IMG/VR virus record: IMGVR_UViG_3300008259_000020
Coordinates: 34,991-98,990 of that record
Source: a virus
Lineage: Duplodnaviria > Heunggongvirae > Uroviricota > Caudoviricetes
Strand: one strand, 5' to 3'
DNA length: 64,000 nt
Both the position numbers and the translations under genes were made by a program. This document shows positions 1 through 64,000 of this stretch, one piece after another. The notes beneath the pieces are model-generated. The model made no database searches. It was not told where the DNA came from and saw nothing but the letters and a program-made list of their open reading frames with translations. Each line of letters opens with the position of its first letter. The stretch's first letter is position 1.

Positions 1-1358
1 TTACAGATGTATTTTGTTAGATAATGTCCCCAACCATAATAATACATTAGGATAGAGATCCAACTAAACATATGCCCAGCAAGCATGGTTTCATAATCTA
101 CAGTTCTTGTGCTGCAAACAGCGTCAGTGTATTCAACAATATAGTCTTTTAAGTCCTTGGTACTTAGATAATATGTATCAAGAGGAACAGTTTTAGTTTT
201 TATGCCCCAGCGTTGTTGATATTTAGGATCTCCCATTGTGGCATTATTGGTAATAACCAGTGGATGTATCATTAAGAAACTATCCTGCCCTAGGTCGATT
301 AACTTTTGTATGCCTGTTTTAAGAGATTCGTAAGTTTCTTCAGGCATTGGCCATATAAGTTCGCTGTACGTTGGAATGTTTTCTTCTTTATAACGTTCTA
401 AGTAATGCTTTACTTCGTTTTCTTTTATATTAAAACGTTCACTGGCTTCAAGAGTAGGGTCGTTAAAACTTTGCATAGCAAACGTAACACCTTTGAATAT
501 GTCAACGCCGTTTGCTTTATTCATCATTGCTATTTCAAAGTTGCGATCGACATTGTTTTTAGCCCAAGTAGCATCCCACCAACGTGGATAACCGTACTTC
601 TTTTTAGTGTCAATAACATATTGTGTTATTTCAACGTCTCTTTCTAGTAATCCCCAATTGCTATCGCATACACTGACATATTCTATTCTATTGCGACCCA
701 TCCAGTCAATTTCTGCTTTGACACGATTTATATCAAACAGTGTTAGTTTATTCCAGTAACCGTCGCCGATATCACAGAACGCACAATGATAAGGACAGCC
801 TCTTAGTGTTTCAAATGTGACTTGCCACATAGTATCTTCAGGATAATTGGCCATAATAGGTTCATAAAACCCTTCTAGTATAGGACTTGGTATGTCTGAT
901 ATATCTAGAACTCTAGCAGCCATTTTTGGCATGTGAGTGCGAGTTTGCACATGAGGAATGTCGTTGTAGTTGTCCTCTCTTGCTAATATTTCTTTAAAGG
1001 CACGTTCTCCTTCTCCGTGAACTGCTAGATCAAACATAGGATATCGGTCAAAAAACTCAGGATCACGTTTGTGAATTTGTGGTCCGCCTACAACAATCTT
1101 ACAATTGGGCCATAATTTTTTAATTTCACGTGCCAGTGTTTGATTATATTCCCAATTCCATACGTAACTACTCATAGCAACCATCGAAGGATTGTCCATA
1201 GTTTTTACATAATCAGTAGGAGGTATTTTTTCAATAAGTGTGTCTTTGAGATTCCAGTTTTCATTGCGAGCGTATAGCCATTGATAAGCAATTGCCAATG
1301 GTAAAAACTTATTAGGTCCGTAAGCATCAACAACTTGTACTAGATAAATGTTTTTCAT
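1..1358 (-). CDS. B12-binding radical SAM protein, partial (start at 1358, C-terminus runs off the left edge)
   Basis: Translating the minus strand from the ATG at 1358 gives MKNIYLVQVVDAYGPNKF... with a Rossmann-like N-terminal region and a canonical CPYHCAFCD (CxxxCxxC) radical-SAM cluster motif. The ORF track lists no complete ORF here, so the frame must continue past position 1. The start overlaps the upstream stop (ATGA). Confidence 0.6.
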   Translation of the reverse strand, partial: MKNIYLVQVVDAYGPNKFLPLAIAYQWLYARNENWNLKDTLIEKIPPTDYVKTMDNPSMVAMSSYVWNWEYNQTLAREIKKLWPNCKIVVGGPQIHKRDPEFFDRYPMFDLAVHGEGERAFKEILAREDNYNDIPHVQTRTHMPKMAARVLDISDIPSPILEGFYEPIMANYPEDTMWQVTFETLRGCPYHCAFCDIGDGYWNKLTLFDINRVKAEIDWMGRNRIEYVSVCDSNWGLLERDVEITQYVIDTKKKYGYPRWWDATWAKNNVDRNFEIAMMNKANGVDIFKGVTFAMQSFNDPTLEASERFNIKENEVKHYLERYKEENIPTYSELIWPMPEETYESLKTGIQKLIDLGQDSFLMIHPLVITNNATMGDPKYQQRWGIKTKTVPLDTYYLSTKDLKDYIVEYTDAVCSTRTVDYETMLAGHMFSWISILMYYYGWGHYLTKYIC

Positions 1359-1876
1359 CTTAAGAATTCACGCCAATCTAACTCGTACTTTATCGAATCA
1401 ATCTTATGTATACCAATAAGATAAAGAACGTAAGAAGCAACACTACTACCACGACCGACTCCCCAAACAATATTGTTTTCTCGCATAAAATCCACAAGAT
1501 AGATCATGTACCTAAGTAGATTTTCTAAATCACGATCTAAGTAGGCAGATAATTCTTCTGCCATACGCTGAACTTGTACGTGATTGTCGCAGCGTTTATA
1601 AAGATATTCTAGTACGTCTATATCTTTATAGTTATCTGGCATATACCAGTCTTTTTGACAAAGATTGTCAAATTCAGATTTATTCACGTCTAACGGTACA
1701 TAGGCAGTTAACGTTGGCAACCCTAGTTCTTCCGATGCTTGATTAAATTTTTCTACATCGTCACTGGGATCGCAAAGTACAACATGACACATGTCCTGTC
1801 GACCCGAATATATCATATCAATTAAGTCGCGATTACTGAATCGCGGAATACCGAGATTGTCTGTTTTCAAAAGCAT
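1355..1876 (-). CDS. DnaE-like (C-family DNA polymerase III alpha) internal fragment, 173 aa
   Basis: C-terminal ...YMIYLVDFMRENNIVWGVGRGSSVASYVLYLIGIHKIDSIKYELDWREFLR matches the DnaE segment ...[49 protein letters not shown]. The protein ends just before where the palm PDFDIDF motif would be. Confidence 0.5.
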   Translation of the reverse strand: MLLKTDNLGIPRFSNRDLIDMIYSGRQDMCHVVLCDPSDDVEKFNQASEELGLPTLTAYVPLDVNKSEFDNLCQKDWYMPDNYKDIDVLEYLYKRCDNHVQVQRMAEELSAYLDRDLENLLRYMIYLVDFMRENNIVWGVGRGSSVASYVLYLIGIHKIDSIKYELDWREFLR

Positions 1877-1884
1877 ACCTTATT

Positions 1885-2115
1885 TTAGTTGATTTTGATT
1901 AAATCGTCAAGATCATCTTTGCCTTGTTCTTGCTGTTTACGTTTTGCAGCAACACGGCGTTCTTCTAAATCTAATTTATATGTATCCATCAACAAAATCA
2001 TTTGTTGTCTCACGGCGTCATTGTCAGTCATAAAGTATATAGAATTCAATCTCAACAACTTTTGCTCAATCTGAGACTCAGTTAGTTTCGATAAGTCTTC
2101 TGACATAGGGTGCAT
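1885..2115 (-). CDS. hypothetical protein (76 aa, charged, coiled-coil-like)
   Basis: Codon-consistent ORF tightly packed against its neighbours. Confidence 0.4.
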   Translation of the reverse strand: MHPMSEDLSKLTESQIEQKLLRLNSIYFMTDNDAVRQQMILLMDTYKLDLEERRVAAKRKQQEQGKDDLDDLIKIN

Positions 2116-2678
2116 TATGCAAACATTCCAAGATATCTTACAAATGCAGTTACGCCGCCGTCAAATGTACTAACTTCAATTAATTTTGGTTCAGTTGACG
2201 ATGTTGCAGTAAGAGGGGATGGATAGCCAGTAGCATACTTAACAGTTCCGCCTTCTGATGTTAGTGTAACATTCCATACATTGTCGTCACTGTATAAGAA
2301 CAGTCTCATAACCGAATAGTTTTCTGCGGCAAAGTCAGTGAATCTTAGTGTAACATCCGATTCTACTTTTATAACATGAACGTGTCCAGTTCCCCAAGAA
2401 ATATCTACGTTTGTAGTACTGCTCAATCCAGTAGCATAAGTTTCATTGGTAAGTTGTGTGGTTGCTAATAATGCTGCTTCGATGATTTGATTTCCACCAA
2501 AGTTATTGTTTTGATCTACTCTTGCAACACCGTCCTGCAGATCACCTATTTCATTTCTTGCTGTATTTAACGCAGTCTTGATAATATTAAAATTATCACG
2601 GAACCCCTGACTATCGTTGTCAACCCCGGCTACTGGGAAGTTTTCATCTATTGTACTTGCTATAATTGTACTTGCCAT
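2115..2678 (-). CDS. tail-fibre associated protein with a degenerate form of the shared N-terminal fibre domain
   Basis: N-terminus ...DNDSQGFRDNFNIIKTALNTARNEIGDLQDG resembles the NDGTGDxLRxAFxKxNxNF motif of the downstream fibre paralogs. A TATTTATCG late-promoter-like motif lies upstream. Confidence 0.45.
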   Translation of the reverse strand: MASTIIASTIDENFPVAGVDNDSQGFRDNFNIIKTALNTARNEIGDLQDGVARVDQNNNFGGNQIIEAALLATTQLTNETYATGLSSTTNVDISWGTGHVHVIKVESDVTLRFTDFAAENYSVMRLFLYSDDNVWNVTLTSEGGTVKYATGYPSPLTATSSTEPKLIEVSTFDGGVTAFVRYLGMFA

Positions 2679-2711
2679 TTTAAATTCCTTAATTTGTAAT
2701 ATTTATCGTTG

Positions 2712-5700
2712 TTATACGTTAAATTGATAATTTGCGAACAATATATACTGTTCTGTGCTGTTGCTGGTTGTTGCATCTATGATATATCTGTCAACTTCAA
2801 AGTTCAGTAAACTAAAGTCAAACCCAGAATTTGTGATATTATTTTTTATAGTGCTGCTGTAACCAGGCTTTGTATATACCAACGGTAATGCTAATACATA
2901 GTCGATTTCCGATAAACTGCCATTTTGTGCAGTACGCATCCACAGTGGTAAAAAGTCTCTAGAACTTTCTCCAGTTTCTTTTATATTTGCTCTCATATTA
3001 TCAATATTTGATATGTATTTTTTAACATCGTTTTGCTGTGATGATTTTATTGCGTTACTGTCTGCTGTAATAGTGTTTGTAGTTGGTTTATATCTAAATC
3101 TCCACGGAGCACCGGCATCTCCCGAAGGCTGAACAATAGTAGCATTGAACACAATATTTGTACCATCTCTTGTTAGAACTCTCAGTGCGCCGTTTGCGTT
3201 GTAAATAACTTCACTGCCGTCTCTTACAATAATAATCAAGTCCTCAGACACAAGTGGTATTGCAATTCCACCGTCTCTACCGCCAAGGTCTATAGTAATA
3301 GAACCATCACGTCCGCCAAATATGTCGTCTAATGGTTCGTACTTAACACTGTCTACTGTAATTTTTCCAGATCTATTTACAGTTTGGAAGAATTGTTTTG
3401 CTTTTCCAGACCTCGGTTTAGCCGGGTCTATTAGATCAACATATACAACTTCGTAGATTACTTCGTTGCTGCCTGGGTTTTTAGCAACCGCAGTTTTCAA
3501 TTCTCCAAACAAGAAACGTTTCTTTTTGTGATTTTTTGCTGTTGCACTAACAAAAGTTGCAATATCGTTTGTTTCAATTCCTGCATATATCAACGCACGT
3601 AATTTTTTCTGTATACCAAAATTAGAATCGCTGGGTCTGTAAACACTTCTAGGATCGAAAATCCGTGAGTCATTGATAAATTCGTCAAAAGATTGTTTTT
3701 GAGCAGGTATCAAAAATGGCTGAACAAAAATATTACTGTAAGTAAGATTGTCTTTGTCGTTTATTGATAGAGTAAATGTTCTAGAAACAGCACTAAATCC
3801 AAATCGATCTCTTGCCAATACTGTAAATGTATAGTCTCTGTCCAGTGAAGTAGTACTGCCGTCAAAAGTAGTAGTGCCGCCATCAAAGAAAGTAAGTCCA
3901 GGGTTTTCTACTGTGCCCGATATCGGAACTTTACCTACAATTTCTCCATCTAGTTTCAGTGTTAATCCTGGTGGCAATCTGCCTGAAACTAGATTATATT
4001 TCATATTTGCATCAGGGACTGTACTTTCTGCTTGAACAGACAGTGTGCTAATTCTGTTGGCCGGTAAAACACCAAGATTGCTGTCAGTGATCCATGTAAT
4101 TGTACTGTCAATTTCTCCAAGCAGTTTCAGTGTAAATGTTTTGCTTTTTGATGCAGTATCGACTTCTGCACGTGGAAACGATTTACTAAATCCAGCACCA
4201 ACATAGGTAGCCAAACTCAATTGTCTGCCAACGTCAAATGTTCTAGTCAGTGGTTGATCTAATAGTATTCTATCATTTAATCCAATTTGTGTTAGAACAA
4301 TGGCAGTGCTATCGGAAGTATGAAATAGGCTATTAATGTAACTGGTATTTCTATTTTGTGCAGTTGCAGGAATAACCAATCTTATTTCAGTAATATTAGA
4401 TCCGCCTGTTATAGTAACATAAGCAGGATTACCGTTGGAAGTTAACAGTTCATTTAATTTATTTGCAATTGTAGTAGTAACTGGTCCGGTTACACCTTCG
4501 TTAAGTTCGATATATGATGTAAGACTGTTGGTTGAAATTTTCCATTCAACATAAGGATAGATACTTCCGATTCTATAAACTTCGGAATCACTGAACTTTA
4601 AATTCTTTCCAGAGTAAAATAATTTATCCGACTCGCTGAGTGTAGTAACAAAGAAATAGTCTGTTCCTGTTGCAGTTTTTGTAACATTTAGTGGTGTTGC
4701 TGCTGGAGTAGGCTGCAATGTTTCAGTAAGAGTAATTGTGTCATACAATACGTTACTACCGTCAACACTTTCTACAGTATACGATCTTTGTTCTATAGCA
4801 ATTTCTTTGCCCACCAACGACTGCAAATCGTCTAAGCCATCGACGAGAGTTCTTGGTAGTTTTGCAACTCGGAATGTGCTTGTTCCAGAAAAGGCATCTT
4901 CGTAAAAACTAGCAAATACAGTAACCACACCTTGTTCTGCATTAAATCGTGTAGCAGTAATAGTAAACTTATATTCTTTGGTAATTGCTGGTTGGTATGG
5001 AACAATACCGGCAATTTCTCCAGTTTCGGAATCTAGAGTCATACCTGGCGGCAGTTCGCTCTTAGAATTGTCGTCGTTAATAGTTTCTAAAAAGTAAAGT
5101 ATATCGCCTTCGACGTTTGTAGGATCTAATACGTCAAGGTATACTGTTATAAAATTGTTTGCTCTTCTAACACCCAGATCTGCTGGTGTTAACCATACCG
5201 GAGTTCTAAAGTATGTAATGTCGGCTGTAAATACTCCATCGGCAGCCTTCATAATTGTGTTGTCTGCTCTTGTAAAGTCGTCGCCTACAACATAAATTTC
5301 AAATCGACGTTTTGCAAATGACACATTATCTGCAACTGTTACATAAAACTCGTATACTCTGTTTAATTTTTTAGGTGCTCTTGTAGGTATGTTATAGTCA
5401 TAGCCTTTGGTGTCATAGTAGTATGTGTCTAAACCGTTATCACTTGGAATAGTATAATCAAAAGGATACTTTCCGTATTCTACAACGTCGTACCCTGCAT
5501 TTAGTGCATTTACATCTAACGCTAAAAGTGGATCAACTACGCCAACAAGTCTGCCATCTCTTGTTAACTCAATGCCAGGTGGTAATTCACCTGCGCCGTC
5601 GGCAACAAAAAATTCTAAGTTGTCGCCTGCTGGTAAGTCTGTATCAGTAGCAAGAAGTTGAAAATCAATAAAACTGCTGTCTAAAATAAACAGTACGTTA

Positions 5701-6290
5701 TTTGGACCAACTGGTAGTCTGCCCTCAGGAGTTAACCACTGTGGATTATCCGGACCTTTGGTAACAATAGTAAATGTTCTATCTAATTCGCTTGATGACG
5801 TTTTTGCTCTAATTACAAAAGTACTTTGTGTAGTTCTTGCAACTTCAAATAGAGTACCTACAATTGAGTTATTTTCTAGTCTTAGTCCTGCAGGCAATTC
5901 CCCGCTGATCACTTCAGTTGTTATATCAGAGGTTTCTTCTAGTGGAAGTGCAATATTAACAGTTGTTCTTTCTTCAAAATTACCTAGTTCTGTATTATTT
6001 GGTACTGTCCATCTTGGATAATTTTCAACTATTAATCTAAAAGTTCTATCTAGTACTCCGGCAGGTGTTTGTGCTCTTATTACAAAAGAAAAGTTTGTGT
6101 TGTAAACAACTGTAGGAGCAGTGCCTACTATTGCATTTCTTTCTATTGCTAGACCAGTTGGCAAACTACCACTTAAAAAAAAGGTATTGAGTTCTGGCAT
6201 TTGCACTACCGGCAAAGGAATGTAAACTTCAGAATTTTCTGGTAATCTTCCTAGTTCTGTATTATTTGGTACTGTCCATTGTGGTAGCAT
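2712..6290 (-). CDS. large tail-fibre/structural protein (1192 aa) with N-terminal Ig-like (He_PIG / dystroglycan-type cadherin-like) repeats
   Basis: Repeated ~95-aa units WTVPNNTELG...LPxGLxLxxNxIVGT...FVIRAxT...LDRTF. Identical DNA repeats at 5984-6016 and 6250-6281. Gly/Thr/Asn-rich beta-type composition. Confidence 0.6.
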   Translation of the reverse strand: MLPQWTVPNNTELGRLPENSEVYIPLPVVQMPELNTFFLSGSLPTGLAIERNAIVGTAPTVVYNTNFSFVIRAQTPAGVLDRTFRLIVENYPRWTVPNNTELGNFEERTTVNIALPLEETSDITTEVISGELPAGLRLENNSIVGTLFEVARTTQSTFVIRAKTSSSELDRTFTIVTKGPDNPQWLTPEGRLPVGPNNVLFILDSSFIDFQLLATDTDLPAGDNLEFFVADGAGELPPGIELTRDGRLVGVVDPLLALDVNALNAGYDVVEYGKYPFDYTIPSDNGLDTYYYDTKGYDYNIPTRAPKKLNRVYEFYVTVADNVSFAKRRFEIYVVGDDFTRADNTIMKAADGVFTADITYFRTPVWLTPADLGVRRANNFITVYLDVLDPTNVEGDILYFLETINDDNSKSELPPGMTLDSETGEIAGIVPYQPAITKEYKFTITATRFNAEQGVVTVFASFYEDAFSGTSTFRVAKLPRTLVDGLDDLQSLVGKEIAIEQRSYTVESVDGSNVLYDTITLTETLQPTPAATPLNVTKTATGTDYFFVTTLSESDKLFYSGKNLKFSDSEVYRIGSIYPYVEWKISTNSLTSYIELNEGVTGPVTTTIANKLNELLTSNGNPAYVTITGGSNITEIRLVIPATAQNRNTSYINSLFHTSDSTAIVLTQIGLNDRILLDQPLTRTFDVGRQLSLATYVGAGFSKSFPRAEVDTASKSKTFTLKLLGEIDSTITWITDSNLGVLPANRISTLSVQAESTVPDANMKYNLVSGRLPPGLTLKLDGEIVGKVPISGTVENPGLTFFDGGTTTFDGSTTSLDRDYTFTVLARDRFGFSAVSRTFTLSINDKDNLTYSNIFVQPFLIPAQKQSFDEFINDSRIFDPRSVYRPSDSNFGIQKKLRALIYAGIETNDIATFVSATAKNHKKKRFLFGELKTAVAKNPGSNEVIYEVVYVDLIDPAKPRSGKAKQFFQTVNRSGKITVDSVKYEPLDDIFGGRDGSITIDLGGRDGGIAIPLVSEDLIIIVRDGSEVIYNANGALRVLTRDGTNIVFNATIVQPSGDAGAPWRFRYKPTTNTITADSNAIKSSQQNDVKKYISNIDNMRANIKETGESSRDFLPLWMRTAQNGSLSEIDYVLALPLVYTKPGYSSTIKNNITNSGFDFSLLNFEVDRYIIDATTSNSTEQYILFANYQFNV

Positions 6291-6299
6291 TTTTAGTCC

Positions 6300-7034
6300 T
6301 TATACAACTGTACCTAGATCAACTGTTCCTGCTGTAGGTGAAACAAATGATCCAAAATCTACTCCAACTTGGTTGATTACCCAACTTAAAATACTGTTGC
6401 TAGTAATACTTGAAAATTCTCCAAAATCAAAACTCTCAATATAACGTCCTATAGAGTCGTAGTAATTTACTGTTTCGCTTCCTGTTTCTGAACTTTGTAT
6501 ATCAGTCAGTGTCACTTTTGTTGCAACGACACTAGGTGTTACAATACTTTGTGTAGCAATATAATTAACATTTGTAATTTGTTTATTATTAGCATTAAGG
6601 TTTCCACCAAGTACTGGTGTTGTTTCATTAACCAAGGCACCGTTGATTGTAATAGTTTTATTATTTTCGTTAATTCCTACAACAATTCCGCTGGCACCAA
6701 AGATATTGTAGTTTAAGCCAGGACCTGCAATCAAACTTCCAGCATCGCCTGTGATAATAAAGTTACCAGTAGGGGATATGGTATCAATAACAATAGTATT
6801 GTCAAGTTCTTGTAATGTTACACTGTTTCCAGCAACTAAACGTCTAAAATTTAAAACGTTGTCAACTGTGTTAGCGTACACTCTAGCACCAGCAGAACCT
6901 AAGTTTGCTGCACTTTGAAATGCAATCAGTTCAATCTCTTGAAAGTTTTGATTTATCTTGATAAAGGCTTCTCGAAGATCATCACCTGTTCCGTCGTTAG
7001 CCGAGTTGCCCACATTGATATTTTGAATAGCCAT
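6300..7034 (-). CDS. tail-fibre protein paralog (244 aa) with the conserved N-terminal domain
   Basis: N-terminus MAIQNINVGNSANDGTGDDLREAFIKINQNFQEIE, shared with 8393-9256 and 9256-14844. Confidence 0.6.
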   Translation of the reverse strand: MAIQNINVGNSANDGTGDDLREAFIKINQNFQEIELIAFQSAANLGSAGARVYANTVDNVLNFRRLVAGNSVTLQELDNTIVIDTISPTGNFIITGDAGSLIAGPGLNYNIFGASGIVVGINENNKTITINGALVNETTPVLGGNLNANNKQITNVNYIATQSIVTPSVVATKVTLTDIQSSETGSETVNYYDSIGRYIESFDFGEFSSITSNSILSWVINQVGVDFGSFVSPTAGTVDLGTVV

Positions 7035-7064
7035 TTTAATCCCCGTTTTAAGTATTTATCGATA

Positions 7065-8360
7065 TTACGGAGCCGCAGGAGGGTTGTACAAGTTAACCCA
7101 TCCTGCTGTAGGTACAAAACTAACATAGGACGCTATACCAACGTATACTTGAACTTGACTTGTAGTTTCATTGTAAATTATGTCACCCAATTGCGGGGTT
7201 AATGCATTTCTTTGTGTAGTAGTTAATACTGGCAACTGAAACACACCTGCAAATATGCTAACTCTACTTGTTGCAGTTCCTGGAGTAATATTAATACTAC
7301 CAGCCGCGCCAATAGTTACATTAGACTTTCCAGGAATACCTTGTAGATCACCGTAGTAAACTGTATTTTGAACATACGAATTACTAAAATATCTCGAGTC
7401 TGACCCTAGGTCATAGACATTGGTTGTATCGGGTATGATACTGTTATAAAATGAAATTGCACTTTGACTTTTTATCTGTAGTGTGCTAGTGCCGCCGATG
7501 ATCAATATTCCAGCGTTTGAATCAACAGTTATTGTTTCATTGGTGTCAAACAATAGATTTCCTGTACTTCTTAGTGATGTACCGGAAACTTGCCCATTTG
7601 CAGTCAACCCTCCTACTGTAATACTATTTGTAGTTGCGTTACTGCGATCTGTAATAGCATCTAGTGTATCTGCTTCGGCAGTTAGATAATTGTTTGGGTT
7701 AGTAAGACCGTTATAAGGAGTATACCCTAGAGCATCTATAACATCTCCTGATGTTAAAGTAAAACTTGTTGTTGAAAATTGAATGCCATTTTCTGATCCA
7801 TTAATTTGTAAAAACTTACCAGCCTGACCTGAATAGGTGTTGGGTGTATCAGTTAAACCAGTTAATGAAAGTTCACTTATGTATCCTTCGGGGTTAAAAT
7901 CATCGTAAGGAGTATATCCTAGAGCATTAATAATATCGCTGCTAGATAGTACGGGCTTATTGTTTAAGTCGTTGTAATTTCCAGTTGTTGCAACAGTTGC
8001 TAGTACGGGCTTATTGTTTAAGTCGTTATAATTTCCAGTTGTTGCAACATTAGCAAATGCAGGAACATTATTTAAATCGTCCCAGTCTACTAGTTCTAAG
8101 ATGTTAGTATCGTTTATTCTAACCACACCTGTGACATTTAAGTTAGCGTTAGTAGAAATACTACCTGTAACAGTAACAGATCCACCTATAGTTGCGTTGC
8201 CCGATGTTTGAACAGTTGCAGAACTTATACTGTTAATCACTGATAAACTAGTAACGCCTACTAATCCGTTGCCAGTTAAATTAAGATTATCTCCAGACGG
8301 CAATTCTTTAATTTGGTTACCCGAACTAGTGTCAACAATAAGTGGAAATCTATTTGCCAT
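7065..8360 (-). CDS. tail-fibre protein (431 aa) with internal tandem repeats
   Basis: Tandem 18-aa repeat NNKPVLATVATTGNYNDL encoded by a 2x54-bp DNA tandem at about 7945-8052. Repeated ALGYTPY motif. Gly/Thr/Asn-rich. Confidence 0.55.
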   Translation of the reverse strand: MANRFPLIVDTSSGNQIKELPSGDNLNLTGNGLVGVTSLSVINSISSATVQTSGNATIGGSVTVTGSISTNANLNVTGVVRINDTNILELVDWDDLNNVPAFANVATTGNYNDLNNKPVLATVATTGNYNDLNNKPVLSSSDIINALGYTPYDDFNPEGYISELSLTGLTDTPNTYSGQAGKFLQINGSENGIQFSTTSFTLTSGDVIDALGYTPYNGLTNPNNYLTAEADTLDAITDRSNATTNSITVGGLTANGQVSGTSLRSTGNLLFDTNETITVDSNAGILIIGGTSTLQIKSQSAISFYNSIIPDTTNVYDLGSDSRYFSNSYVQNTVYYGDLQGIPGKSNVTIGAAGSINITPGTATSRVSIFAGVFQLPVLTTTQRNALTPQLGDIIYNETTSQVQVYVGIASYVSFVPTAGWVNLYNPPAAP

Positions 8361-8392
8361 TTTTTATTCCTATTTTATGTATTTATCGTATC

Positions 8393-9256
8393 TTACCAAG
8401 TGTCGCCCGACCAAGCAACTCGTTTCCAAATGTTAGTGACACCGTCATGGTTTTGTGTGCAGTAGTACATATATGTACTGTCAAATGCTACTGATCCCAC
8501 GTAATCATCGCTAACACCTATACTTGTAGATGGCACCGCGGAAAGTATTCTTACATATTCCGTAATAAGAACAACGGTTTTACCACCGCTAGTATTTCCA
8601 TCTCCGATTTGTACTTGCGATATTCCATCTTGGGAAACTATAAAGTTTGTATAGACGTTGTTATTATCAACTTCCCCGACAATCTTACCTGCCACACCAT
8701 CTACCAGTAGTGTGCTGTCGTCAGCGAATACACTACCAGTGACATCACCATCTAGTGAAGTTTGTGGTCCTGTATAGGCAGTAATCTGTACCGTGGCATC
8801 TGGAAATGTCAACGCTCCTGCACTATCAAATTTCCAGATTCGACTTCCGCCGACATACGTAACTTCGATTCCGGCTCCGTAGCCATCCTCCACCCAAATG
8901 TAAGTACCGTCTGTACTTTGTAACTGAGCGAGCGGTGCTTGGATATCAATAATTTCGCCTGTAGGGTTAGTTATACCATTGGCATCAAAAACAATATTAC
9001 CCAAACTGGGTATAGTCGGTTTATTGGTTAAATCATTGTAACTGCCACTGAATGTGGAATATTGACTAAGACTAACGCTGTTGCCACCACTTATAGCTAA
9101 TGTGTTTCCTACTAAAGTCAATGTTTGAGCATCAGTGTTTACTGCACGATCATACAATTCAGTAAAGTTGCTGTTGATCTTAGTAAAGGCTGTACGTAGC
9201 GGATCGCCATCGCCTTTGTTTGCACTCGACCCTATGTTAATGTTCTGCTTTGCCAT
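8393..9256 (-). CDS. tail-fibre protein paralog (287 aa) with the conserved N-terminal domain
   Basis: N-terminus MAKQNINIGSSANKGDGDPLRTAFTKINSNFTELY. Its start overlaps the stop of the upstream gene at 9256. Confidence 0.6.
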   Translation of the reverse strand: MAKQNINIGSSANKGDGDPLRTAFTKINSNFTELYDRAVNTDAQTLTLVGNTLAISGGNSVSLSQYSTFSGSYNDLTNKPTIPSLGNIVFDANGITNPTGEIIDIQAPLAQLQSTDGTYIWVEDGYGAGIEVTYVGGSRIWKFDSAGALTFPDATVQITAYTGPQTSLDGDVTGSVFADDSTLLVDGVAGKIVGEVDNNNVYTNFIVSQDGISQVQIGDGNTSGGKTVVLITEYVRILSAVPSTSIGVSDDYVGSVAFDSTYMYYCTQNHDGVTNIWKRVAWSGDTW

Positions 9257-12200
9257 TATACTCTTCCTACTACTACTTCAACAACGCCTCTAACATCGTC
9301 TAACTTGTTAGAAACTGCTTTACCTATTACAGTACCAACACGAGGATCATTGTCAACTATGCCGTATCCTGGTATTGCACTTGTAACAATCAAGTCACCT
9401 TTTTGTACCTTGCCAAGAACCTTAACTGGTACACGCCCTTGCAGTGCAACCCCAGTTACAAAATCGCCTTCTAATGCACTGTTCATCAAGTGCGCTGGAT
9501 TGGTTGTAACAACACCTGCTACACGTCGATCGCCCTTAACATTGGTTACAGTAACTTCTTGTTCGCCACCAAACACCAGTACAGTACCGGGTTCGTATGC
9601 TACGTCAGAAAGATAGTTTTCTGCCAAGTCAGCATACAATGCTTCTGTAGCAGTACCGTTGAATGTTGTAGCATAAACAGTATTCCAACGTCTTGTACTT
9701 AGACCCAGCATCTGTCCGCTGTCTGTTGGACTGTTTAACCCAGGTATAATATTACCACCCATAGTAAGTATACCAGCAACAGTAACGTTATTAGGAAGAC
9801 CTATAGTAACTGTTCCACCTGCTTGTGCTACTGTGGTTTCGTTTGCAGTTGCAGCAAATGTCAGTGTTCCTCCTAGAGCGATACTACTTGCTGTAGTGCC
9901 ATCTGTTACAGAAATGCTGCTGTTTGCAAGTTTGCTATTTGCAATTCCGCTTGTTAGTATTGATATCCATCCACTGCTAGCAGTAAATTCTGCACTGTTA
10001 AAACTAGCAAGACCTCTATCGCCTTGTGTGATTCCAGTTGCGTTTGCTCTAGTTGTGGCAGCGTTCATACTCAATTTACTTTGAGCAATTGCTGCTGATG
10101 CACTTACATCAGCATTAACAATAGATCCTGAGTTGTATTGTGCGCTTAATACACCTGCAGAATAAGTAAATGTAACGTCGCTAACCAACGGATCTGAAGA
10201 AAATGCTTCGTTGGTCCACTTGCTAGTAGATCCGTTATAAACTAAAATCTCAGCATTTGCAGGAGTTACAATTGCAACATCGTCTAGTTCTGACAATTCA
10301 TCTTGTGCTGCTAGTAATCCATCAACATAATTTTTATTAACAGCATCTGTTCCAGCAGTCGGGGATCCTAGGTTAGTAATTTGATTACCACCCATACTTA
10401 GATTGCCAGTCATAGTATCGCCGGCTTTTCTAATAGCGCCGCCGCCGATGATGTCTCCTAATAGTAGTGCATCACCGTCTCTGTCCCATCCTAAACGTTT
10501 GTTAATGTAACCTTCGACTGCGGTTTCAGTAGGTACACTATCGCCAGTTGCGTTAGTAAATGTAGTATCTGGTGAAAACTCGTTAACTCTAACACCACGT
10601 TTGAAACCAATACCGTCGATGTTTGTTAGAACAAGTGCAGCGTTAAATGTAACACGACCGGTGCCTTGGTCAACTGTAAAGAATCTACCTACACGGAAGA
10701 AACCGTCTTGGTCAGTACTTGCAAAGAACACACGTCCTCTTACACGTTCTTGTACCTGTGCTTTGGTATTGAATCCGTTGCTATCCACTGCTTGTTCGTC
10801 AGTTACTGCGGCTTCAATTGGTGCACCGTAAATTCTATCAGGATAGTTAGAAGTGTTGTATCCACCAGTACCGATATCCAGGAAGTCATGACTTGTTGCA
10901 CGAGTAGTACTGATATTAACAGTGATATTGGCAGTTGCCCCAGTATCTAAACCTGCTTTGAGTGTGATATTGTCACCTATTGAACTGTCTGCTCTTACAG
11001 CAATACCTGTTCCAACATACGTAGGGTGAATACTGTACACATCAGTAAATGTAATAATACCTAGAGTATCACCGTTTAATCCAGATGTTCCGCTGGTATC
11101 AACAATTTCAGAATAACCTGTAATTTCAAACTGTTTGCCGCCCCAAGTAAATACCATTCCTAGTATTCTTGTTTTATCAACAGTATCGAGTCTTGCAATT
11201 ACAATATTAAGATCTCCTACTGTTCTTCCAAGTGTAGTTCCACCTGTAGGAGCAGTTCCTATAGTGCTGCTAACTGTGTAGTTTACACCTAAGTTGTAAC
11301 TGGCTCTATCATTGTCCACATTCAAGTCAATGTAAGAAAAGTTATCATCAACACCAACAACTGCCTGTGTACCAACAACCGGAATACCACTAACAATTGT
11401 ATTTTCAAATGCAATTGTTCTGTATGTATAAACTGGATACTCGTTAAATATAAAAGCAGTACTAGGTCTTGTTAGAACGTCTGAAGTGATTCCGTTTACA
11501 TAGAAGTTTTGTTTTGCACGATAAACTGCCAACGTGCCAAACCCAGTAAGTTCTTGGATACCAGTGTCTGCGGTTGCAACACCACTGGTTAGATCAAGTC
11601 TCCATATTTTTGCACGAATAGTACTTGTACTGTCGCACAATGAACTTACAAGGTTTGATGGAATTTCTAATCCTGTATCGGTAACGCTTACAACTTCGTA
11701 AGGTTGATACAATCCAGTGGTATGAAGAATTTCAATTTCGCTGGCATTTAGCGGATAGTCGGTTAAGTCGTAAACATAAACAGCAACATCGTTTTCATTT
11801 GCAGTAAAGTTTCTATTTACAACTGTATATGGTGCAGTTCCTAGAGCAGTGCTGCCGCCTTCAACTATTTGATCACTAGCATTAAAACTACCACCGGTTA
11901 TGTTTTCAATATACAGTATGGTATTGCCGCCCACTACATCAAAAAATGCCAATTGACCTGTAACTGTTCCAGTTACTTGATCTTGCTTGATATTTTCGCC
12001 AGCAGTGAGCAATGCACTTACATCGCCTGTTACTGTTACTTCTTGTTCAACTACATATATTTTTGCAGGCTGTACAAGAGGCTGTACAAGACTTGCTACT
12101 CTTGAAACTTCGTCAGGATCGCTGCCTTCTGCAACCATACCAAACGTACCGTAACTGTTGTTACCAGTTAGTGATCGTATCTGCGAACCGTTGCGTGAAT

Positions 12201-14844
12201 AATAACCTGTGTGACAATAATAAGTAAACACACTTACAAGTTCTGATAATGCGTTGTTTGTTGCAATTACACCATAACCTAAATCATTGATTTGTGTGTA
12301 GTCGTTTGCAAGCATACTCTTGTTACCAGAACCCTGGAGAACAGTATCTATTTCCCCAAGAGCACTATCAACCATGTTGTCTAAACCAATGCCGTTGTTG
12401 CTGGTTTCATCAAGGATAAGTGTCGCTGTAGCAAGACCAGCACCGTCGTTGGGCACATAATTGGCAATTGCATTAACTTGATATCTTGCACCATTAATAA
12501 AGAACGAACACGGAGTTCTAGGTTTTCTAATACCAAGTCCACTTGTTGCAGGTGCTTCGATTTGTAGTGTAAAGTTGTCGTCTTTGTCTACAATAGTAAT
12601 TGGCATGTTGTAAACATAACCGTCAATAAACATACCACCGCGGAATGCCTTGCGATTCAAACTTCCGCTAAAACTAGTACAAGTTTGTGCATATGGTGAT
12701 CTAGTTAAAATACTACCAGTTGGATCCAACGCCATCATAAATCCACCATGACGTTGACCAGTAATATTACGTAACAGTGTGGCGTCGTTCATTAAGAAGA
12801 CATCCATTTCGTTGTTGTTCTTTGGCGTACTATTTGGGTTACTTGGATCTGTTAGATAGTGATAACCATAATAACCAATTGTTGAACTGTCACTAGGATC
12901 AACATGCATATCGCCGCCTGTTGCAGTAGTTAACCCGTCGATTGTAGCATCTCTATAGAAATAAGTTCTAGCATGTATCGAAGTCGACACACCTGCTGCT
13001 GGACGAATAATCACACGACGGAATTCATCACCCTTGATAGATACGTTTTCAGGAACACGTATTGGTAGTTGTTCATCGTAAATTCCAGATTCGACTCTGA
13101 TTGCAATTTGATCTCTTTTTACAAAGTTTGCATATTCAAGTTCTTCATTGGCAACAAATTCTTTGGTGTCAACTAATTGAAGTTGCACAGTATCATATGT
13201 TGGTGCACCAACAGTATCGGCACCTCTTTGATAAGTTACAACCTGTCCAACTGCACCAGATGTTTTACCTCTAATTAACTTTCCTGGAATAATGTCGACA
13301 TTTGGGTTAGCAATACTTGGATTTCCTGACTGTGTGGTGTACTTGTCAGGACCACTGAATACAAAGATAGTATAATAGTTTGATGATTCAACTAAACTTG
13401 GGTCAGCAACTGCTGGGTTAATCATTGCAAGAACATCATCAAATCTGTTTGATGCTGCTGTATACCAAGGATTTGATATAGTTCCTAGTGCAGTTGCAAT
13501 TTCAGCAAGCATTCTTGTTTTCGCTCTTTGTATTGCATATGCAGTTTCAGTATATTGACCTTGACTGCTAATTGCAAATTCAGCACTTGGATTCGAAAAG
13601 TATCTTAAACCTGCGTAGCGTGATAGATAATTATGTTTTATCAATCCTGTGCTTGCACCAATATCGAGTTTGATAGAATCTAAAATTAAACCTAGATCTC
13701 TGCGGCAAATAGACTCTGTATAGATAAATGTAGGATATTCATCGGCAATATCAGCAATTACATCATCAATAATACCAGACTTTTCCAGTGCAATAGTATC
13801 GTAAACTGTTTCCTGATCGCCACTGATTGAATATCCAAACGGATTACCAGATGTGTCTGTAGCAACAATATACGAAGTTGGTTCATCTAAACCATCTGTG
13901 TATGTAATATCCATAACATATGGTCCAAGGTCGACTGGCGATGCTTCTTGAATTCTTTCTGCTTTAGCACAAGCCGCAGCAATACTTGCAAATGAGTATG
14001 CTTCACTTCTGCCTTGTTTTCCGGGCGGGGTAGTTAATTGGTCATCACTGCCATTTTTAGTAACAAACAAATTAACAGTTGACGAATACGATGTACTGTC
14101 TACATAAAACTTTGTTGCTGCTTGGAGATCTGCGGTACTGTTTGGAGTACCAAAACCCTGGAATGGAAATGGATGGTCCGAAAGTGTTAGAGCACCGGTC
14201 ATAGTGTCCCCAGACTTCTTTACCACTTCTTGTACACGAGGTACTTGTGTACCACTTGCGCCTGCAGGAACATTTAATGCTCCGGTCATAGTATCGCCGG
14301 TAACATTTATATATTTGTTATCTGCATATCCTTTGGTTATTACTAGATTTGCGGTAGTAATAGGATCTCCAGGATGTGCAGCGTTCCAGTCTGTTACAAG
14401 AGTGCCAATTGTGGCATCGTTTGTTAACAAGTTTTGTGTTGTATTATTATATGCTGCTACAGAACCTAATTGTAATGGATTGGTAGTTTCTGGTGACGGA
14501 TCGTCTGCAAGTTTGGTATTAACTGCACGGACAACAAGTTTATTGTCAACAACGTTAAATGCTATGGTGTTGGCGGTATCCAACGGATTGTTTGTTCCTG
14601 CATCAGAAACTAAATCATAAAAGTCAACTCCTGTGCCATCTTGTTTAACTAAAACAACTTTGCCTTCGTTACCCAAGTAGGTATCTGGTGTATCGTTTAG
14701 TGTTGTAAATCCAATTTGACCACCTAGACCAAAAACTGCATAAAGTTCGCCGAAGTTTTCATTTACTTTGCGAAACGACTCACGAATACTGTCGCCTGTG
14801 CCGTCATTGCCCTCTACGCCGATATTGACTTCTTGTTTTGCCAT
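9256..14844 (-). CDS. giant tail-fibre/tailspike protein (1862 aa), beta-helix-like
   Basis: N-terminus MAKQEVNIGVEGNDGTGDSIRESFRKVNENFGELY. Duplicated GDTMTGAL fibre motif. Long Gly/Asn/Thr-rich parallel-beta-like middle. Distinct C-terminal ~120 aa (LYADLAENY...) that may be a chaperone-like module; I could not confirm that. Confidence 0.6.
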   Translation of the reverse strand: MAKQEVNIGVEGNDGTGDSIRESFRKVNENFGELYAVFGLGGQIGFTTLNDTPDTYLGNEGKVVLVKQDGTGVDFYDLVSDAGTNNPLDTANTIAFNVVDNKLVVRAVNTKLADDPSPETTNPLQLGSVAAYNNTTQNLLTNDATIGTLVTDWNAAHPGDPITTANLVITKGYADNKYINVTGDTMTGALNVPAGASGTQVPRVQEVVKKSGDTMTGALTLSDHPFPFQGFGTPNSTADLQAATKFYVDSTSYSSTVNLFVTKNGSDDQLTTPPGKQGRSEAYSFASIAAACAKAERIQEASPVDLGPYVMDITYTDGLDEPTSYIVATDTSGNPFGYSISGDQETVYDTIALEKSGIIDDVIADIADEYPTFIYTESICRRDLGLILDSIKLDIGASTGLIKHNYLSRYAGLRYFSNPSAEFAISSQGQYTETAYAIQRAKTRMLAEIATALGTISNPWYTAASNRFDDVLAMINPAVADPSLVESSNYYTIFVFSGPDKYTTQSGNPSIANPNVDIIPGKLIRGKTSGAVGQVVTYQRGADTVGAPTYDTVQLQLVDTKEFVANEELEYANFVKRDQIAIRVESGIYDEQLPIRVPENVSIKGDEFRRVIIRPAAGVSTSIHARTYFYRDATIDGLTTATGGDMHVDPSDSSTIGYYGYHYLTDPSNPNSTPKNNNEMDVFLMNDATLLRNITGQRHGGFMMALDPTGSILTRSPYAQTCTSFSGSLNRKAFRGGMFIDGYVYNMPITIVDKDDNFTLQIEAPATSGLGIRKPRTPCSFFINGARYQVNAIANYVPNDGAGLATATLILDETSNNGIGLDNMVDSALGEIDTVLQGSGNKSMLANDYTQINDLGYGVIATNNALSELVSVFTYYCHTGYYSRNGSQIRSLTGNNSYGTFGMVAEGSDPDEVSRVASLVQPLVQPAKIYVVEQEVTVTGDVSALLTAGENIKQDQVTGTVTGQLAFFDVVGGNTILYIENITGGSFNASDQIVEGGSTALGTAPYTVVNRNFTANENDVAVYVYDLTDYPLNASEIEILHTTGLYQPYEVVSVTDTGLEIPSNLVSSLCDSTSTIRAKIWRLDLTSGVATADTGIQELTGFGTLAVYRAKQNFYVNGITSDVLTRPSTAFIFNEYPVYTYRTIAFENTIVSGIPVVGTQAVVGVDDNFSYIDLNVDNDRASYNLGVNYTVSSTIGTAPTGGTTLGRTVGDLNIVIARLDTVDKTRILGMVFTWGGKQFEITGYSEIVDTSGTSGLNGDTLGIITFTDVYSIHPTYVGTGIAVRADSSIGDNITLKAGLDTGATANITVNISTTRATSHDFLDIGTGGYNTSNYPDRIYGAPIEAAVTDEQAVDSNGFNTKAQVQERVRGRVFFASTDQDGFFRVGRFFTVDQGTGRVTFNAALVLTNIDGIGFKRGVRVNEFSPDTTFTNATGDSVPTETAVEGYINKRLGWDRDGDALLLGDIIGGGAIRKAGDTMTGNLSMGGNQITNLGSPTAGTDAVNKNYVDGLLAAQDELSELDDVAIVTPANAEILVYNGSTSKWTNEAFSSDPLVSDVTFTYSAGVLSAQYNSGSIVNADVSASAAIAQSKLSMNAATTRANATGITQGDRGLASFNSAEFTASSGWISILTSGIANSKLANSSISVTDGTTASSIALGGTLTFAATANETTVAQAGGTVTIGLPNNVTVAGILTMGGNIIPGLNSPTDSGQMLGLSTRRWNTVYATTFNGTATEALYADLAENYLSDVAYEPGTVLVFGGEQEVTVTNVKGDRRVAGVVTTNPAHLMNSALEGDFVTGVALQGRVPVKVLGKVQKGDLIVTSAIPGYGIVDNDPRVGTVIGKAVSNKLDDVRGVVEVVVGRV

Positions 14845-14856
14845 ATTTCTACTCCA

Positions 14857-15222
14857 TTAAATAGCAGGTACTGCTAATTTATCCATATCAAAATTTACAC
14901 TCACACCACAACCACAACTGCTCTTGGCATTTGGATTGCGAATTTCAAAATTGCTGCCTACTAGACTGCGAATGTAATCTACTTCAGTTCCTATTAAAAA
15001 CATAAGGCTGTGTGAGCCTACTACAAATCTACCAGCGTTATCTGTGTGTATAACAACGTCGTTGGGTTCTAGATCTGACGGATGTGCTACAGTTCCCCAA
15101 TCATATTCAAACCCTGCACAGCCACCACCACGTAGATTCAAACTAATTGCATAGCAATTGTTTTCCTTGCATAGCATATCGATTTGTTTTTTAGCAGATT
15201 CTGTAAGAGTGCAAACTTCCAT
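14857..15222 (-). CDS. IscA/HesB-type iron-sulfur cluster insertion protein
   Basis: ...LRGGGCAGFEYDW...SCGCG... matches the HesB/IscA family signature. Confidence 0.7.
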   Translation of the reverse strand: MEVCTLTESAKKQIDMLCKENNCYAISLNLRGGGCAGFEYDWGTVAHPSDLEPNDVVIHTDNAGRFVVGSHSLMFLIGTEVDYIRSLVGSNFEIRNPNAKSSCGCGVSVNFDMDKLAVPAI

Positions 15223-15283
15223 AACATTCCCTTTCTAATATTTATAGGTATTTTTTATAATCTTAATGTAACTAAATACATAT

Positions 15284-15571
15284 ATGTTTATCAAACAAAG
15301 CATAGTCGAAACCTCACACGTGAGAAAAAGCAAGTCCGGTGTTGAACATACCTACACACGCAAGAAAACTGTTGTTCACTTTAGATGTGATAACTGCGGT
15401 GAAGAATTCACACGTGAAAGAGGATCTATGGATCCCAAGCGATTAAGCAATAATTATTTTCACGTATGTTCTGAGTGCGATATAAAAAAATTCGCCCAAC
15501 GCAAGGGCGTTGAGCGTAAACGTGTATGGACATTAAATGCCAGTTCAGATTTGCCTATTAGCAAACTTTAA
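15284..15571 (+). CDS. zinc-ribbon protein (95 aa)
   Basis: CDNCG...CSECD pairs. One of the few plus-strand genes. An AT-rich TATAAT-containing region lies upstream. Confidence 0.45.
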   Translation: MFIKQSIVETSHVRKSKSGVEHTYTRKKTVVHFRCDNCGEEFTRERGSMDPKRLSNNYFHVCSECDIKKFAQRKGVERKRVWTLNASSDLPISKL

Positions 15572-15894
15572 TCAGAACGTCTATTAAATGCTTGTATTGC
15601 TGTTTTGCGTTCGTTGCTTTCAATTCGTAGTTTACGTTCTAATGTGGCTAGTCTAGCATCTTGCTCTCTAACCTTCTGTTCAAGACTTTGAACATACTTT
15701 TGTGTAGGCACACTACGTTCGACACCATCTTCGCCGAGTATAGAATAGTGGTCAGCGCCTTGTCCGCGCAAACCACCTAGTACACGATTGGTGTTTTTTG
15801 TTTCCTGTGACGGTCTGTTGCCGCCATACATGCGATTTAAATAACTCATACAGTATTTATTTTTTAGACTGTTCAAACAACTCAATAGAGGCAA
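15568..15894 (-). CDS. hypothetical protein (108 aa)
   Basis: ORF flanked by neighbouring genes. Confidence 0.35.
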   Translation of the reverse strand: MPLLSCLNSLKNKYCMSYLNRMYGGNRPSQETKNTNRVLGGLRGQGADHYSILGEDGVERSVPTQKYVQSLEQKVREQDARLATLERKLRIESNERKTAIQAFNRRSD

Positions 15895-16927
15895 GATTTT
15901 TGCACTTTGCCTCTACCATAATGTCTGCCCACGTCCAATGACTCAATGCCCAATCATTACATGCTGTATTCCAACAATAATCACTGTGTGCTCTTAGTTT
16001 GGCTTTTTTGTATCCACTTTCGAGCAGTGTTGCCATGTCTGGTCGTACACTTGTATCAAAATTCTGTAATACATCTTCACGGCTAATGCTATAATGCATA
16101 GCAGGACGTACACCGCGCCAACTATCAACAATGCGTTCAATACGACTGTCATCGGGCTCGATGTATTCACCTGTCTTGACCCAATGGTGATGAATGTCCA
16201 GCACCAATGCTACATGATCAGCAAGTTCTAGGCTTGCGTCGAGTCCCCAGGAGTTTTCGTCGTTTTCGATAGTAATACAGTTTCTTGCCTCTGGAGACAG
16301 TCTTGGAAGTACGTCGATGATACCGGCTGGACCTTTTCTACCGGAGATGTGGACGTTACACTTGAAGTCTTGCCAACTCTTACCGTAGCCCATCCACCTG
16401 ATGAGATTCGCATGATATTCAAACTCCTCAATACTACGTTCTACAATTTCCGGATTCTCACTGGCCAACACAGTAAACTGACCAGGATGCATACTGACTC
16501 TTACATCCAATGCTCTAGCAGTTTCGCCAACCATTCCGTAGTGTTTTTCGCAGTATGCAACTACGTCTGGCTTGCCCCAAAAATAACTCCAACTGGCCTC
16601 AGTAGCACAAGGAAGTTGATTACTACCCAGTCGCACCATTCTAAGTTCAGGAGCCAAACTGCCTACATATTCCACTAGCCGTTTTGCTGCGTCAGCGTTA
16701 TGTTCCATGATGTCCCAAAGACGTTGTTCAGCAACATCACGAGTTTGTCTGTTGAGCCATGCAACAGTTGTGCATTTTTCTGTTAAAGGACGTTGTAATT
16801 CTTCAAGCAATTTAGGCTTGAGTGTTTGATCCTCATGAAGATATTTACAAGCAAATCCTATACGTTTGTGCATTCTAGTTCCTCTCGCCAAACAATAATG
16901 TTGGCAGTATACTCTGTTACATTCCAA
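15857..16927 (-). CDS. uvdE: UV-damage endonuclease (UvdE family, TIM barrel)
   Basis: RIGFACKYL (UvdE N-terminal box), ITIENDENSW (ENDE/ENDD box) and VLDIHHHWV (DxHHH box). The true start may be the internal MHKRIG. Confidence 0.6.
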   Translation of the reverse strand: MECNRVYCQHYCLARGTRMHKRIGFACKYLHEDQTLKPKLLEELQRPLTEKCTTVAWLNRQTRDVAEQRLWDIMEHNADAAKRLVEYVGSLAPELRMVRLGSNQLPCATEASWSYFWGKPDVVAYCEKHYGMVGETARALDVRVSMHPGQFTVLASENPEIVERSIEEFEYHANLIRWMGYGKSWQDFKCNVHISGRKGPAGIIDVLPRLSPEARNCITIENDENSWGLDASLELADHVALVLDIHHHWVKTGEYIEPDDSRIERIVDSWRGVRPAMHYSISREDVLQNFDTSVRPDMATLLESGYKKAKLRAHSDYCWNTACNDWALSHWTWADIMVEAKCKNLASIELFEQSKK

Positions 16928-17071
16928 TTGTTAGGATCGCCAAATTTTGAACGAGTTCTAATCAATACTTCATCTTTGGTCTCGCCGTACTCGTAGCCGA
17001 GGAACGTAAGACCTGCATATATCATGTATGTTCTTATCATGCTTTCACTATATGCGACTTCTCTAGTTTTG

Positions 17072-17959
17072 TCAATACCAATTTGATCTAGGCCAGTTAT
17101 CAACGCAATCAGGTATGTTTGGTTCTCCGTGAAATACTGCAATATTTGTATTTTGTGAAATATTAGGAGTTCCGGATTTTGTAAAATTACGTTTACCGTT
17201 TACAAACCCTAATTCTTTACGACCGCGCATTTCCCATTTATAACTTTGTATCCAATCGTCCGGCCAAAACACATGGTCTGTAATAGATTTAAACATCCAG
17301 TCTTGATCACCTTGATATCTTGCAACATTTCTTTGTGTATTTTGTTTGAATTCTTGATAAGCCGCGTTGTAATGTCCTATTTTAAATCTAAAAACACTAC
17401 TGTTCATTCTGTCCCAGTTAGGACGTATTTGTCTATTAAAGTCTCTTATAATTACAAATGACTTTTCTGAACGATAAGCAAACAAATTATCAATGTTTCT
17501 AAAAACAATCAAGTCTAAATCTAAAAACAATGCTGTACCGTGTATGCCCAATTCATTGCTCAAAAACCAAGGCTTATACCACCAGCCACTAACTGGCAAC
17601 ACGGGCAACGGCATTGTTTTAATATGACTATCTATACCTTTGGAATTTTCAGTATAACATACAAATTCGTAGTCTATTGTAAGATTACGTTTAACCATGT
17701 TGTAAAGTTTGTTTACGTATTCAGGTCCGTATTTGTTACCCCATTTTAAACAAACCACATAGTTCTTGTTTGTAGATTGTTTGTATGCTTCGAGATAGCC
17801 TCTTACATAATCGGTTCGCTCAACAGTAGAAAGGCCCTGTTTTTCTAGGGCCTTTCTTGCTTTTCTTTCACTTTTGGATTCAGTCCACTGTTTCATCAAA
17901 CGACATCTTCTGTGTTGTGTAGGGTGTATAGATTGCACTGTTAGCACCGTGCTCTGCAC
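17072..17959 (-). CDS. putative GT-A fold glycosyltransferase (DxD)
   Basis: Nucleotide-sugar transferase-like segment YVVCLKWGNKYGPEYVNKLYNMVKRN and a LDLDLIV DxD motif. Start uncertain (overlaps 17880-18368). Confidence 0.4.
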   Translation of the reverse strand: MQSTVLTVQSIHPTQHRRCRLMKQWTESKSERKARKALEKQGLSTVERTDYVRGYLEAYKQSTNKNYVVCLKWGNKYGPEYVNKLYNMVKRNLTIDYEFVCYTENSKGIDSHIKTMPLPVLPVSGWWYKPWFLSNELGIHGTALFLDLDLIVFRNIDNLFAYRSEKSFVIIRDFNRQIRPNWDRMNSSVFRFKIGHYNAAYQEFKQNTQRNVARYQGDQDWMFKSITDHVFWPDDWIQSYKWEMRGRKELGFVNGKRNFTKSGTPNISQNTNIAVFHGEPNIPDCVDNWPRSNWY

Positions 17960-18368
17960 ATTCTACACTTTCACACCAGCAGCGTCCGTTGGTTTTTGCA
18001 CGAACTAGTTCGTCAGCAAACTTCCACGCATGATATGCAAAACGTTCTGCACCTACACCGTCAAACACACGGATCTCTGCTAGATCCAATGCTTCAAGTT
18101 CACGGAACTTCTCAATATGAGGATCGTCGACATCCAGTGCTACTTTATGATCAAAGTTGTCTTCAAGCCATGCTTTAAGCGGTTTAAGTCCACCAAAGTC
18201 TACTGCCCAGTTTTTGTTGTCTAGTTCACTGCATCCAAATGTAAATTTAAACTGTAAACTATAACCATGCAGCAAATGGCAATGTGAATGATCTGCGTTA
18301 GGTTGACGGAACACTGCACTCAAACCAATGTTGTGTCCGTATGTTTTTGTACTATAATATTTTCCCAT
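17880..18368 (-). CDS. queD: 6-pyruvoyl-tetrahydropterin synthase / QueD-like protein
   Basis: HSHCHLLHGYS (CxxxHGH-type zinc motif) and DFGGLKPLKAWLEDNFDHKVAL align with E. coli QueD. Start chosen at MGKYYS, which has an upstream GAGGAAAAATT Shine-Dalgarno; the ORF track extends to 18446. Confidence 0.65.
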   Translation of the reverse strand: MGKYYSTKTYGHNIGLSAVFRQPNADHSHCHLLHGYSLQFKFTFGCSELDNKNWAVDFGGLKPLKAWLEDNFDHKVALDVDDPHIEKFRELEALDLAEIRVFDGVGAERFAYHAWKFADELVRAKTNGRCWCESVECAEHGANSAIYTPYTTQKMSFDETVD

Positions 18369-18435
18369 AATTTTTCCTCGTTGGGTGAGGGGGCGGAATG
18401 TTTTAAGTGGGTCGATCCCTATATAGTCCACTGTA

Positions 18436-18753
18436 TTACTTATCATCGACTGATGTTAGTTGTTGAGAATCTAAAATAGCTCTACGCATGTCTTTGACTT
18501 CTTGAATAACTATTTCGATTTCATTAGTTGACTTGGTTAACACTTTTGCAAGATATATGATGTTTTTCATTGTCCACCACCACCAAGTAATTGCAGTTAC
18601 AATGTATAAACTCAATGCAATATAAAATAGAATCTGAAGTTCAACAACATCTAATCTATAAAATAATAGCAAAATTGCAGTCGAAACTATAGGAAGCATT
18701 ACGGCTGCACGATTCCACCAAATAATTTCTTTTTCAATTTTTTCTAAATCCAT
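18436..18753 (-). CDS. small membrane protein (105 aa, about 2 TM)
   Basis: Hydrophobic stretches AVMLPIVSTAILLLFY and YIALSLYIVTAITWWWW. Confidence 0.4.
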   Translation of the reverse strand: MDLEKIEKEIIWWNRAAVMLPIVSTAILLLFYRLDVVELQILFYIALSLYIVTAITWWWWTMKNIIYLAKVLTKSTNEIEIVIQEVKDMRRAILDSQQLTSVDDK

Positions 18754-18771
18754 TGTACAATATTTATTTTA

Positions 18772-19080
18772 CTACTGTTTCTCTAAATAGTCTACGTTTA
18801 TTACACGTTCATATACAAACGATCTCCAGCCGTTGGCATTAACGTCCCACACTGTAATAGTGCCAGGTTTGCCATCTTTTACACCCTTAGGATGATTTAC
18901 TTCAGGAATGTGCAATAGATTTTTTGTACAGGTCATTACACGTTCGTCACCATCTAATTTTTTGAAGGTGACTACAACTGTGTTTTCTTGTAAAACTTCA
19001 ACCAACTTTTCCTCTGTTGGAATATTTTTAATTTTTGCTATTGTATCTTTTACTATATTCGTCATAGAACATTTTTCCAA
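18772..19080 (-). CDS. hypothetical protein (102 aa)
   Basis: ORF with compact spacing. Confidence 0.35.
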   Translation of the reverse strand: MEKCSMTNIVKDTIAKIKNIPTEEKLVEVLQENTVVVTFKKLDGDERVMTCTKNLLHIPEVNHPKGVKDGKPGTITVWDVNANGWRSFVYERVINVDYLEKQ

Positions 19081-19753
19081 TTAACTTGTGTGTTTCGATT
19101 CCTGGGTGGCTTAGATCTCTAGCACTTTTGCAGTTACAAACTTCATAGTTATCTTCAAAATCAAGGTCAACAATTTCTATATTGTTTTCATAACAGATAT
19201 GTTTTATTGCTAACATATGCACTTGACGAAATTTATCAAGAGATTCATCGTTTAACAGATATTTTTTAATATTGTTAGAGTGGTCTGTCCACCATGCTAC
19301 CGGTGTCCATATAGACTCAACAGTATTGTAAACTTCGTATCTTTCTTTTGAAGGTATAAACATAAAAATTCTTTTTACTTTCATACCTTCGTTTAAAAGT
19401 CCAGTTAAAGATCTATAGCACCCTCCTAAACTGCCACCAGGTATACCTGCATTATAAAATGGTTCAGAGAAGTGCTTTTTTAAATGATTGTACCAAACAT
19501 CTTGTTCGTTAACTCCAATTCCAAACGTATTACTACAACCTAACGCCAAATTGTAGTAATCATCGGAGAAGTCTGCGTCATTTCTAAAACCATACTTGTC
19601 AGTTTTATACATTATATTCTTACCAGTCCATCCCAACTTTTTTAAAAGTTCAGGGTTTAATTTTAAGTTTTTTTTAAAATTTTCTCGTGAGTCGGACGGC
19701 AGCCAATCCGACTCGAAATTTGTAGGTAATTTATTGTTAAAATTTGTATTCAT
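19028..19753 (-). CDS. SGNH/GDSL-like hydrolase paralog 1
   Basis: GCSNTFG (nucleophile block) and DLSHPG (Asp-His block). Paralog of 26379-27092. Confidence 0.4.
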   Translation of the reverse strand: MNTNFNNKLPTNFESDWLPSDSRENFKKNLKLNPELLKKLGWTGKNIMYKTDKYGFRNDADFSDDYYNLALGCSNTFGIGVNEQDVWYNHLKKHFSEPFYNAGIPGGSLGGCYRSLTGLLNEGMKVKRIFMFIPSKERYEVYNTVESIWTPVAWWTDHSNNIKKYLLNDESLDKFRQVHMLAIKHICYENNIEIVDLDFEDNYEVCNCKSARDLSHPGIETHKLIGKMFYDEYSKRYNSKN

Positions 19754-20370
19754 TATCTTTTTTCAACAACCTTATCGGCCAACCCATATTCTACTGCTTC
19801 TTCTGCTGATAGGAATGTGTCAAACTTCATGGTGTCGAACATGTCTCCGTAGGTCTTGCCTTTTGCATTGTGTTTTACATACAGTTCTGTAAGACGCTGG
19901 TTAATGCGTTGGCTCTCTTCAAAACTACGACGAGCATCTTCAAACTGTAGTTCTTGCACGTGAACACTACCGCGTGTTCCTGGTGTACCCGAACTTACAC
20001 GGTGAATCATTGTACGTGATTGAGGCAATACATAACGCTTGCCTGCTGCACCTGCTTGTGCAAGAAAACTGCCCATGCTAGCGGCTTGACCCATAACAAT
20101 AGTGCTAACGTCTGGTTTGATAAACTGCATGGTATCGTAGATAGCAAGACCAGCAGTAACCAGTCCGCCTGGGCTATTGATGTAAAGATTGATGTCTTTT
20201 TCAGCATCTACACTTTCAAGAAACAGCATTTGTGCTACAACAAGATTGGCCATGTTGTCTTCAACTGGTCCGTTGAGCATGATAATGCGATCTTTAAGCA
20301 AACGGCTATAGATGTCGTAAGAACGTTCGCCGCGTGATTCTTGTTCGATTACGATAGGTACTAGTGGCAT
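19753..20370 (-). CDS. clpP: ATP-dependent Clp protease proteolytic subunit ClpP
   Basis: [61 protein letters not shown] carries the canonical Ser-His-Asp context and full-length similarity to bacterial ClpP. Confidence 0.9.
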
Positions 20371-20384
20371 TGTATTTCCTTTTA

Positions 20385-21572
20385 TTATAGTGCTTTTAGT
20401 AGAATAGTGTCTTCGTTGATACGTCCGCTGAGTTTAGTGTCAGTGGTTTTAATTTCGTCTAAGAAACGACGCAACTTGATCTTGCCTGCTGCCTTAAATT
20501 CTTTCAGTGTTTCTTCGGGCTTGCGAAGTGTCTTTTGCACACTTTTTTCTTCGTCGTAACCAATAAGAGCACTGCCCTTAACAGTCATTACGCTAGCATC
20601 TTCAGCAGCAACATACTTGCCAAGTTTGCGTGTCTTGATGTTGAATACCCAGATTTCTGCGGCTCCAATCAAGTCCAGCGGGTTAACACTTGCAAGTTGA
20701 TACTTTTCGTCCATTGCTTTGAATTTCAACTTAGCAACGATCTTGTCCTTGCTAGGTGCTTTCTTCACACGCGGCTTACGAGTTGCTTTACTGGTGTCAA
20801 TAACCAGCATACAAGCGCCTACAAGCGTCTCTAGTGCAGTTAGGTATGCTTGTGCATCTTTTTTACTAAGGTGGCTGTAGCCTTCGCGCAATTGCTGTGC
20901 CATATCCTTTTCACGCTCGTCTTTGATCTTGGCAATGGTTTGCGGAGTAGGCAAGTTCTGAATCAAACGTACTTCTTCAAGTTCGCTTTGATAGTTAGAC
21001 ATGATCTTACGTGCATGAGCCTGCGTCACTTTATACTTTGCAAAGTGAGCAGTAAAGTCAAATCCTTTAGGATCAAAGGTTGTCTTATCCGTAACAAAAC
21101 CTTCCAGCCACGCTTCGATGTCTTCCATTGCTTCTGCGGCTTGATCAGCAATACGTTCTTGAATTGTAGGCACAGGTGCAGAGGATTTAGCCGTCTTTTC
21201 TGCTGCACGATCCTTTTTAGCAACCTCTTTGCCTTCTTCGATAAGACCGTCAAGATAACGTTTAAAACCGTTAACATAATCTGTAGGAGGAGCAAGATTA
21301 TTCAGCAGCCAGTGTGCAGTGATTGCCCAATGACTGTAATTAGCCGTCTTCCATTCTGGCAAACGGTTAATGTGTGCAGCATCAGTCTTAGGAAGAAATC
21401 TCTTCACGTATTCTTTGATCTTATTGCTCCATTCGCGGCTTTCAATTTCGTAATGAACGAAATGCTTTGCCTTCCAGAATGTGTCAGTTGGAGCAAGTGC
21501 AAAGCCACTAAGACGACGAGTTGCACGAACAGTTGCTTTTTTCTTGGGTTTAAGAGCGGTAGTACGAGCCAT
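20385..21572 (-). CDS. hypothetical basic protein (395 aa) immediately upstream of clpP
   Basis: Long Lys/Ala/Glu-rich ORF with no recognisable motif. Confidence 0.4.
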
Positions 21573-21620
21573 GTAGATCTCCTCTGTGTTTATAAAATAT
21601 ACGACACTATACAGTAAATG

Positions 21621-21881
21621 TCAACCGCCGTATTTAATCCTATAGAAGGTTTCATACTTGCCATCAAGTTCAAATCCTACTACATATGTAGTCATGAATG
21701 TTGCAGCATTGGCATAATTTTCTAACACTTTTACTTCCGTTGCGTGATCTGCTAGATACTTGAACCATTCCATGGTTCTGTATGCGTTGTCTAGTGTTTT
21801 GTCAAGTTCGACACTGTTTAATATTTGTCCACGCATACTCGAGCCGTGATAGCCTTCTACATCAAACGGCACTTTAATCAT
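21621..21881 (-). CDS. hypothetical protein (86 aa)
   Basis: ORF. Confidence 0.35.
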   Translation of the reverse strand: MIKVPFDVEGYHGSSMRGQILNSVELDKTLDNAYRTMEWFKYLADHATEVKVLENYANAATFMTTYVVGFELDGKYETFYRIKYGG

Positions 21882-22251
21882 ACTGACTATCTACTAATTT
21901 TAATAGCATTTGATACCTTTCGTAAGCAATTTTTGCTGCGGGATTGTTGTTACGAATACGTAATTCTTTTTCGTGACCGTCAACAATCGATTTAGCATAA
22001 CCAGAATAATGATGAGTATCTCTCCAGTTTAGTTGTTCCTCCCAGTATTTTTCCATGCCAATCAGTGTTTCGAAGTCACGCTTGGGCATGTCAATTTGAA
22101 CACTGGGTTCGTATTCGAAGTCGAGATCAAACGGTTCGTAATTAGGGGTTAGAGAGTCCATGCTCATACGCTTGGGCACAGCATAGCGTCTATGCCCAGG
22201 TTGTACGTGAGCACGGTACTTTTTCTTAAAATGTTCTACTTCATCTGTCAT
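21874..22251 (-). CDS. hypothetical protein (125 aa)
   Basis: ORF overlapping its neighbours by a few nucleotides. Confidence 0.35.
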   Translation of the reverse strand: MTDEVEHFKKKYRAHVQPGHRRYAVPKRMSMDSLTPNYEPFDLDFEYEPSVQIDMPKRDFETLIGMEKYWEEQLNWRDTHHYSGYAKSIVDGHEKELRIRNNNPAAKIAYERYQMLLKLVDSQYD

Positions 22252-22513
22252 TAACTAATGTTCCGTATTTCATAGCAAATATGCTGCCGTATTTGGTGTT
22301 GTTAGGCACAAAGAAAACATTGTGGTAAGTTTCGTAAGAATCAACTGCACGGCCAAATTTATCCACTACTGGTACTTCTTCAAAGTAGAGTTTTTGTACT
22401 GCTTTACGAGCAAGTGCAGTGTCAATACCCAATACTGCGACGGCAGCAAATGGACTAGACTCCGGCGGAGGATGCCCAATATGTCCCATAATTCTACCAA
22501 GTTTGTAGATCAC
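22241..22513 (-). CDS. hypothetical protein (90 aa)
   Basis: ORF. Confidence 0.35.
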   Translation of the reverse strand: MIYKLGRIMGHIGHPPPESSPFAAVAVLGIDTALARKAVQKLYFEEVPVVDKFGRAVDSYETYHNVFFVPNNTKYGSIFAMKYGTLVNDR

Positions 22514-23835
22514 AGTTTTTCTCCAGGTGCAAATCCACGGAATGTTTTGAAACGTGGAAAACGTAGGCTGTAGGTGCCATCTTGATTCTGTGTTACTGCA
22601 TCAGCCCTAACTTCCACAAGAGATCCAGCAAGACTATCACGGTCAGCCCAAAAAGCAATACGCTGCTCGTCTGTGAGACCGCTACCAACATTGACCCTAA
22701 TATCTTTCCCGTCATCCTGCCCAGCGCATACCAAAGCCCCGAGTCTTCCTGTGTTTTTTCCTGTGCCTTCTTCATAGCCAACAATCTCCAGTGTTACTTC
22801 GATAAACGGTTTTGCTTTAAGCCAACTTGCACTGCGCTTGCACTCGTAAGGTGCATCAACGTCTTTGATCATCACACCTTCATACCCACCGTCTACAGCC
22901 GCCTTATTAAGTGCTACAAAGCGTAGGTAGCCTTCTGCGGTATCCAGGTCTACAGTTTCCCAACCCAGTGCTGTAACGTGCTGTAGCGTGTTTGCGTGGT
23001 CTTCAACCCAATGACTGACCATTTCACTGCGAACACTTTGGTTAAAACTATAAACTTTGTTCTTAAAATTACCCAGCGGAATAATGTCAAACAAGTTCAA
23101 CACTGCATCCTTTGCATCGACATCTTTCTTACGCTGCACTTGACGCATAAGATCTTGAAAACTAGCACTCATAATTTCGCCATCAAGTACCAACGGATAC
23201 GGTGCAGGATGATCTTTCAACACAGCACGAATTTCTTCAATGATGTGATCAAAGTTATGAAACTGTTTGCCATTACGACTAAACATTTCAATGCTTTTAC
23301 CGTGTACATCATTGATAACAACGAGCACACGAACGCCGTCTAGTTTAACTTCAATCTGTTTCTTGCCACGCATTTTATCTTCGTGGTTAGCACTGTCGTG
23401 AGCAAGTTGGCATTCAAATACCGGCACTTGATACTCAGGGTGTTTTTTACACACTTTGTTAACAGTTTTTTCGCTCATGCCACAACGCAGGTCTTTGATA
23501 AGAATACGACGATACCAATCATTCCACTGTCGCTGTGTAGCAACGTTCATTGCTAGTTCGATAGCATCACGTGCAGCATGACCTGTTAAGTTTCGATACT
23601 GCAAATCTTGGGCAAGTTTCAGGAAAACAGTCCACGGTAGCCCTTGGCCTGCATCCGCGTTTTTAAATGGCACCTGCTTGACACCGTATGTGATCAATGG
23701 GTCCAGTGCCATTCTAACACCTTCAAAAAACTCGTCAAGACCTTCTGCAACTGCTGCCGCTAGAATTGCTTCTTTGTCCAGTCGGCTGTTGTGATTTTCA
23801 AGGTTGCGAATAATCACGTCTGGTTGTGTACGCAT
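22510..23835 (-). CDS. ATP-dependent DNA ligase
   Basis: Motif I KLDGVRVLVV (KxDG), EGVMIKD (motif IV) and an OB-fold-like C-terminus. Typical length of 441 aa. Confidence 0.8.
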   Translation of the reverse strand: MRTQPDVIIRNLENHNSRLDKEAILAAAVAEGLDEFFEGVRMALDPLITYGVKQVPFKNADAGQGLPWTVFLKLAQDLQYRNLTGHAARDAIELAMNVATQRQWNDWYRRILIKDLRCGMSEKTVNKVCKKHPEYQVPVFECQLAHDSANHEDKMRGKKQIEVKLDGVRVLVVINDVHGKSIEMFSRNGKQFHNFDHIIEEIRAVLKDHPAPYPLVLDGEIMSASFQDLMRQVQRKKDVDAKDAVLNLFDIIPLGNFKNKVYSFNQSVRSEMVSHWVEDHANTLQHVTALGWETVDLDTAEGYLRFVALNKAAVDGGYEGVMIKDVDAPYECKRSASWLKAKPFIEVTLEIVGYEEGTGKNTGRLGALVCAGQDDGKDIRVNVGSGLTDEQRIAFWADRDSLAGSLVEVRADAVTQNQDGTYSLRFPRFKTFRGFAPGEKL

Positions 23836-23888
23836 GGAAACTCCTTTGGTTAGTTTGATTATAACTTAAACGATATTTTAGTCAAGAG

Positions 23889-23914
23889 AAAAGGCACCCT
23901 AGGGTGCCTTTTGT
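23889..23914. terminator. bidirectional intrinsic terminator hairpin
   Basis: aaaaGGCACCCTAGGGTGCCtttt: a perfect GC-rich stem flanked by A and T runs. Confidence 0.6.
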
Positions 23915-23925
23915 ATCTGTTGCGT

Positions 23926-24010
23926 TGGTGCCCACTGCCGGACTCGAACCGGCACTCCAGAGGAAGCAAATTTTAAGTCTGCCGCGGCTACCAATTTCAC
24001 CAAGCGGGCA
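23926..24010 (-). tRNA. tRNA-Leu (UAA), type II, CCA encoded
   Basis: Minus-strand cloverleaf: acceptor TGCCCGC/GTGGGCA, anticodon loop CTTAAAA, long variable arm, T-arm GCCGGTTCGAGTCCGGC, 3' CCA. Confidence 0.75.
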
Positions 24011-24012
24011 TT

Positions 24013-24408
24013 TTATTTTTTATACTTATCACCGGTAACTTGACCGGCACTCATTATAATAACTGGAATACGTTTAATATTCATTTCACGAAATGCAAAG
24101 TAACGATGATGTCCATCAATTACTTGATAAGTGTTTTCTCGTGGAATTCTTCTTACTAGTATTGGAGGTATCTTGCTGATATCTCGTTTTATCTGTTTTT
24201 TAATACTGTTTATATTTGCTCTAGCATCAACATCTTTAGTATCACCTTTACCGTCTCCTTCGAATCTAGATCGGATCTGATTCATAGGCATTACAACAAC
24301 TCGGTTGTATTCGTTTTTAAAATCAGTTACATTGGCACCGACAGTACTGTCACCAGTTTCAGGATCAACGTCTTTGGTTATTTTTGCTACTACTTCAAAT
24401 ATTTTCAT
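24013..24408 (-). CDS. ParB-like nuclease domain protein
   Basis: YQVIDGHHRYFAFRE is the ParB/Srx DGHHR box. Start set at MKIFEVV because the longer ORF would overlap tRNA-Leu(CAA). Confidence 0.55.
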   Translation of the reverse strand: MKIFEVVAKITKDVDPETGDSTVGANVTDFKNEYNRVVVMPMNQIRSRFEGDGKGDTKDVDARANINSIKKQIKRDISKIPPILVRRIPRENTYQVIDGHHRYFAFREMNIKRIPVIIMSAGQVTGDKYKK

Positions 24409-24423
24409 ATAGTATTTATTATT

Positions 24424-24507
24424 TGGTGCCCCAGGAGGGACTTGAACCCCCACGCCTTGCGGCAAAAGATTTTGAATCTTCCGTGGCTACCATTACACCA
24501 CTAGGGC
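24424..24507 (-). tRNA. tRNA-Leu (CAA), type II, CCA encoded
   Basis: Acceptor GCCCTAG/CTGGGGC, anticodon loop TTCAAAA, long variable arm, T-arm GGGGGTTCAAGTCCCTC. Confidence 0.7.
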
Positions 24508-24732
24508 AAAGTGTTGTTTAAAGGTGGCATCAGCACTTGTCTAGTACAAATTTATCGGGCCCAGCTGCGTTCAAACAACTATGTGTCTGTTTTTACACCT
24601 ACGTAAGGACTAGAATGTTTTTTATCCTTACTCCTTTAAACAATATAGTAATTAGCCTAGCAATAACCTATAGCATATCGCCGGGTCGCGGTCGACTCAC
24701 TTCCCTTACACCCCCAAGGTGCAGGCTAAAAT

Positions 24733-24808
24733 TGGTTGCGGTGGGCAGGACTCGAACCTGCGATTTACTGGTTATGAGCCAGTCGAGATGCCGCTTCTCT
24801 ACCCCGCA
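24733..24808 (-). tRNA. tRNA with CAU anticodon (Met, fMet or Ile2), imperfect acceptor/T junction
   Basis: D-arm GAGAAGCGGCATCTC, anticodon arm ACTGG-CTCATAA-CCAGT, T-arm GCAGGTTCGAGTCCTGC. The acceptor pairing has a mismatch or an extra C, so the boundaries are approximate. Confidence 0.5.
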
Positions 24809-24959
24809 ATATTCTGTTTACACATACACCCCAGCGCATTGCGTGTTTCAGTAAAGTTTGGGTGGCCGACCCTCATCTACGGGATGTATGTGTAAACAGA
24901 CTTAACTAGTTGAACAGTCTCGGAAATGGAGTAGTCGCCTACAGCCAAGTGGGTCGGAA

Positions 24960-26095
24960 CTCGAAAACTGTTCAACAAGTTAAGTTAAAAGATATGCCAA
25001 TCCTCTTATCACTTTCCACAAACGGTACCGGTTTTTGAACTAACATATCGTCAAACTTAATTTTTGCATAGGCTGAGATTATGCCTTGCTGTAGGAGCCT
25101 TTGACCATTACCGTTAGCCTTGCGAGCCACGTTCTGTCGTTATCCACAAGAGCCTTTTACGGTCATCTTGTATCTCCCAGTGGTGCCTTTTTTGGAGAGT
25201 GGCGTTTCTCTCGTCGCACGTTGCTACTCGTCCTTCTATCTTTCGTCTGCCTTGCGAGCAGTTCACAGTCGCTAAACCGTTACGCTATCTTTCCGAACAA
25301 CTACATCAGCCTTGCGAGCATCCGTAGACCACATTCTCTTGCGAGTGTGGCATTAACCACCTTTCACAACGTACCGGGACAGTCTTTCGCTTTTGTTTAT
25401 CAAAGAAGGGATTGAACCTTCGCCGATTCCGTTCAATGGAATTGCTCTACCGCTGAGCTATTTGCGAACCTACTTCGATGTGCTGTCCCAGTTGCTTCAC
25501 GTCTTGTTAGACGCAAAATACAACACACCGACTGTCTTTTGCCTTGCGGGCTACTCAACGTCTTTTTAAGTATCCGGGGCCTAACCCTTCCACTCTCAAG
25601 ATGCTAACTTGCCTTTGCTTGCGGGCTCAGACTAGTTAACTACCTGTTAACTTTCGGCATTCGTTAGTTTGGCTGAACAGTGTTTGGGCGCCAACCCTCT
25701 TATCGCTCACCGACCGGCTCTGCGACTATCCTTTCGGACACTATTCCTAACTTACTGCCTACCGCCTTTCTACGGACGGGAGTTGCTTTCGGTACCCGAG
25801 TCAACTCTAGTTCAGGCTTGCTTAGATGGACCATTGCTGGCGCAAGTTTATAGGAAACCTTGCTTTGGGTGCATTACTGCACTTACCCTTACGTGGACGC
25901 TAAGCCGCCCATCTTACTGTGTTTACAACGATATATTGTTTATCTTATCGTCAGTCGATAGACATAGTGGTTAGCATTGCCATTTCAACTTATTGTCAGT
26001 AGCGTGTGGCCCTGTTGTTTCGCTAGGAACCACCCTAGTTACTTGACAGTGCTACTACCCAATATACCTGTGTAAACACAGTGTTTACCAAATTA
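24960..26095. other. ~1.1-kb ORF-poor region inside the tRNA array carrying an iterated 11-13-mer (A)GCCTTGCG(A/G)GC(A)
   Basis: Copies at about 25111, 25251 and 25311 (identical AGCCTTGCGAGCA) and variants at 25341, 25533 and 25616. Only short plus-strand ORFs that look spurious. Confidence 0.4.
25400..25470 (-). ncRNA. degenerate tRNA-like element (D-, anticodon- and T-arms present, acceptor stem unpaired)
   Basis: TAGCTCAGCGGTAGAGC D-arm, ATTCC-ATTGAAC-GGAAT anticodon arm (UGA anticodon with a short variable arm) and GAAGGTTCAATCCCTTC T-arm, but the 5' and 3' ends pair at only 5 of 7 positions. Confidence 0.35.
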
Positions 26096-26200
26096 TCAAA
26101 GAGCGTGTAAACAACTTCTTGCTTACTTGTTTAATATAGTGCATGTTGCACCAAAGGTCAACCACTTTTTTATCTTTTTTTATTTTTTTTTGGAGCGGGT
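26096..26200. repeat. copy A of a ~100-bp dispersed repeat (TCAAAGAGCGTGTAA...TTTTTT...GGAGC)
   Basis: Shares an identical 15-mer TCAAAGAGCGTGTAA and a conserved downstream CTTGC-TTACT-TGTTTA-ATAG-G segment and T-runs with copy B at 28940-29037. Confidence 0.6.
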
Positions 26201-26266
26201 AACGGGATTCGAACCCGTGACCTGGTGCTTGGCAAGCAGCCGCTCTACCCCTGAGCTACACCCGCA
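26191..26266 (-). tRNA. tRNA-Gly (GCC), CCA encoded
   Basis: Acceptor GCGGGTG/TACCCGC, D-arm GCTCAGGGGTAGAGC, anticodon loop TTGCCAA (one C:C mismatch in the stem), T-arm ACGGGTTCGAATCCCGT. Confidence 0.65.
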
Positions 26267-26312
26267 TTTTAAGTTTGTAGTGATTATTAAATTCACTATG
26301 TAGACAATTTAA

Positions 26313-26388
26313 TGGTGCCGGTAGAGAGATTCGAACTCCCCACCTGATGATTACTAATCAACTGCTCTACCAAATGAGCTATACCGGC
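26313..26388 (-). tRNA. tRNA, anticodon ambiguous (loop TTAGTAA, formally AGU; self-complementary TGATTA/TAATCA)
   Basis: Acceptor GCCGGTA/TACCGGC, D-arm GCTCATTTGGTAGAGC, T-arm GGGAGTTCGAATCTCTC and CCA. The anticodon arm GTTGA-TTAGTAA-TCATC has a T:T mismatch. Confidence 0.55.
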
Positions 26389-27092
26389 AAATTATTATAA
26401 AATGGAATAACCACATTTTCAGCAAATGCTTCGTGTTGTTTTCCTGAAGGATGATCATCTCCCGGTGTAGGAAAGTCGTTGGGCATGTTATCTCTAGACC
26501 ATTCGTAGCAACCCTTAACTGGTACAAATCTTGTCCAGTCTACCATTTCTTTTAAATATTCTGTTTGCATAGTATTGACATTACTCTCATCAAATGTGCT
26601 TTGATTCATATTACTAAAAAAGTATTTTATATTATTTACTTTCAAGTAATTTTGCAATCTTAGAATATTTTCATAGGTTCTGATTAAATCAAATGTGTTG
26701 TTTGTATAAATCTTATAATGATTCGTTGAAAATCGACTAGGAAAACTTGCATTAATCAATACCCATTTGCCTGCAGGATCATTTTTTGGCCACGCTAGGT
26801 GACTGGCTTCGGATATGTTTGGCTTTGATAATTGATTTAATACAAATGAGTTTTCTACATAAAATGATGCTCTGTTGGCAGCACTCCACATAACCCCAAC
26901 TACTATATCTTTCGATTCTACATTGTTTTTGAATAAATCATTAACTTGATAAATTGCACGTCTAGCGATATGCTCATTTCCATTACTGCCCAATCCCATT
27001 GGGTAATGGGCATATTTCATTTTTTTTGCAAAATGAAAGGGCCAAGTATGATTGTCGTATGTAAATGAGCATCCGCTTGATACAAAGTGCAT
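26379..27092 (-). CDS. SGNH/GDSL-like hydrolase paralog 2
   Basis: SGCSFTY near the N-terminus and DDHPSG near the C-terminus. Homologous in layout to 19028-19753. Confidence 0.4.
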   Translation of the reverse strand: MHFVSSGCSFTYDNHTWPFHFAKKMKYAHYPMGLGSNGNEHIARRAIYQVNDLFKNNVESKDIVVGVMWSAANRASFYVENSFVLNQLSKPNISEASHLAWPKNDPAGKWVLINASFPSRFSTNHYKIYTNNTFDLIRTYENILRLQNYLKVNNIKYFFSNMNQSTFDESNVNTMQTEYLKEMVDWTRFVPVKGCYEWSRDNMPNDFPTPGDDHPSGKQHEAFAENVVIPFYNNLPV

Positions 27093-27183
27093 ATTTTATT
27101 TATCCCTCATATAGATCTTCGTAATCAATATCGTCATCGTCTTCTAACCAATCGGTATCGGACGAAGTTTGATCAACAGTTTA

Positions 27184-27260
27184 ATGGTCGGAGTGACAGG
27201 ATTTGAACCCACGACATCTTGGTCCCAAACCAAGCGCTCTACCAAACTGAGCTACACTCC
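27184..27260 (-). tRNA. tRNA-Pro (UGG)
   Basis: Acceptor CGGAGTG/CACTCCG, loop TTTGGGA, T-loop TTCAAAT, CCA. Confidence 0.75.
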
Positions 27261-27266
27261 GATATA

Positions 27267-27342
27267 CTGGCTGGGAAGGGTGGATTCGAACCACCAACCA
27301 ACGGATTCAAAGTCCGGTACTCTACCAATTGAGCTACTTCCC
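27267..27342 (-). tRNA. tRNA-Gln (UUG)
   Basis: Acceptor TGGGAAG/CTTCCCA, anticodon arm CCGGA-CTTTGAA-TCCGT, T-arm GGTGGTTCGAATCCACC, CCA. Confidence 0.8.
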
Positions 27343-27348
27343 AACATT

Positions 27349-27431
27349 TTGGTGCGGATAGAGGGACTCGAACCCCCACGCTTACGCACTAGTTCCTAAG
27401 ACTAGCGTGGCTACCATTACACCATATCCGC
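27349..27431 (-). tRNA. tRNA-Leu (UAG), type II
   Basis: Acceptor GCGGATA/TATCCGC, anticodon arm CTAGT-CTTAGGA-ACTAG, long variable arm, T-arm GGGGGTTCGAGTCCCTC, CCA. Confidence 0.8.
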
Positions 27432-27435
27432 ATTA

Positions 27436-27511
27436 ATGGTGCCCCCAGCAGGACTTGAACCCGCGACCCCCTGATTACAAATCAGGTGCTCTACCAGCTG
27501 AGCTATAAGGG
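27436..27511 (-). tRNA. tRNA-Thr (UGU)
   Basis: Acceptor GCCCTTA/TGGGGGC, anticodon arm CCTGA-TTTGTAA-TCAGG, T-arm GCGGGTTCAAGTCCTGC, CCA. Confidence 0.8.
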
Positions 27512-27521
27512 CAAAAACTTT

Positions 27522-27595
27522 TTGGAGCGGGTAACGAGATTCGAACTCGTGACAAGAGCTTGGAAGGCTCGCATGTTACCGCTACACCATACCCG
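27522..27595 (-). tRNA. tRNA-Gly (UCC)
   Basis: Acceptor GCGGGTA/TACCCGC, loop CTTCCAA, T-arm ACGAGTTCGAATCTCGT, CCA. Confidence 0.75.
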
Positions 27596-27602
27596 CATTA
27601 TA

Positions 27603-27678
27603 TTGGCGACCTGTACCGGGATCGAACCGGTGTTCTTCTGCGTGACAGGCAGACGTATTAACCACTTTACCAACAGGC
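27603..27678 (-). tRNA. tRNA-Asp (GUC)
   Basis: Perfect acceptor GGCCTGT/ACAGGTC, anticodon arm TCTGC-CTGTCAC-GCAGA, T-arm ACCGGTTCGATCCCGGT, CCA. Confidence 0.85.
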
Positions 27679-27869
27679 CAAAAGCATCACACACGGCTTA
27701 CAAGTTCCGTCCCACCACTATGTGAAAGGTGTGATGCAACACTGTATACTACGCCGTTCCAAACCAACATCTAGTGTTGATATGCTATTTAAAGCCACGC
27801 ACTGCTATTTCAAACAGTTACTCACGATGCTATGCTTACGCTACTAGGAGGTTCACAGTGTGTTTATTA

Positions 27870-27957
27870 TGGCGGAAGCGGTGAGATTCGAACTCACGGT
27901 ACCTTGCGGTACGCTGGTTTTCAAGACCAGAGCCATCAACCACTCGGCCACACTTCC
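27870..27957 (-). tRNA. tRNA-Ser (UGA), type II
   Basis: Acceptor GGAAGTG/CGCTTCC, anticodon arm CTGGT-CTTGAAA-ACCAG, long variable arm CGTACCGCAAGGTACC, T-arm GTGAGTTCGAATCTCAC, CCA. Confidence 0.85.
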
Positions 27958-27964
27958 GTATATT

Positions 27965-28040
27965 TGGCACAGGAGCAAGGACTTGAACCCTGGACATTCG
28001 GTTTTGGAGACCGACGCTCTACCAACTGAGCTACACCTGC
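27965..28040 (-). tRNA. tRNA-Trp (CCA)
   Basis: D-arm GCTCAGTTGGTAGAGC, anticodon arm TCGGT-CTCCAAA-ACCGA, T-arm CAGGGTTCAAGTCCTTG. The acceptor has one T:T mismatch. Confidence 0.7.
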
Positions 28041-28046
28041 ATATAT

Positions 28047-28121
28047 TGGTGCGGAATGAGAGGGTCGAACTCCCGACAACCTCGGTGTAAACGAGGGGCT
28101 CTACCACTGAGCTAATTCCGC
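28047..28121 (-). tRNA. tRNA-Val (UAC)
   Basis: Acceptor GCGGAAT/ATTCCGC, anticodon arm CCTCG-TTTACAC-CGAGG, T-arm GGGAGTTCGACCCTCTC, CCA. Confidence 0.85.
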
Positions 28122-28124
28122 ATA

Positions 28125-28340
28125 TCACTGTTTACCGCGTGACTAGAAAACTTGCCATCAAAGCGGGATTTGTTAATTGCTTGTTAATCTCTGGGCTTCC
28201 CCGTTAATCTTCAAGTTCTTAACTGGTCTCGGACTGCAACTTTGATACCGTGTTTACTGATTGTGCAGTACTGTTCAAGTTAAACAACTTACACAATGTT
28301 CAACGCGGCTTTTCTAGCCCCTCGGAAAACAGTGATTATA
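28125..28340. mobile_element. ~215-bp insertion-like element bounded by 12-bp terminal inverted repeats inside the tRNA array (MITE-like, or a structured RNA)
   Basis: ATATCACTGTTT at 28129-28140 pairs with AAACAGTGAT(T)ATAT at 28327-28341. Inner arms CTAGAAAAC and GCTTTTCTAG. No ORF, and it occupies the only long gap between tRNA-Val and tRNA-Ala. Confidence 0.35.
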
Positions 28341-28344
28341 TTAA

Positions 28345-28420
28345 TGGTGGACCCTGCCGGGATCGAACCGGCGACATTATGCTTGCAAAGCATACGCTCT
28401 CCCAACTGAGCTAAGAGCCC
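28345..28420 (-). tRNA. tRNA-Ala (UGC)
   Basis: Acceptor GGGCTCT/AGGGTCC, anticodon arm TATGC-TTTGCAA-GCATA, T-arm GCCGGTTCGATCCCGGC, CCA. Confidence 0.85.
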
Positions 28421-28436
28421 GTATATTGGCGGAGCG

Positions 28437-28524
28437 TCTGGGAGTCGAACCCAGTCTACCCTTGCGGGTAGTGCAGATTAGCAATCTGGTGCCTTACCGT
28501 CCGGCCCACGCTCCGTATATTTGG
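28437..28524 (-). tRNA. tRNA-Ser (GCU), type II
   Basis: Acceptor GGAGCGT/ACGCTCC, anticodon arm CAGAT-TGCTAAT-ATCTG, long variable arm, T-arm CTGGGTTCGACTCCCAG, CCA. Confidence 0.8.
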
Positions 28525-28531
28525 CTCCTCG

Positions 28532-28607
28532 TGCTGGGCTCGAACCAGCGACACTTTGATTAACAGTCAAATACTCTACCAACTGAGCTAACGAGGAACA
28601 CTAACTC
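28532..28607 (-). tRNA. tRNA-Asn (GUU)
   Basis: Acceptor TCCTCGT/ACGAGGA, anticodon arm TTTGA-CTGTTAA-TCAAA, T-arm GCTGGTTCGAGCCCAGC, CCA. Confidence 0.85.
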
Positions 28608-28939
28608 TACTTACAGCTACACAGAAACTTAGCATAACGACCTCCGGACGGCCCTCTGCGAGTATATCTGTGTATGTGTAAATAAACTCTACTTACAACT
28701 GCTAACGTGTAGGATTTGCACCTACAAGCGGACCGCCGTCCTATTTGCTACACCGCGTAGTTAAGCTGACTCGAACAGCACACCGCAACCCAACGGACCA
28801 CGGACTCGAACCGTGTTTACTTCTATTCATTAGCATGTGTAAGTAGAGTCATTCTCTACTTACCCCACAATTATCGACTTTCGTCTATGTAGGTGTTGTT
28901 TGAAGTTTCTAAACGAAACAAAACAACTGATCTAAATTT

Positions 28940-29037
28940 TCAAAGAGCGTGTAACTTGCGTTACTGTTTGTTTAGTTAACATAGCGTATATTTTTTACTG
29001 TGTCAACTGTTTTTTTCTTTTTTATTTTCGGAGCATC
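28940..29037. repeat. copy B of the ~100-bp dispersed repeat
   Basis: TTTCAAAGAGCGTGTAACTTGCGTTACTGTTTGTTTAGTTAACATAGCG...TTTTTTTCTTTTTTATTTTCGGAGC aligns with copy A. Confidence 0.6.
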
Positions 29038-29119
29038 TAAACTGTTGTTCTTTGCGTCCTATGTATGTGTTATATAGTGTGTGCCTGTACTTGTCAACCG
29101 TCTTTTTGAACTACTAATG

Positions 29120-29160
29120 AAAAAACCCTCCCAGTTTTGCTAGGAGGGTTTTGAAACTTT
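29120..29160. terminator. bidirectional intrinsic terminator
   Basis: aaaaaaCCCTCCcagttttgctaGGAGGGttttg. Confidence 0.6.
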
Positions 29161-29328
29161 GCGAACTCGGTTTGTTCTTAGTCTCGTACCCCTCCAGAGC
29201 ATAGGTCAACGCCTGGATTACTTGATCCGGCTGTCCATAACTGCACTGTTGTGGTCGAGAGTTTCATTGAACTTCTTTGTCCTTTGTTGTATTATATTTA
29301 TCTCTTTGAGACAAAAACTCAAATTTGG

Positions 29329-29712
29329 TTAACGCTTGTCTAGAGACTTTTGTACCAGTTGTTGATAGATAGCATGTAACACATCACTGTTGTCTTTGAT
29401 TTCATCTTTGTTTTGATAATCAACTAATTGGCGTTCTGCTAAGATATGTGTTGTATATTGGTACGGAAAACTTTTATCAGAATCTTCGCCCCAGTAACTG
29501 TGTTTATCTGCTTCGTTCAACAGGACATGTGCAGAAGCATAAATGCCGTCTTTACTGATGTCATATGCTATAGCAATATCACCAGTTGCTGATCCTGTTA
29601 TTTTTTTCTTTCTTCCTAAGACACCAATTGCAACACTTACGTTGTGCAGATTTTCTGACTCAACTGTGTTGTGGTCGTATGTAAAAGCGTAAAGTTTAAT
29701 ATTTGCAGGCAT
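29329..29712 (-). CDS. hypothetical protein (127 aa)
   Basis: ORF; first gene downstream of the intergenic region and terminator. Confidence 0.4.
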   Translation of the reverse strand: MPANIKLYAFTYDHNTVESENLHNVSVAIGVLGRKKKITGSATGDIAIAYDISKDGIYASAHVLLNEADKHSYWGEDSDKSFPYQYTTHILAERQLVDYQNKDEIKDNSDVLHAIYQQLVQKSLDKR

Positions 29713-29767
29713 AGTGTTCCCCTTTAAACTACTTATCCAAGTAAGTCAACAATATTAATAAATTTGA

Positions 29768-30148
29768 TCAACTATAGTTGTAGTGGAAAGAACCAGTCCA
29801 ATGAAATCCTGGAGGATTATCATTGCCTTCTGGATCAGTGAGTTTGTAAAGTACTTCTGGTACAAATTTTCCAGCACGGTCAAAAAACTCTACACGATCT
29901 AGTACCTCTGCGCCCATAGCATAATAGTCTCCAAAGTGTTCTTTGAACTCGTTAAGGGCACGTTCCTCCGGTGTGTTTTTAGTAGTTTTGTCAAATTGCC
30001 AACGCCCGTTTTCGTCAATATAACTCTTGTTTACATAGTCGTCCTGACGCGGGCTAGCACGAGTCACCATTGTCATTACAGTGCGACCTTCACCAGTAGC
30101 ACCATAATCACAGAGTACGTATACGTTTGGATCTGTTTTTTCTTGCAT
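29768..30148 (-). CDS. hypothetical protein (126 aa)
   Basis: ORF. Confidence 0.4.
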   Translation of the reverse strand: MQEKTDPNVYVLCDYGATGEGRTVMTMVTRASPRQDDYVNKSYIDENGRWQFDKTTKNTPEERALNEFKEHFGDYYAMGAEVLDRVEFFDRAGKFVPEVLYKLTDPEGNDNPPGFHWTGSFHYNYS

Positions 30149-30149
30149 G

Positions 30150-30479
30150 TTATCCTCCAGTAGATGATCCTGTGCTTGGATTGTCGAAGTGTTGTACGCT
30201 GGTTAGTTTGGTTTTCCAATAGCCAAAGCCTGTGCCGGTTGTGCCATCGTCCCAGGTTTCTAGGGCATAGTAGTGTTCTAGCCAAACAGTGTGTCCGTCG
30301 TTTAGTTCAGTAGGACAAAATGCAAAGTACTTTACTACACGTCTGTCGCCTGTTTTTTGTTTGTCAGTTTTCCAACGCATCATCTTCATCCAATGTAACC
30401 CATTTGGTTTCTTCATAGTAAGACATAAAGAAAGTATCGTTGTGATCAGGTTTTCCGTAAACCATAATCGCAGGGCCAT
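30150..30479 (-). CDS. hypothetical protein (109 aa)
   Basis: ORF abutting its neighbours; overlaps 30364-30630 in another frame, so one of the two may be wrong. Confidence 0.3.
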   Translation of the reverse strand: MALRLWFTENLITTILSLCLTMKKPNGLHWMKMMRWKTDKQKTGDRRVVKYFAFCPTELNDGHTVWLEHYYALETWDDGTTGTGFGYWKTKLTSVQHFDNPSTGSSTGG

Positions 30480-30630
30480 CTGTATCTTCAGTAAGCCAGA
30501 TGTGATGGAAGATTAGGTCACTGGGCTGATCCAATTCTTCTGTTAGATGAGCAAGTTCTTGAGCGATCTTTTTACGCTGATTTTCTGTGAACTCAGGGTG
30601 TTCACTTTCCCATTCAATGTTGTGTGTCAT
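30364..30630 (-). CDS. hypothetical acidic protein (88 aa)
   Basis: ORF with ATGA-type coupling to 30627-30836. Confidence 0.3.
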   Translation of the reverse strand: MTHNIEWESEHPEFTENQRKKIAQELAHLTEELDQPSDLIFHHIWLTEDTDGPAIMVYGKPDHNDTFFMSYYEETKWVTLDEDDALEN

Positions 30631-30825
30631 TGTGAATTCTCTGCGGCTTCCATAATAAAGTCAATTGCATCGTTGATTACAAACTCGTTAAAGATGCCGT
30701 GATAGTTGTTCCAAATCTCAGCAGCAACCCAGTCCCATACTACAGCACCATCTTTCATGTAATGTGCTTGATTTTTACCAATAGTGCTGATAATCCAAAC
30801 TGCAAGACGGTGTACGTTTTCAAAA

Positions 30826-31155
30826 TCACTCATTGATATTCTCCACAGTGTGTTCTCCAATTTCAATACGCACAATCTGATCAGGTGCATACCAAGTTTT
30901 ATCAATTGTAATGCCTTTAGTAGCACGTTTGTCAAGCCACTCTCGAACGTCATCTTCGAGATGAACTCGCATCATAAAATTGCCAAAACTCGCATCATCA
31001 AATTCGATAACGCGATTAAACGGCGTGTCCACGCCTTTGATGTAAATACGGAAGTTTTGTGTATAACGACGCAGTGGATCAGTTTCGTAACGTTTCTGAT
31101 CCTCAGTACGAGGATCCCACATCCATTTCAAAGTATCAAGCAGTTTCATCAGCAT
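30826..31155 (-). CDS. hypothetical protein (109 aa)
   Basis: ORF. The overlapping 30627-30953 ORF probably starts at its internal MSDFENV, so the real overlap is small. Confidence 0.4.
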   Translation of the reverse strand: MLMKLLDTLKWMWDPRTEDQKRYETDPLRRYTQNFRIYIKGVDTPFNRVIEFDDASFGNFMMRVHLEDDVREWLDKRATKGITIDKTWYAPDQIVRIEIGEHTVENINE

Positions 31156-31262
31156 TGCTCCTTGTATGTGTTTAATATACAGTATTTGTGTTAGTTGTCA
31201 ATTAGATTAAAACGTGTAAGAACAAACATTTGCAATTTTGTTCTACAACCGGTCAAGAGAAA

Positions 31263-31290
31263 AGGGCCCTAAGGCCCTGATCTTTTTATT
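31263..31290. terminator. intrinsic terminator
   Basis: GGGCCCTAAGGCCC hairpin followed by a T-run; its loop resembles the 23889 terminator. Confidence 0.5.
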
Positions 31291-32698
31291 GCTTTACAGG
31301 AGTAGCAGCAACAGTTGGATCCACTTGCAGATCTTTGGCAGTCTTGATCATCAACATCTGCATAAAAGTATCTACAGTGCCCAGTGCATTACCTGCCGTT
31401 CCACCTTCGCCGCCAATCACAGTGGCAGGAACATTGATCTTGCTGGCAGCGTCTGCCCAAACTTTTTGTGCTTCTGTCCATGCAGCCAGTTTTTGTGCAA
31501 GAGCACCGTCAGCAAGTAGAATTGCTTCTTTGGCGTAGGCTTCAGCATCGGCAGCAACAGTTACGGCTTCGGCATCGATTCGCGCTCGGTCTAGATTGAT
31601 TGCAGCCGTTTGCTTGGCAATTTCTGCTTCTTCACGAACACGTTCTGCTTCAATCAGTGCCAATTTCTTGGTAGTTTCGGCATTAGTGGTCTTTTCAATT
31701 TGCTCAACTTTTGCTTCTGCTTGACGCTTGGCAATATCAGTTTCACCTTGTTGGATAGCAAGCAAACGCTGTTCTTCCTGTTCAAGACGCTGTTCACGTG
31801 CTACAACTCGACGACTTGCTGCCTTCTTACGCTCGCCAATTTGACGTTCATATTCGTCATCAGGATCAATGTTTTCAAGAATAGCACTTGCTACAGTAAC
31901 ACCAATTTCAGTAAAGTCGTGCGGTGTGCGAACATCATTACCAGCAGTGTCTGTAATTTTTTCCATCAACACTTTACGAACTTCAGTATCGCCTACGTCG
32001 CTGGTATCCTGTGCTACATCACTGTCACTAGCAGCAGCACGACTACGAATCACACCACCTGCTTGGTTAAGACTGATTTGACGAACTTGGGCACGACCTT
32101 TTTCAATTGCATCTTTGAATTCGCTCTTAAACTGGTCACGCTTACCGCCGCTGTAGTATTCTTCCATGGTAAACATGTTAGACACACTGTCAAGACTTGC
32201 AGTAACAGCAGGCTTTAGAGTAGTGTTAATCAGACGCTCGGGTGTACGGAAGGTACGTGCCATTTCAAGAAACTGTGCAGAGTCTTGCGGAATACCAAAG
32301 CGAGTAGTTTGAGTTACATCACCGGTCCAGTTGTCTGCTAGACGAACACGGTAGGGCTCTGCAATCGAACCTTGGAACACAGTGCCTGCATTTTCACCAG
32401 TTGCATCAAGAGTATGTGCTACAGTAATGTAATGCGGCCACGCAGTGCTAGTACCCCATCCTGCAAAATACCAACCGGTTTCGCAAGTTGAAGTTTCGTT
32501 ACCAAAAATAGTTCGAGTGTGCTGGCAAAAACCAGCGTCGTTATAACCAACAGATCCGCCAAGGCTAAACACACCAGCCAAAGCAAACATTACAACAGAT
32601 CCAAGCGTTTTTACTTTGCGTAGCATAGGATCGACTGGAACAAACAGAACTGCAAAAGCACCAAGCAAGAACAGAACTCCAACAAAAATACCGAACAT
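31286..32698 (-). CDS. SPFH/band-7 (HflK/flotillin-like) membrane protein with a long coiled-coil tail
   Basis: N-terminal TM segment, an SPFH-like core (TRFGIPQDSAQFLEMARTF...) and then about 200 aa of A/E/K/Q-rich coiled coil. Confidence 0.5.
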   Translation of the reverse strand: MFGIFVGVLFLLGAFAVLFVPVDPMLRKVKTLGSVVMFALAGVFSLGGSVGYNDAGFCQHTRTIFGNETSTCETGWYFAGWGTSTAWPHYITVAHTLDATGENAGTVFQGSIAEPYRVRLADNWTGDVTQTTRFGIPQDSAQFLEMARTFRTPERLINTTLKPAVTASLDSVSNMFTMEEYYSGGKRDQFKSEFKDAIEKGRAQVRQISLNQAGGVIRSRAAASDSDVAQDTSDVGDTEVRKVLMEKITDTAGNDVRTPHDFTEIGVTVASAILENIDPDDEYERQIGERKKAASRRVVAREQRLEQEEQRLLAIQQGETDIAKRQAEAKVEQIEKTTNAETTKKLALIEAERVREEAEIAKQTAAINLDRARIDAEAVTVAADAEAYAKEAILLADGALAQKLAAWTEAQKVWADAASKINVPATVIGGEGGTAGNALGTVDTFMQMLMIKTAKDLQVDPTVAATPVKQ

Positions 32699-32899
32699 GT
32701 ATATCTCCTTTTGTTACGGTGTCGTTTAAGTGTTTTATGTATACTTTAGTTTCTTCTTGAAGTCAAGAAGTTTTTGTTGATATTTGTCATAGTTGTCGAT
32801 ATGATCTTGAACAGCATTTTCAACAACTCGGCAAACAACATAGATGCCACCAAACAGTGCAATGTTAGGCAACACATACCATAGAACGATTTCCAGCAT

Positions 32900-33448
32900 T
32901 TACTTAATCCTCAATTCTTCAATGTTAACGGGCGTGTAGTCAACGGCTTCTACACTCATATTGCGATATGGTCCTTCTGGACTAGGGTTTTGATGGATAT
33001 GTCCGTGGACATTAAGGAATGTCTTTTGAACTGTTCCTACATCACCTTCTGCAACAAAAACCCGTAAGTTGCTAGGATGAACAGGAACGTGTGTTAGTAG
33101 CAAGCCAAATTCAGAGAACATACGCCACATGTGAACTTTGGAGAAGAATCCGCCGCTGCTCAAATACTTGATGTCATCGTGATTGCCCACAATCAGCCGC
33201 TTTTGGCCATGCAGTTTAGGCCACAACTTTTGAAAGTATTCACGGTCGCCAAACATCACGTCACCCAAGTGATATACTTTGTCACCGGGTTTCACACGGC
33301 TGTTCCACTGTTCAACCATGTAGTCATCCATTTCCTTTACAGAGGAGAATCTAGCACCACGGACGAGTTTGCCAGTGGTGCTGTCTGTAAACGTTAGAAT
33401 ATTTGCGTGATTGAAGTGTGTATCACTGATTACCCAAATATCACTCAT
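32900..33448 (-). CDS. calcineurin-like metallophosphoesterase 1
   Basis: MPP motifs ISDTHFNH, HLGDVMFGD, VGNHD and VHGHIH. Confidence 0.7.
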   Translation of the reverse strand: MSDIWVISDTHFNHANILTFTDSTTGKLVRGARFSSVKEMDDYMVEQWNSRVKPGDKVYHLGDVMFGDREYFQKLWPKLHGQKRLIVGNHDDIKYLSSGGFFSKVHMWRMFSEFGLLLTHVPVHPSNLRVFVAEGDVGTVQKTFLNVHGHIHQNPSPEGPYRNMSVEAVDYTPVNIEELRIK

Positions 33449-33449
33449 G

Positions 33450-33938
33450 TTAATCTCCTTTTAGTTTGAACACACCAAGTACCAGTCTGCTTTCCGGTTG
33501 ACGAATACCAGCACGAACTACCATTTCGTTGTTTTCGTTGTAGCGAATCAACCAGTTCAAGTAGTCAGTGCTCCACAGAGGAATGTTGGTAATACGCTGC
33601 AACATATCCTTAGGATAGTCATGCATTGCATATTGATCACCCAGATACTTTTTGTTCTTAAGATAAAAGAAAGTTTTTCTACGCTCAAAGTAATCTTTGG
33701 TAAGAGGCTTGAATGAGATCTCGTAATCTTTGCGAATGTCAGCAGGCAACTTTTTAATAGCACTCTCACGAATGATATAGTGCTTCTTGAGTTTGCCTTT
33801 GGCACGGCTTTTGAGATCACTCTTATGAGTCTGTTGCTGTTGATAGGTTAACATAGCAAACTCCTTTCTAATAAAATCTGCTTCTAGTTTCTCGTATTCT
33901 TCTTCTAGCATACTTTCGATATCTTTAAATGTCAACAT
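33450..33938 (-). CDS. hypothetical basic protein (162 aa)
   Basis: ORF; ATGA coupling with the upstream metallophosphoesterase. Confidence 0.4.
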   Translation of the reverse strand: MLTFKDIESMLEEEYEKLEADFIRKEFAMLTYQQQQTHKSDLKSRAKGKLKKHYIIRESAIKKLPADIRKDYEISFKPLTKDYFERRKTFFYLKNKKYLGDQYAMHDYPKDMLQRITNIPLWSTDYLNWLIRYNENNEMVVRAGIRQPESRLVLGVFKLKGD

Positions 33939-34611
33939 CTTTGTACTTTCCTTCTCGACTCCATTCGTCTAATACATCTGCAATTTCTAACATTGCTGCG
34001 GCTACTGCATGATTATCACCCCAATAACTGTAAACGTGAATGTTAATTCCCATAAGTATACCTCTCTATGATTCAACATACAACTCAATCACAGTTCTGT
34101 CAAGTCAGAACTTGCCTTAAATCCATTTTGAATTATTATAGTGTGATCAACGTAGTTGATCAGTTAAGTCTTTCGCAGGCTCAATCCTTAACATATTATT
34201 CTTTTAGAGAGATTCTATCTAGATTTGGATTCACACTTAGCCTTCTTACAGGCTAAGGCAAGTAAGACTCTATCTGAGTTCTTTCATCACACTCATATTC
34301 AAAAACCTACTGTGTAAGGAAAAGGCGGTTGTGCTGTACCTTTTTACTTTGTGCTTAATTACAACGCGGATTCGCAAAACAATAATATGAGCAATTGTTT
34401 TGCTGTCTGTAGGTTCCAAACGTCAGGAGAGCCTACTCATTTTCTCCAGTCACGGAGACACGAATTACGGACTTACAAGGCGTGCGAGAACCACGCCAGG
34501 AACACCACCAGATCCAACCGCATCTGCGGGCTCAAGGTGACCTTACGGCTAAACTGTGCTGTATATAGCCTTTGCTTGCCTAGTTGTGCCTAATACTAAG
34601 ACCGGACAATC

Positions 34612-34974
34612 TTAGTCGTTTCTTTTTGCCTTACAACGGTTGATGTATTCTTCTGCTTCATCTTTTGTATAGAACCAATGTTCTAGATGATGTTCGTCCT
34701 CGCCCGCCCACTCATCATAGATCTGTCCATCTGGATAGCGGAAATGGTATTCGGTGATACGATCTTCATCAAAACGAACATCGCCTTCTTCGATGTGTGT
34801 TACCTTGCCGCAATATTCGATAACGATGATGTTATATTCCCAATGATCTCGATCATACCGAAACCATTCAACACCATCAATTACAGTTTTGATTTTATTT
34901 TTTGTAAATGCATTGTTTTTTTCGTCGGCAATATAAACTTTATCGCCAAACTTTAAAGTGTTAAATTTGATCAT
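34612..34974 (-). CDS. hypothetical protein (120 aa)
   Basis: ORF. Confidence 0.4.
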   Translation of the reverse strand: MIKFNTLKFGDKVYIADEKNNAFTKNKIKTVIDGVEWFRYDRDHWEYNIIVIEYCGKVTHIEEGDVRFDEDRITEYHFRYPDGQIYDEWAGEDEHHLEHWFYTKDEAEEYINRCKAKRND

Positions 34975-34985
34975 TTTAACTCCTA

Positions 34986-35399
34986 CTACTTTGTTTCCTT
35001 GGCAATCATTTTGTATCCGTTTCCTGTTGGATGTACACCGTCCTTGCTCATTGGATATGCCCTAGTATCTACGACACTGTCACCAAACTGTTTAGCAATG
35101 ACAAGTGCAGCATACCTAGATTCTTCGTTGTTTGCACTGAGAATCCAAATAACGTCACCCGAGATAAGTTCACGCAAGGCCAGCATTGGCCCATAGGACT
35201 CTACGTAGCCATCATTGGAACCTAGACTAATAATGGTCTTTTTGGATTCAGTTAACACAAAATGTCTATACAAGCCGTTGGCATAATCCTCGGAATTGAT
35301 ACCCGATTTAGCCTGCACAACACATTCTGGCCGCATCTGGCCGATGCCAACTGCAATACTATCGCCTAAAATCAAACATTCAATCATTGTTATCTCCAA
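34986..35399 (-). CDS. SGNH/GDSL hydrolase
   Basis: ILGDSIAVG (block I), GSNDG (block III) and DGVHPT (block V). Confidence 0.6.
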   Translation of the reverse strand: MEITMIECLILGDSIAVGIGQMRPECVVQAKSGINSEDYANGLYRHFVLTESKKTIISLGSNDGYVESYGPMLALRELISGDVIWILSANNEESRYAALVIAKQFGDSVVDTRAYPMSKDGVHPTGNGYKMIAKETK

Positions 35400-35727
35400 T
35401 TAAATTAGACTCTTTGACCGTCTTAAATCGTTCATGATATTCTCGGTCATCAAACGTTTTCTTGTATTGCTCTGCACCAAGGTTGATCAAGTATTCAACG
35501 TGAGCAAGATCACAGTTGGCAGAGGGTTCCTTCAAGTAAGCCAAGTTCCAGCCGTGCCGGTGAACGCAACGACCATAGTAGAGAGCATACCCGTCGCCAT
35601 GCAGTTCGATGGTGTATTGCGGTTCACAAGCACAAGGCTTCAACAGTGTTTCCCAGTCAGTCATAGCATTACTCCTAATACGATTCCAAAAGCAAACACA
35701 AGACCTATAGCACTGATCACATACCAA
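35380..35727 (-). CDS. Cys-rich hypothetical protein (115 aa)
   Basis: ORF with several CxxC-like pairs. Confidence 0.35.
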   Translation of the reverse strand: MVCDQCYRSCVCFWNRIRSNAMTDWETLLKPCACEPQYTIELHGDGYALYYGRCVHRHGWNLAYLKEPSANCDLAHVEYLINLGAEQYKKTFDDREYHERFKTVKESNLIGDNND

Positions 35728-35790
35728 AATGCTGGACCTAAAATCATACCAGCAGCATAGAAAACAAAGTAAGGAAACTCAATAATTTTT

Positions 35791-36213
35791 TTAATCATGG
35801 TCATAAGCCTTCAAAAAGTTTTCCATATACTTGCGAATGTTCTCTGCTCCTACGGGATTCATACTATGAACATGATATCCAAATCCCACAGGCAACCGTA
35901 GTTTGTTATCCATCACATGGTCACAAAACCATTTGGCAAAGGTGTAGCCAGTTTTCTCGCCTGTGTCTTTTTCGTAATGTTCGTCTGCCAAGTCATGGTC
36001 AAAACTGATCATAGTGGGCAAGCCATACTTTTCCACACACCAAACAGCATCATCCATGCTGCGGCAGATCACTACGTTTTTGTAAGGTCCGTAGTTGTAA
36101 CGCACATCACCGGGGAAGCGAATGTCATCTAAAAACAGTGTCCAGGTCATTTTACATTCCCATCCAAGCAGCACATTCATCCCAACGAACGTTGGTAGTG
36201 ATTGACTTTTCAA
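35791..36213 (-). CDS. hypothetical protein (140 aa)
   Basis: ORF immediately downstream of the RNA ligase. Confidence 0.35.
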   Translation of the reverse strand: MKSQSLPTFVGMNVLLGWECKMTWTLFLDDIRFPGDVRYNYGPYKNVVICRSMDDAVWCVEKYGLPTMISFDHDLADEHYEKDTGEKTGYTFAKWFCDHVMDNKLRLPVGFGYHVHSMNPVGAENIRKYMENFLKAYDHD

Positions 36214-37190
36214 TGTGATCCAATATCATAGCACGACCGTCACGATCACCAAAACGACCAAACACATACACAGCCGCAAACGGATCGCGGTTCTTGATCG
36301 TAGGCATCCACTCCTGTGCATAACGCTTGCGATCAAGTCCTGACGCAACAACAGTGTTCCAGTAACGATCATACTTTTCCACAGTGTTGTGCAAACGTTC
36401 TGCAAATCTGCGTTCAAAGTCACGCACACGATCTGCCTGCACTTTAGGCAACATAGGAACAACATCATCAACTTCTTCGTTGAGGATCAAGTTCACAATG
36501 TTACGATCAAACACAATACGATCCACAGTCTTGTGAATACGCACGTACCAGTCGTTCTTGATTTTGCACATGTGACCATCTGCAAAGCGGATGATGTCGC
36601 CTTCACGACCTTCTGCACCACGCTGACGAGCAATGTAGTCAACAAGATTGCCTGCTACACTACCATACTGCGTAACAGTGTTGAACGGACAAGAGATATC
36701 CATTGCATATTCGCCAGTCAAGTTGTCACGAGTACCAAGATACACAAGGTCTGCTGCCTCATAAGCCAGCACAATCTGGTTAAATGGGCTTACCCACTCA
36801 AACAGCGGAGTTAATCCAAGATCAACCATAGTGCGAAGCCATTCCTTCAATCTGCGGTCCTGAGCAGCAAGCCACGCCTCGGCATCCATAGCAACCGACG
36901 TCACTCCCATTTTGGTAGCCAGTCGCAGGTGCCCATCAACCAAGATCGGACGTAAGAGCACCATCAGGACCAAAGATAAGACCACGGCATTCACGACGAA
37001 TCGCACCGCCCAAGTCGTCTGGGCCAGTCATGTCAAAGGTATCGGCCATAGCCACCACATAGTTGACCACAGTATAGCCTTCACGTTCGGCTACGACAAA
37101 TTCGTCACGGCCTTCTACGTGCGGCAGCACATCACTGATGTGACGGATCAGAGGAAAACGGTAGTTCATGATTTTATCCTTGTGTATCAC
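36152..37190 (-). pseudogene. rnlA: RNA ligase 1 (T4 RnlA/gp63 family), apparently interrupted by a frameshift near 36936-37006
   Basis: The N-terminal frame (37190-36936) gives ...YTVVNYVVAMADTFDMTGPDDLGGAIRRECRGLIFGPDG, which matches T4 Rnl1 YRIFSYNYASY...ECRGIMFEMDG. The second frame (from 37006) gives VDGHLRLATKMGVTS...FEWVSPFNQIVLAYEAADLVYLGTRDNLTGEY...DGHMCKIKNDWYVRIH, which matches T4 ...VDYILTKEDGSL...FEFVAPTNRIVLAY...ENETGEY...DGSHFKIKSDWYVSLH. The two frames overlap by about 70 nt. Motif I reads TKMG, not the canonical KxDG. Confidence 0.6.
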
Positions 37191-37225
37191 CTACCCTAGT
37201 GTTATAGCACAAGGATAGGCAGTTG

Positions 37226-37744
37226 TCAATCACTGATTCTGTTGCCATACATGTCGTAGCAGCGAACAGCATCGAATCCTTCGTCAACAGTAGGGCGAAC
37301 AAAACTATCCATCATTGATTCAATTACATGATCAGGAATAGTTTTGCCTGGACGGCTAGCCATACGGTGCTGCCAATCTTCCCACTGGCTATCACCCGCT
37401 GGCAAGAGGATGCACTCGCACTCAACACGATAGCCAGCGTTACGCATACGATTAATGATCTTACGACGCTTGCCAACACCAAGGTTGGTCTGATCCCAGA
37501 TGACATCCTTACGAAGAGTAACTATCGAGTTCAACTTCCGTTCGTTGAACTCCGTCGCAGCCTTAATGTTTAAAGAAAACGCCTCGTTATAAGTGATGCC
37601 GTTGTCTTCAGCAACCGTATCGATATACATATCGGTGCTGTAGATCCAAGTGTCTTCAGAGATCATTCTCTGAATGAGAGTGCTCTTACCGGTAGCAGGC
37701 AACCCAACCATCACAGTACAAGTAGGCATGTTTTCTCCAATCAA
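37226..37744 (-). CDS. polynucleotide 5'-kinase (T4 Pnk N-terminal kinase-domain homolog, stand-alone)
   Basis: P-loop VMVGLPATGKSTL and DQTNLGVGKRRKIINRMRNAGYRV align with the T4 PseT kinase domain (GCPGSGKST ... SDTNLNPERR...). Confidence 0.65.
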   Translation of the reverse strand: MIGENMPTCTVMVGLPATGKSTLIQRMISEDTWIYSTDMYIDTVAEDNGITYNEAFSLNIKAATEFNERKLNSIVTLRKDVIWDQTNLGVGKRRKIINRMRNAGYRVECECILLPAGDSQWEDWQHRMASRPGKTIPDHVIESMMDSFVRPTVDEGFDAVRCYDMYGNRISD

Positions 37745-37950
37745 TACTTAAAGTTTCCACTCGCTTCGTTATCTTTGAAACCAGTCATATATGCTTCGAT
37801 TTCATTAGGAGTCATACGATCCTCAGGAATTAATTCGCTGGATCCGGTGCCACCAACGTAGTAGTGAGGAACACATGGACGACGGTAGTAACTATCAGCA
37901 CCACCGCGATCGTAGGGTCCACCATGACGTCTATCGTTAGATTGAGACAT
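37741..37950 (-). CDS. small Gly/Tyr/Arg-rich protein (69 aa)
   Basis: ORF between the kinase and phosphatase genes. Confidence 0.35.
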   Translation of the reverse strand: MSQSNDRRHGGPYDRGGADSYYRRPCVPHYYVGGTGSSELIPEDRMTPNEIEAYMTGFKDNEASGNFKY

Positions 37951-37976
37951 TAGGTTATTCCTTTTCTATTTATGTA

Positions 37977-38207
37977 TCAGTGACGAACGAGATGAACGCG
38001 GCCAAGGAGCGTAGCAAGAGCGTATTCGATCGCCTCCATCGCCTGCGCCTTGGTAATGTTATTCGAGTCGTACTGTGACTCTGCGAGTTTAATCAGCTGA
38101 GCGAGTTCTTCATTAGTCATACCGCAGATTGCAGTTTTGACTTCTTCGAGGCTATTAAAGGTAGTCATTGTCGTGTTCCTTTTGTTTCCTACAGATATAG
38201 AATACAC
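37977..38207 (-). CDS. small hypothetical protein (76 aa)
   Basis: ORF. Confidence 0.35.
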   Translation of the reverse strand: MYSISVGNKRNTTMTTFNSLEEVKTAICGMTNEELAQLIKLAESQYDSNNITKAQAMEAIEYALATLLGRVHLVRH

Positions 38208-38239
38208 TGATTCTAAACGAATGTAAATAGAAAAGTTGT

Positions 38240-38701
38240 TTAGAAGTCCTCATCACCTTGGTATACGTTGAAAACAAAGATACCTTCTTCACGCCACATA
38301 CGAACAACTCGCGGACGATCGTCAAACACCATGTCAGGCTTACGGCCGTAGTCAGCAATGATCTCGTCAAGGATTTCACGCTTGACAATATCGTCACCAC
38401 GGAAGTCGTCTGCCTTACGCATGTACAGTTTGGCAGTGTAGTTCCAAAAGCGGTTGTCCTGCAACCACTTCATAGTAGCATCACGACTACGCTCGTTGCG
38501 TCCGCTTGCAAAGATGATTTCGTTACCAGCAGCCTTCAGCGAGTGAAATGCTTCTGCAACATATGGATTCACAGCATCGTTTGGAATACCAGCATCAAAT
38601 GCCTTCCAGTTCTTTGGCTTGCTACGAACGTAGTCCAGCCGGTGTTCGATGTTAGCCAGTGTGCCGTCGATATCAAAAACAACTAGCATTTTATCCCTCA
38701 T
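38240..38701 (-). CDS. polynucleotide 3'-phosphatase (HAD family; T4 Pnk C-terminal domain homolog, stand-alone)
   Basis: VVFDIDGTLA (DxDGT nucleophile motif) and FDDRPRVVRMWREEGIFVFNVYQGD align with T4 PseT VIFDVDGTLA ... [24 protein letters not shown]. Confidence 0.7.
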   Translation of the reverse strand: MRDKMLVVFDIDGTLANIEHRLDYVRSKPKNWKAFDAGIPNDAVNPYVAEAFHSLKAAGNEIIFASGRNERSRDATMKWLQDNRFWNYTAKLYMRKADDFRGDDIVKREILDEIIADYGRKPDMVFDDRPRVVRMWREEGIFVFNVYQGDEDF

Positions 38702-38848
38702 TTTATTACCCTATGTGTGTTTATAGCATAAGGTAAACAGTGTGTCAACCTCAATGCCGATTCTTATCTTTGTTTTGGTGGATTATTTCTTTAACTATCC
38801 ACCAAAACAGTGGAATGTAAGCAACTATCATGGCAATACCGAGTGCCA

Positions 38849-39163
38849 TTATTCTACACGAACCTTGTTTTCGTTGGTAGGAACAAAGTCAAAAGTTTCC
38901 GGAGAACTCCAACGACCCATACCAAACAGGCCTGCAACGCTACCCCATTGGCCTACAAAGCCAGTGTACTTGCCTGATTCATCGCGGCAAAGCAAATCTA
39001 CCTGATTGATAGTAGAGTCACCATTGCCCGAACTAAATTCCCAAGACACAATCTCTTTGCAGGGCTTCGCTGGGTAATAAATGGTTTCTGCTGAAACACC
39101 CGAATACATTAGAATCAGTGCCAGCGTAACAGCAACACGGTGAAGTTTGGTTTTCAGTTTCAT
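38849..39163 (-). CDS. small secreted protein with a signal peptide
   Basis: MKLKTKLHRVAVTLALILMYSGVSA signal-like N-terminus. Confidence 0.4.
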   Translation of the reverse strand: MKLKTKLHRVAVTLALILMYSGVSAETIYYPAKPCKEIVSWEFSSGNGDSTINQVDLLCRDESGKYTGFVGQWGSVAGLFGMGRWSSPETFDFVPTNENKVRVE

Positions 39164-39222
39164 GTTAGTGCCTTTCTATTGCCTATGTATTAATATACGA
39201 CAGTTTAGGATTTTGTCAACTT

Positions 39223-39597
39223 CTATTTGTGCAGTGCAAATTGACGCATGTATTCCAGTTCTTCTTCTTTATAAACAAACACCCACATGCAGGTAACTTC
39301 ACTACGAGTAAACACATCACCGTAGTAGTTGCGGTATGGATATGTAGGATCTGTAGTAAATCCCCAGTGTGCAACATTCATTGAGATCTTGCTCATGACA
39401 TCCATGGGCTCGTGCAAAACTAGTGTAGTACCGAAGTTGCGATCTTCACGCCATGCTATTACAGCATCACGAAATTCAAAAACGTCGGGAATCTGTGAGT
39501 CGAAGTCTGCCTGAGCATGGGCAGCCTGTGCCATAGCCTTACCTGGGTTCATATCCCACAGGTCGCGACGCATAACGATGTAAAATCTTGGTTCCAT
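39223..39597 (-). CDS. peptidyl-tRNA hydrolase, PTH2 family
   Basis: YIVMRRDLWDMNPGKAMAQAAHAQ matches the PTH2 signature (V.R.DL.M..GK.AAQ..HA). Confidence 0.6.
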   Translation of the reverse strand: MEPRFYIVMRRDLWDMNPGKAMAQAAHAQADFDSQIPDVFEFRDAVIAWREDRNFGTTLVLHEPMDVMSKISMNVAHWGFTTDPTYPYRNYYGDVFTRSEVTCMWVFVYKEEELEYMRQFALHK

Positions 39598-39656
39598 TTT
39601 GTCCTCAATAAAAAACCTACACTAACAATATACTGCTAGTGTAGGTGTTTGTCAAG

Positions 39657-40307
39657 TTAAAGTTCTACATCCACATAGTCAAGAATGCCAATACAATGGA
39701 AATGGGTACGTCCGTACTTGTACTGCATGGTTTTGTGCCAATGTCCAAAGTACCATTCTTCAGGCTGATGAATAGCCAACATACGTGTAAATGCAGCACT
39801 GGTACGGTTAGGATATTCGGGTCCTTTGAGCAAACCACTGTTGAAGAACATTTCTCGACTGACAGTGTTTGGACAATCGTGTGTGATCATCACACGTGGC
39901 CGAACAGTGCTGTAAATGTCAATCATACGCTCTAGTTCTTCTTGGCTGAGTTCTTCCTCAGGCCACCAATCATAACCAGCAGTACGCTTGTACCAACCAG
40001 GAGGTGCATCGGGGTTATCAATGCTCCAAGCACCACCGATGAACATTACATCGTTTTCAACAGTACCGTCTTTGATCCAACCGCTCATCTCCTTACACTT
40101 AGAAGGATTGTCGTGGTTGCCACGGATAAAGCGATGATTGCCAGCAGTGTGATAGTCGTTGATGCTTTCGTGCCAGTAGTCACTTTGACCAAAACCTACA
40201 CCGAAGTCGCCGATTTGGATTGTAGGACCTTCGAACCGGTCGATGGCATAGGTTTTATAATCGTTAACCAGTCCATGAATGTCGCCAATTAGTCTTGTCA
40301 GTGTCAT
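39657..40307 (-). CDS. calcineurin-like metallophosphoesterase 2
   Basis: IGDIHG, GDFGVG, GNHD and GHWH motifs. Confidence 0.7.
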   Translation of the reverse strand: MTLTRLIGDIHGLVNDYKTYAIDRFEGPTIQIGDFGVGFGQSDYWHESINDYHTAGNHRFIRGNHDNPSKCKEMSGWIKDGTVENDVMFIGGAWSIDNPDAPPGWYKRTAGYDWWPEEELSQEELERMIDIYSTVRPRVMITHDCPNTVSREMFFNSGLLKGPEYPNRTSAAFTRMLAIHQPEEWYFGHWHKTMQYKYGRTHFHCIGILDYVDVEL

Positions 40308-40317
40308 TTTTATGCCC

Positions 40318-40536
40318 TTATGCGGCTTTGCGTATTTTTTTTGATTTTGTTTCTTTTTTTACAAAATCGTCTCGTGTGATTAGTTCTGCATCAAGTTCAG
40401 GCAATGAAAAAATCATTGCTCTTGCAGTTTTATAATCAAATGCAGTATATGTTCCTCCACCACCAGTTTCGGCCTTTTCGCGCCACGAAACTAGAATTCG
40501 AGTAGGAATAGGTTTTAGATACTCTGACTTTTTCAT
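40318..40536 (-). CDS. hypothetical protein (72 aa)
   Basis: ORF. Confidence 0.35.
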   Translation of the reverse strand: MKKSEYLKPIPTRILVSWREKAETGGGGTYTAFDYKTARAMIFSLPELDAELITRDDFVKKETKSKKIRKAA

Positions 40537-40551
40537 TTCTTTCCTCTTGTA

Positions 40552-40627
40552 TGGAGCTCCCGGAAGGATTCGAACCCTCGACCACCACGTTCGAAGCGTG
40601 GCACTCTGACCGCTGAGTTACGGAAGC
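40552..40627 (-). tRNA. tRNA-Arg (UCG)
   Basis: Acceptor GCTTCCG/CGGGAGC, anticodon arm CCACG-CTTCGAA-CGTGG, T-arm GAGGGTTCGAATCCTTC, CCA. Confidence 0.8.
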
Positions 40628-40639
40628 GTAGTATTTATT

Positions 40640-40715
40640 TGGTGCCCCCGGCAGGAGTCGAACCCACAACCTAGGGAGTAGAAATCCCTTGCTCTTCCAG
40701 TTGAGCTACGAAGGC
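40640..40715 (-). tRNA. tRNA-Arg (UCU)
   Basis: Acceptor GCCTTCG/CGGGGGC, anticodon arm AGGGA-TTTCTAC-TCCCT, T-loop TTCGACT, CCA. Confidence 0.8.
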
Positions 40716-40736
40716 TAAATTTCTGACAACTGACAA

Positions 40737-40806
40737 AGTGCAAAGGGACTCGAACCCTTGTCTCCGACTCCACGCCGGCGTCCTATCCTCTAGACGATAC
40801 ACACGA
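40737..40806 (-). ncRNA. degenerate tRNA-like element (Glu-type D-arm, good T-arm, no acceptor pairing, no CCA)
   Basis: TCGTCTAGAGGATAGGACG D-arm (compare E. coli tRNA-Glu), T-arm AAGGGTTCGAGTCCCTT, no foldable anticodon stem and no 3' complement. Confidence 0.3.
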
Positions 40807-41081
40807 TCATTGCAGCACTTTTCTATATCTCGACAACGACATCGAAGTTACTGCAACAAAAGGTCAGTTGCCACGGTGGTTGCCGCCACCTATTCTTTAT
40901 CTCTTATTTATTTCTTGTGTATACTATACATGATCTTTTCACGCATGTCAACGCATATACAGCACCAGCAGCTTATATGTTTAGTTTTCTTGCCACGCAT
41001 GTTGACGTTTGCCGAGGCGGCGCGGTGGGGCGGGCCGATGATCTGCTGGAACAGTTTATCTCGAGAAACACTGAACTCAGC

Positions 41082-41600
41082 CTATTCTAATTCGTCTTCG
41101 AATGGGTATCTTCTCACTGCTAGCAATTTTCTAACAGGATATGCACTAAAGTTAACACTGTTATCTTGATTTCCACCAAGCACCAAATAGTATTCTTGAC
41201 CATTGTGATAGGTTGAAGTTACAAAGAATCCAACATGACCTTTCCAATTGGCATTGCCACGCTTAAACACAACAACATCACCTGATTCTGGTTCGTCTAC
41301 TTCTACGCCCCAATCAAGAAAACTTCTTGCCAGTAGAGGATGTTCTGCATATTCATCAGACCCAGGTAATCCAGTTTCTGCAAGCACTGCATTTACAAAT
41401 GCAGCACACCATTCAGTGGCAACTGGATCAACACCGATAAAATCTTTTATTTCTGCTCTATGACTCTTTTCACTCCACCCTAGTTTTTCTGTTGCAGCAA
41501 CCAATGGTTCTGGCGGTGTCGGTGAAGTAGTAAACAATTGAATTTTTGCACAAGCAGATACTGATAGTAACAGTACTGTTAGTAACATAGCCCTCATCAT
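41082..41600 (-). CDS. secreted CHAP/NlpC-P60-type cysteine peptidase (candidate endolysin or cell-wall hydrolase)
   Basis: Signal peptide MMRAMLLTVLLLSVSACA. Catalytic-type Cys in TEWCAAFVNAVL and His in GHVGFF. A TATAAATA late-promoter-like motif sits just upstream. Confidence 0.5.
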   Translation of the reverse strand: MMRAMLLTVLLLSVSACAKIQLFTTSPTPPEPLVAATEKLGWSEKSHRAEIKDFIGVDPVATEWCAAFVNAVLAETGLPGSDEYAEHPLLARSFLDWGVEVDEPESGDVVVFKRGNANWKGHVGFFVTSTYHNGQEYYLVLGGNQDNSVNFSAYPVRKLLAVRRYPFEDELE

Positions 41601-41648
41601 AAAAATATTTATAGAATAGGTCTAGATAGAAATAGTACAGTTTAACTT

Positions 41649-41724
41649 TGGCACTCCCGGCAGGACTCGAACCTGCAACAATCACCTTCGTAGGGTGGCG
41701 CTCTTCCAGTTGAGCTACGGAAGT
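41649..41724 (-). tRNA. tRNA-Arg (ACG)
   Basis: Acceptor ACTTCCG/CGGGAGT, loop CTACGAA, T-arm GCAGGTTCGAGTCCTGC, CCA. Confidence 0.75.
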
Positions 41725-41730
41725 ATCGTT

Positions 41731-41805
41731 TGGTACCGTGTATAGGATTTGAACCTATTCCGACGCAGTCACAGTGCGGTATGCTACCCTTACACCAAGC
41801 ACGGC
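41731..41805 (-). tRNA. tRNA-His (GUG)
   Basis: Loop CTGTGAC, T-arm ATAGGTTCAAATCCTAT, CCA. The acceptor has one terminal mismatch. Confidence 0.65.
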
Positions 41806-41812
41806 ATTATTC

Positions 41813-41887
41813 TGGTTGCCCCTACTAGATTTGAACTAGTGACCTATCCCTTATCAGGGGATTGCTCTACCACTGAGCTAAGAGGCA
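41813..41887 (-). tRNA. tRNA-Ile (GAU)
   Basis: Acceptor TGCCTCT/AGGGGCA, anticodon arm ATCCC-CTGATAA-GGGAT, T-arm ACTAGTTCAAATCTAGT, CCA. Confidence 0.8.
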
Positions 41888-41988
41888 ATATTCATTGTTT
41901 AGAAGATACACTGACCAATACCATTTCTGGTCCGATAGGTTTATTTTATGTGGCGGCCTAAATGCCACTCAGTGTATCATCAAACCAA

Positions 41989-42064
41989 TGGTGAACCGGG
42001 TGGGATTCGAACCCACGTACTCCGATTAAAAGTCGGGTGCTAAAACCACCTCAGCTACCGGTCC
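41989..42064 (-). tRNA. tRNA-Lys (UUU)
   Basis: Acceptor GGACCGG/CCGGTTC, loop CTTTTAA, T-arm GTGGGTTCGAATCCCAC, CCA. Confidence 0.75.
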
Positions 42065-42123
42065 ACGTTTCGTTTGTCGCTTTCTTCTTTGTTACGTTTT
42101 CGTTTCATTTTTGTTCCTTGAAT

Positions 42124-42201
42124 TGGTGTACCGGGTGGGAGTTGAACCCACGACCTTCGGATTAAGAGTCCGCGGCTCTAACCTGGCTGAGCTACCGGTG
42201 C
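42124..42201 (-). tRNA. tRNA-Lys (CUU)
   Basis: Anticodon arm GCGGA-CTCTTAA-TCCGA, T-arm GTGGGTTCAACTCCCAC, CCA, long D-loop. Confidence 0.75.
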
Positions 42202-42220
42202 ATTAATAGTTGTATGTTTG

Positions 42221-42664
42221 TTAGTTACACCACGACTGCTTTTTGTCGCCGTAGTATTCTCTAGCATAACCTTGTTCAATAAGCATCTGTGTTAGGCTCT
42301 TACCGTCGATAAGAACATCACCTAGCACTCTGCCGCCGAACTTGTCCCACTCATAAAATACAATTTGAGTAGTCTTGGCTTTTGCAACTAAATCTTTTGT
42401 AAATTTACTTGCAGCATCACCCATGTCGCCTTCTTTTTTACATTCTGCTCTGCCACCTTTTTCAGGTGTATCTACGCCCCATACACGAAGTGATAGTTTC
42501 TTCGGAAGTGGATCTAGCAAGAACTTTGCTTCAAATTCAACTGTATCACCATCTACTACACGTAGAATTTTTAAGTCGTGTGCTACACCAGTTGGCTTTT
42601 TTACTTCAGCAAATGCAGTGGATGCAGCAACAATCAGTGCTACAGTTAAAAGTATTTTTTTCAT
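42221..42664 (-). CDS. secreted staphylococcal-nuclease (SNase/thermonuclease) homolog
   Basis: Signal peptide MKKILLTVALIVAASTAFA. ILRVVDGDTVEF and RVWGVDTPEK match the SNase Ca-site and active-site boxes. Confidence 0.7.
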   Translation of the reverse strand: MKKILLTVALIVAASTAFAEVKKPTGVAHDLKILRVVDGDTVEFEAKFLLDPLPKKLSLRVWGVDTPEKGGRAECKKEGDMGDAASKFTKDLVAKAKTTQIVFYEWDKFGGRVLGDVLIDGKSLTQMLIEQGYAREYYGDKKQSWCN

Positions 42665-42709
42665 TATGTTCTCCTAAATACTAGAATATTTATAACAAAA
42701 AAACAATTA

Positions 42710-42785
<76 letters not shown>

Positions 42786-42791
42786 ATATTT

Positions 42792-42876
42792 TGGTGGGAG
42801 AGGAGGGAATCGAACCCGTCCGTGCGTTGCCGCGATGGAGTTACAGTCCACTGCCTCACCTTGAGGCGTCTCTCCC
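42792..42876 (-). tRNA. tRNA-Tyr (GUA), type II (bacterial-type long variable arm)
   Basis: Acceptor GGGAGAG/CTCTCCC, loop CTGTAAC, long variable arm, T-loop TTCGATT, CCA. Confidence 0.8.
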
Positions 42877-42882
42877 TTATTT

Positions 42883-42959
42883 TGGTAGGACATACGGGTT
42901 TCGAACCCGTTTCTCCGCCTTGAAAGGGCGGCGACCTTCGCCAAGAAGTCCAATGTCCC
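42883..42959 (-). tRNA. tRNA-Glu (UUC)
   Basis: Acceptor GGGACAT/ATGTCCT, anticodon arm CCGCC-CTTTCAA-GGCGG, T-arm ACGGGTTCGAAACCCGT, CCA. Confidence 0.8.
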
Positions 42960-42965
42960 ATAGTT

Positions 42966-43040
42966 TGGTGATGTAGGCTGGATTCGAACCAGCAACCTAC
43001 GGCGTATGAGACCGTTGCACTACCGTTGTGCTACCACATC
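42966..43040 (-). tRNA. tRNA with CAU anticodon (Met or Ile2/lysidine)
   Basis: Acceptor GATGTGG/CTACATC, anticodon arm ACGGT-CTCATAC-GCCGT, T-arm GCTGGTTCGAATCCAGC, CCA. Confidence 0.8.
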
Positions 43041-43046
43041 ATTGTT

Positions 43047-43130
43047 TGGAGGTCGGTATGTGAATCGAACACATTACTTTGCAGTGCTATGGAGTTGCAG
43101 TCCATCCCCTTACCATCCGGGCCACCGACC
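43047..43130 (-). tRNA. tRNA-Cys (GCA)-like with an atypical 14-nt extra (variable) region
   Basis: Perfect acceptor GGTCGGT/ACCGACC, anticodon arm ATGGA-CTGCAAC-TCCAT, then AGCACTGCAAAGTA before T-arm ATGTGTTCGATTCACAT, CCA. A long variable arm is not expected for Cys. Confidence 0.55.
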
Positions 43131-43359
43131 AATTCTATTTTCAACTCCACAACCCCAAGTTAGGAGACCCACCACGTAAGTGAGATCCGAGCCGGATTTA
43201 CACCAATTCTGCTTGTGCATGTGAAAATAGAATTTGCTACGCTAGATTTTTACTCCGCCGTTACCACCAGTCGTTTCATCCTCAAGCACGCCCATTTGAG
43301 TTTGTTTATAGTGGTTACTCGCAGTCTCGTTCCGCATTTCCACTTTGATCATTAAAAAA

Positions 43360-43396
43360 CCCTCCTACCTTTTGGGTGGAGGGTGTTTCGGAAACT
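43360..43396. terminator. intrinsic terminator
   Basis: aaaaaaCCCTCCtaccttttgGGtGGAGGGtgttt, same CCCTCC/GGAGGG stem as the 29120 terminator. Confidence 0.5.
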
Positions 43397-43624
43397 TGTG
43401 TATATACTACACGTTAGTTTCGCAAACCCTCCGAGACGCCAAAGCGATACTCGCGGCATTTTTCAATGCTTCTAATCTCAAACATATGTTTAATAACGAG
43501 TTTCATAGTTCAGTGTCTTTCTTGTTTGTTTAACTTATATTGTAGTTATACTAGTTTATTTATCTCTTGTCAACAACTTTTTTTCAGTTTTGAACAATTT
43601 TATTTATCTTTTTGTTTCAACAAC

Positions 43625-43849
43625 TTAGGGTGTAAACGGTTGATTGTCTTTCCACTTTTTGTAAAGTGAGTAAGCAAACCACACCGGGCCGCCGAGTACA
43701 AAAACAACAAAATTTAGTACAAATTCGATAATAAAGTTACCAGTTGAAAGAACATCTTTTGCTTCTCGCAAACTGTCTTCGCCTTTGAACCAATCATACA
43801 CAAAATGTCCTACACCCGTAAGTGCCCACAACCAAATTAAAACTTCCAT
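43625..43849 (-). CDS. small membrane protein (74 aa)
   Basis: Two hydrophobic segments; ATGA coupling to the decarboxylase gene. Confidence 0.4.
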   Translation of the reverse strand: MEVLIWLWALTGVGHFVYDWFKGEDSLREAKDVLSTGNFIIEFVLNFVVFVLGGPVWFAYSLYKKWKDNQPFTP

Positions 43850-44977
43850 TTATACTACCTTTACTTCTAGAGGCGGAAAGCCGTTAAATGCTATAGTGCT
43901 GTATGTGCTTGTGTAAGCACCGCAACTGTTAATTACTAACACATCTCCACTCTCAATGTCAATTGGTAATTGTACTTTGTTTCTTTCATACATTACATCG
44001 GCACTATCACAGGTTGGACCAGCAAGTATACAAGGACCTGTTGGAGAATTTTCTTTGCCTAGCACAGTAAATTGATACTTGATTGCTTCGCCTTCTGTTT
44101 CTGCAAGACCACTAAATCTACCTACGTTTAGGTATACCCAACGAACCACATCCATTGATGACTTCTTACTTGCCAACAATACTTCTGAGGCAATGCAACC
44201 TGCGCTGCCTACTAAGCCGCGACCAGGTTCTACCATAATGTAGTTGGCTCCTGGAAACTGCTTACGAACACGATCCATTAGTTTTTTGCCGTATTCTTCA
44301 GGAGGTGTAATTTCTACACCGTAGTAGGCAGGAAAGCCTCCGCCGATGTTTACCAGTGTAAGTTCGTAACCGCACTGAGAGATTTCGTCCCAAAGATTAC
44401 CCATCAACTCTAGTGTGTCATACCACATCTCAGGATGTTTGGTTTGCGAACCAATGTGCCAACTGATACCAACTGGTTCAAGTCCTAGTTCTTTTGCATA
44501 GCCCATAAGGCCTAATGCCATAGCAGGATCACAACCGAACTTGCGTGACAGTGGCCATTCTGCTTCGGTTTGCCCAATCAGCACACGAATAAACACACGT
44601 GAGTTGGGTGCATGACGTGCAATTTTTTCCAGTTCTTCTTCAGCATCTGCAGAAAACAATGTAATATCGTTTCTGTATGCGTATTCGATATCTTGCCAAC
44701 GTTTTACAGTATTACCAAAACTAATGTGTTCTGGTTCTGCACCGGCAGCAAGACACATTTCAATCTCACCCATACTAGCAGCATCAAATCTACAACCTAG
44801 TTCGACAAGACGTTGTAGAATAGCAGGATGCGGATTGCTCTTTACTGCATAATGCACATGAGCATCTGGCATACCTGCTTTTAGGTTTAGATAATTTTCT
44901 TCTACAAGATCAATGTCAAGAATCAGTGTCGGACGTTCGAATGTATTGTTGCGAATGTACTGATAAATTGCGTCCAC
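43850..44977 (-). CDS. PLP-dependent Orn/Lys/Arg/DAP decarboxylase (alanine-racemase fold, group IV)
   Basis: HYAVKSNPHPAILQRLVELGCRFDAASMGEI (PLP-lysine box), EPGR in VEPGRGLVGSAG and GPTCDSADV (substrate-Cys box). Confidence 0.7.
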   Translation of the reverse strand: MDAIYQYIRNNTFERPTLILDIDLVEENYLNLKAGMPDAHVHYAVKSNPHPAILQRLVELGCRFDAASMGEIEMCLAAGAEPEHISFGNTVKRWQDIEYAYRNDITLFSADAEEELEKIARHAPNSRVFIRVLIGQTEAEWPLSRKFGCDPAMALGLMGYAKELGLEPVGISWHIGSQTKHPEMWYDTLELMGNLWDEISQCGYELTLVNIGGGFPAYYGVEITPPEEYGKKLMDRVRKQFPGANYIMVEPGRGLVGSAGCIASEVLLASKKSSMDVVRWVYLNVGRFSGLAETEGEAIKYQFTVLGKENSPTGPCILAGPTCDSADVMYERNKVQLPIDIESGDVLVINSCGAYTSTYSTIAFNGFPPLEVKVV

Positions 44978-45171
44978 TAATCTCTCCTAAAATCTACTAC
45001 GTTTTCGTCTTTGGTTTTTACAATAGAAAGTGCTGGTTTTTCTACCTGCTTGATCGGTTCAACGCCGGAAAAAAACTTTACATCTTCTCCCGACAGTTTA
45101 CGTTCTATACGATCGAGGCGCATTAAAACTTCGTCCATCATGGCGATCAGTGTATCGACTTTGTAACTCAT
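44977..45171 (-). CDS. small hypothetical protein (64 aa)
   Basis: ORF. Confidence 0.3.
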   Translation of the reverse strand: MSYKVDTLIAMMDEVLMRLDRIERKLSGEDVKFFSGVEPIKQVEKPALSIVKTKDENVVDFRRD

Positions 45172-45186
45172 AATTTTGAGACCTTG

Positions 45187-45678
45187 TTAGCGGAAAGTAA
45201 TTTGAATACGTTGACCAACTTTGTAACGACGATCTGTCATTACAGAGCCAACATGATCGCCGTAGCGATAATAAACAATGTAGCCATCTACTACCTGTTC
45301 ATCCTGATACTCGGTATGATACTTGCACTGAACTTCGGTACGATATCCTACCACTGCTTGACGATTGCCTTGGCGACCTGCTACATCAGCACCAACAATA
45401 GCGCCAAGTACAGTCATAGCATCTTTACCAGAACCGCCGCCAAATTGATTACCAATTGCACCGCCAATTAGCGCACCAGCAAGAACGTCACCAGTGCTTC
45501 CACCTTGTACACGACCATATACCGGCACTTCCACATCGTAGCAGTATTCTACTTCGACAGGATGCGAAATATAGGTATAGTTTGTAATGACTTCGGTAAC
45601 ACGAGCATTAACTGTTTCAGCAGTTGCTGAAGATGCAGTGGCAATAAGAGCAGCAGAAAGAAGTAGTGTTTTCATGAT
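45187..45678 (-). CDS. glycine-zipper (SlyB / 17-kDa-antigen-like) outer-membrane lipoprotein-like protein
   Basis: Signal peptide MKTLLLSAALIATASSATA and GALIGGAIGNQFGGGSGK...LGAIVGADVAG glycine zipper. Start set at MKTLLL, which is preceded by GAGG and a TATAAATA late-promoter motif. Confidence 0.5.
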   Translation of the reverse strand: MMKTLLLSAALIATASSATAETVNARVTEVITNYTYISHPVEVEYCYDVEVPVYGRVQGGSTGDVLAGALIGGAIGNQFGGGSGKDAMTVLGAIVGADVAGRQGNRQAVVGYRTEVQCKYHTEYQDEQVVDGYIVYYRYGDHVGSVMTDRRYKVGQRIQITFR

Positions 45679-45731
45679 AGCCTCGCTTTCGATATATTTA
45701 TACAGCAAGTCTAAAGCATTGTCAAGAGAAA

Positions 45732-46238
45732 TTATCTCTTGGTTCCAGTAAGTTGAATAGCGTATCTATCGTGCATACTTAGATTGTAAACAGCATGTGG
45801 ATCATCGCTGTCCCACTGTATCCAATCACCTGCACACCACTCGCCAAATGTTTTTCCGCAGGCCTGCGATACCTGTCCCGGCTGGCTGTCTTCAAGCATG
45901 ATGATAATACGAGTAACTTCTTCGTTGTTGAGTTTGTTGACTTGCTTGTATCTGCCAAACAAATCAACGTGCATAGGAAGATACTGTCCGGGCTTGAACA
46001 AGTTAATTGCTATTGCAATATGATCCAAATGATCAAATGCAGGAATGATATAATTGTCAACAGACTCGGGCATAGGATTTGGTTGGAAATAGTTCCACAG
46101 AGTCATATACATTTTGCTATGCCCGTGGCTGGCATACTCATTGAGTAATCTGTCGTCCTTGTGTGTATCGAACTTGTAATTGAGAGTTTTAAAGTCCTCA
46201 ATATTCCAATTTGGTTCGATATGTCCGGTGTTAAGCAT
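45732..46238 (-). CDS. hypothetical protein, possible cupin/2OG-Fe(II)-oxygenase-like
   Basis: HVDLF...H pattern. Strong upstream TATAAATA + AAGGAG; that upstream promoter/SD signal is the only solid evidence here. Confidence 0.3.
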   Translation of the reverse strand: MLNTGHIEPNWNIEDFKTLNYKFDTHKDDRLLNEYASHGHSKMYMTLWNYFQPNPMPESVDNYIIPAFDHLDHIAIAINLFKPGQYLPMHVDLFGRYKQVNKLNNEEVTRIIIMLEDSQPGQVSQACGKTFGEWCAGDWIQWDSDDPHAVYNLSMHDRYAIQLTGTKR

Positions 46239-46254
46239 TTCAATCTCCTTCGGT

Positions 46255-46665
46255 TTATTTATAAGTTAATTCCGCTAGGAGTTTGTAATTTTCCCATGCT
46301 TTTTTAGCAGCTAGGTTTGTTTCTAGATTCTCAGGTGTTAACATTACATCATACCAGTAGTGATTCATACGAGGCGGATGAGCACCATACTGTCGCGGTT
46401 GATGCATCTTCCCTTCGTTTTTCAAACTAATACAAATATCACGAACAGCCTGTTCATCCTCTGCAGGAATGTTGCTCCATTCGGGCTGACTGTACATACT
46501 TCCAAGACCATTACCGCCAGCATAACCTTCCCAAATACCAGTCCATTGTTTGTCGTCTTCTGGATCAAAATCTGTACGGGCGATGACTACTAATACTTCA
46601 TCAATGTGTACAGTGTCTTCGTAAATATCCTTTACGCAACGGCTAAGACTGGTTCCGATTTTCAT
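46255..46665 (-). CDS. hypothetical protein (136 aa)
   Basis: ORF. Confidence 0.35.
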   Translation of the reverse strand: MKIGTSLSRCVKDIYEDTVHIDEVLVVIARTDFDPEDDKQWTGIWEGYAGGNGLGSMYSQPEWSNIPAEDEQAVRDICISLKNEGKMHQPRQYGAHPPRMNHYWYDVMLTPENLETNLAAKKAWENYKLLAELTYK

Positions 46666-46904
46666 TTACGTTTCTCCAATTGATAGTTAAGGACAAAGTT
46701 TTCTACAAGTAGTTTTGTAATAGTTGCCATAGCAACAGTCAGCATGTCGCTGTCGTTGATGTCGTTAAACTGCTCTACAACACTGTTAGCCATCAAGCGA
46801 TAAGCCGCAGACTCTTCAATTGGCAACATACCCCAATCAATAGGGTCTTTGAATTCTGCTTCTTGTGCTAGATCTGCAAGTTGTTCAACTGTTAATTTTG
46901 ACAA
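46662..46904 (-). CDS. hypothetical protein (80 aa)
   Basis: ORF, ATGA-coupled. Confidence 0.35.
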   Translation of the reverse strand: MSKLTVEQLADLAQEAEFKDPIDWGMLPIEESAAYRLMANSVVEQFNDINDSDMLTVAMATITKLLVENFVLNYQLEKRK

Positions 46905-47607
46905 TTTTATAATCCGGTGTTAATCTATAATGTAATGCGTCGTGAGCAGGATGCTTGTTATACGCAACAGTGGCTTCGATCTCGATACTACGTCCAGCAG
47001 CAATCAAGTAGTCCCACACAGGAATTGCTGGACTATAAGACTCCAAGTTTAGTACCATAAGGTGATTGTGACGATCTTTAAAGTAGTAACGCCACATGTT
47101 TTCACGCTTTGCAGTTCTGTGTACTTTACCTACAAACTCAATTTCGCCGGCAAAGTAACCAGGGATACTATGCGGATTGATTGATTGTACATTTTTAAAA
47201 ATCTCAACAGTAGCAACACTCTCGTCATGAAAGCCAGGAAGTGTGATCAGCGGAGCCAGCCATTCTTTTTTGATCTTACGTGGCGAGTACAGTGCTTGAT
47301 CAACAGTTTTCATCCACTCGCTCATGTGTTGATTTTTAAGTCTACGTAACATGAAATTGTTTTGAAAGTGTTTACGAACTTGATCAGCACGTTCATATGA
47401 TTCTGAAGAAATTTCAAAATTTGCTGGGTAATTTCCACTCAAGATGTTTGTGTAAATTTCAGTGCCGTATGTGGTTTTTGAAAGTTGAACAACAGCCGCA
47501 AGAGTATCGTACGGAGTATCCACAGGGTCTGTTTCAATTTTTTTGACAGTCTCAAAGTCGTCAACGGAAAATACCACGTTAAAGGGTTGTGCTATATTCA
47601 TGTCCAA
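46885..47607 (-). CDS. hypothetical protein (240 aa)
   Basis: ORF. Confidence 0.4.
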   Translation of the reverse strand: MDMNIAQPFNVVFSVDDFETVKKIETDPVDTPYDTLAAVVQLSKTTYGTEIYTNILSGNYPANFEISSESYERADQVRKHFQNNFMLRRLKNQHMSEWMKTVDQALYSPRKIKKEWLAPLITLPGFHDESVATVEIFKNVQSINPHSIPGYFAGEIEFVGKVHRTAKRENMWRYYFKDRHNHLMVLNLESYSPAIPVWDYLIAAGRSIEIEATVAYNKHPAHDALHYRLTPDYKIVKINS

Positions 47608-48407
47608 AGACTCGCTCTAATTTTAATAAGACGGATCAGCATTTCGGTATCTTCGTCCTCGTAAGCCTTTTCCATTTCACGCATCGTGTCGTGCATTTTT
47701 GCAGTATCCCACTTGTCTGCTTCGGGATCTTCGTCGAGTAGGTCGATGCCACGTTCACGCTGATTGTCACAGTAGTTGCTCCAACCGCTTGCATCCATAG
47801 GTTCGGGACGATTAGGATATACTTCAGTCCACCAACGGTAAAGTGCAACAATCTCTTGTGCAGTTTCTGCTTGGTAAGTGGGTTTTGCTTGGCTTTTATC
47901 GTCAATCCATTCTTCGTCAGTAAGAGTCATTTCCCACGCAAGATGAGCAAGTCCTGCTTCGGCACTGCGCCAAGTTCTAGTGCGCCAACGACCTACTTGC
48001 CACCAACGCATATCTTTGGATTTTTCTTCACTCCAGCGATAGCCGCTATATGCTTTTTCGATTTCAACAAAGTCTACAAGTTCATCAAACAGGCAGTAAA
48101 GTATACGTGTATCCATATCACGATACTCACCAGGCTTAATGTGCTTAGGATGAGCAACAAGTGCGTGAGTTTGATCAATCCAACGATTTACAATGTAATA
48201 CTTTACACTGTATAAACGATCGGTAGGCCAGCAAACAAAGTTTTGCAGTTTATCCAGACCTTCTTCGGCAATCCAATAACGGATAGGATGTGATGCACGA
48301 GCAAGATTTTTCCACTGCTTCCAACCCGGGCTGGTTTCGAAGTTGGGTTTAGCAGTGCCGCGAAGCCAATCGGCAAAACGGCTGCAACTCCAGTAATTAG
48401 ATCTCAT
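47598..48407 (-). CDS. hypothetical Trp-rich protein (269 aa)
   Basis: ORF. Confidence 0.4.
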   Translation of the reverse strand: MRSNYWSCSRFADWLRGTAKPNFETSPGWKQWKNLARASHPIRYWIAEEGLDKLQNFVCWPTDRLYSVKYYIVNRWIDQTHALVAHPKHIKPGEYRDMDTRILYCLFDELVDFVEIEKAYSGYRWSEEKSKDMRWWQVGRWRTRTWRSAEAGLAHLAWEMTLTDEEWIDDKSQAKPTYQAETAQEIVALYRWWTEVYPNRPEPMDASGWSNYCDNQRERGIDLLDEDPEADKWDTAKMHDTMREMEKAYEDEDTEMLIRLIKIRASLWT

Positions 48408-48633
48408 CTTCTTTGTACTCTTTTCGATTTTTGCTATAGTTTACAGTTGCGTTCCAGAACCCGATCAATCCATGACACGCAATAGCAAGGAAAGTTGAAA
48501 AAATTTGAACTGCTCCAATGATCAGAACAGCAATAAGTGCAGTCATAATCAAGTCAACTTCGTGTGCAGTATTATAATACGCTAGACCGAATATAATAGC
48601 GTAGAATCCCAAATCCCAGAGATGCTTTTTCAT
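48397..48633 (-). CDS. small membrane protein (78 aa, 2 TM)
   Basis: Hydrophobic helices. Confidence 0.4.
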   Translation of the reverse strand: MKKHLWDLGFYAIIFGLAYYNTAHEVDLIMTALIAVLIIGAVQIFSTFLAIACHGLIGFWNATVNYSKNRKEYKEDEI

Positions 48634-48983
48634 TTTGCTTCCTTTTTAGCACGATAGTCGGCTTTGAACTGTTTTACGTCAGTGACTGCACTGGTAAGTG
48701 CGGCTGCATAGTTAATTGCAGTCTGCTCATCCAGCACAATAGTAGTATCCATTTCGGCATAGCCTTTGATGAGAATTTGCCAAATTTGCTGCCAGCGGTT
48801 CATTTTCCACCATTTAGTATGGTTCTTTGCATAGATATGAACACTAACATCAACTTCGTCTGCTTCTACATTCAGTTCATGTGAGCAATCATCATTGCCG
48901 CAACTGCAACGAATATGATACCATTTGCTATCACCCCACTCGCTGGTTTTTAAAATACCCTGTGCAGGTTGTTGTGCGTTCAT
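48630..48983 (-). CDS. zinc-finger-like hypothetical protein
   Basis: HIRCSCGNDDCSHE. Start probably the internal MNAQQP, because the longer ORF overlaps 48994-49200. Confidence 0.35.
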   Translation of the reverse strand: MNAQQPAQGILKTSEWGDSKWYHIRCSCGNDDCSHELNVEADEVDVSVHIYAKNHTKWWKMNRWQQIWQILIKGYAEMDTTIVLDEQTAINYAAALTSAVTDVKQFKADYRAKKEAK

Positions 48984-48993
48984 AATCTTCTCC

Positions 48994-49200
48994 TCAATGA
49001 ATTGTATTATAGTTGGATTCGTCGTTAGGGTCAAGTCCAAAATACTCAATACACATTCTTGCAATAGTGTTTGGTACTTCTTTTAAATGTTCTTCGCCGC
49101 GTGGAACCCATATACCTTTGAGACTGCCGTCTTTGCCAACAACCAACCCATAGTCATCGTCTTCTAGTGTTTCGCTCAGTTCTAAATAATCATGCCTCAT
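48994..49200 (-). CDS. small hypothetical protein (68 aa)
   Basis: ORF. Confidence 0.3.
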   Translation of the reverse strand: MRHDYLELSETLEDDDYGLVVGKDGSLKGIWVPRGEEHLKEVPNTIARMCIEYFGLDPNDESNYNTIH

Positions 49201-49684
49201 TGCTCTCGCCTTTTAGAGTCTCTAACATACGGTATTTGTCCAGTTGACAATGATACTCGTCTGCCGCAGATTTTAGTTTAGGATATTTGGTTTCTAGATC
49301 AAAGTCTCTGTTGATTACAACTTTTAGACTCTTGCTTATTTCGTCAAGAGATTTTTGATACTGAAGAATAGGATCTAGTTTTTCACGCTCAATGTCATCG
49401 ATCTTAACATAGTGTTGGCTTTGACTAGGATGATAACTATCCTTAGGAACAACGCCGGCATCAATCCAGTTGGCTCGGGCCTTTTCTATGCCTTCGTGAT
49501 CGACGTGTATATAGGGTCTGTCGTCACTAAACTTGCGTTCGCCACAGTTGCATTTGTAAAACCGTATCTGCCAATGCTTGGTTTTTTTGGTATCAGTATA
49601 AGTTGTATGATACTTGTCGTTGACTGCTACTAGTTCCCAATCATGCTCGTGCCGCGGAGCAAAAAGTCGTGCAATAAAGTTCAT
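49190..49684 (-). CDS. hypothetical protein (164 aa)
   Basis: ORF with a CNCGERKF zinc-ribbon-like pair. Confidence 0.35.
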   Translation of the reverse strand: MNFIARLFAPRHEHDWELVAVNDKYHTTYTDTKKTKHWQIRFYKCNCGERKFSDDRPYIHVDHEGIEKARANWIDAGVVPKDSYHPSQSQHYVKIDDIEREKLDPILQYQKSLDEISKSLKVVINRDFDLETKYPKLKSAADEYHCQLDKYRMLETLKGESNEA

Positions 49685-49935
49685 CGTTTACCCTGATAAC
49701 GTAGATCAAAAATTTTATCTCTTACACGATTATTATACCAATTACGGTCTTGCTTGTCAAGCAGTGTAAGTAGATATTCAAGATCTTCGTCGCTTAACGC
49801 CACATCAACTGCGGATTCTGCTAACACAGTATAACCTCGGTTTTTTAATTCTTCCACTATTTCGTTGTCGTCGAACTCATCGAGATCTACGTCAACGTCT
49901 ACATATGTTTCAATTGTTTTAACAGCCATTTTCAA
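49681..49935 (-). CDS. small acidic protein (84 aa)
   Basis: ORF. Confidence 0.35.
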   Translation of the reverse strand: MKMAVKTIETYVDVDVDLDEFDDNEIVEELKNRGYTVLAESAVDVALSDEDLEYLLTLLDKQDRNWYNNRVRDKIFDLRYQGKR

Positions 49936-50554
49936 TTACCTTCTTTTTGATGGTTTTGTATAATCCTGGGTTTACTTTTAATGCGTGTGGCATTAGTTCA
50001 TGTCTAATATAGTTTCTTGTGTACTTGATATCCGCATTGCTAGGATCTTCAACATACGGTACCGTGTGCATATTAGACCACAAGGCAATATCACGTTTCA
50101 TATTTAATCTAAACGGACGGATAACGTTCTTTCTACGATACGGTACAATTTTACCAGTACCGTGCAGCGAACTAAAGATCCAAGTTTCCACGCAGTCATC
50201 CAAGTGATGTCCTGTAATCACAGGTGCGTCTGTAAATAGGTCCAAGAACTCGTAGCGTTTTTCTCGCCAAAATTCTTCATGACTCATATCTTTTGGCTTG
50301 TCTTCACGAATCTTACCGCCGATAAATTTGATATCGTTTTTAATACAGTAGTCATCAACAAAGTCTAGAGTGTACATAGAATTGCTGGTTCTATGATCAA
50401 AATGTAATACAGTTACATCATGATTGTTTTGTAGAAAATTTAAAATTGCCATACTATCAATGCCGCCGGAGCAGGCAAGATATACTTTGCGGGGGAGTTT
50501 GCCTTGGATCTTAATCATATTTTTTATTATAAGGCATAGACCGCAATTGGACAA
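49919..50554 (-). CDS. tilS: tRNA(Ile)-lysidine synthetase (TilS) catalytic-domain homolog (PP-loop ATPase)
   Basis: PP-loop LACSGGIDSMAIL, HHLDDCVETWIF (compare TilS HHxDDQAET), RPFRLNMKRDI and EDPSNADIKYTRNYIRHELMP (compare TilS D.SN.d....RN.IR..llP). Confidence 0.65.
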   Translation of the reverse strand: MSNCGLCLIIKNMIKIQGKLPRKVYLACSGGIDSMAILNFLQNNHDVTVLHFDHRTSNSMYTLDFVDDYCIKNDIKFIGGKIREDKPKDMSHEEFWREKRYEFLDLFTDAPVITGHHLDDCVETWIFSSLHGTGKIVPYRRKNVIRPFRLNMKRDIALWSNMHTVPYVEDPSNADIKYTRNYIRHELMPHALKVNPGLYKTIKKKVIENGC

Positions 50555-50655
50555 GAAAAAACTATTTCATATCCACTGGAGTCATTGTGCCTGTTTCCCT
50601 ATGTTTAGTAAATGATACTGTACCGTCTGACTTTAGTCGCTAAAACGGCTCTAAC

Positions 50656-50868
50656 TCAAGTGGCTTGGTCATCTTTGTCATCGTGTTTAAGAATAATCAT
50701 ATTGTCACCGCTGCCAACTGTTTTAAGATAGCCATCTTTAGCAAGGCTATCAATGGTAGTAGAAACAGACTGTTCAACCAGATCGTAGTTTGCTTTTGTA
50801 CGACCCACTGAATATCCAAACAGTGTAAACACAACTGCGGTACCGAAGATGAAAGATTCAACAACCAT
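50656..50868 (-). CDS. small membrane protein (70 aa)
   Basis: N-terminal TM segment. Confidence 0.35.
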   Translation of the reverse strand: MVVESFIFGTAVVFTLFGYSVGRTKANYDLVEQSVSTTIDSLAKDGYLKTVGSGDNMIILKHDDKDDQAT

Positions 50869-51572
50869 TATTTTTCCTCAATATATGAAAGTTTAACGTA
50901 ATTCAATTTAGTCATCGGCAACCGAGTGTCATACTCGATCTCATGCTTTTTGGCTTTTGCCCTTATACTATATTTACTGCCGATTTCGTATTTTTTGTCT
51001 TTGTTAAAATGCACAAGATTGCCGCCAACACCAGCAATATAACTGTAAAGATTGTAGTCTTTGAGATAAAACGAACGAAGGATTTCCAGTTCGCCTGAGA
51101 TTGAACTGTCAACGTTATAATGCACAGAATCAACAAAATCAGTTTTGAGACGACGACGGTAAGCAAGATCGTGCAGTTCTCGTTGAATCATTGCAGGAAC
51201 ATAAGCAACAAAGCCTACATTCTTAGGTGTACATTCTTCGCTGCTAAACGCAGCAAACGTATCACGCTGAAACTGACTGAGATCGTTGCCAATCATAAGA
51301 AACGTGTAACGCTTGAAATGACTGCGGGCAGATTCTAGAGCAGCAACATCTTCATTCGTAACTTCAACAGGCTCGAACTGTTCAGGAACCCAGTGATTCT
51401 TGCTGCCTTCGCTGATGGCCTTGAGAGCAAACATAAACTTGATAGCATCCTTGTTGCCCCAAAAGGAAACATTGCCATCCTTATCGTATACAGTTTCTTT
51501 GTAGTAGTTTTTGTTGATACGATAGATAGCAAATGATAGTTTAAGTGCTTCATCAGTTGAAAACGTATCCAT
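50868..51572 (-). CDS. hypothetical protein (234 aa)
   Basis: ORF. Confidence 0.4.
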   Translation of the reverse strand: MDTFSTDEALKLSFAIYRINKNYYKETVYDKDGNVSFWGNKDAIKFMFALKAISEGSKNHWVPEQFEPVEVTNEDVAALESARSHFKRYTFLMIGNDLSQFQRDTFAAFSSEECTPKNVGFVAYVPAMIQRELHDLAYRRRLKTDFVDSVHYNVDSSISGELEILRSFYLKDYNLYSYIAGVGGNLVHFNKDKKYEIGSKYSIRAKAKKHEIEYDTRLPMTKLNYVKLSYIEEK

Positions 51573-51632
51573 AGCCGCCTCGTTGTGTGCCTACATGTTC
51601 AACATACAACAAGACGCACGGGTTGTCAATCT

Positions 51633-52517
51633 TTATTTTTTTTTGTTAACTTCGAACAATTTAGGATCTAGTTCTTTTTTCTTTTTTCTGTCTTTGCGCC
51701 AGCCTTCGCGCATTTTTTCTCTCTTGGCAAGTTCTTCTGCTTCTGGACTCTTTGGAGTAGGATCTGGCAAAGCCTTGACTGAGTCCAGTGTAGGAACAAA
51801 TGCATCATAGGCATTTTTATTCATCTCAAACCCAACAAATTTTCTTCCATAGCGTAGTGCGGTTCTGGCTGTGGTAAATCCTCCGCAGAACGGATCCATC
51901 ACAACATCGCCTCTGTTGCTGCTGTAAAGAACAAATTTTTCAATAAACGATTCGTTGAGTTGATTCTTGTTTTTCAATTGTCCAGGATTATGAGCCCGAG
52001 GCATGTCCTGCACTGTAAGACGGTCGTGATAACTGTCTTTTTGATCTGTGAAATAAACATTACTGTTGAATGTTCTTGTTTGCTTGCCCTTATCGGGCTT
52101 TTGCCAAAACAGAATGTGATAGTGACTGCTGACCCACTTGTTTTTTGTACTCACACCAAAACTGTATTTTGCAATGATATGATTGACTTCTTTCAAGTCA
52201 GTGCTGTGCAATGCATTTAGAATATGATGAAGGTTTGTATAACCACTTACAATATAGATACTGCCGCCCGGACGTAGTACTCTAGCACATTCGCCGATCC
52301 AGTCTTTGCTAAACTGTGCATAGGTTTCTAAAGGAACGTCCACATACCCAGGTACAACAAAACTTTCGTCACGATGATAGTGAGCGTCCAGTTTGTCGCC
52401 GTCAATACCGTAAGGCGGATCTGTAAAAATAAGATCCACGTTGCCATCGGCAACGTGGTCTTTGATTCCTGTAATGCAGTCTTGATTATAGACCTGGAAT
52501 GTCATTGCGAATTGCAT
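51633..52517 (-). CDS. DNA methyltransferase, beta-class (N6-adenine or N4-cytosine)
   Basis: Motif IV DLIFTDPPYG comes before motif I VMDPFCGGFTTARTALRYGRKFVGFE, the permuted order typical of M.PvuII/ParB-MTase-type enzymes. Confidence 0.7.
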   Translation of the reverse strand: MQFAMTFQVYNQDCITGIKDHVADGNVDLIFTDPPYGIDGDKLDAHYHRDESFVVPGYVDVPLETYAQFSKDWIGECARVLRPGGSIYIVSGYTNLHHILNALHSTDLKEVNHIIAKYSFGVSTKNKWVSSHYHILFWQKPDKGKQTRTFNSNVYFTDQKDSYHDRLTVQDMPRAHNPGQLKNKNQLNESFIEKFVLYSSNRGDVVMDPFCGGFTTARTALRYGRKFVGFEMNKNAYDAFVPTLDSVKALPDPTPKSPEAEELAKREKMREGWRKDRKKKKELDPKLFEVNKKK

Positions 52518-53046
52518 CCATAATTAGTTGCTTTAGATTATTATTATACGTGTTTTCACAAAGGATACGACCAGAAACTTCCGTAATTGCTGCTTTGGGT
52601 ACTTTAACAACAACACCGTCGCCTTGAACTTTGGCATGTTTCAACACTGTCTTTTTGTCGAGAACAAAAGCACCGTCGTTGCGTACTACAATCACACAAT
52701 CTGCTACATGTGATTCGGGCAAGGTTTTGTTCTTGTTGGTGCCATTTGTGTTGCTTAGTTTTACTTCGTAGTTTTTACGTAGACTACCATCTTTTTTGTA
52801 CATATTATCGCTGAGTTGACTTTTTAATTCAACGTCGATGTTGTGTTTTGGCCAAACGTAATCTCTGTGATCTTCACCGACATATTTTAGATTATTGTTT
52901 GAGTGTGTTTCTACTGTTAGTTCTGCAATCAGACCTTTGAGAAATCTCCATTGTGCATCATTAAAGTCTTCAAGAGAGTTTCCATATTCAACAATTCCTT
53001 GCCAATTAAACGCCTTTAGATCTGTTAGGATTTCTGTGTTTAGCAT
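52486..53046 (-). CDS. hypothetical protein overlapping the MTase start by 32 nt
   Basis: ORF; no clear nuclease motif. Confidence 0.35.
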   Translation of the reverse strand: MLNTEILTDLKAFNWQGIVEYGNSLEDFNDAQWRFLKGLIAELTVETHSNNNLKYVGEDHRDYVWPKHNIDVELKSQLSDNMYKKDGSLRKNYEVKLSNTNGTNKNKTLPESHVADCVIVVRNDGAFVLDKKTVLKHAKVQGDGVVVKVPKAAITEVSGRILCENTYNNNLKQLIMDAIRNDIPGL

Positions 53047-53095
53047 TGTATGTTCCTTTAAATTTTAATAAGTATAACATCAATTTATCATGGTG

Positions 53096-53641
53096 TCAAG
53101 ACAAAAACAACCTAAAGTGATCTGCTAGGGTCATAGTTGTGTCTACTGATACACCGTCGTGAGTTACAAACAGATTTGCTGTATCAAAGCAATACTGATA
53201 GCGGCACCAAAAGTTATAGATATCTGGTGTGCGGCTAGCCCAACCCTTTTCACGTAGCAGTGTGTCTTTTTCTACGCTGATACGTGCTGTGGGCATATTG
53301 CAAGCCTGTGTAGGAGTAATTACACCAGCCAACAATAGATCTCGAACGGTGCTGTTAGGAACCATGTGTTCAAAAATTCCGTTGCCTTCGAGCCCTACTT
53401 CAACGTAGTGTGCGCCAAAGTTTTCTTTGATGCAGTAGCCATGATAACGCCGCAGTGCATTGTCGATATCATCACGAATCAAACGATAAGTCTGTTCATC
53501 GTTTTTGGTATTATGATACAGGTAAACAAGACGAGTAAGATTGTTAGTAACGTATGCTGCCGTAGCAGCATACGATTCTAGGTTACGTTTAGTGCGAACA
53601 TATACAGGTTCGCGAAAACGTTCAATTGCTTCTTTGAGCAT
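53096..53641 (-). CDS. hypothetical protein (181 aa)
   Basis: ORF. Confidence 0.35.
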   Translation of the reverse strand: MLKEAIERFREPVYVRTKRNLESYAATAAYVTNNLTRLVYLYHNTKNDEQTYRLIRDDIDNALRRYHGYCIKENFGAHYVEVGLEGNGIFEHMVPNSTVRDLLLAGVITPTQACNMPTARISVEKDTLLREKGWASRTPDIYNFWCRYQYCFDTANLFVTHDGVSVDTTMTLADHFRLFLS

Positions 53642-54700
53642 TTAAGCAGCCTTTTTAGGAAACAGTCCAGGAGCAGGATTTTCAGCAAGTTGAAGTTTTG
53701 CACCGTCGCCGTGGTAAGGAAGGTTGAGTTTGCCGCCGTTGATTATGTACAGTTCACGAATGAAGTTAGACATAATGTTTGGTGCATCCCAACCGCGACC
53801 CGGCGAAACATAACTCACTTGCAGTTTTGCTTTTTCTTTGAACAAAGAACCATTAACCGAAGTACTGCGATTGAATGTTTGTGCAATGGTTTGCAGAACT
53901 TCTAGCATCCAACCATCAGGCAGTTCCTGACGACTATCAAGACGGCTCAGTTCATATAGCCCGATGTACAAGTCTTGGTTAACTTCTTCGTCGTGTTTGT
54001 ACACAGTTACAATTGCATTGAGAATACTGTCAAGGGTTTTGCCGCTCTTGTCAACGTCGATGCCTTTGTAGGCATATGCAAAGTGTGAAAAGAAGTAATC
54101 GTTGGATCCGCGCAATTTAACACTACGACGAGTGCCTTTGTCTTCAAGATCAATTCCGTTCTCATCAAATTGATCCTGCATAGTACGAGCCTTGAAGTTC
54201 TTTTCTTCGGTACTGCCAAGTTTGTAACGAGTAAGAGCGTTACGATGCAGATCGCCGGGGCTCAGTTTCTTAACACCAGACTCGTTGAGTTCTTCAAATG
54301 CATAACTAGGAAATGCAGGGTCGTCGGTGTTTACAACAGTGCAAGGAACATGTTCGTAGCCAAGCAATGCAGTTGCAATAGTACGGTGTTGCCCGTCATA
54401 GGTTAGAATTTGTTTTGCACCATTCACACGGCAAGCAGATGCAGGTGTGCAAAGACGAGGATCATATTTTTTAAGAATGGTAATGATGTGTTTGATGATT
54501 ACATCACGTTGAACTTCGTAGTCAATCCAAAGTTCGTTGATTGGAACAAGTTTTCCACCTTCGGGAAATTTATGTCCGTTGACATCTACACGATTACGAA
54601 AGATCGCAAGATTTTCATCTTTGATAGCAAAATTGGCAGCAAGATCGACTTTGACGTCGGCAATTATATCCGTAAGTTTACGGGTCGCACGTTTGTTCAT
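53642..54700 (-). CDS. DGQHR-domain protein (DndB/DpdB-like, ParB-fold)
   Basis: ILTYDGQHRTIATALLG contains the literal DGQHR hallmark of the DndB/DpdB ParB-like family. Confidence 0.55.
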   Translation of the reverse strand: MNKRATRKLTDIIADVKVDLAANFAIKDENLAIFRNRVDVNGHKFPEGGKLVPINELWIDYEVQRDVIIKHIITILKKYDPRLCTPASACRVNGAKQILTYDGQHRTIATALLGYEHVPCTVVNTDDPAFPSYAFEELNESGVKKLSPGDLHRNALTRYKLGSTEEKNFKARTMQDQFDENGIDLEDKGTRRSVKLRGSNDYFFSHFAYAYKGIDVDKSGKTLDSILNAIVTVYKHDEEVNQDLYIGLYELSRLDSRQELPDGWMLEVLQTIAQTFNRSTSVNGSLFKEKAKLQVSYVSPGRGWDAPNIMSNFIRELYIINGGKLNLPYHGDGAKLQLAENPAPGLFPKKAA

Positions 54701-54787
54701 TTATTTTCTCCATTGAACAATTCAACTGCTAGGAGCACAATGCCCTTCGCTTTAGTTAATATAAACGATGATTAGTCTGTTGTCAAG

Positions 54788-55003
54788 TTAAATTCTAAAC
54801 ATAATTCTGCCTTTGTCAAGATCGTATGGTGTCATTTCAATTTTAACACGATCACCTTGTACCAGGCGAATTTTGAACTGGCGCATTTTGCCTCCAGTAT
54901 AACAGGTTACTCTATGCCCGTTTTCTAATTCAACACGAAATGTTTGATTGGGCAGTACCTCTATGATACTGCCTTCTAATTCTAATATATCTTCTTTAGC
55001 CAT
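54788..55003 (-). CDS. infA: translation initiation factor IF-1
   Basis: [71 protein letters not shown] is collinear with E. coli IF-1 ([69 protein letters not shown]). Confidence 0.85.
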
Positions 55004-55178
55004 TCTCTACCTTGGATATAGCGACGCCACCTTCTTCTAACACTTCAATCTTTAAGACGTCGCCTGGTTTCCAGCCCAACTGTTCAGCAATTTCCTGAGG
55101 AATATTCATTAACACGTTCTCAGGGTCGCCGTTGATGTCTTGAAACACTTCTTCAACTGAATACGTTTTATTTACCAA
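54996..55178 (-). CDS. AbrB/MazE (SpoVT-AbrB) fold small protein
   Basis: [33 protein letters not shown] fits the swapped-hairpin antitoxin/AbrB consensus. Overlaps infA by 8 nt. Confidence 0.45.
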
Positions 55179-55350
55179 AACGTTCTCTCCATTTGCCTTG
55201 TAGAGTATCTACCAAGTTCTTTGGCATTAATTTAACACTTTTCAATGTACTGTTGTCTTTCTTTTTTTCTTTAACATGTGCAACAGCATTGCCGCTGCTG
55301 GTAGCACTAACTATATATCTATTTTTTTCTGTTACTATTTCCCAGCGCAT
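55168..55350 (-). CDS. small basic protein (60 aa)
   Basis: ORF overlapping the AbrB-like gene by 11 nt; first gene of a three-gene mini-operon. Confidence 0.3.
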   Translation of the reverse strand: MRWEIVTEKNRYIVSATSSGNAVAHVKEKKKDNSTLKSVKLMPKNLVDTLQGKWRERFGK

Positions 55351-55528
55351 TGTTCTTCCTTGTTTGGCGATCCGTTAGCCACACACTGTTGGACGAGTGC
55401 TTGTGACCCTTAACTAACTTTGAGATTCGTAGTCATAGATTTCGTTAGTTAAGATTTATGGTTTCGGCAGTAGGCCGCGACGGACCAAGCGCGGCACTCT
55501 ACTGCTGTTACTAGACTACGATAGATCT

Positions 55529-55547
55529 TAGCACTTGTCAAGTGCTA
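55529..55547. promoter_or_regulatory. perfect 9-1-9 palindrome TAGCACTTG-T-CAAGTGCTA in a divergent intergenic region (candidate operator)
   Basis: Lies between the minus-strand infA mini-operon and the plus-strand cassette at 55604. A TTGACT -35-like box sits at about 55556. Confidence 0.4.
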
Positions 55548-55603
55548 TTTTAAAAAGTCGTTGACTGCGCTAAATACAATACGCAAGGCGTGAGGGCGCA
55601 CTT

Positions 55604-55882
55604 ATGGATTTTTTATCACTTGTTGGCGAAGTAGGCTTTCCTATAGCCGGGGCATTAGCAGCCGGGGGATTTGTTTTCTTAACACTAAAGTTTATTCTAG
55701 CAGGAGTAACTGGAAGTGTTACAACTCTAAAGAATATTATTGCACAACTGGATAACCGTGTGCAAACTATGAATAATGATTTAGTTAAAATTGATGCATT
55801 ATTGAGTTATGCATTGAGTGTTAAGCCTAACATAGATCGTATTGCTGCAAACGAAGGTAAAAATGATGCGAGACGTGACTAA
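55604..55882 (+). CDS. single-pass membrane / coiled-coil protein, paralog A
   Basis: GFPIAGALAAGGFVFLTLKFILAGV TM segment, then a coiled coil. Paralog of the next gene (shared GFPI..A..G.FVF and L..RV..M.ND). Confidence 0.45.
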   Translation: MDFLSLVGEVGFPIAGALAAGGFVFLTLKFILAGVTGSVTTLKNIIAQLDNRVQTMNNDLVKIDALLSYALSVKPNIDRIAANEGKNDARRD

Positions 55883-56226
55883 TGGAATTTGACATAGCAG
55901 GTGCAATTAAAGACTTTGGATTTCCTATCATTGCAGCAATGGGCATGGGCTACTTTGTTTTCTTTATATGGAAATGGGTAACCGAAGAAATTGATCCAGT
56001 TGTTGGCGAAACAATGGGTACATTGATTAAACTTGTTGATCGTGTACGCATGTTAGACAACGACATGATACGTCTAAACAGCAAACTAACAATGGTATTA
56101 GAATATCGCCAGCACCTAGATATGTTACCACAGGATAAAAAAGATGATCTTGATGAAATAATCAACAAGTATCAAAGTCGAAGTCAAGTGTTCAACAGCA
56201 CTGGCAGAGAAGATAAAAAAAAATAA
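55882..56226 (+). CDS. single-pass membrane / coiled-coil protein, paralog B
   Basis: DFGFPIIAAMGMGYFVFFIWKWV TM segment, then LVDRVRMLDNDMIRLNSKL; ATGA-coupled to paralog A. Confidence 0.45.
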   Translation: MEFDIAGAIKDFGFPIIAAMGMGYFVFFIWKWVTEEIDPVVGETMGTLIKLVDRVRMLDNDMIRLNSKLTMVLEYRQHLDMLPQDKKDDLDEIINKYQSRSQVFNSTGREDKKK

Positions 56227-56243
56227 TAGAGGGAGAACCAGAA

Positions 56244-56579
56244 ATGGCAAGAACACCAAGAACACCAAAAACACTACAAGAAGACAGTCAGTTCAACAAG
56301 TTTGACACAGACGGCGACGGAGTTGTTTCCGACGACGAACTTGCAAAAGCAGAACGTATTGTTGACTTAGAAAACAAGGATCAAAAAGAAGACCAACTTA
56401 GAAGAATGGCATGGGTAGCCATGTTAAGTATGGTTGTCTTTACAGTACTATTGTTTTTACCTTTTATTGGAATTGAAAGATTGGCAGCATTGGATAATAT
56501 CCTAAGCATGTTCTACATTGCACAAGCAGGCGTAGTAGCATCATTCTTCGGATCCAGTGCTTATATGAGTCGTTCATAA
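56244..56579 (+). CDS. EF-hand calcium-binding membrane protein
   Basis: DTDGDGVVSDDE is a canonical 12-residue EF-hand loop (D1, D3, D5, G6, E12), followed by two TM segments. Confidence 0.5.
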   Translation: MARTPRTPKTLQEDSQFNKFDTDGDGVVSDDELAKAERIVDLENKDQKEDQLRRMAWVAMLSMVVFTVLLFLPFIGIERLAALDNILSMFYIAQAGVVASFFGSSAYMSRS

Positions 56580-56600
56580 CGAACGTTTTATTTGAATAAT

Positions 56601-56640
56601 AACAAGGAGCCTGTGGGCTCCTTGTCTGCTTTTTTATTTT
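56601..56640 (+). terminator. rho-independent terminator
   Basis: CAAGGAGCCtgtgGGCTCCTTG followed by tctgcttttttatttt. Confidence 0.7.
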
Positions 56641-56688
56641 GTATCTGATATATATGTATAAGACATAGAACAAAAAGGCAAAACTAGC

Positions 56689-56928
56689 ATGATTTGGATA
56701 GATTATAATATAACTCAAGCCGGCGGCAATTTTAGAGTCGAAGGTGAATGGCCTGGAGAAGTTATGGGGCTCGACAGACAGGGCAATCCCGGAAACAAGA
56801 AACGTCCGTTGTATCAACCCGGTGATGTTTTTATAGTTAACAAGGATGGGTGGCTTGTTAAACAAGAAGAATTGACATCACTGATGTTAACATATGAGAG
56901 TAAAAAATCTACTTTGTCAGGGCAATAA
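56689..56928 (+). CDS. hypothetical protein (79 aa)
   Basis: ORF after the terminator; its end overlaps the convergent cyclase gene. Confidence 0.3.
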   Translation: MIWIDYNITQAGGNFRVEGEWPGEVMGLDRQGNPGNKKRPLYQPGDVFIVNKDGWLVKQEELTSLMLTYESKKSTLSGQ

Positions 56929-58951
56929 ACACGCCATTCCAATCTGCTGGCAATGTTTGCGTTTTCATGTATTCACAACGTTCAATCCACATATCGTAGT
57001 ATTTTTCCATTTTGCCGTCAAATGCTCTGCGAATTAAATTACACTGTTCTATTGCTTCATCAAACTGTTTCATACGATATAGTTTGTGCATTTGATCATG
57101 ATGTTTTTTACTGGTTTTCCATGTTGGTTTAACATCGTCTAATACAGTATAGATAGCAACACCTACAGTTTTACCTTTAACTGCTAAGTCATCTACTTTG
57201 AGGAAGAAGAATTCGTCTTTGCACTGTTCTACTGTAGCGCCACCCACGAGTAATAAGCAGCCGTATTCTTTACATTTTGATTCGATTCTTGCGGCGGTGC
57301 TGACTGCGTCTCCAAGTACGTCGTAACTGTGACGTTTGGTTGACCCCATTTCTCCGATGTATCCGAGACCTGTGTTGATTCCGGCGCCCATGCCAACTGG
57401 TGGTCTTCCTTGGGGTATGATGACTGTTTCATTAAAATTCTCTACTGCTCGTAACATTTTTAAACCAGTAGCAACTGCTGTCTTTGCATGTTCAGGATCG
57501 TCTACTGGTGCATTGTGTATATGCATACTTGCATCACCGATATATTTAATAATCATACCGTTTGCATCTAGCACAGGCTGTGTGATAGCATCCATGTATC
57601 CATTCATTATTTTAGTAAGTCCTGCAACATCGTCGCCGAAACTTTCACCTAATGGTGTAAAGCCACGTAAATCGCTAAACAGTATGCTTACTTCTTTCTT
57701 CATGCCTTTCTTGACAAGATCTGGGTTTGTTTGCAATAACTTAACTACGGCAGGTGATGCATATCCTTCGAACTGTTTCTTGATTGCTTGCTTTTGTAAG
57801 AACTCACTTACAAATTTGATTACATAACGTATAATACCTACAAGCAATAGAAACGCCGCAGGTAAAAATCCATCAATCAAGAAGTTGTAGGTAGCAAAGG
57901 CATAGATGCTACCACCGATTGACCCACCTACAAGTATTACAAAAATGCCAATGCCCGCATAAGTCCAACGTGCAGCAACTATTAGTGCTAATCCGGCAAG
58001 TACAAATGCTAATAATTCGGCACCTGGTGACCATGCAGGGCGTTCTATGTTACTTGCATTAAACACTGTGCCTAACATCATAGCCTGTAGTTCATGTGGC
58101 CACACGCCGCCTTTGGCTGTTGCAATTGGTTGTGTAATGCCAGCCGCAGTAGGACCTACAAATACTATACCTCCGGCAAAGTCTGCAGGTAGTTCTGCTG
58201 CACTGTGACTGCTAAAGCCTTGACTCCAGTCTAACCATACTCTACCAAGTCCATCAGTTTGTAGTACACCGTATTGCGGAATTCGTAATTTGTCAACTCC
58301 CAACGGTGATAATTTGATTTGGAAACTAGGATCCCCTGCTAGAACTCTAAGCACTTCCATAGTAACGTTAGGGTATAGTATTCCTCCACTTTCTAGTACT
58401 AGCGGAGCACGTCTGACAACTCCATCAATTTCTGGAAAGGTATTGATAATTCCTGACCCAACTGCTGCATTTTCAATGGCAGGCACGTTTGCTGTGATGC
58501 CAGGCACGGCAGGGATAAGATCAATAAAGTCACTATTAATGATACTAGCACCAGGGTTGATTGGTTCATTTTTATTTTCCTCAGTTCCTAACATTGTAAC
58601 TACAACAGGATAATTACCCATAGTAGTTGATAGTATCCTGTCTTGTCCTGCTCTGTCTGTTTCGCTCATCAACACGTTAAACACAACTAGTCCTGCGCCA
58701 CGTGCATATAGATCCTCTATTAGTTTAGCATAATCGCCTCTTGGCCAAGGCCACTGACCGCGAGCAGTAATACTTGCTTCATCTATATTAACTGTATAAA
58801 TGTTATTTTCTACAGGTGCTTGATTTACTATCAACTGATCAAAATATCGTAAACGTAGACTTTCCAAAAAATCAGGGTTACTGAACTGTAACCAGCCCAA
58901 CAACCCTAAAATTACAATGCTCCAAACAGGTGATAATAACAGTTTTTTCAC
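56909..58951 (-). CDS. CHASE2 sensor-domain class III adenylate/guanylate cyclase
   Basis: N-terminal signal/TM, then a periplasmic CHASE2-like region, three TM segments, then the cyclase core ILFSDLRGFTPLGESFGDD...IKYIGDASM...GINTGLGYIGEMGS...VLGDAVSTAARIES (metal-binding Asp and transition-state residues in the canonical CHD arrangement). Confidence 0.7.
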   Translation of the reverse strand: MKKLLLSPVWSIVILGLLGWLQFSNPDFLESLRLRYFDQLIVNQAPVENNIYTVNIDEASITARGQWPWPRGDYAKLIEDLYARGAGLVVFNVLMSETDRAGQDRILSTTMGNYPVVVTMLGTEENKNEPINPGASIINSDFIDLIPAVPGITANVPAIENAAVGSGIINTFPEIDGVVRRAPLVLESGGILYPNVTMEVLRVLAGDPSFQIKLSPLGVDKLRIPQYGVLQTDGLGRVWLDWSQGFSSHSAAELPADFAGGIVFVGPTAAGITQPIATAKGGVWPHELQAMMLGTVFNASNIERPAWSPGAELLAFVLAGLALIVAARWTYAGIGIFVILVGGSIGGSIYAFATYNFLIDGFLPAAFLLLVGIIRYVIKFVSEFLQKQAIKKQFEGYASPAVVKLLQTNPDLVKKGMKKEVSILFSDLRGFTPLGESFGDDVAGLTKIMNGYMDAITQPVLDANGMIIKYIGDASMHIHNAPVDDPEHAKTAVATGLKMLRAVENFNETVIIPQGRPPVGMGAGINTGLGYIGEMGSTKRHSYDVLGDAVSTAARIESKCKEYGCLLLVGGATVEQCKDEFFFLKVDDLAVKGKTVGVAIYTVLDDVKPTWKTSKKHHDQMHKLYRMKQFDEAIEQCNLIRRAFDGKMEKYYDMWIERCEYMKTQTLPADWNGVFIALTK

Positions 58952-59199
58952 AATTTTTTTCCTAACAGTTTTGCTTTTAGTGCATCCATTTCTTGAGATT
59001 TATTTTTTACCGGGTGTTTTTCTTCCGCCACCACATACTGGGATTGTGCTTTAGAATTTTTATAGGGTTCTTGGTCCCATCCATTGCGGCTTCTAATAGC
59101 GGCGATGCGGGCCTGAATTTCAGCAACTCTAACAGAGATTTCTGATGCTCCGGGGTTTTCATTTGCTTCTTTCAAGAATAGATTTCTAAACCAGTTCAT
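58948..59199 (-). CDS. small hypothetical protein (83 aa)
   Basis: ATGA-coupled to the cyclase; TATAAA-rich late-promoter-like sequence upstream. Confidence 0.35.
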   Translation of the reverse strand: MNWFRNLFLKEANENPGASEISVRVAEIQARIAAIRSRNGWDQEPYKNSKAQSQYVVAEEKHPVKNKSQEMDALKAKLLGKKL

Positions 59200-59285
59200 T
59201 TAGTATATTTATTTTATAAACTCTATAATTTTAAATTATAGTTAGTTAGAAAGATAGGCTCCGAAGAGCCTATCTTGTTTTTACA

Positions 59286-61295
59286 TTAGAACTTTAGTGA
59301 AAGACCAGCACTGATTGATGTGCTGCTTGATGTTTCTGTTCCAAACTGTGTTGCTGAAACATTTACATTTGCTTTTCCTATGTCTTTGTTAACGCCAATC
59401 CCTAGCTTTGTGCTACCATCAGTGTTATAAATTGCACTCAAATTTACCAATCCTACATCTACGTCAGCACCAATAGTTGCATAGCCGTAGGTTTCTTCAG
59501 AACCGGTGTTGACCAGTTTGGCTTGTATGCTTCCTATTTCGCCATACCCATCAGTTGATTTTTTGCCAACAGTATACCCTAATATTGGATGTACAACATT
59601 TGTATTTGGACGTAGTTCAATGCTTGCCCAATTATCAGTTGCCGATGTTAATCCGTGTGCAGAAAAGTATGGACTAAAAAGTACACAGCAAGGACCAATA
59701 GTTCTACTGTACGCTAGATCAGTTGACGCAGTGTTAGCAGTACCGGTGATTGTAAATTTTTCCATTTCTTTGCCAACTGTTATACCAATTTTAGTTGTTC
59801 TTGACGCACCAGTTGAATTGTTACCTGACAACTCCGATGACATGCTAACAAGGCCGCCGCCTATTATTAAACCACTGTCAGTTGTGGTATTTACACCTAG
59901 TGAGAAGTACTGTGTATCAGCAGTGTATCCGGTGTCTGTTTCACTGCTGATGCGTCCGGCGTTAACACCAGAACCGAATCCAATGTTATGTGCTAGATTT
60001 AGGTCTAACATTGCATTTATTTGGTCCATACGTCCTATAAATGGTAGAGGGAAAGTAATTGCTGTAGTGATGTCATTGCGTAATACTGTTGTGACTGTTG
60101 GTGTTCCATCTGTTACAACAACACTGCTGTCACTGTAAGTATCTGTAGTACGCACAAATGATGTGGTAGTTACATCAACTGGTGTTGTTGTAGTTGTTGT
60201 GGTTTCACGAGCAATTGTTTGCACGCCATCTGCTACACTGCTGTCGTGTGTTGTAATACTTGCTGTTAGCACAGGAAGTGTTGTACTCGGTGCTTCGGTT
60301 GTTGAAGTTATTGTAGCAGTTGTAGTAGAAGTAATAGTAGGTGTGCCGCCACCGCTTGCTGCATCAGTTGCACTTCCCACGTCGGTTAGTGTCCATCCAG
60401 TTGGTAACACGCCGGGTGTTCCGCCGCCAGCACCACCGTCAATTGCAGAATCTGCTGCATCAAACGCACTTGGTCCAAATATATAAGCATAACTTGCTGT
60501 GAGAATATCGCCTGCGCTAACACTTAACCAATTCCACGAAAGACCAATTGTATCATCTGCATTACAATATAGTACGCCTGCGCCGCAAGATGCATCTGCA
60601 TTTATGTATGAATCTGCTTCTGAGCTCCAACTGTTGATGCCTGCTGCTACGTTTGTATCTGTTGAATATAAACCTAGTGCATAACGTGAAACAGTTGCTT
60701 CGCTGAATGCAACGTTAGTTGATGGGATACCTGAGTAACCTAATACGTTGTCTGTGCTTGAGCTATCGCCGGCCATACCTTGGCTATCCGGATCGATAAA
60801 TTTACCAAACCAAACACTTGATGCTGCACTACCAGCAACAATTGTTGTTGTCACATCAACAAATGATGCAGTTGTACCCAATGTAAATGTATTTGTAACA
60901 TTCCATGTTGAACTGCCAAATGCTCTATCGCCGCTCCATGTTAACGTGTTAGTACCGTCAGTTAATCCGTCTGCATCAACAAATGATGTAGAACCGGTAT
61001 TGTTGTTTGCAGCATTGACGCCGTCAACCTTAAGAGAGAATCCGTCAAACGGTGCTCCTGGTGTTAGATAATCAAAGCCAGCGTTGAATGTTCCTGTTCC
61101 AGTTGGATCGAATAGTAGGCCAGGACTGGTTCCGCCACCGCTTCCAAATGTACCGGAGTTTTTGTTTACACCAGCCTTAACCCAATTATTTTCAAGTACA
61201 CCCATGCTGGATGTGCCATTAATGCTACTGGTATCAGCAAATGCTGTTGTGCTTAGTAAAAGAGCCAGCACAGTGCCCCCTATTATTCGTCTCAT
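59286..61295 (-). CDS. large secreted Thr/Ser/Gly-rich protein with a C-terminal outer-membrane beta-barrel signature (terminal Phe)
   Basis: Signal peptide MRRIIGGTVLALLLSTTAFA, poly-Thr linker TTTTTTTPVDVTTT, C-terminal alternating hydrophobic pattern ending ...SAGLSLKF. Confidence 0.45.
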   Translation of the reverse strand: MRRIIGGTVLALLLSTTAFADTSSINGTSSMGVLENNWVKAGVNKNSGTFGSGGGTSPGLLFDPTGTGTFNAGFDYLTPGAPFDGFSLKVDGVNAANNNTGSTSFVDADGLTDGTNTLTWSGDRAFGSSTWNVTNTFTLGTTASFVDVTTTIVAGSAASSVWFGKFIDPDSQGMAGDSSSTDNVLGYSGIPSTNVAFSEATVSRYALGLYSTDTNVAAGINSWSSEADSYINADASCGAGVLYCNADDTIGLSWNWLSVSAGDILTASYAYIFGPSAFDAADSAIDGGAGGGTPGVLPTGWTLTDVGSATDAASGGGTPTITSTTTATITSTTEAPSTTLPVLTASITTHDSSVADGVQTIARETTTTTTTPVDVTTTSFVRTTDTYSDSSVVVTDGTPTVTTVLRNDITTAITFPLPFIGRMDQINAMLDLNLAHNIGFGSGVNAGRISSETDTGYTADTQYFSLGVNTTTDSGLIIGGGLVSMSSELSGNNSTGASRTTKIGITVGKEMEKFTITGTANTASTDLAYSRTIGPCCVLFSPYFSAHGLTSATDNWASIELRPNTNVVHPILGYTVGKKSTDGYGEIGSIQAKLVNTGSEETYGYATIGADVDVGLVNLSAIYNTDGSTKLGIGVNKDIGKANVNVSATQFGTETSSSTSISAGLSLKF

Positions 61296-61323
61296 TTTTT
61301 GCCCTCCATGAGATCTTGTTATG

Positions 61324-61674
61324 TTATTTAAGTTGTAGTTCTATTCCTAAAACCACGCCTATATTAGTTTCGTCGTTGTTTTTTTCAAAACCTGGCGCAA
61401 CAAAAAATCTTGCCTTTCCCATATCGTAAGTGCCTCTAGCATACGGAGTAATTGCACCAAGTTCTTCATAGCCTGTTGCTATAGTAAACTCGATACCTGT
61501 TTTTTCAGTTGGTTCTAGTCTATAACCTCCGTAAAGACTAATCCTTTCTTCGCTGTTGTAGTATGCGCCTGCGATAAAATTATTTTCTTGTAATCTTAAA
61601 TGCGGATGTAGACTATTGTAATCTCCCTCCATTCCTAAATGACTGCTTAATGCCATTGCCCATATTAAATCCAT
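61324..61674 (-). CDS. hypothetical protein (116 aa) in the curli-like cluster
   Basis: ORF between the FecR-like and large OM proteins; possible accessory factor. Confidence 0.3.
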   Translation of the reverse strand: MDLIWAMALSSHLGMEGDYNSLHPHLRLQENNFIAGAYYNSEERISLYGGYRLEPTEKTGIEFTIATGYEELGAITPYARGTYDMGKARFFVAPGFEKNNDETNIGVVLGIELQLK

Positions 61675-61677
61675 TTG

Positions 61678-62772
61678 TTACTCCTGTTGATTGATATTAA
61701 TTGTATTATTTCCTACACCTATCCTATATCCGTATATACTAAATCCATTTTGAACCACACCCAGTGTATACCCATATCCTTGACTTAACATTAAATCAAT
61801 CATATGAGAATTTTCGCTTCTTCTAAAAATATTATTAGGCGGAACCTCGTCATAAAATATTCCTGTTTCAGGATCCAATCCTAAAAACTTTTCTTCAAAA
61901 AACGCAGTATTTTGTGTGTCTAGTTCGCTTAATAACTTTTGCATCACTTCTTTCATCACTGCTGTCAGTTGATCTACAAACACTTCGTTGAGATATGTGT
62001 TTGTATCCAAGTCTGTTACCCATATATTTTTAATACCCTCCACAAGCGGATCCTTGTCTAATTCATCAAAAGCCAAAAAGTCTATGTCTAGTAAATCAAC
62101 TGCTGGCTGTGCATCTTCTGCTGCTTCGTCATAAGGATCAACTCGTCTAACAATCAGCATACTACGAAGCATGTCTTCGGGCAGTTCTAATATTACAGGT
62201 GGTTTAGGTACCATACCGTTATGAGCAACCACTGTGGTCTGAAAGGCTTGATTCATTATAACTATACCTTCGTCTGTTTCAACAGTTATTTCGCCAACCA
62301 CGCACATGCCAGCAGTGTTGCAACTTGGCAACAGTGTAACCATACTGCCGCCGATTTCGTCTACAATCATCATAAAGTCTGTTCCACGTACACCGATAGT
62401 TGCACTTGGTGTTTCGATATTAACATTTTGTCTGCTGTTCTTAGCAATAGCGCCACTGGCATAACGAACAGCACCTAGCGTTGCTCGCATACTCAATTCA
62501 CCAGTACCACTGTTAGGATCATACACAAACTCATCAATGACCATGCGGCTGTGTTCAGTAACATCAACACGAGTATCGTCCGCAAACTGTAATTGCATAC
62601 GACCGTTGGCAGTAGCAATTGTATCTTGCATTTCGAGTCCTACACCTTGTTCTCCGAGTATCTCTGTGGACTCACGCTTAACAATACCACTGCCATCGAT
62701 GGTTGCTATTTCGCCTACATTGGCATATGCGGTATTAGCTATCAACAGCAATGGTATAATATATTTCAGCAT
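61678..62772 (-). CDS. periplasmic FecR-domain protein with a C-terminal curlin-like motif
   Basis: Signal peptide MLKYIIPLLLIANTAYA. FecR-type beta-sandwich pattern GEIATIDGSGIVKRE...MQDTIATANGRMQLQFADDTRVDVTEHSRMVID. C-terminus VQNGFSIYGYRIGVGNNTININQQE. Confidence 0.4.
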   Translation of the reverse strand: MLKYIIPLLLIANTAYANVGEIATIDGSGIVKRESTEILGEQGVGLEMQDTIATANGRMQLQFADDTRVDVTEHSRMVIDEFVYDPNSGTGELSMRATLGAVRYASGAIAKNSRQNVNIETPSATIGVRGTDFMMIVDEIGGSMVTLLPSCNTAGMCVVGEITVETDEGIVIMNQAFQTTVVAHNGMVPKPPVILELPEDMLRSMLIVRRVDPYDEAAEDAQPAVDLLDIDFLAFDELDKDPLVEGIKNIWVTDLDTNTYLNEVFVDQLTAVMKEVMQKLLSELDTQNTAFFEEKFLGLDPETGIFYDEVPPNNIFRRSENSHMIDLMLSQGYGYTLGVVQNGFSIYGYRIGVGNNTININQQE

Positions 62773-63464
62773 TAATCAGTCTGTGTAATTGTTACAGTCC
62801 CGTCGTTGGCCGTTGATGTTACATTAACGGTCTTGTCCGTTAATCCGCTTTGTGTTATGTTGATATTATTTCCGCCACCTGTTAAATCATAGGTAATACT
62901 GTGTCCGTTTACACCGCCTGCATCATCTTGATCTATGGTAACAGTGTTGCCGCTGGCTGCTAAACTATTGTCAATGGTAAATGTAACATCAGCATTGGTT
63001 GCATCCAAGTTGGCTAAAATAACGTTGCCGTCGCCGTCGATGGTAAATTCTGCTACAAGGTTATCTGTAACTTTATTTTCACCAATATATACGCTAAAGT
63101 CGTTGCTGTTTCCATTAACTGTAATGTCAACTGTTACAATTTCGCAGTTTGCGCCGTTTGTTATATCGCAGGTTAAATCAACTGTGTTGCTGTCCCCGTT
63201 GAATATCCAGTCACCTGTATATGTATTGCCCTTAATAGTTGCTGCTATAACGTTATAATCGCCGTTTTGTGTAATATCAAATGTCATATCATCACCTGAA
63301 AGCAAGGCAGGTGCAGTTGTTGACAGGTCGCCGATCTTGTTGCCAGAACCGGTTTGACTAACAGTCAATGCAAGGTTGTCCCCTATTTGTTGTATGTAGA
63401 TTTCGTTAGCCAAGGCCGCAGAACTAACTAGTACAAACAAGGCCCCTATTATTATTTTTTTCAT
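62772..63464 (-). CDS. curlin-repeat (CsgA/CsgB-like) secreted beta-solenoid protein
   Basis: Signal peptide MKKIIIGALFVLVSSAALA. IQQIGDNLALTVSQTGSGNKIG fits the curlin repeat Q-x-G-x-x-N-x-A-x-x-x-Q-x-G-x-G-N, followed by many NG.(N/S)N..(I/V).(Q/D) repeats. Confidence 0.5.
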   Translation of the reverse strand: MKKIIIGALFVLVSSAALANEIYIQQIGDNLALTVSQTGSGNKIGDLSTTAPALLSGDDMTFDITQNGDYNVIAATIKGNTYTGDWIFNGDSNTVDLTCDITNGANCEIVTVDITVNGNSNDFSVYIGENKVTDNLVAEFTIDGDGNVILANLDATNADVTFTIDNSLAASGNTVTIDQDDAGGVNGHSITYDLTGGGNNINITQSGLTDKTVNVTSTANDGTVTITQTD

Positions 63465-63476
63465 TTTTTATTGCCC

Positions 63477-64000
63477 TCATTTAAAACTCCACAGCTCTCT
63501 ACGAGCTCCTTCGTATATTAGTTCTATTATTCCTGCCTCTATTGCTGCCCTCACAGCATAGTTGGTAGGTTCGTTGACACTAAATCCACTCTCGATTTCC
63601 AGTGCCTTGGTGCTCATGTCTAAGAACTTAAATACATCTGCACCAGTTTTGTGACTAGCTATAGTTTTCTCAGTAGCCACACTTATTAGCACTCTTCCTG
63701 TGCTAACACTTACTAAACGCATTGCAACTGTTACAGTATCTACTCTGTACTCCGATCCTGCGCCTATTCCAAAGTAACGTGCTCCGGTTCCTCCTGTTGC
63801 TACGTTACTGTCATATCCCACTATTCCGCCTTCTAGTATCAACCCTGCAAATTGCATAGGATTCAATGGATCAGGATTGTCTAAATAATTTTCTCTTGTT
63901 TGACGTATAAGTTGACGTTCTGCAATTACATTGTCCATGCCTACACGTTCTACAACTTCAAACCAACTGCCGTTGCCTACCTGCATCAGTGCATCTATTA
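63477..64000 (-). CDS. csgG: CsgG-family curli secretion channel lipoprotein, partial (N-terminus beyond the right edge)
   Basis: EGGIVGYDSNVATGGTGARYFGIGAGSEYRVDTVTVAMRLVSVSTGRVLISVATEKTI...NEPTNYAVRAAIEAGIIELIYEGARRELW is collinear with E. coli CsgG EGSIIGYESNVKSGGVGARYFGIGADTQYQLDQIAVNLRVVNVSTGEILSSVNTSKTI...NEPVMLCLMSAIETGVIFLINDGIDRGLW. Confidence 0.8.
   Translation of the reverse strand, partial: IDALMQVGNGSWFEVVERVGMDNVIAERQLIRQTRENYLDNPDPLNPMQFAGLILEGGIVGYDSNVATGGTGARYFGIGAGSEYRVDTVTVAMRLVSVSTGRVLISVATEKTIASHKTGADVFKFLDMSTKALEIESGFSVNEPTNYAVRAAIEAGIIELIYEGARRELWSFK

Follow-up and report, generated by a model that had tools for sequence, protein, structure and literature searches.

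A catalytic-domain-only member of the TilS family among the translation genes of a tRNA-rich phage

We analysed 64,000 nucleotides of a Caudoviricetes genome (IMG/VR record IMGVR_UViG_3300008259_000020, positions 34,991 to 98,990), referred to here as the window, in which the GC content is 37–45%. Features related to translation and RNA metabolism are listed in Table 1. An initial annotation, made from the sequence alone, had described a TilS-like lysidine synthetase accompanied by two CAU-anticodon tRNAs, a full-length IF-1 and a PTH2 peptidyl-tRNA hydrolase.

Table 1. Coordinates of tRNA, translation and RNA-repair features in the window.
Feature	Position	Strand	Remarks
tRNA cluster 1	23926..28597	-	18 genes, with CAU1 and GOLLD RNA
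CAU1, initiator-type tRNA, CAU anticodon	24733..24808	-	Rfam-supported
RNA repair set	36152..38701	-	
Rnl1-like RNA ligase	36152-37006	-	
PNK-type kinase	37226-37744	-	
PNK-type HAD phosphatase	38240-38701	-	
Divergent PTH2-fold protein	39223..39597	-	124 aa, putative peptidyl-tRNA hydrolase 2
tRNA cluster 2	40552..43130	-	13 genes
tRNA-Ile(GAU)	41813..41887	-	C4:G69, U12:A23, C29:G41, A37, A38, A73
tRNA-Tyr(GUA) in cluster 2	42796-42876	-	detected by Rfam alone
CAU2, CAU-anticodon tRNA	42966..43040	-	in conserved Cys-CAU-Glu-Tyr array; Rfam-supported
TilS-like ORF (mechanical)	49919..50554	-	211 aa, TTG start
TilS-like gene, catalytic N-terminal (PP-loop) domain only	49919..50518	-	199 aa from ATG 50518 (probable start)
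Sigma-70-like promoter match TTGTCC-17-TATAAT	50526..50554	-	consensus match only, 10/12
IF-1 (infA) homologue	54788..55003	-	71 aa; TIGR00008, PF01176
MazE/AbrB (SpoVT)-like small protein	54996..55178	-	overlaps IF-1 start

Judged by profile comparison, the IF-1 is indeed full length and genuine. TIGR00008 matches with 100.5 bits (cutoff 61.15) over profile positions 1–68 of 69, PF01176 gives 74.8 bits, and the protein is 61% identical to E. coli IF-1. In relatives, IF-1 is kept 3–6 kb upstream of the TilS gene and its pairing with the MazE-like gene is conserved as well, making the MazE-IF-1...TilS block a conserved trait of the window's uncultured lineage. For PTH2, the fold stands. Archaeal Pth2 structures (1xty, 1rlk, and two chains each of 2zv3 and 3erj) occupy Foldseek ranks 1–6 for the AlphaFold model (pLDDT 83.6), with probability 1.00 and TM 0.54–0.69, whereas PF01981 matches only residues 5–51 and scores 22.9 bits, just under the gathering score of 23.0; some homologues do carry PF01981. 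The modelled protein has the Pth2 fold, and its hydrolase function is putative. Pth2 in jumbo phages has already been reviewed (Iyer et al. 2021, PMC7824862).

The window also carries a T4-type tRNA repair set, consisting of an Rnl1-like ligase and a split PNK kinase/phosphatase, which fits the theme of tRNA-targeting defence. That the phage takes over translation, or gains independence from host defences, as had been suggested, can only be inferred. A PLP decarboxylase of the Orn/DAP/Arg type lies at 43850–44977, between the TilS gene and tRNA cluster 2, both in the window and at the related locus L002. The idea that it supplies lysine was considered and set aside. Its best model is lysA, which scores 175.7 bits (cutoff 297.9).

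The TilS-like ORF, as called mechanically, begins with a TTG codon that falls within the promoter-like match. Its true start is probably the ATG at 50518, which yields the N-terminus MIK seen in 26/26 aligned homologues. The promoter-like match stops 7 nt upstream of this ATG and no Shine-Dalgarno sequence is visible upstream of it, so the predicted mRNA may lack a leader or carry only a very short one. The downstream ORF (49681–49935) has no significant family match in profile searches, and the 5 kb around the TilS gene has no megablast match in 50,697 phage records.

From its sequence, the encoded protein is a genuine PP-loop ATPase of the TilS family. The profile TIGR02432 (lysidine_TilS_N), proposed at the outset as a check, matches over positions 2–189 of 189 with 114.4 bits (cutoff 93.6; E = 5.7e-33), and Pfam PF01171 scores 108.9 bits. 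Among competing families, TtcA reaches 24 bits, and the PAPS-reductase and QueC-like families have E values of 0.002 or above. Sequence comparison with the PDB (phmmer) returns TilS alone (1wy5, 3a2k, 1ni5); in Foldseek, ranks 1–5 are TilS, followed by TtuA at ∼1e-9 and by MnmA and QueC at 1e-5 or worse. Hence, by all three kinds of comparison, the protein resembles TilS and not QueC, MnmA or PAPS reductase, the families named earlier as contrary to the assignment.

The signature blocks first reported for this protein (SGGxDS, HHxDDxxET and SNxxxxxxRNxIR) are all present. They read SGGIDS, HHLDDCVETW and SNADIKYTRNYIR, and the matching columns of the family are invariant or almost so; PP-loop residues S17, G18, G19, D21 and S22 never vary, whether 27 or 42 homologues are compared. 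The protein contains both blocks specific to TilS, HHxDDxxET and (D/E)xSNx6RNxIR, and HHLDDCVETW and EDPSNADIKYTRNYIR align with the same blocks in the TilS structures from A. aeolicus, G. kaustophilus and E. coli. An alignment of 27 diverse phage homologues has 36 invariant columns, which span the PP-loop, HxLDDxxETW, RPF and D..N..RN..R motifs. Cysteines arranged as in TtcA/TtuA, in a CxxC or Fe-S pattern, are absent. Metagenomic homologues number more than 2,500; among 120 listed, nearly all are ∼195–220 aa in length, and some of the contigs reach 374 kb. Pairwise identity of homologues to the window protein is 46–86%. We regard the gene as genuine and probably functional.

Although the assignment to TilS holds, the protein consists of the catalytic domain only, a point that had gone unmentioned: the C-terminal tRNA-binding domains are absent. 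It stops 16 residues past the NPG motif, and its alignment with 1wy5 ends at residue 227 of 317, leaving no CTD1. CTD1 is likewise missing in 27/27 aligned family members, the homologues all beginning with MIK and finishing ∼10–25 residues beyond the NPG motif. The full-length equivalog NF007942, which includes CTD2, reaches 52.3 bits where 606 are required, and the match is confined to the N-terminal 202 positions of the profile. The same architecture is common to all ∼150 phage and metagenome homologues inspected. All TilS enzymes are described as carrying at least CTD1, and deletion of CTD2 or mutation of CTD1 strongly reduces activity (PMC11947777). Given this, activity of the bare N-terminal domain is putative.

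Among solved structures, the closest is the type II TilS of Aquifex aeolicus (PDB 1wy5/2e21/2e89), which is both the best sequence match (E = 5.7e-16), with the PP-loop and all N-domain motifs aligned, and the best fold match (E = 6e-13, 27–28% identity). That enzyme has 317 aa, with CTD1 following the catalytic domain, whereas the phage protein stops at a point matching residue ∼227. CTD2, a reader of the acceptor stem that the phage protein also lacks, is an addition of type I enzymes such as 1ni5 from E. coli and 3a2k from G. kaustophilus (PMC11947777). In both types, CTD1 touches the anticodon stem and elbow. The phage family has one peculiarity within the catalytic motifs, an invariant Cys in DDC-VETW, at a position held by Gln in the E. 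coli and G. kaustophilus enzymes and by Leu in that of A. aeolicus.

Phage TilS is already in the literature, as are translation genes of huge phages. MIJ3 gp263 and PA5oct gp37, from Pseudomonas jumbo phages, are annotated as ‘putative lysidine synthase TilS’ (Imam et al. 2019, PMC6892783). They belong to the same family as the window protein (46–48% identity over the full length), are likewise catalytic-domain-only proteins of ∼200 aa, and come from jumbo phages with their own tRNA arrays including CAU tRNAs. The phages themselves are of a different lineage without DNA similarity to the window. MIJ3 has 12 tRNAs and no IF-1 match, compared to 31 tRNAs, IF-1, GOLLD and RNA-repair genes in the window lineage, and it has a clearly Ile2-like tRNA, whereas the window has none. 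The MIJ3 paper makes no mention of the absent C-terminal domains or of a link between the enzyme and CAU tRNAs (PMC6892783). More broadly, huge phages and megaphages such as the Lak phages share with the window large tRNA arrays, initiation factors, Pth2 and RNA repair, in genomes of >200 kb (Iyer et al. 2021, PMC7824862). IF-1 matches in the phage collection come mostly from Lak and huge-phage records. Al-Shayeb et al. (2020) reportedly described complements of translation genes in huge phages. The TilS family and IF-1 occur together in no well-supported phage record among the 50,697; overlap is limited to the multi-contig ‘Acinetobacter phage MD-2021a’ and to short Listeria, Staphylococcus and Enterococcus ‘phage’ contigs, with the two matches on different contigs.

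Both CAU tRNAs lie exactly where they had been placed, as Rfam confirms. CAU1 is, by its sequence features, of the initiator type. Its D stem, GAGA/UCUC, gives A11:U24 and G12:C23, which are complete discriminators for initiator tRNA (Silva et al. 2006, PMC1635315). The fMet profile ranks top (40.7, versus 31.4 and 16.2), and in E. coli the best match is to metY, which lies upstream of rimP. Two other initiator traits are missing. Position 1:72 forms a Watson-Crick pair, U1-A72 (seen in 2/56 bacterial initiators sampled), and the anticodon stem (29–31:39–41) has U29:A41 plus two G:C pairs rather than three G:C pairs, A:U or U:A at 29:41 occurring in 12/56 of the same initiators. The 3′ acceptor strand is 8 nt long, the extra nucleotide producing a bulged A.

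The identity of CAU2 is harder to assign. The earlier suggestion that one of the two CAU tRNAs is plausibly tRNA-Ile2 fails for CAU1, and CAU2 lacks the markers. It has U3:A70, G4:C69, U5:A68, A12:U23, G29:C41, U31.G39 and C38; absent are C4:G69 and C5:G68, the pairs put forward for checking, as well as U12:A23, C29:G41, A38, and G3/A3 or C70/U70. Signs of tRNA-Ile2 are G3/A3 or C70/U70, and C4:G69 and C5:G68 are frequent in it (Silva et al. 2006, PMC1635315). At 31:39 CAU2 has no Watson-Crick pair; non-Watson-Crick or wobble pairs are found at this position in 13/19 bacterial Met tRNAs versus 0/26 Ile2 tRNAs. In E. coli, TilS and IleRS use the elements C4:G69, C5:G68, U12:A23, C29:G41 and A38. 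The elements shown for tRNA-Ile(GAU) in Table 1 are reportedly the identity set of E. coli IleRS (Nureki et al. 1994); this set is present in the phage tRNA-Ile(GAU) and not in CAU2. Bacterial profiles score CAU2 as Met-like (Met 46.3 versus Ile2 20.4, or 52 versus 39 with the acceptor stem excluded), with the caveat that the same profiles leave the T4 tRNA-Ile control unclassified (10.3 versus 10.4). Leave-one-out assignment was correct for 100/101 bacterial tRNAs; together with the failed T4 control, this indicates a method that is good for bacteria and unreliable for phage tRNAs. The reference set was obtained by a pattern scan of bacterial genome contigs that demanded A38 and a GGTTCRANTCC T arm, with Met and Ile2 classes split by 3:70, and because of this bias the verdict on CAU2 has limited weight. 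Syntenic CAU2 orthologues lean towards Ile2 over Met (63.6 versus 51.0 at L002, 37 versus 24 at L012, 26 versus 20 at L015). Thus the two tRNAs come close to an initiator and an elongator Met, the outcome named at the outset as contrary to an Ile2 assignment, but the weakness of the profiles on phage tRNAs and the leaning of the orthologues hold this conclusion back.

By blastn, CAU2 has only chance-level matches in E. coli genomes (E = 7), and its best full-length phage match is a ‘tRNA-Met’ of Aeromonas phage Aeh1 (76.5%). A third CAU tRNA did not turn up, either in permissive Rfam scans of the two clusters or in a YTCATA pattern search across the window; the sole additional gene was tRNA-Tyr(GUA). 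The window has no tRNA-Ile(UAU). With CAU2 counted as Met, the 31 tRNAs serve all 20 amino acids plus the initiator; counted as Ile2, it leaves elongator Met as the sole gap. CAU2 is the only candidate substrate for TilS within the window, and since CAU1 is initiator-type and CAU2 Met-like without Ile2 markers, a TilS/tRNA-Ile2 pairing here is putative.

Relatives provide a clearer picture. In 60 TilS loci, a CAU tRNA is present wherever any tRNA lies within 300 nt of the TilS gene (8/8, ∼5 independent lineages), at a spacing of 16–71 nt; the CAU share of all tRNAs in these loci is 34/360. The adjacent tRNA of L055 shares ∼81% identity with the ileX tRNA-Ile2 of E. coli, and those of L055, L057 and L060 have Ile2 scores far above Met. 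The TilS-adjacent tRNAs of L048-L051, L049, L055, L057, L060 and L061 have G3:C70 or A3:U70, which are indicators of Ile (Silva et al. 2006, PMC1635315). MIJ3 carries three CAU tRNAs ∼7–10 kb upstream of TilS, of which one resembles Ile2, one Met and one the initiator. L069, with a TilS 65% identical to that of the window, has a clear Ile2-like tRNA (G3:C70, C29:G41; Ile2 62 versus Met 19) in a different array, and so Ile2-type genes do occur elsewhere in the window's clade. For the family as a whole, these sequence data strongly support a pairing of TilS with tRNA-Ile2.

The same comparisons say less about CAU2 itself. L195 (IMGVR_UViG_3300042564_002819), a close relative, shows no specific signal of TilS/CAU2 co-divergence when compared with the window: identity is 57% for TilS, 70% for CAU2, 63% for tRNA-Phe, 64.5% for tRNA-Ile and 29–57% for several neighbouring proteins. 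In the contig holding L048 and L197 (41 tRNAs), where the TilS-adjacent tRNAs are Ile2-like, the second cluster contains no CAU2-type tRNA, so elimination gives no assignment of CAU2.

Demand for AUA decoding is high, as had been anticipated. In 56 minus-strand ORFs, 21.5% of the Ile codons are AUA, which amounts to 13.7 per 1000 codons overall, about three times the E. coli value of 4.9 per 1000 (PMC12514573). Across 65 loci plus the window, no UAU-anticodon tRNA was found. T4 is likewise an AT-rich phage with its own CAU tRNA. Its tRNA-Ile(CAU) supplies AUA decoding and relies on host TilS. Thus T4 carries the tRNA without the enzyme, whereas the window phage carries the enzyme, and the T4 tRNA has C4:G69, C5:G68 and C29:G41, all missing in CAU2.

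The chemistry of TilS is established: C34 is adenylated, lysine attacks, and the anticodon is converted from CAU to LAU. In the phage enzyme, the PP-loop domain would bind ATP and adenylate C2 of cytidine-34 in a CAU-anticodon tRNA, the lysine epsilon-amine would displace AMP, and the LAU tRNA would exchange MetRS/AUG identity for IleRS/AUA identity. In our view the product of the ORF is likely to be a minimal yet functional tRNA(Ile)-lysidine synthetase that matures new tRNA-Ile2-type transcripts. High AUA use and the lack of any other AUA decoder suggest that it would act on transcripts freshly made in infection. As CTD1 and CTD2 are missing, substrates would have to be chosen through the anticodon arm alone or with the help of an unknown partner. 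The substrate in relatives would be encoded by the gene adjoining that of the enzyme. For the window, we put the case for CAU2 as the substrate at about even; otherwise, either host tRNA-Ile2 or a tRNA encoded beyond the window would serve.

This second possibility amounts to an alternative in which the chemistry is the same, CAU2 is an elongator Met tRNA and CAU1 the initiator, and TilS tops up host tRNA-Ile2 or a phage tRNA beyond the 64 kb. It would account for the Met-leaning profile of CAU2, for its U31.G39, C38 and G4:C69, which are of the Met type (PMC12514573), for a tRNA set complete with CAU2 as Met, and for the location of the L069 Ile2-like tRNA in another array. TmcAL, it may be noted, separates tRNA-Met from tRNA-Ile2 by nucleotides 32 and 38 (PMC12514573). 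However, the essential host TilS already modifies host tRNA-Ile2, and a phage copy would pay only if unmodified substrate were newly made; neither the clusters nor the rest of the window hold an extra CAU tRNA; CAU2 lacks C3:G70, a pair usual in tRNA-Met and tRNA-fMet (PMC1635315); its three orthologues score higher as Ile2; and the profiles cannot place even a known phage tRNA-Ile. We regard this alternative as possible but rather unlikely. It is doubtful, too, that the catalytic-domain-only TilS of this jumbo-phage lineage forms a ‘type III’ of its own, reading the anticodon arm alone and setting the ratio of two identities (MetRS/AUG when unmodified, IleRS/AUA when lysidinylated) served by a lone non-initiator CAU tRNA with mixed Met/Ile2 features.

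A re-purposed PP-loop domain, attaching another amine to C34 (e.g. the product of the PLP decarboxylase) or acting on another RNA target, would fit the loss of both tRNA-recognition domains, the family-specific Cys, the position of the decarboxylase in the window and L002, and the use of agmatine for an analogous modification in Archaea (PMC11947777). Yet every TilS-specific motif is retained, the score exceeds the equivalog cutoff for the TilS N-domain, the cysteine pattern of TtcA/TtuA is lacking, the decarboxylase is not steadily beside TilS (its position differs in L195), and close linkage is specifically with CAU tRNAs, making this reading quite improbable. A captured bacterial tilS that is decaying or has ceased to encode an enzyme, and that has no decoding role, suggested by the truncated architecture and by the MIJ3 authors' description of the function of their TilS as unknown (PMC6892783), is hardly credible for a large family of uniform length with catalytic residues invariant at 46–86% identity, conserved IF-1 synteny and recurrent CAU tRNA adjacency.

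If the bare N-terminal domain of the minimal lysidine synthetase that we favour is active, it represents a natural minimal TilS. CTD1 and CTD2 are regarded as the devices that separate tRNA-Ile2 from tRNA-Met, and discrimination by type II enzymes is still unexplained (PMC11947777). An enzyme of ∼200 aa with cognate tRNAs only 16–71 nt away in relatives offers ready enzyme-substrate pairs for studying specificity at the anticodon arm. A warning for annotation follows as well, in that ‘tRNA-Met’ calls in phage arrays conceal three identities. Should the enzyme be active, jumbo phages would bring with them a modification step, plus the tRNAs, for a codon poorly read by the host.

The assignment of the PP-loop protein to TilS made in the initial annotation held up. 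The protein scores 108.9 bits against PF01171 and 114.4 bits against TIGR02432, the TilS N-domain equivalog, which is above the curated cutoff of 93.6. Its only matches among all PDB sequences are three TilS structures, with alignments spanning every TilS block, and the top five Foldseek hits of its AlphaFold model (pLDDT 78) are TilS, followed by TtuA, LarE, MnmA and QueC. Models of TtcA, LarE and argininosuccinate synthase give ≤24 bits, matches of the PAPS-reductase and QueC-like kinds reach E values no better than 0.002, and QueC, MnmA and PAPS reductase can be set aside as better-fitting families because TilS leads in the profile, PDB-sequence and Foldseek comparisons. We consider it quite likely that the predicted enzyme makes lysidine on a CAU tRNA, supporting AUA decoding. 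The listed start codon is a TTG inside a promoter-like element (TTGTCC-17-TATAAT), the match to which stops 7 nt ahead of an ATG at 50518. This ATG corresponds to the N-terminus (MIK) of 26 of 26 aligned homologues and gives a product of 199 aa. No Shine-Dalgarno sequence is visible ahead of it.

A point overlooked in the initial annotation is that the protein consists of the catalytic domain alone. Its alignment to A. aeolicus TilS stops at residue 227 of 317, and the full-length TilS model gives 52 bits, far short of its cutoff of 606. All 27 diverse family members are ∼185–205 aa long, ending soon past a conserved NPGxxKxIxKK tail, and nearly all of the 120 best metagenomic homologues are of this same ∼200-aa size. 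One study describes the C-terminal tRNA-binding domains of TilS as contributing strongly to catalysis and to tRNA-Met rejection (PMC11947777). ORFs downstream of TilS vary in size between relatives, and the short, acidic one in the window shows no significant family match. Judging from the alignment, the family is under selection as an enzyme, since its 36 invariant columns span all catalytic motifs.

The TilS family is linked to CAU tRNAs. Among 60 loci encoding relatives of the protein, in which CAU tRNAs make up 34 of 360 tRNAs, a tRNA lies within 300 nt of TilS in eight, representing about five independent lineages. In each of the eight this tRNA carries a CAU anticodon and sits 16–71 nt away on the same strand. 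For L055 the adjacent tRNA is ∼81% identical to E. coli ileX (annotated tRNA-Ile, CAU anticodon confirmed). Profiles built from bacterial tRNAs (56 fMet, 19 Met and 26 Ile2; 100/101 correct in leave-one-out) score Ile2 versus Met at 82 versus 50 bits for L055, 60 versus 30 for L057 and 66 versus 30 for L060. All TilS-adjacent tRNAs have G3:C70 or A3:U70, which are Ile indicators (Silva et al. 2006, PMC1635315). In L048–L051, where the array reads Arg(UCU)-Leu(UAA)-Leu(UAA)-CAU-CAU-TilS, TilS sits amid decoders of rare A-ending codons. The three annotated 'tRNA-Met' of the cultured Pseudomonas jumbo phage MIJ3 prove to be an initiator-like gene, a Met-like gene (C3:G70) and an Ile2-like gene (G3:C70; Ile2 62.5 versus Met 40.2), the latter two sharing an anticodon stem near-identical to that of E. 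coli tRNA-Ile2. Several TilS-adjacent or nearby CAU tRNAs (L048 9828–9904, L049 5666–5742, L052 9849–9926, L061 4858–4935) have in common a G1.U72 wobble and an A73 discriminator; among the sampled bacterial tRNAs, this wobble is common in elongator Met (11/19) and rare in Ile2 (3/26).

AUA is frequent, as had been anticipated. In the window, which is moderately AT-rich (37–45% GC), it accounts for 21.5% of Ile codons and 13.7 per 1000 codons, compared to 4.9 per 1000 in E. coli (PMC12514573), and no tRNA-Ile(UAU) is found in the window or any related locus. A phage TilS is useful only when unmodified substrate is made during infection, which argues for a phage-encoded substrate; this could be CAU2, the CAU tRNA of cluster 2, or a gene beyond the 64 kb.

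The suggestion that one of the two CAU tRNAs is tRNA-Ile2 met with mixed evidence in CAU2, which is part of a conserved Cys-CAU-Glu-Tyr array. C4:G69, C5:G68, U12:A23, C29:G41 and A38 are all absent from it; the window's tRNA-Ile(GAU) has C4:G69, U12:A23, C29:G41 and A38. On the bacterial profiles CAU2 scores 46.3 for Met versus 20.4 for Ile2, a gap driven by U31.G39, C38 and G4:C69. A Watson-Crick 31:39 pair is seen in 26/26 Ile2 but only 6/19 Met tRNAs of the bacterial sample, and the tRNA-Met-specific TmcAL discriminates by positions 32 and 38 (PMC12514573). Four observations count against the Met reading. CAU2 and its family have U3:A70, and C3:G70 is usual in Met and fMet tRNAs (Silva et al. 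2006, PMC1635315); syntenic orthologues in L002, L012 and L015 score higher for Ile2 than for Met; the nearest non-family tRNA is the TilS-adjacent one of L055 (41/60 structural positions); and the profile method fails to classify T4 tRNA-Ile, whose identity is known from experiment. With the Met-type scores opposed in this way, we regard Ile2 and Met as about equally probable, and the chance that CAU2 is the substrate of the TilS-like protein as even. The Cys-adjacent slot of CAU2 is taken in other loci by non-canonical 72-nt CAU tRNAs (L027 12825–12896, L034 8411–8482, L040/L042/L043, L047 17440–17511) with U31.G39, a very short D arm and no normal 8–9 connector.

CAU1, the CAU tRNA of cluster 1, is instead of the initiator type. 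It has A11:U24 and G12:C23, which are complete fMet discriminators (Silva et al. 2006, PMC1635315). Among its three profile scores, fMet is the top. In E. coli it is most similar to metY, located upstream of rimP, and matches fall at four sites in each genome, the number expected for initiator genes. CAU1 is atypical in its U1-A72 pair and in an anticodon stem that holds just two G:C pairs, both states being found in a minority of bacterial initiators, and in an 8-nt 3′ acceptor strand with a bulged A; the bulge is kept in relatives and the other stems covary. Throughout this class (also L048 13421–13497, L049 9118–9194, L050 9683–9759), the strand CCA[A/G/C]CGCA faces the 7-nt UGCGGGG, leaving a conserved bulged or mismatched A. 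The class appears functional, as its D arm hardly differs from phage to phage and covariation is seen in the anticodon and T stems. L049 carries a canonical-looking initiator as well.

Features of the window with their coordinates
Feature	Position	Strand	Remarks
CAU1 tRNA	24733–24808	−	tRNA cluster 1
GOLLD RNA, full-length	25070–25531	−	RF02032, 191.7 bits (gathering score 150); inside tRNA cluster 1
Rnl1-like RNA ligase	36152–37006	−	T4-type tRNA repair set
Polynucleotide kinase (PNK)	37226–37744	−	separate ORF of repair set
HAD_PNKP phosphatase	38240–38701	−	separate ORF of repair set
tRNA-Tyr(GUA)	42796–42876	−	Rfam tRNA 33.8 bits; tRNA-Sec model 36 bits, under its cutoff
CAU2 tRNA	42966–43040	−	tRNA cluster 2
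PLP-dependent Orn/DAP/Arg decarboxylase	43850–44977	−	720 nt upstream of tRNA cluster 2
Short acidic ORF	49681–49935		downstream of TilS
TilS-like ORF	49919–50554	−	listed start
IF-1	54788–55003	−
MazE/AbrB (SpoVT)-like ORF	54996–55178	−	60 aa; overlaps IF-1 start
Envelope/signalling genes	56909–58951, 61678–63986	−	host-like

The remaining translation genes put forward initially fared variously. IF-1 is genuine and full-length, and phage IF-1 is rare (35 of 50,697 deposited phage records, the majority from Lak and other huge phages) but already known. With the overlapping MazE/AbrB-like ORF, it precedes TilS by 3–6 kb in all relatives inspected; the pair is kept in L003–L005, L007, L069, L070 and L072, always a few kb upstream. 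Just ahead of it, L002, L070, L071 and L072 encode ribosomal protein S21, HSP20, ClpS, heme oxygenase and ferredoxin-dependent bilin reductase, none of which is present in the window from IF-1 to its end. For PTH2 the sequence evidence is borderline and the fold supports the assignment; a published review covers Pth2 in jumbo phages (PMC7824862). Independence from tRNA-targeting defences gains some support, though only by association, from the tRNA repair set 2–4 kb from tRNA cluster 2, in which PNK kinase and phosphatase are split over two ORFs rather than joined in one bifunctional Pnkp. RNA ligase with PNK is a classic countermeasure to anticodon nucleases.

For the decarboxylase, conserved in L002 and L194–L196, the best model is lysA (175.7, below the cutoff of 297.9); lysA, a DAP decarboxylase, would make lysine, the TilS co-substrate. 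GOLLD embeds a tRNA-like element (ARAGORN Ser(UGA), 25395–25468), as in L023 (12237–12701), L048 (14633–15097) and L050 (10855–11317). The envelope/signalling set comprises a CHASE2-sensor adenylate/guanylate cyclase, FecR-like and CsgG-like proteins and a 669-aa secreted Thr-rich protein; L072 has CsgF and CsgG as well.

Almost every window gene is on the minus strand. Its 31 tRNA genes (30 from ARAGORN, one more from Rfam) form two arrays, at 23.9–28.6 kb and 40.5–43.1 kb, and jointly serve all 20 amino acids, the set being completed by the tRNA-Tyr(GUA) that ARAGORN did not call, which has a long variable arm. No nucleotide-level relative was found among 50,697 phage records. Gene content, together with relatives on 250–374 kb metagenomic contigs, indicates that the window belongs to an uncultured jumbo-phage lineage. 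The window and its close relative L195 (IMGVR_UViG_3300042564_002819, 330 kb) are markedly mosaic: tRNA identities are 100% for Glu, 98.7% for His and 97.4% for Lys, versus 63% for Phe, 64.5% for Ile and 70% for CAU, and adjoining proteins are 29% to 87% identical. Single tRNA genes appear to have been swapped inside otherwise conserved arrays.

Jumbo phages with their own translation genes are an established picture. The window gene belongs to a phage TilS family that is known but has yet to be characterised, given that a 'putative lysidine synthase TilS' of MIJ3 and PA5oct was reported in 2019 as of unknown function (PMC6892783), that RsoM2USA has a longer copy (349 aa) and that many metagenomic homologues are already labelled TilS by JGI. 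Within the literature searched, the uniform loss of tRNA-binding domains in this family and the close physical association of TilS with Ile2-type tRNA genes among relatives appear undescribed, and it is in these two features that the remaining interest of the finding lies.

Follow-up and report, generated by a model that had tools for sequence, protein, structure and literature searches.

A conserved ParB/Srx-fold gene pair beside a methylase-containing unit in a large uncultivated T4-like phage

Two adjacent gene units

Four consecutive phage genes, here called A to D, are best read as two adjacent units, A+B and C+D, rather than as one obligate module. Tentatively, we take A+B for a split enzyme resembling GmrS and GmrD, and C+D for an accessory unit resembling a restriction–modification (R–M) system. 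The genes lie in a window of 64,000 nt (positions 34,991 to 98,990 of IMG/VR record IMGVR_UViG_3300008259_000020), which is the whole stretch of DNA that was analyzed. All four open reading frames were found on the minus strand where the original prediction had placed them (Table 1). That prediction described them as one co-directional cassette. The shared strand is correct but uninformative, as nearly all genes of the window are on the minus strand. The single cassette is doubtful, because a promoter-like site parts B from C and because synteny splits A+B from C+D.

Table 1. Genes and promoter-like sites of the locus (window coordinates)
Feature	Position	Strand	Description
A	53642..54700	minus	352 aa ORF, ParB/Srx-fold and helical C-terminal domain
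B	53096..53641	minus	181 aa ORF, fixed partner of A
C	52486..53046	minus	186 aa ORF, PD-(D/E)xK-type signature
D	51633..52517	minus	294 aa ORF, beta-class N6_N4 DNA methyltransferase
Sigma-70-like promoter, B–C spacer	53071..53099	minus	TTGACA-N17-TATACT, TG extension; consensus match
Sigma-70-like promoter upstream of A	54758..54786	minus	TTGACA-N17-TATATT; consensus match
Second sigma-70-like promoter upstream of A	54792-54819	minus	Consensus match
Sigma-70-like promoter just past D	51601..51629	minus	TTGACA-N17-TATGTT; consensus match
234-aa ORF, next unit after D	50868-51572		Promoter-like site 51601..51629 marks its start

Within each unit the genes are tightly joined. The stop codon of A abuts the start codon of B, and the last 32 nt of C are shared with the start of D, in agreement with the predicted overlap. 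Between B and C is a spacer of 49 nt. The promoter-like site inside it scores 11/12 consensus positions, and a Shine–Dalgarno sequence, AAAGGA, lies downstream. Two close relatives (L091 and L092) have kept the –35 box, a spaced TACAAT and the Shine–Dalgarno sequence of this site.

A and B form a conserved pair in large aquatic phages

Gene B follows A on the same strand in 80/80 related viral loci from IMG/VR, and the identities of the two proteins co-vary across loci (r = 0.69). In 56/80 loci the A|B junction holds inserted ORFs, which belong to at least six unrelated families. Two of these families bear HNH-type endonuclease motifs, as read from the sequences, and the insert of one locus (L001) has a weak Pfam HNH match. 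Such inserts are, in our view, what is usually seen where conserved phage genes meet.

An indexed search returned >1000 relatives of A from marine and freshwater metagenomes, on contigs that reach 270–350 kb. A+B occurs throughout a large clade of uncultivated aquatic T4-like phages, where it ranks among the more widespread of the gene pairs that have no annotation. Among 50,697 cultured phage records, no match was obtained by megablast of the region or by tblastn of A, B and C, and a pattern-limited scan of 185,579 species genomes gave no relative of A. Neither the single sequence of A nor profiles of A, B and C, whether narrow or broad, returned anything meaningful from PDB sequences.

A has a ParB/Srx fold and the motifs of a DGQHR domain

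The N-terminal domain of A has a ParB/Srx fold, as judged by three-dimensional similarity to structures of the ParB N-terminal domain and of Srx. The C-terminal domain is helical and gave no structural match. The DGQHR domain is defined by a QR pair, DGQHR and FxxxN, in that order (PMC4619093), and A carries the full trio, as Q64-R65, D102-G-Q-H-R106 and F135-E-E-L-N139. Residues 98–114 of A read ILTYDGQHRTIATALLG. In 30 diverse homologues, out of the >1000, D102, G103 and Q104 are invariant, as are the QR pair and N139, and all three motifs are invariant or nearly so. The DGQ core of the motif noted in the original prediction is therefore no chance occurrence. The family consensus, YDGQQRSIATALLG, has DGQQR, and the literal DGQHR is one variant of a motif whose position 4 is mostly Q. 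Numerous polar residues are invariant over the full length of the protein. We infer that A binds a nucleoside triphosphate (NTP) and DNA. In some A-like branches the Arg of the motif is missing (DGQQS, DAQHT, DGFHH), so NTP binding may not be universal among A-like proteins.

The assignment of A to the DndB/DpdB group did not hold up. At E ≤ 1, A matched neither PF14072 nor any NCBIfam DGQHR/DndB model, the one NCBIfam match at this threshold being a spurious match to SerK. Pfam gave no match at E ≤ 0.1, and the PADLOC Dnd and Dpd models gave none. When relatives were scanned member by member against Pfam, 1 of 30 had a weak DndB match (E = 0.0059), below gathering. A does share the ParB/Srx fold and the QR, DGQHR and FxxxN motifs with DndB/DpdB proteins (PF14072 / TIGR03187). 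It differs from them in failing their models, in its DGQQR consensus and in its neighbours. The window scans and the Pfam lists of genes called in related loci contained no dndCDE or dpdA/dpdC, and no dnd or dpd partner gene was found in the window or ~130 related loci. The dnd and dpd clusters, in turn, contain no gene corresponding to B, the fixed neighbour of A. The spacing between DGQHR and FxxxN is short in DndB-type proteins, as it is in A.

The identity of A as an ordinary partition ParB was considered and rejected. A scan against PHROG gave weak ParB matches only (6e-5 and 5e-3), and A has no match to ParB_N (PF02195), an HTH or a dimerization domain. No ParA-type family was seen in Pfam scans of window ORFs or in precomputed Pfam lists of related loci.

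Window content argues against a hypermodification module

According to the original prediction, the locus could be a DNA-modification or anti-restriction module, possibly deazapurine-related, in a window that also encodes a QueD-like PTPS, an IscA-type protein and a B12-radical SAM enzyme. Under such a scheme, a hypermodification or anti-restriction module would be related to 7-deazaguanine or phosphorothioate DNA, with A acting like DpdB or DndB and with B and C as new modifying enzymes. The motif trio of A points in this direction, as do the weak DndB match of one A relative and the presence in the window of a PP-loop ATPase and an IscA-type Fe–S protein, the latter as predicted (14857-15222, PF01521). 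Yet A fails the DndB and DGQHR HMMs, and Pfam scans of ~60 window ORFs gave no QueD/PTPS, radical-SAM, TGT/DpdA or QueC. QueE, FolE and DndC/D/E had no match among these ORFs either, and no CxxxCxxC motif was present in 42 window ORFs checked. Thus, neither the QueD-like PTPS nor the B12-radical SAM enzyme was recovered. The PP-loop protein is a TilS N-domain (114 bits versus a curated cut-off of 93.6) in a genome with 30 tRNA genes, which points to tRNA biology; we therefore discarded the PP-loop ATPase and IscA as support for DNA thiolation or deazapurine synthesis.

Palindromes bear on the same question. Within the window, AGCT is avoided (O/E 0.19), as are GTGCAC (2 seen versus 17.5 expected), GCATGC (0 versus 8.3) and TGCGCA (0 versus 5.8). 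DNA that is open to ordinary type II restriction behaves in this way, and avoidance this strong argues against hypermodified DNA. With the pathway genes absent and these type II palindromes avoided, we consider a hypermodification module highly improbable. The literal DGQHR motif is no evidence of phosphorothioate or deazapurine chemistry in this phage.

B has an invariant residue pattern suggestive of catalysis

The 181- and 186-aa proteins, B and C, are uncharacterized, as the original prediction had it, and both represent real, conserved families. Neither had a Pfam, NCBIfam, PADLOC or PHROG match. HMM searches assigned B to neither DUF1524 nor HNH, Pfam scans run member by member on 30 B and 34 wider B relatives yielded noise only, and B had no HMM or structural match to HNH/His-Me proteins. 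The structural model of B is confident (pLDDT 94). It starts with a long helical hairpin and ends in a small alpha/beta domain, with the elements from residue 49 in the order alpha, beta(beta), alpha, alpha, beta, alpha. Foldseek of this model against the PDB gave nothing at E < 0.001.

Residues invariant across the B superfamily are Y79, H92, P95, R147, Y148 and H175. H92 and P95 belong to the sequence I-F-E-H-M-V-P-N (F-E-H-x-V-P in the superfamily), in which E91 is nearly invariant. At 15–25% identity few residues are still conserved, and these are His, Tyr, Arg and Glu, a pattern more in keeping with catalysis than with scaffolding. In ~31/34 superfamily members, position 126, which lies in the helix past the second strand, is occupied by D, N, H or E, the range of metal ligands. 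Most likely, the invariant Glu-His, Tyr, Arg-Tyr and His of B form a metal- or histidine-based phosphodiesterase site.

A possible resemblance of A and B to GmrS and GmrD

GmrSD is a type IV restriction enzyme, and SspE and BrxU are also DUF262+DUF1524 enzymes. GmrS and GmrD occur also as two separate proteins, and GmrD has the motif (I/L/V)(E/D)H(I/L/V)xP and a published order of secondary-structure elements (PMC4619093). The F-E-H-x-V-P of B fits the motif of GmrD (DUF1524, His-Me finger), and the element order of the B model matches the published pattern. By hhalign the similarity is weak (P = 0.007, probability 5%), with the EHxxP block alone aligned. B has nothing that corresponds to the second motif of GmrD, L(G/A)NLxLLxxxN, and its N115 is unconserved in the wider family. 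It also has an extra invariant Tyr, Arg-Tyr and His.

For A, hhalign with 24 published GmrS sequences aligned both motif blocks in the right order. The FxxxN block gave P = 1.3e-4 (probability 54%) and the DGQQR block P = 0.003, compared with 0.15–0.84 for controls. DUF262/GmrS proteins are recognized by an (I/V)(I/V)DGQQRLTT motif together with profile similarity to PF03235, and HMMs placed A in neither DUF262 nor DndB. GmrS has a long helical insert between DGQQR and FxxxN, whereas A has no such insert. Another difference is setting: GmrSD is encoded in a bacterial defence island, while A+B is a phage-encoded pair conserved clade-wide.

Conservation like that of a core gene could also mean that A, without being catalytic, serves as an NTP-switched clamp on DNA or regulates transcription, in the manner of DndB, KorB or Noc. 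B would be its cofactor, and the pair would control phage gene expression or DNA organization rather than cleave DNA. DndB has been described as a repressor that depends on ATP, and a large number of ParB-fold proteins are CTP or ATP switches (PMC12704722; PMC4507180), and the long helical hairpin at the start of B is typical of interaction modules. Set against this, A has no match to an HTH or other DNA-binding domain, its many invariant polar residues are spread along the whole protein, and the deeply conserved His, Tyr, Arg and Glu of B fit catalysis better. We regard a clamp or regulator as unlikely.

D is a beta-class methylase and C a candidate nuclease

D matched PF01555 with E = 1.3e-31 (110.7 bits versus a cut-off of 26.7) and the PADLOC model MTase_II with E = 4.5e-81. 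The CcrM and YhdJ models matched at ~1e-27, below their cut-offs. Motif IV (FTDPPYG, ~residue 33) precedes motif I (FxGxG; DPFCGGFTT, ~residue 208). Because DPPY is N-terminal to the FxGxG motif, D is of the beta class, and the profile matches and motif order together bear out the predicted permuted-motif N6_N4 methylase. Public sources label D an adenine-specific methylase, and these names and the DPPY motif suggest that it probably is one. No specificity can be transferred to D, because it is at most 31% identical to methylases of cultured phages and plasmids. Across lineages where A is only 26–56% identical, D is 74–80% identical.

C has the signature E42...D62...E73-x-K75. These four residues make up half of the only eight invariant columns among 19 C homologues, which extend down to 21% identity, pointing to a PD-(D/E)xK nuclease-like protein. 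C has 66 homologues, none annotated. By sequence it matched nothing in the PDB or Pfam, and no similarity to a solved or annotated restriction enzyme could be detected. A PvuII-like enzyme, suggested by ELKS around the catalytic Lys and by the beta-class methylase partner, was rejected (hhalign against a PvuII sequence, P = 0.22).

C and D travel together or apart

C precedes D, overlapping it or within ~40 nt, in the window, L002–L006, L087/88, L091/92 and 7/38 IMG/VR loci. This order occurs without A+B in L002–L006, L087, L088 and L096–L105. Another PF01555-type methylase is near C in ~8 further loci of the 38, and a PF01555-type methylase of one of the two families lies within ~2 kb in ~15/38. 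In roughly half of its loci, C is without a DNA methylase at a distance of up to 6 kb, and the genes around it are for proteins such as an epimerase, an AAA ATPase, a 2OG oxygenase and an exonuclease. Both genes are sporadic across genomes and move together or apart. The idea that C+D is compositionally foreign was dropped, GC and GC3 being unremarkable.

Like the nuclease gene of small type II R–M systems with a beta-class methylase, C is short, has a PD-(D/E)xK signature and lies immediately upstream of a DPPY methylase, which it overlaps; also as in those systems, the C+D pair moves as a unit between lineages. It differs in that C often has no neighbouring methylase, and such loci are awkward for a true restriction enzyme. 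They speak instead for C as a free-standing selfish (homing-type) endonuclease or a methyl-directed repair nuclease, whose adjacency to D would be incidental or secondary. So do its patchy spread, its varied neighbours (ClpP/ligase, S21/exonuclease, epimerase, UvdE/FEN) and the HNH endonuclease-like genes in the same neighbourhood. We think this quite improbable, given that the ~15/38 loci with a nearby methylase are far above a rough expectation (our own estimate, based on one to three methylase genes per several hundred phage genes) and that the 32-nt C/D overlap is kept across lineages with 40–50% GC.

Possible links between the two units

C-like genes recur beside A-like genes in distant lineages, so the two may be functionally linked. 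A C-like gene is directly upstream of an A-like gene in L047, L100, L112, L114–L118, L120 and L121, with a 2–3 nt gap or a 4-nt overlap at the junction in L114–L116. The gene orders C-D-x-A' (L002, L099) and A-B-x-C-D (L004) occur, and the second methylase family is found just past B in ~8 A loci (L025, L027, L028, L030, L032, L042, L044, L048). These arrangements would suit a single system of all four genes, in which an A-like ParB-fold protein senses or loads, B and/or C are interchangeable effectors of the nuclease type, and a methylase marks self DNA. Such a system would be related to phage ParB–methylase fusions and to DUF262–nuclease enzymes, but unfused and expanded.

Precedent comes from ParB folds fused to N6_N4 methylases, which are enriched in phages; in bacteria, ParB folds are fused to HNH domains (PMC12704722). 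As in the phage ParB-CTPase-fold/N6_N4 fusions, a ParB-fold protein and a PF01555 methylase are here encoded close together in a phage, and a D-type or second-family methylase recurs near A+B. Unlike in the fusions, the genes are separate, with two genes and the promoter-like site between them, and most A+B loci have no methylase nearby. Within 6 kb, 79/80 loci found through A have no C and 80/80 no D-type methylase; most of the 80 also have no PF01555-type methylase of any kind. C, for its part, is often far from any A-like gene, and the promoter-like site separates it from B. Moreover, the loci are from related phages, and some of the adjacency may go back to a DNA-metabolism block (UvdE, FEN, ligase) whose synteny was inherited, or reflect a shared insertion hot spot. 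A single four-gene system thus seems to us unlikely.

A possible mechanism

In the two-unit reading that we prefer, A+B, a conserved, translationally coupled pair, would work in the manner of a split GmrS/GmrD. Through its NTP state, A would control whether B exerts a nuclease-type activity on DNA. The target would probably be host or competitor DNA, or might be a DNA-processing step. C+D, which has its own promoter-like site and in which C is coupled to D, would be an accessory unit. D would mark the phage DNA (m6A) and C would cut unmarked DNA, following restriction–modification logic. Against this reading, conservation of a pair this strongly across a phage clade is more suggestive of a core role in replication or expression than of one in conflict. 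A broader proposal, which we consider unlikely, is that A-like proteins, interchangeable nuclease-type B/C partners and an optional self-marking methylase make up an unrecognized phage-borne system for NTP-gated DNA discrimination. Such a system would be conserved in this abundant aquatic jumbo T4-like clade and would serve against host or competing-phage DNA.

So far, the ParB/Srx NTP switch is known from enzymes of bacterial defence (GmrSD, SspE, BrxU) and from methylase fusions of phages. Its known use would extend to a conserved two-protein phage enzyme if a nuclease-like partner is indeed gated by A. B combines a confident model with no solved neighbour, so its characterization would give a new family a function. 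Virus-encoded small type II R–M systems exist in chloroviruses, and C+D would add an R–M-like unit carried by a tailed phage.

Protein A and the DGQxR group

The four consecutive minus-strand ORFs A to D were found where the original prediction had placed them, with the end of C overlapping the start of D, as it had also proposed; the overlap is 32 nt. Their common direction, read there as the sign of a cassette, stands but says little, because almost every gene in the window lies on the minus strand. The peptide ILTYDGQHRTIATALLG, which carries the predicted DGQHR, corresponds to residues 98-114 of A. An indexed search returned 1050 relatives of A, the best 120 of which show at least 58% identity over the full length. 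Among the matches listed, all are metagenomic, on contigs of up to 269 kb, and none carries a Pfam domain. Very many residues are invariant in a 30-sequence alignment, including Q64-R65, D102-G103-Q104, F135 and N139. Position 4 of the pentapeptide is Q in most relatives (a few members have DGQQH), so the family motif is DGQ(Q/H)R.

The DGQHR domain is defined by a QR pair, DGQHR and FxxxN, and the same trio occurs in GmrS/DUF262 (PMC4619093). All three elements are present in A, in the correct order. When A was compared by hhalign with GmrS, represented by 24 sequences from the supplement of PMC4619093, the alignment gave P=1.3e-4 for the FxxxN block and P=0.003 for the DGQQR block, also in the correct order, versus P=0.15-0.84 for mismatched controls. 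Comparison values listed for A were 7.7 (KorB), 7.5 (PadC), 7.4 (SerK) and 7.1 (SbnI); the C-terminal half, which is helical, gave no structural match. We place A in the DGQxR group of ParB/Srx proteins, where it forms a branch that is new and divergent. The proposed DndB membership did not hold up: Pfam PF14072 has no match to A, no NCBIfam or PADLOC model matches it, and a Pfam DndB match (E=0.0059) was seen in one of 30 A relatives. PF03235 (DUF262) likewise has no Pfam match to A, and on this evidence A is not demonstrable as a member of DndB, DpdB or DUF262. No curated model matches family A, B or C. Partition ParB was considered as an identity for A and rejected.

The window has another, small ParB-type ORF of at most 150 aa, in which YQVIDGHHRYFAFREMN occurs. 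A Pfam ParB_N match (E=7e-7) from a pooled scan was attributed to it, as no other pooled ORF has a DGxHR-type motif. Because the 5' end of this ORF overlaps tRNA-Leu(caa), translation probably begins further in.

Features of the window and example inserts in related viral loci
Feature	Position	Strand	Description
A	53642-54700	-	352 aa ORF
B	53096-53641	-	181 aa ORF
C	52486-53046	-	186 aa ORF
D	51633-52517	-	294 aa, N6_N4 methylase
Sigma-70-like site	54758-54819 (two sites)	-	TTGACA-N16/17-TATAxT, near-consensus
Sigma-70-like site	53071-53099	-	TTGACA-N16/17-TATAxT, near-consensus
Sigma-70-like site	51601-51629	-	TTGACA-N16/17-TATAxT, near-consensus
Sigma-70-like site	50526-50554	-	TTGACA-N16/17-TATAxT, near-consensus
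Inverted repeat	52436-52458		within D
IF-1 homologue	54788-55003		
MazE/AbrB-type protein	54996-55178	-	60 aa, SpoVT-AbrB fold
IscA-type protein	14857-15222		Pfam match
UvdE	15857-16927		repair set
tRNA genes	23926-43130		30 genes in two blocks
Second ParB-type ORF	24013-24465	-	up to 150 aa
AAA_33 kinase-like protein	37226-37744		placed from N-terminal sequence
HAD_PNKP phosphatase	38240-38701		placed from N-terminal sequence
PP-loop protein	49919-50554		TilS N-domain
CHASE2-sensor adenylate/guanylate cyclase	56909-58951	-	680 aa
FecR-domain protein	61678-62772	-	
A|B insert, locus L025	7041-7462		
A|B insert, locus L023	1175-1529		
A|B insert, locus L001	11055-11486		

Pairing of A with B

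B lies downstream of A, on the same strand, in all 80 of the IMG/VR loci found through A (L007-L086). In the window, the TAA stop of A directly abuts the ATG start of B. Across loci, A and B rise and fall together in their identity to the window proteins (r=0.69), and the pairing extends to divergent A-like proteins: in the related locus L093, a protein only ~20-24% identical to A is followed by a B that is 41% identical. The A-B gap is 60 nt or less in 24 of the 80 loci; in the other 56 it spans ~290-1070 nt and contains inserted ORFs, which fall into at least six unrelated families. HNH-type endonuclease motifs occur in two of the families (DIHHRDGNHRN...CxxCH and DRINNxxGYxxxNV), and a weak Pfam HNH match was obtained for the L001 insert. 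Freestanding endonuclease genes are common between conserved genes of T4-like phages, and the A|B junction resembles an insertion hot spot for mobile endonuclease genes. None of the papers that we found describes a fixed A+B pair in phages.

Relatives of B numbered 162 by indexed search and 138 by an exhaustive HMM search of 1.84 billion representatives. Those from the exhaustive search are nearly all stand-alone proteins of 180-200 aa, and in none of the 138 was B seen fused to a ParB-fold domain. Among members down to ~15-25% identity, six columns are invariant (Y79, H92, P95, R147, Y148 and H175) and three more nearly so (R64, E91 and P117), a set of residues that looks like an active site. 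The F-E-H-x-V-P stretch of B fits the first GmrD motif, (I/L/V)(E/D)H(I/L/V)xP, and ~31 of 34 members have D, N, H or E at position 126, which falls in the helix following the second strand. However, the NLxLLxxxN motif of GmrD is missing, no HNH or DUF1524 HMM matched any of 64 B members, and hhalign of B against 30 published GmrD sequences gave only P=0.007. For these reasons we treat a His-Me (GmrD-like) assignment of B as a hypothesis. No solved structural neighbour of B was found.

The reading that we tentatively prefer, with less than even confidence, divides the four ORFs into two adjacent units: A+B, a split GmrS/GmrD-like pair, and C+D, an accessory unit resembling restriction-modification. 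The analysis shows which fold A has, along with the motifs, pairings and methylase class, whereas the activities and targets of all four proteins are inferred. A would bind NTP and DNA via its ParB/Srx domain and B would supply a His-centred catalytic site, the two forming an NTP-gated nuclease or DNA-processing enzyme. An unlikely alternative has A as a non-catalytic ParB-type switch or regulator and B as its cofactor. None of the components is of a new kind: A is a ParB/Srx DGQxR protein, B possibly a His-Me partner, C has a PD-(D/E)xK signature and D is a beta-class methylase.

C and D as a proposed separate unit

D was correctly predicted to be a beta-class methylase. It matches PF01555 (E=1.3e-31) and PADLOC MTase_II (E=4.5e-81), and its DPPY motif precedes FxGxG, which places it in the beta class. 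None of the 66 relatives of C is annotated. In an alignment reaching 21% identity, only eight columns of C are invariant, and four of these (E42, D62, E73 and K75) are spaced as in PD-(D/E)xK nucleases. Within the split into A+B and C+D, the latter would be an accessory unit with its own promoter-like site and restriction-modification logic, in which D would methylate adenines of the phage DNA and C would cut unmarked DNA.

Between B and C, a 49-nt spacer contains a strong sigma-70-like site (TTGACA-N17-TATACT, TG-extended) together with a Shine-Dalgarno sequence; the promoter is a consensus match only. Two related loci, L091 and L092, retain the Shine-Dalgarno, the -35 box and a TACAAT at the right spacing. 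Similar sites, also consensus matches only, occur before A and after D, and TTGACA-N16/17-TATAxT recurs ahead of successive small gene groups. We counted 17 near-consensus sites versus 11.5 +/- 2.9 in shuffles. This pattern suggests many short early-type transcription units read by host sigma-70. The methylase gene D contains, 60-80 nt after its start, a perfect inverted repeat of 10 bp around a 3-nt loop (CCACGTTGCC GAT GGCAACGTGG). A scanner flagged it as terminator-like on either strand; it may be a regulatory hairpin or have arisen by chance.

C is directly followed by D in seven of the 38 IMG/VR loci found through C. The two occur without A+B in L002/L003, in a 50% GC phage, and in L087/L088, between ClpP and ligase. 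Across lineages D is 74-80% identical, versus 26-56% for A and 43-59% for C. Another PF01555/Eco57I-type methylase, of 338-347 aa, adjoins C in L106-L110, L120 and L121, and lies ~1.5 kb from it in L101. D is thus not an obligate neighbour of C. In roughly half of the loci with C, no DNA methylase lies within 6 kb, and the genes nearby are, among others, an epimerase, an AAA ATPase, 2OG oxygenases and an exonuclease. That C is a selfish or repair nuclease instead of a restriction enzyme we judge quite improbable.

Several loci, related to one another and partly redundant, link A-like, C-like and methylase genes. A C-like gene lies directly upstream of an A-like gene in L047, L100, L112, L114-L118, L120 and L121, with a 2-3 nt gap or a 4-nt overlap at the junction in L114-L116. 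The A-like proteins beside C-like genes retain only Q64, R65, D102, N139 and A171; as a drifted pentapeptide they have DAQHT, DGQQS or DGFHH. The 338-347-aa methylase family is also found just after B in ~8 A loci. According to a survey, frequent fusion partners of ParB-fold domains are N6_N4 methylases in phages and HNH domains in bacteria (PMC12704722). A functional tie among A-like proteins, C-like proteins and methylases is possible. The linking loci are surrounded by a DNA-repair/replication block with UvdE and a 5'-3' exonuclease, and the pattern could be due in part to inherited synteny or to a common hot spot for insertions. That A, B, C and D form one four-part system we consider rather unlikely. 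In related phages, UvdE and the 5'-3' exonuclease adjoin the C- and A-like genes.

DNA modification and palindrome avoidance

The original prediction had also raised deazapurine modification, citing other genes of the window. Its IscA-type protein is present. Pfam scans of ~60 window ORFs gave no match to the proposed QueD, nor any radical-SAM match for the proposed B12-radical SAM enzyme, whose presumed candidate ORF matches UvdE; QueC, QueE, FolE, TGT/DpdA and, for phosphorothioate modification, Dnd proteins likewise had no match. A CxxxCxxC motif was absent from the 42 window ORFs checked. The PP-loop protein is a TilS N-domain (114 bits versus a curated cut-off of 93.6) and fits the tRNA arsenal.

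Against a maximal-order Markov expectation for the whole window (1-64000), several palindromes are strongly depleted: AGCT (34 observed, 178 expected; O/E 0.19), GCATGC (0 versus 8.3), GTGCAC (2 versus 17.5), TGCGCA (0 versus 5.8) and CTGCAG (8 versus 26). GATC, with 268 copies, is not avoided. The pattern suggests selection by host type II restriction enzymes. Such avoidance is expected of DNA that ordinary type II enzymes can cut, and it speaks, not decisively, against global hypermodification, a reading to which we give very little credence.

Genome setting

The window appears to come from a very large T4-like phage. Among its products are a gp9/10-type baseplate protein, ATP-dependent DNA ligase, ClpP, UvdE, polynucleotide kinase-phosphatase, Rnl1-type RNA ligase, IF-1 and a TilS N-domain protein. 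The lineage lacks a cultured relative; its ligase shares no more than 36% identity with that of any cultured phage, and A, B and C had no tblastn match in 50,697 phage records. A 297-kb contig carries exactly the same A, B and C proteins, all three named 'hypothetical protein'. The tRNA genes, the TilS N-domain-only protein and IF-1 make up a large translation toolkit. Two of the tRNAs have a CAT anticodon, and one of these may be a lysidine-dependent tRNA-Ile. UvdE, the AAA_33 kinase-like protein and the HAD_PNKP phosphatase belong to a DNA and RNA repair set, and the T4 Rnl1-type RNA ligase match came from the pooled scan; taken together, they resemble a tRNA-repair pathway.

Signalling and envelope genes of a kind unusual in phages are represented by the cyclase, the FecR-domain protein and a CsgG-family (curli secretion channel) match from the pooled Pfam scan. 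The MazE/AbrB-type protein is encoded just upstream of IF-1 and A, and the order MazE-like, IF-1, A, B, C, D is also found in L091.

Follow-up and report, generated by a model that had tools for sequence, protein, structure and literature searches.

What would a phage do with a transmembrane receptor that ends in a nucleotide cyclase and is encoded beside curli-like genes? The question is raised by one gene in a 64,000-nucleotide stretch of viral DNA, here called the window. The window belongs to a T4-like marine myophage, with T4 gp9/gp10 baseplate domains, a tail-fibre PHROG and 30 tRNA genes. The cyclase gene was confirmed on 186 IMG/VR contigs and recurs in thousands of metagenome proteins, in keeping with the phage origin assumed in an earlier, sequence-only reading of the locus. 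When 24 kb of the window was compared by megablast with 50,697 phage records, only tRNA-sized matches came back, and there is therefore no close cultured relative at the DNA level among these records.

Gene and domain architecture

The gene and its parts are located as follows.

56909..58951, minus strand: CHASE2-class III cyclase gene, GTG start at 58949-58951 and TAG stop at 56909-56911 (ORF list, Pfam, PHROG, codons)
58886..58942, minus strand: transmembrane helix 1, aa 4-22 (Kyte-Doolittle peak 1.83)
57986..58909, minus strand: CHASE2 match, aa 15-322, with the periplasmic part at about aa 23-308 (Pfam PF05226)
57830..58027, minus strand: three-helix membrane anchor, aa ~309-374 (three hydropathy peaks of 2.0-2.1)
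57167..57706, minus strand: class III cyclase domain, aa 416-595 (PF00211; alignments to 2w01, 3r5g and 1wc0)
56912..57151, minus strand: C-terminal helical tail, aa 601-680 (AF2 helices, match ranges)

The open reading frame of 680 aa was verified against the ORF list and by a codon check, and phrog_35576 matched the protein over its full length (E 1.1e-179); no NCBIfam model matched. Both domain searches proposed in the sequence-only reading gave scores above the curated Pfam cut-offs. CHASE2 (PF05226) matched aa 15-322 with E 1.6e-37 and 129.9 bits (cut-off 26.3), spanning profile positions 4-254 of 257 and thus nearly the whole model, and Guanylate_cyc (PF00211) matched aa 416-595 with E 1.1e-17 and 64.6 bits (cut-off 21.9). 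The cyclase domain found matches in PDB sequences down to E 1e-22, the best solved-structure matches of the catalytic domain being CyaC, CyaB and Cya2 (E 3e-18 to 7e-20). Hydropathy predicts a first transmembrane helix at aa 4-22 and three further peaks in aa ~309-374, so that coordinates, Pfam and hydropathy all agree with the membrane segment, CHASE2 region and three-helix anchor read from the 680-aa frame. The predicted product is accordingly described here as a membrane-anchored, phage-encoded CHASE2 sensor joined to a class III cyclase. Lys2-Lys3 ahead of the first helix suggests that the N-terminus lies on the cytoplasmic side. A conserved linker (KQAIKKQF...YASPAVV) precedes the catalytic domain, and the C-terminal tail, judged from match ranges, is missing in the phage HTVC008M and found in many cellular relatives. 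The AF2 model of the cyclase (mean pLDDT 51.5, pTM 0.33; input alignment of 28 sequences, 75-100% identical) is confident only for three helices at aa 609-662 and too poor for checking geometry.

Active site and predicted substrate

Residue conservation was counted in 65 phage sequences of 34-100% identity, and positions were assigned by alignment to Spirulina CyaC (1wc0), Pseudomonas aeruginosa CyaB (3r5g) and Synechocystis Cya2 (2w01).

57671..57673, minus strand: metal-binding Asp427, aligned with the FSD Asp of CyaC, CyaB and Cya2 (65/65)
57545..57547, minus strand: substrate-specifying Lys469 (Lys in 65/65)
57533..57535, minus strand: metal-binding Asp473 (65/65)
57320..57322, minus strand: substrate-pocket Asp544, derived from the Thr/Ser of cellular relatives (64/65)
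57299..57301, minus strand: Ser551 at the canonical transition-state Asn position, derived and fixed in the window's clade (64/65)
57287..57289, minus strand: transition-state Arg555 (65/65)

The motifs FSDLRGFT, YIGD and LGDAVSTAARIES, from which a complete catalytic domain had been concluded, are all found in the protein. The word "complete" did not survive alignment: in LGDAVSTAARIES, Ser551 replaces the Asn of the GxxVNxAAR motif, which CyaC, CyaB and Cya2 all keep. A check for missing catalytic residues, suggested in the same reading, thus came out divided, the Asn being gone while the metal-binding Asp427 and Asp473 and the transition-state Arg555 are retained and align with those of the three reference enzymes. 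Inspection of the substrate-specifying residues was clearer. Lys469 aligns with the Lys of CyaC "DKFVGD" and with the Glu of the guanylyl cyclase Cya2 "DEFMGD", and at the position of Asp544 CyaC and CyaB have a Thr-type residue. Under the rule that Lys/Asp or Lys/Thr denotes ATP and a Glu/Cys-type pair GTP, Lys469/Asp544 is of the ATP type. We predict from this pair that ATP is the substrate, and cyclic AMP is probably the product.

In mammalian adenylate cyclase, exchange of this Asn for Ser lowers kcat about 30-100 fold, and the activity of the phage enzyme could therefore be low or altered. The missing Asn was not taken as loss of catalysis, because the other five catalytic residues are invariant (Asp544 in 64/65, the exception being HTVC008M alone), because the cyclase domain is the most constrained region of the protein, because Ser is conserved whether the codon is AGY or TCN, and because Rv1900c, an active cyclase lacking this Asn, still produces cAMP (PMC4886424). 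Ser551 lowers the standing of the protein as a canonical member of the class III cyclases, not as a cyclase. The second substrate position also sets the window's enzyme apart. Class IIIb enzymes carry Thr or Ser there and are often bicarbonate-responsive; Thr/Ser is found in HTVC008M-type phage enzymes and in 69/71 cellular relatives, and the window has Asp544. The change of Thr/Ser544 to Asp together with Asn551 to Ser in the window's clade probably tuned catalysis rather than abolishing it.

Evolution of the altered active site

Asp544 and Ser551 are coupled, derived and monophyletic, and are fixed in the window's clade. The combined state occurs in 0/71 cellular relatives from a scan of species-representative genomes, and the sampled cellular relatives all keep the Asn. 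When ~15 billion proteins were reduced to 50%-identity representatives, just 8 of the nearest 150 showed the Asp544/Ser551 state, all among the higher-ranking matches where checked, and none of the 150 is an intermediate with only one of the two changes. This active-site change, common to most of these phages, is previously unreported. The codons of Ser551 are divided between AGY (47) and TCN (31). Over 73 pairs, median dN/dS was lowest in the cyclase domain (0.056), compared with 0.097 across the gene and 0.093 in the CHASE2 domain, and mean identity reached 77% in the cyclase domain against 54-69% in other regions. The cyclase gene is under strong purifying selection.

A coupled change of this kind raises the question of whether the clade has been neofunctionalised, making another cyclic nucleotide, using a different ribose substrate or having lost class IIIb-type regulation. 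The coupling and monophyly of the two substitutions, their absence from the 71 cellular relatives, their rarity among the nearest representatives with no single-change intermediates and the maintenance of Ser across two codon families all fit such a shift, as does the position of residue 551, a ribose contact in canonical enzymes. PADLOC PycC models, too, match the domain (E 8.9e-16). However, the Pfam cyclase match outscores these PycC matches, which cover a shared fold only, the neighbourhood contains no Pycsar-type effector, the combination of Lys469 with Asp544 is the canonical adenine-specifying pair of class IIIa, and Rv1900c makes cAMP without the Asn. We regard changed chemistry as unlikely, if the best of the alternatives.

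The curli-like module

The genes surrounding the cyclase are listed below.

63477..64000, minus strand: CsgG, C-terminal 170-odd residues, running off the window end (Pfam CsgG, E 2.1e-41)
62772..63464, minus strand: curlin-like repeat protein, 230 aa, with signal peptide and QxGxxN-type repeats (motifs, homology)
61678..62772, minus strand: FecR-domain protein, 364 aa, with signal peptide (Pfam FecR, E 2e-10; phrog_37870, E 3.7e-97)
61324..61674, minus strand: p116, a small beta-rich protein (phrog_3600, E 7.8e-8)
59286..61295, minus strand: p669, with signal peptide, 33% Thr linker and a C-terminal domain with invariant terminal Phe
58948..59199, minus strand: p83, a small soluble protein, its TGA stop overlapping the cyclase GTG start (GTGA)
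56602-56625: terminator-like hairpin after the gene for the 111-aa membrane protein (sequence scan)
56244..56579, plus strand: 111-aa membrane protein with a weak EF-hand-like motif (Pfam)
55604..56226, plus strand: p92 and p114, paralogues with one TM segment each and a conserved helix (phrog_18771)

That the cyclase adjoins a curli-like module was borne out by the matches to CsgG and FecR and by the curlin-like repeat protein, and the block is conserved. An identical contig (L163) supplies the full CsgG, with CsgF ahead of it. The order CsgF, CsgG, FecR, cyclase on one strand, with the curlin-like gene within, was seen in 37 of the 42 distinct viral loci whose upstream sequence reaches 8.5 kb or more; four differed only in having no CsgF in range and one was inverted. 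The cyclase is thus the last gene of a conserved block of CsgF, CsgG, curlin-like gene, FecR, variable genes and cyclase. The curlin-like protein matched Curlin_rpt with E 0.0049, under the Pfam cut-off, and is homologous to the "curlin associated repeat protein" genes of phage Melnitz. A search for tandem repeats in the curlin-like and p669 genes gave one trivial 12-nt array only. The FecR-domain protein is likely the periplasmic partner of CHASE2.

The genes between FecR and the cyclase are less constant. The p116 protein, present in 34/82 loci, weakly resembles the C-terminal part of a PagP-like outer-membrane PHROG. The variable insert of the module, p669, is found in 23/82 loci and matched nothing in Pfam, PHROG or PDB (best PDB profile match E 0.15, to a coronavirus protease); it is a putative outer-membrane or surface protein. 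Homologues of p83 occur in 7/82 loci. On a single metagenome contig (L164), p669, p83 and the cyclase are present and CsgFG and FecR are missing, which reflects either genuine variation or a chimeric assembly. On the other side of the cyclase, p92/p114 are linked to the module in 72-74/82 loci. These proteins of 92-114 aa have no invariant His and no HisKA or HATPase match, and a PDB profile search with the family gave nothing significant (best E 0.1, to a Vipp1/PspA coiled coil).

Cellular relatives and origin of the module

Full-length cellular homologues share 26-36% identity with the cyclase and have the same domain order. In cellular genomes, FecR is the top neighbour family, lying on the same strand at -3 to 223 bp from the cyclase in 31/62 loci, and in Alphaproteobacteria FecR is commonly found side by side with a CHASE2 cyclase. 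The whole curli/FecR/cyclase block is present in at least one Caulobacteraceae genome: on a contig of 57.6% GC (L085, CANGEH010000001.1), a TonB-dependent receptor and an S9 peptidase flank a region, without phage context, that holds CsgF and CsgG, a pair of curlin-like genes, FecR and a CHASE2 cyclase. The module probably derives from Alphaproteobacteria, and the alphaproteobacterial affinity of the cyclase agrees with the trees of Wittmers et al. (2022). Other apparently bacterial loci were set aside. The flanks of L084, L087 and L100 match phage loci, marking them as mis-binned phage contigs, and L083, L086 and L088-L090 are short contigs with mostly phage-type neighbours or no informative flanks.

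Candidate transcript signals and a proposed model of the system

Two signals lie between p669 and p83.

59251..59276, minus strand: hairpin directly after the p669 stop, with an 11-bp stem and UUCG loop, stable and without a clear U-tract
59206..59212, minus strand: ATAAATA box, 13 nt upstream of p83 (motif enrichment)

The box may serve p83 and the cyclase as a late promoter of T4 type. Across the window, 11/19 copies of ATAAATA are followed, after 8-60 nt, by the start of a gene on the same strand (0.7 expected), and a copy precedes the cyclase by no more than 450 nt in 34/68 phage loci (background 0.085). Five copies of the exact T4 late promoter, TATAAATA, occur in the window, which is chance level, and none is near the module; a sigma-70 promoter scan found 26 sites where 26 were expected (shuffle level).

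The combined results suggest a model in which the gene encodes a receptor-type adenylate cyclase, last in an envelope module of alphaproteobacterial derivation, that reports the state of the envelope or the extracellular space through cAMP; on balance we think this reading probably correct. The module, common to HTVC008M/Melnitz-type marine T4-like myophages and with variable outer-membrane-type proteins between FecR and the cyclase, would be expressed late in infection from the phage ATAAATA-type promoter. The cyclase would insert into the inner membrane of the host with its N-terminus in the cytoplasm, followed by one transmembrane helix, a periplasmic CHASE2 domain of ~285 aa, three transmembrane helices, a helical linker, a catalytic domain of the homodimer type and a tail of 80 aa. 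CHASE2, together with the FecR-domain protein, the CsgG/F pore, the curlin-like fibres, p669 and p116, may then report envelope or extracellular state, this signal controlling conversion of cytoplasmic ATP to 3',5'-cAMP, which would act on a receptor encoded away from the module. We infer here that cAMP is the product, that FecR and CHASE2 cooperate and that expression is late, as well as what is sensed and what is acted on downstream.

The late-promoter-like box directly upstream also invites another view of the module's role, as a late periplasmic sensor for lysis timing or superinfection, akin in function to lysis inhibition in T4, and not as a means of regulating curli fibres. A part for the CsgGF pore in lysis timing was proposed by Buchholz et al., and the small, single-TM, coiled-coil p92/p114 are linked to the module in most loci, yet this support is circumstantial, p92/p114 have no recognisable holin or antiholin family match, and the Caulobacteraceae contig has the same block without phage context. 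We consider this role distinctly unlikely. The proposal concerns role and is compatible with the main mechanism. A bolder combination, which we rate as improbable and put forward tentatively, is that the Asp544/Ser551 enzymes are neofunctionalised and form, with FecR and the outer-membrane proteins, a late trans-envelope sensor adjusting lysis or fibres. If true, product or kinetics would set these enzymes apart from all cellular CHASE2 cyclases, and the phage would read neighbouring cells, superinfecting phage or envelope state through a cyclic nucleotide, in hosts for which we found no described cAMP pathway.

Search for a cyclic-nucleotide receptor

No cNMP-binding receptor or CRP was found by Pfam among the 69 ORFs of the 64-kb window, nor in the flanks (up to 10 kb) of about 90 phage-type loci, and a jackhmmer search of the 14,000 ORFs of all loci, seeded with a CRP sequence, gave no phage receptor. 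CRP-like genes do lie near the cyclase in about 19 cellular loci, in contrast to the phage loci and the window. Likewise, neither the window nor the phage loci hold a Pycsar-type effector, and a Pycsar system was rejected, the PycC match reflecting a shared fold only, with no cNMP-binding effector. A literature search on cAMP signalling in Pelagibacter returned nothing usable, and we found no published evidence for cAMP use by the streamlined hosts (SAR11, OM43).

The sequence-only reading had suggested that the cyclase might rewire CRP-type signalling in the host, feed or blind cyclic-nucleotide defence, or belong to a regulated unit for surface remodelling. A related idea has the enzyme act apart from the envelope module, in counter-defence or takeover, by flooding or mimicking cyclic-nucleotide immune signals or draining ATP. 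Related cyclase folds do occur in cyclic-nucleotide defence systems, as the PycC match shows, and the gene is widespread and abundant in marine phages. Nevertheless, a constitutive soluble enzyme would suffice for flooding or ATP drain, whereas the phages maintain a full extracytoplasmic sensor under purifying selection and a linkage to FecR that is also kept in non-phage cellular loci; no evidence for Pycsar or CBASS was found in the host groups, and we give this idea very little weight. Least probable of all is a dead pseudo-cyclase, retained because it serves the curli/FecR module as a scaffold in the membrane or as a periplasmic sensor and taking no part in nucleotide signalling, which would agree with loss of the canonical Asn and with the lack of a cNMP receptor near the gene in phages but not with a cyclase domain that is the most constrained region and whose metal Asp residues, Lys and Arg are invariant, with Asp544 differing in HTVC008M only, unlike a relic site.

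A receptor-type adenylate cyclase at the end of an envelope module would be a virus-owned transmembrane receptor coupled to a second messenger, by which phage sensing could steer host behaviour beyond the reach of metabolism genes. The phages that infect SAR11- and OM43-type bacteria rank with the most abundant marine viruses, and the cyclase family is correspondingly common.

Comparison with known systems

CyaC, CyaB and Cya2 resemble the window cyclase in the catalytic domain and differ from it in their sensor or regulatory domains. A similar architecture, by description, is that of Sinorhizobium meliloti CyaD1, CyaD2 and CyaK, alphaproteobacterial proteins that also join CHASE2 to a class III cyclase. 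The S. meliloti enzymes sense an extracellular protein cue via the outer-membrane beta-barrel NsrA, and CyaD1 without CHASE2 produces cAMP constitutively. The locus tag of cyaD1 (SMc02176) adjoins that of a FecR-domain gene, smc02177, which is dispensable for signal perception, a point against the model above. In S. meliloti a receptor of the CRP family, Clr (SMc02175), is linked to the system, with no counterpart in the window or the phage loci, and, unlike the window, the CyaD1-type system has no curli link.

The cellular FecR and CHASE2-cyclase pairs seen in Ruegeria, Tagaea and other Alphaproteobacteria from the sea and fresh water likewise have FecR directly upstream. The two genes abut where the phages have an insert of 361-5351 nt, many have a CRP-like gene nearby where the phage loci have none, and their active-site signature is D-K-D-(T/S)-N-R (class IIIb-type), compared with D-K-D-D-S-R in the window. 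In Burkholderia, the biofilm-linked "BiofilmReg" operon (PMC5192318) comprises a response regulator, a LysM-FecR protein and a CHASE2 histidine kinase, and so also combines a periplasmic FecR-domain protein with a CHASE2 transmembrane sensor; unlike the window, this betaproteobacterial operon has a histidine kinase output and no curli secretion gene.

The adenylate cyclase of the pelagiphage T8SS/curli clusters belongs to the same gene family as that of the window. Wittmers et al. (2022, mSystems, PMC9599517) placed FecR and an adenylate cyclase (AC) within these clusters and detected cluster genes in marine metatranscriptomes; with the gene and its curli link already published there, the core finding is known. 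The cyclase ends a published order of CsgF, CsgG, CsgA/B-like, FecR, (second CsgA/B-like) and AC, which the window follows with CsgG (partial), curlin-like gene, FecR and cyclase, L163 adding CsgF. Homologues in HTVC008M (AGE60353.1) and Melnitz (QZI94833.1) are annotated as cyclases, the window protein having full-length identities of 34.4 and 48.6% to them, respectively. The interval between FecR and the cyclase holds p116, p669 and p83 in the window and a second curlin-like gene in the clusters as published. By position, p92/p114 are probably the "histidine kinase" genes of that account, although they lie downstream and convergent in the window and upstream of CsgF in the published clusters.

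The same account leaves CHASE2 unnamed, does not cover the catalytic residues, treats FecR as an iron regulator and places FecR and AC outside bacterial curli operons, which the Caulobacteraceae block suggests is not always so. The CHASE2 sensor, the cellular FecR-cyclase pair and full block, the ATP-type residue pair and the Asp544/Ser551 change are new here, as are the strength of purifying selection, the late-promoter-like box ahead of the gene and the negative search for a cNMP receptor in the window and the phage flanks of up to 10 kb. The published cluster is thereby reframed: the best reading of FecR is that it works in the periplasm as the partner of CHASE2, a combination already present in Alphaproteobacteria, and not as a regulator of iron, one bacterium at least has the entire block, and the dominant myophage clade has fixed a coupled active-site change that is directly assayable.

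The cyclase gene and its phage

The cyclase gene lies exactly where the sequence-only reading had placed it, and both of the domains proposed there were recovered in Pfam searches:

56909..58951, minus strand: CHASE2-class III cyclase, 680 aa, GTG start, TAG stop

The CHASE2 match (PF05226) takes in residues 15-322 and almost the entire profile; its score of 129.9 bits (E 1.6e-37) exceeds the 26.3-bit cut-off. The class III cyclase match (PF00211) takes in residues 416-595 and scores 64.6 bits (E 1.1e-17; cut-off 21.9). A PHROG family with no assigned function, phrog_35576, covers the protein end to end (E 1.1e-179). Hydropathy places one transmembrane helix at the N-terminus (residues 4-22, preceded by Lys-Lys) and three more within approximately residues 309-374, so the ~285 residues in between should be periplasmic and the catalytic domain cytoplasmic. 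The observation is confirmed with one correction, Ser551 in place of the expected Asn, and its earlier interpretation is supported in part.

The window is phage DNA. It encodes baseplate and tail proteins (two T4 gp9/gp10-type domains and one 1862-aa tail-fibre protein), DNA ligase, ClpP, an RNA-repair set, 30 tRNAs and one GOLLD RNA, and one strand carries almost every gene. The cyclase is also found on 186 confirmed viral contigs in IMG/VR, and the identical protein on 11 metagenome contigs. No close cultured phage was found for the window at the DNA level; the best cultured protein matches to the cyclase are in Methylophilales phage Melnitz (48.6% identity, full-length) and Pelagibacter phage HTVC008M (34.4%), both T4-like marine myophages (Kyanoviridae) in which the gene is annotated as adenylate/guanylate cyclase. 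Other features of the window are as follows.

3..1358, minus strand: B12-binding radical SAM protein, auxiliary gene, running past the window start
15857..16927, minus strand: UvdE UV endonuclease, auxiliary gene
19753..20370, minus strand: ClpP, auxiliary gene
23926..28597 and 40552..43130, all minus strand: 30 tRNA genes, covering most amino acids
25070..25531, minus strand: GOLLD RNA (Rfam RF02032, 191.7 bits against a gathering score of 150), within the tRNA cluster
25395..25468: tRNA-Ser embedded in the GOLLD RNA
35791..36213, minus strand: cREC_REC receiver domain, RNA repair
36152..37006, minus strand: T4 Rnl1-type RNA ligase, RNA repair
37226..37744, minus strand: P-loop kinase, RNA repair
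43850..44977, minus strand: ornithine/arginine decarboxylase, auxiliary gene
49919..50554, minus strand: TilS-like PP-loop protein (ATP_bind_3, E 3.3e-31)
54788..55003, minus strand: translation initiation factor IF-1 homologue (eIF-1a family, E 4.9e-23)

The tRNA count is far above expectation for a 140-kb pelagimyophage and some related IMG/VR contigs reach 220-330 kb, so this phage may be much larger than Melnitz. The RNA-repair set lies between the two tRNA clusters, and a PNKP-type phosphatase domain lies at some point between 35.8 and 55.4 kb. An IF-1 gene near the curli/cyclase module is conserved in 18 of 82 loci.

A conserved curli-like module

The cyclase had been described as the neighbour of a curli-like module, and this holds. 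Upstream, on the same strand, CsgG comes first and is truncated where the window ends. A curlin-like repeat protein follows, then a FecR-domain protein that carries a signal peptide, then p116, p669 and p83 (window proteins named by length in amino acids), and last the cyclase, whose start overlaps the stop of p83 in a GTGA. On the identical contig L163, which extends past the right end of the window, CsgF precedes CsgG. Upstream sequence of 8.5 kb or more is available for 42 distinct viral loci. In 37 of them CsgF, CsgG, FecR and the cyclase keep this order on a single strand, and a curlin-like gene lies in the same stretch; in four, CsgF alone is missing within the range covered, and the last is inverted. 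Between FecR and the cyclase the distance is variable (361-5351 nt): in Melnitz and HTVC008M this stretch holds a second curlin-like gene, in the window p116, p669 and p83. Of these, p116 shows weak similarity to a PagP-like outer-membrane PHROG, and p669, with its signal peptide, a linker of 33% Thr and an invariant C-terminal Phe, is a putative outer-membrane or surface protein.

Features on the other side of the cyclase are:

55604..56226, plus strand: paralogues p92 and p114 (phrog_18771), with one transmembrane helix and a nearly invariant helix DRVRMLDNDLIRLN
56244..56579, plus strand: 111-aa membrane protein encoded directly downstream of the cyclase; its EF-hand-like Ca-binding motif is weak and scores under the Pfam cut-offs
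56602..56625: good terminator-like hairpin after the 111-aa membrane protein gene
56689..56928, plus strand: conserved 79-aa gene, converging on the cyclase and overlapping its last 20 nt

The p92/p114 genes accompany the module in 72-74 of 82 loci (L001-L082), either upstream of CsgF or, as in the window, downstream and convergent. Homologues of the 79-aa gene occur in ~50 phage loci, mostly alongside p92/p114. In one related locus, L040, the 111-aa protein is 98% identical to that of the window and the cyclase just 70%, which suggests recombination around the cyclase gene. A further contig, L164 (from GCA_031546225.1), is identical to the window from within p116 onward and keeps p669, p83 and the cyclase, while unrelated genes at 1..4187 replace CsgF, CsgG, the curlin-like gene and FecR; the contig represents either an assembly chimera or a naturally occurring variant that lacks the curli/FecR part. 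Beyond the right end of the window, positions 1..4013 of L163 encode ClpS, heme oxygenase and a ferredoxin-dependent bilin reductase (Fe_bilin_red) upstream of CsgF, the latter two forming a bilin-synthesis pair beside the envelope module in the same phage.

The core of the T4-type late promoter is ATAAATA. The window holds 19 copies. For 11 of them, a gene on the same strand starts 8-60 nt further downstream (0.7 expected), with strong enrichment 11-29 nt before start codons (for example upstream of 2115..2678, 6300..7034, 7065..8360 and 58948..59199), and the motif is likely the late-promoter core in this phage. One copy lies 13 nt before p83. Of 68 distinct upstream regions from phage loci, 34 have it within 450 nt of the cyclase start (background, 0.085 per 450 nt) and 13 within 50 nt, Melnitz included. 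From this motif we infer that the cyclase may be transcribed late.

A derived active site

Catalytic residues were placed by alignment to Spirulina CyaC (1wc0), P. aeruginosa CyaB (3r5g) and Synechocystis Cya2 (2w01), and their conservation was counted over 65 distinct phage sequences.

Conservation of the catalytic positions in phage cyclases
Asp427, metal-binding Asp: 65/65
Lys469, substrate-specifying Lys: 65/65
Asp473, metal-binding Asp: 65/65
Asp544, second substrate position: 64/65
Ser551, transition-state Asn position: Ser in 64/65
Arg555, transition-state Arg: 65/65

The choice between ATP and GTP had been left to such an alignment. Lys469 and Asp544 form the canonical ATP-specifying pair, which makes ATP the predicted substrate; the guanylyl cyclase Cya2, in contrast, has Glu at the site aligned to Lys469. 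The motif LGDAVSTAARIES, read earlier as complete, departs from the canonical GxxVNxAAR, with Ser551 standing where Asn is expected. Only HTVC008M keeps Asn551 among the 65 phage sequences.

When 162 loci were aligned to the family profile, the states at the six positions were D-K-D-D-S-R in every member of the window clade (83 sequences, Melnitz included) and D-K-D-(T/S)-N-R in HTVC008M-like and other basal phage-type sequences, as well as in 69 of 71 cellular relatives. The Asp544/Ser551 sequences form a single lineage nested within the phage-type clade in a neighbour-joining tree. In a collection of ~15 billion proteins reduced to 50%-identity representatives, the 150 nearest include only eight with this state, all of them among the higher matches where checked, and no single-change intermediates were seen.

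These substitutions bear on two rival explanations, that the cyclase makes an altered product and that it is a dead enzyme. Ser551 is encoded by both AGY (47) and TCN (31) codons, an exchange that needs two nucleotide changes, and the median pairwise dN/dS is 0.097 for the whole gene and 0.056 for the cyclase domain, its most constrained part. With Ser551 held in two codon families and dN/dS this low, the state is not decay; the change at 544 and 551 is derived, its two substitutions go together, and selection maintains it. Rv1900c is a documented active cyclase without the transition-state Asn (PMC4886424).

Cellular relatives

When one genome was scanned for each species, homologues matching over the full length showed 26-31% identity, and most came from Alphaproteobacteria, among them Ruegeria, Roseibium/Labrenzia, Tagaea and Azospirillum-like groups. 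Several "genome" matches with higher scores turned out to be phage DNA that had been binned into MAGs, and were rejected as bacterial loci. No other Pfam family is nearly as frequent beside the cellular cyclases as FecR: of 62 cellular loci, 31 have a same-strand FecR-domain gene whose distance upstream of the cyclase is -3 to 223 bp, and seven more have one nearby. CsgG is absent as a neighbour from these loci, with one exception. In the Caulobacteraceae MAG contig CANGEH010000001.1 (L085), CsgF, CsgG, two curlin-like genes, FecR and a CHASE2 cyclase form one block at 5998..12055. The contig has 57.6% GC; a TonB-dependent receptor, an S9 peptidase and glycosyltransferases flank the block, none of the flanking ORFs resembles phage-locus genes, and the cyclase has the ancestral T/N active site. 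Since the whole block stands in non-phage flanks, at least one bacterium carries the module in full, and the block is the cellular counterpart of the whole phage module. CRP-family genes lie near the cyclase in ~19 cellular loci, directly adjacent in the Tagaea group; none was found in any phage-type locus or in the window.

Comparison with known systems

The window cyclase is a new instance of a published phage gene type. The gene is annotated as a cyclase in the HTVC008M record of Zhao et al. (2013) and in the Melnitz records, while Zaragoza-Solas et al. (2020) and Buchholz et al. (2022) discuss phage curli genes and do not mention it. The central claim of the finding is already published, since Wittmers et al. 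(2022; PMC9599517) describe a cluster of HK, CsgF, CsgG, CsgA/B, FecR, (CsgA/B) and adenylate cyclase (AC) in podo- and myo-pelagiphages. They place CsgG, CsgF, FecR and AC beside alphaproteobacterial versions, and report curli-cluster genes in marine metatranscriptomes and at all 65 ocean virome stations analysed. Their "histidine kinase" genes are, judged by position, probably p92/p114; if so, the label finds no support in these proteins of 92-114 aa, which have no invariant His and no kinase-domain match. The word CHASE2 does not appear in that paper, which contains no catalytic-residue analysis and raises neither FecR and the CHASE2 cyclase as a pre-existing cellular gene pair nor a cellular block of the Caulobacteraceae type; it states that FecR and AC lie outside bacterial curli operons, and the Caulobacteraceae block suggests otherwise. 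What is added here is modest and testable: the CHASE2/FecR gene pair, the full cellular block, the fixed double active-site change and the late-promoter motif.

By analogy, the phage protein would be an inner-membrane receptor cyclase, in which CHASE2, the periplasmic FecR-domain protein and phage outer-membrane components may gate cAMP synthesis late in infection; rival explanations would have it serve counter-defence or lysis timing. S. meliloti offers the best experimental analogues of such a receptor cyclase: its CHASE2 cyclases CyaD1, CyaD2 and CyaK raise cAMP once an extracellular protein is sensed via the outer-membrane barrel NsrA, and a CyaD1 construct with CHASE2 deleted produces cAMP constitutively. 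The locus tag of cyaD1 adjoins that of a FecR-domain gene. A Burkholderia biofilm operon also pairs FecR with CHASE2, but there the output is a histidine kinase.
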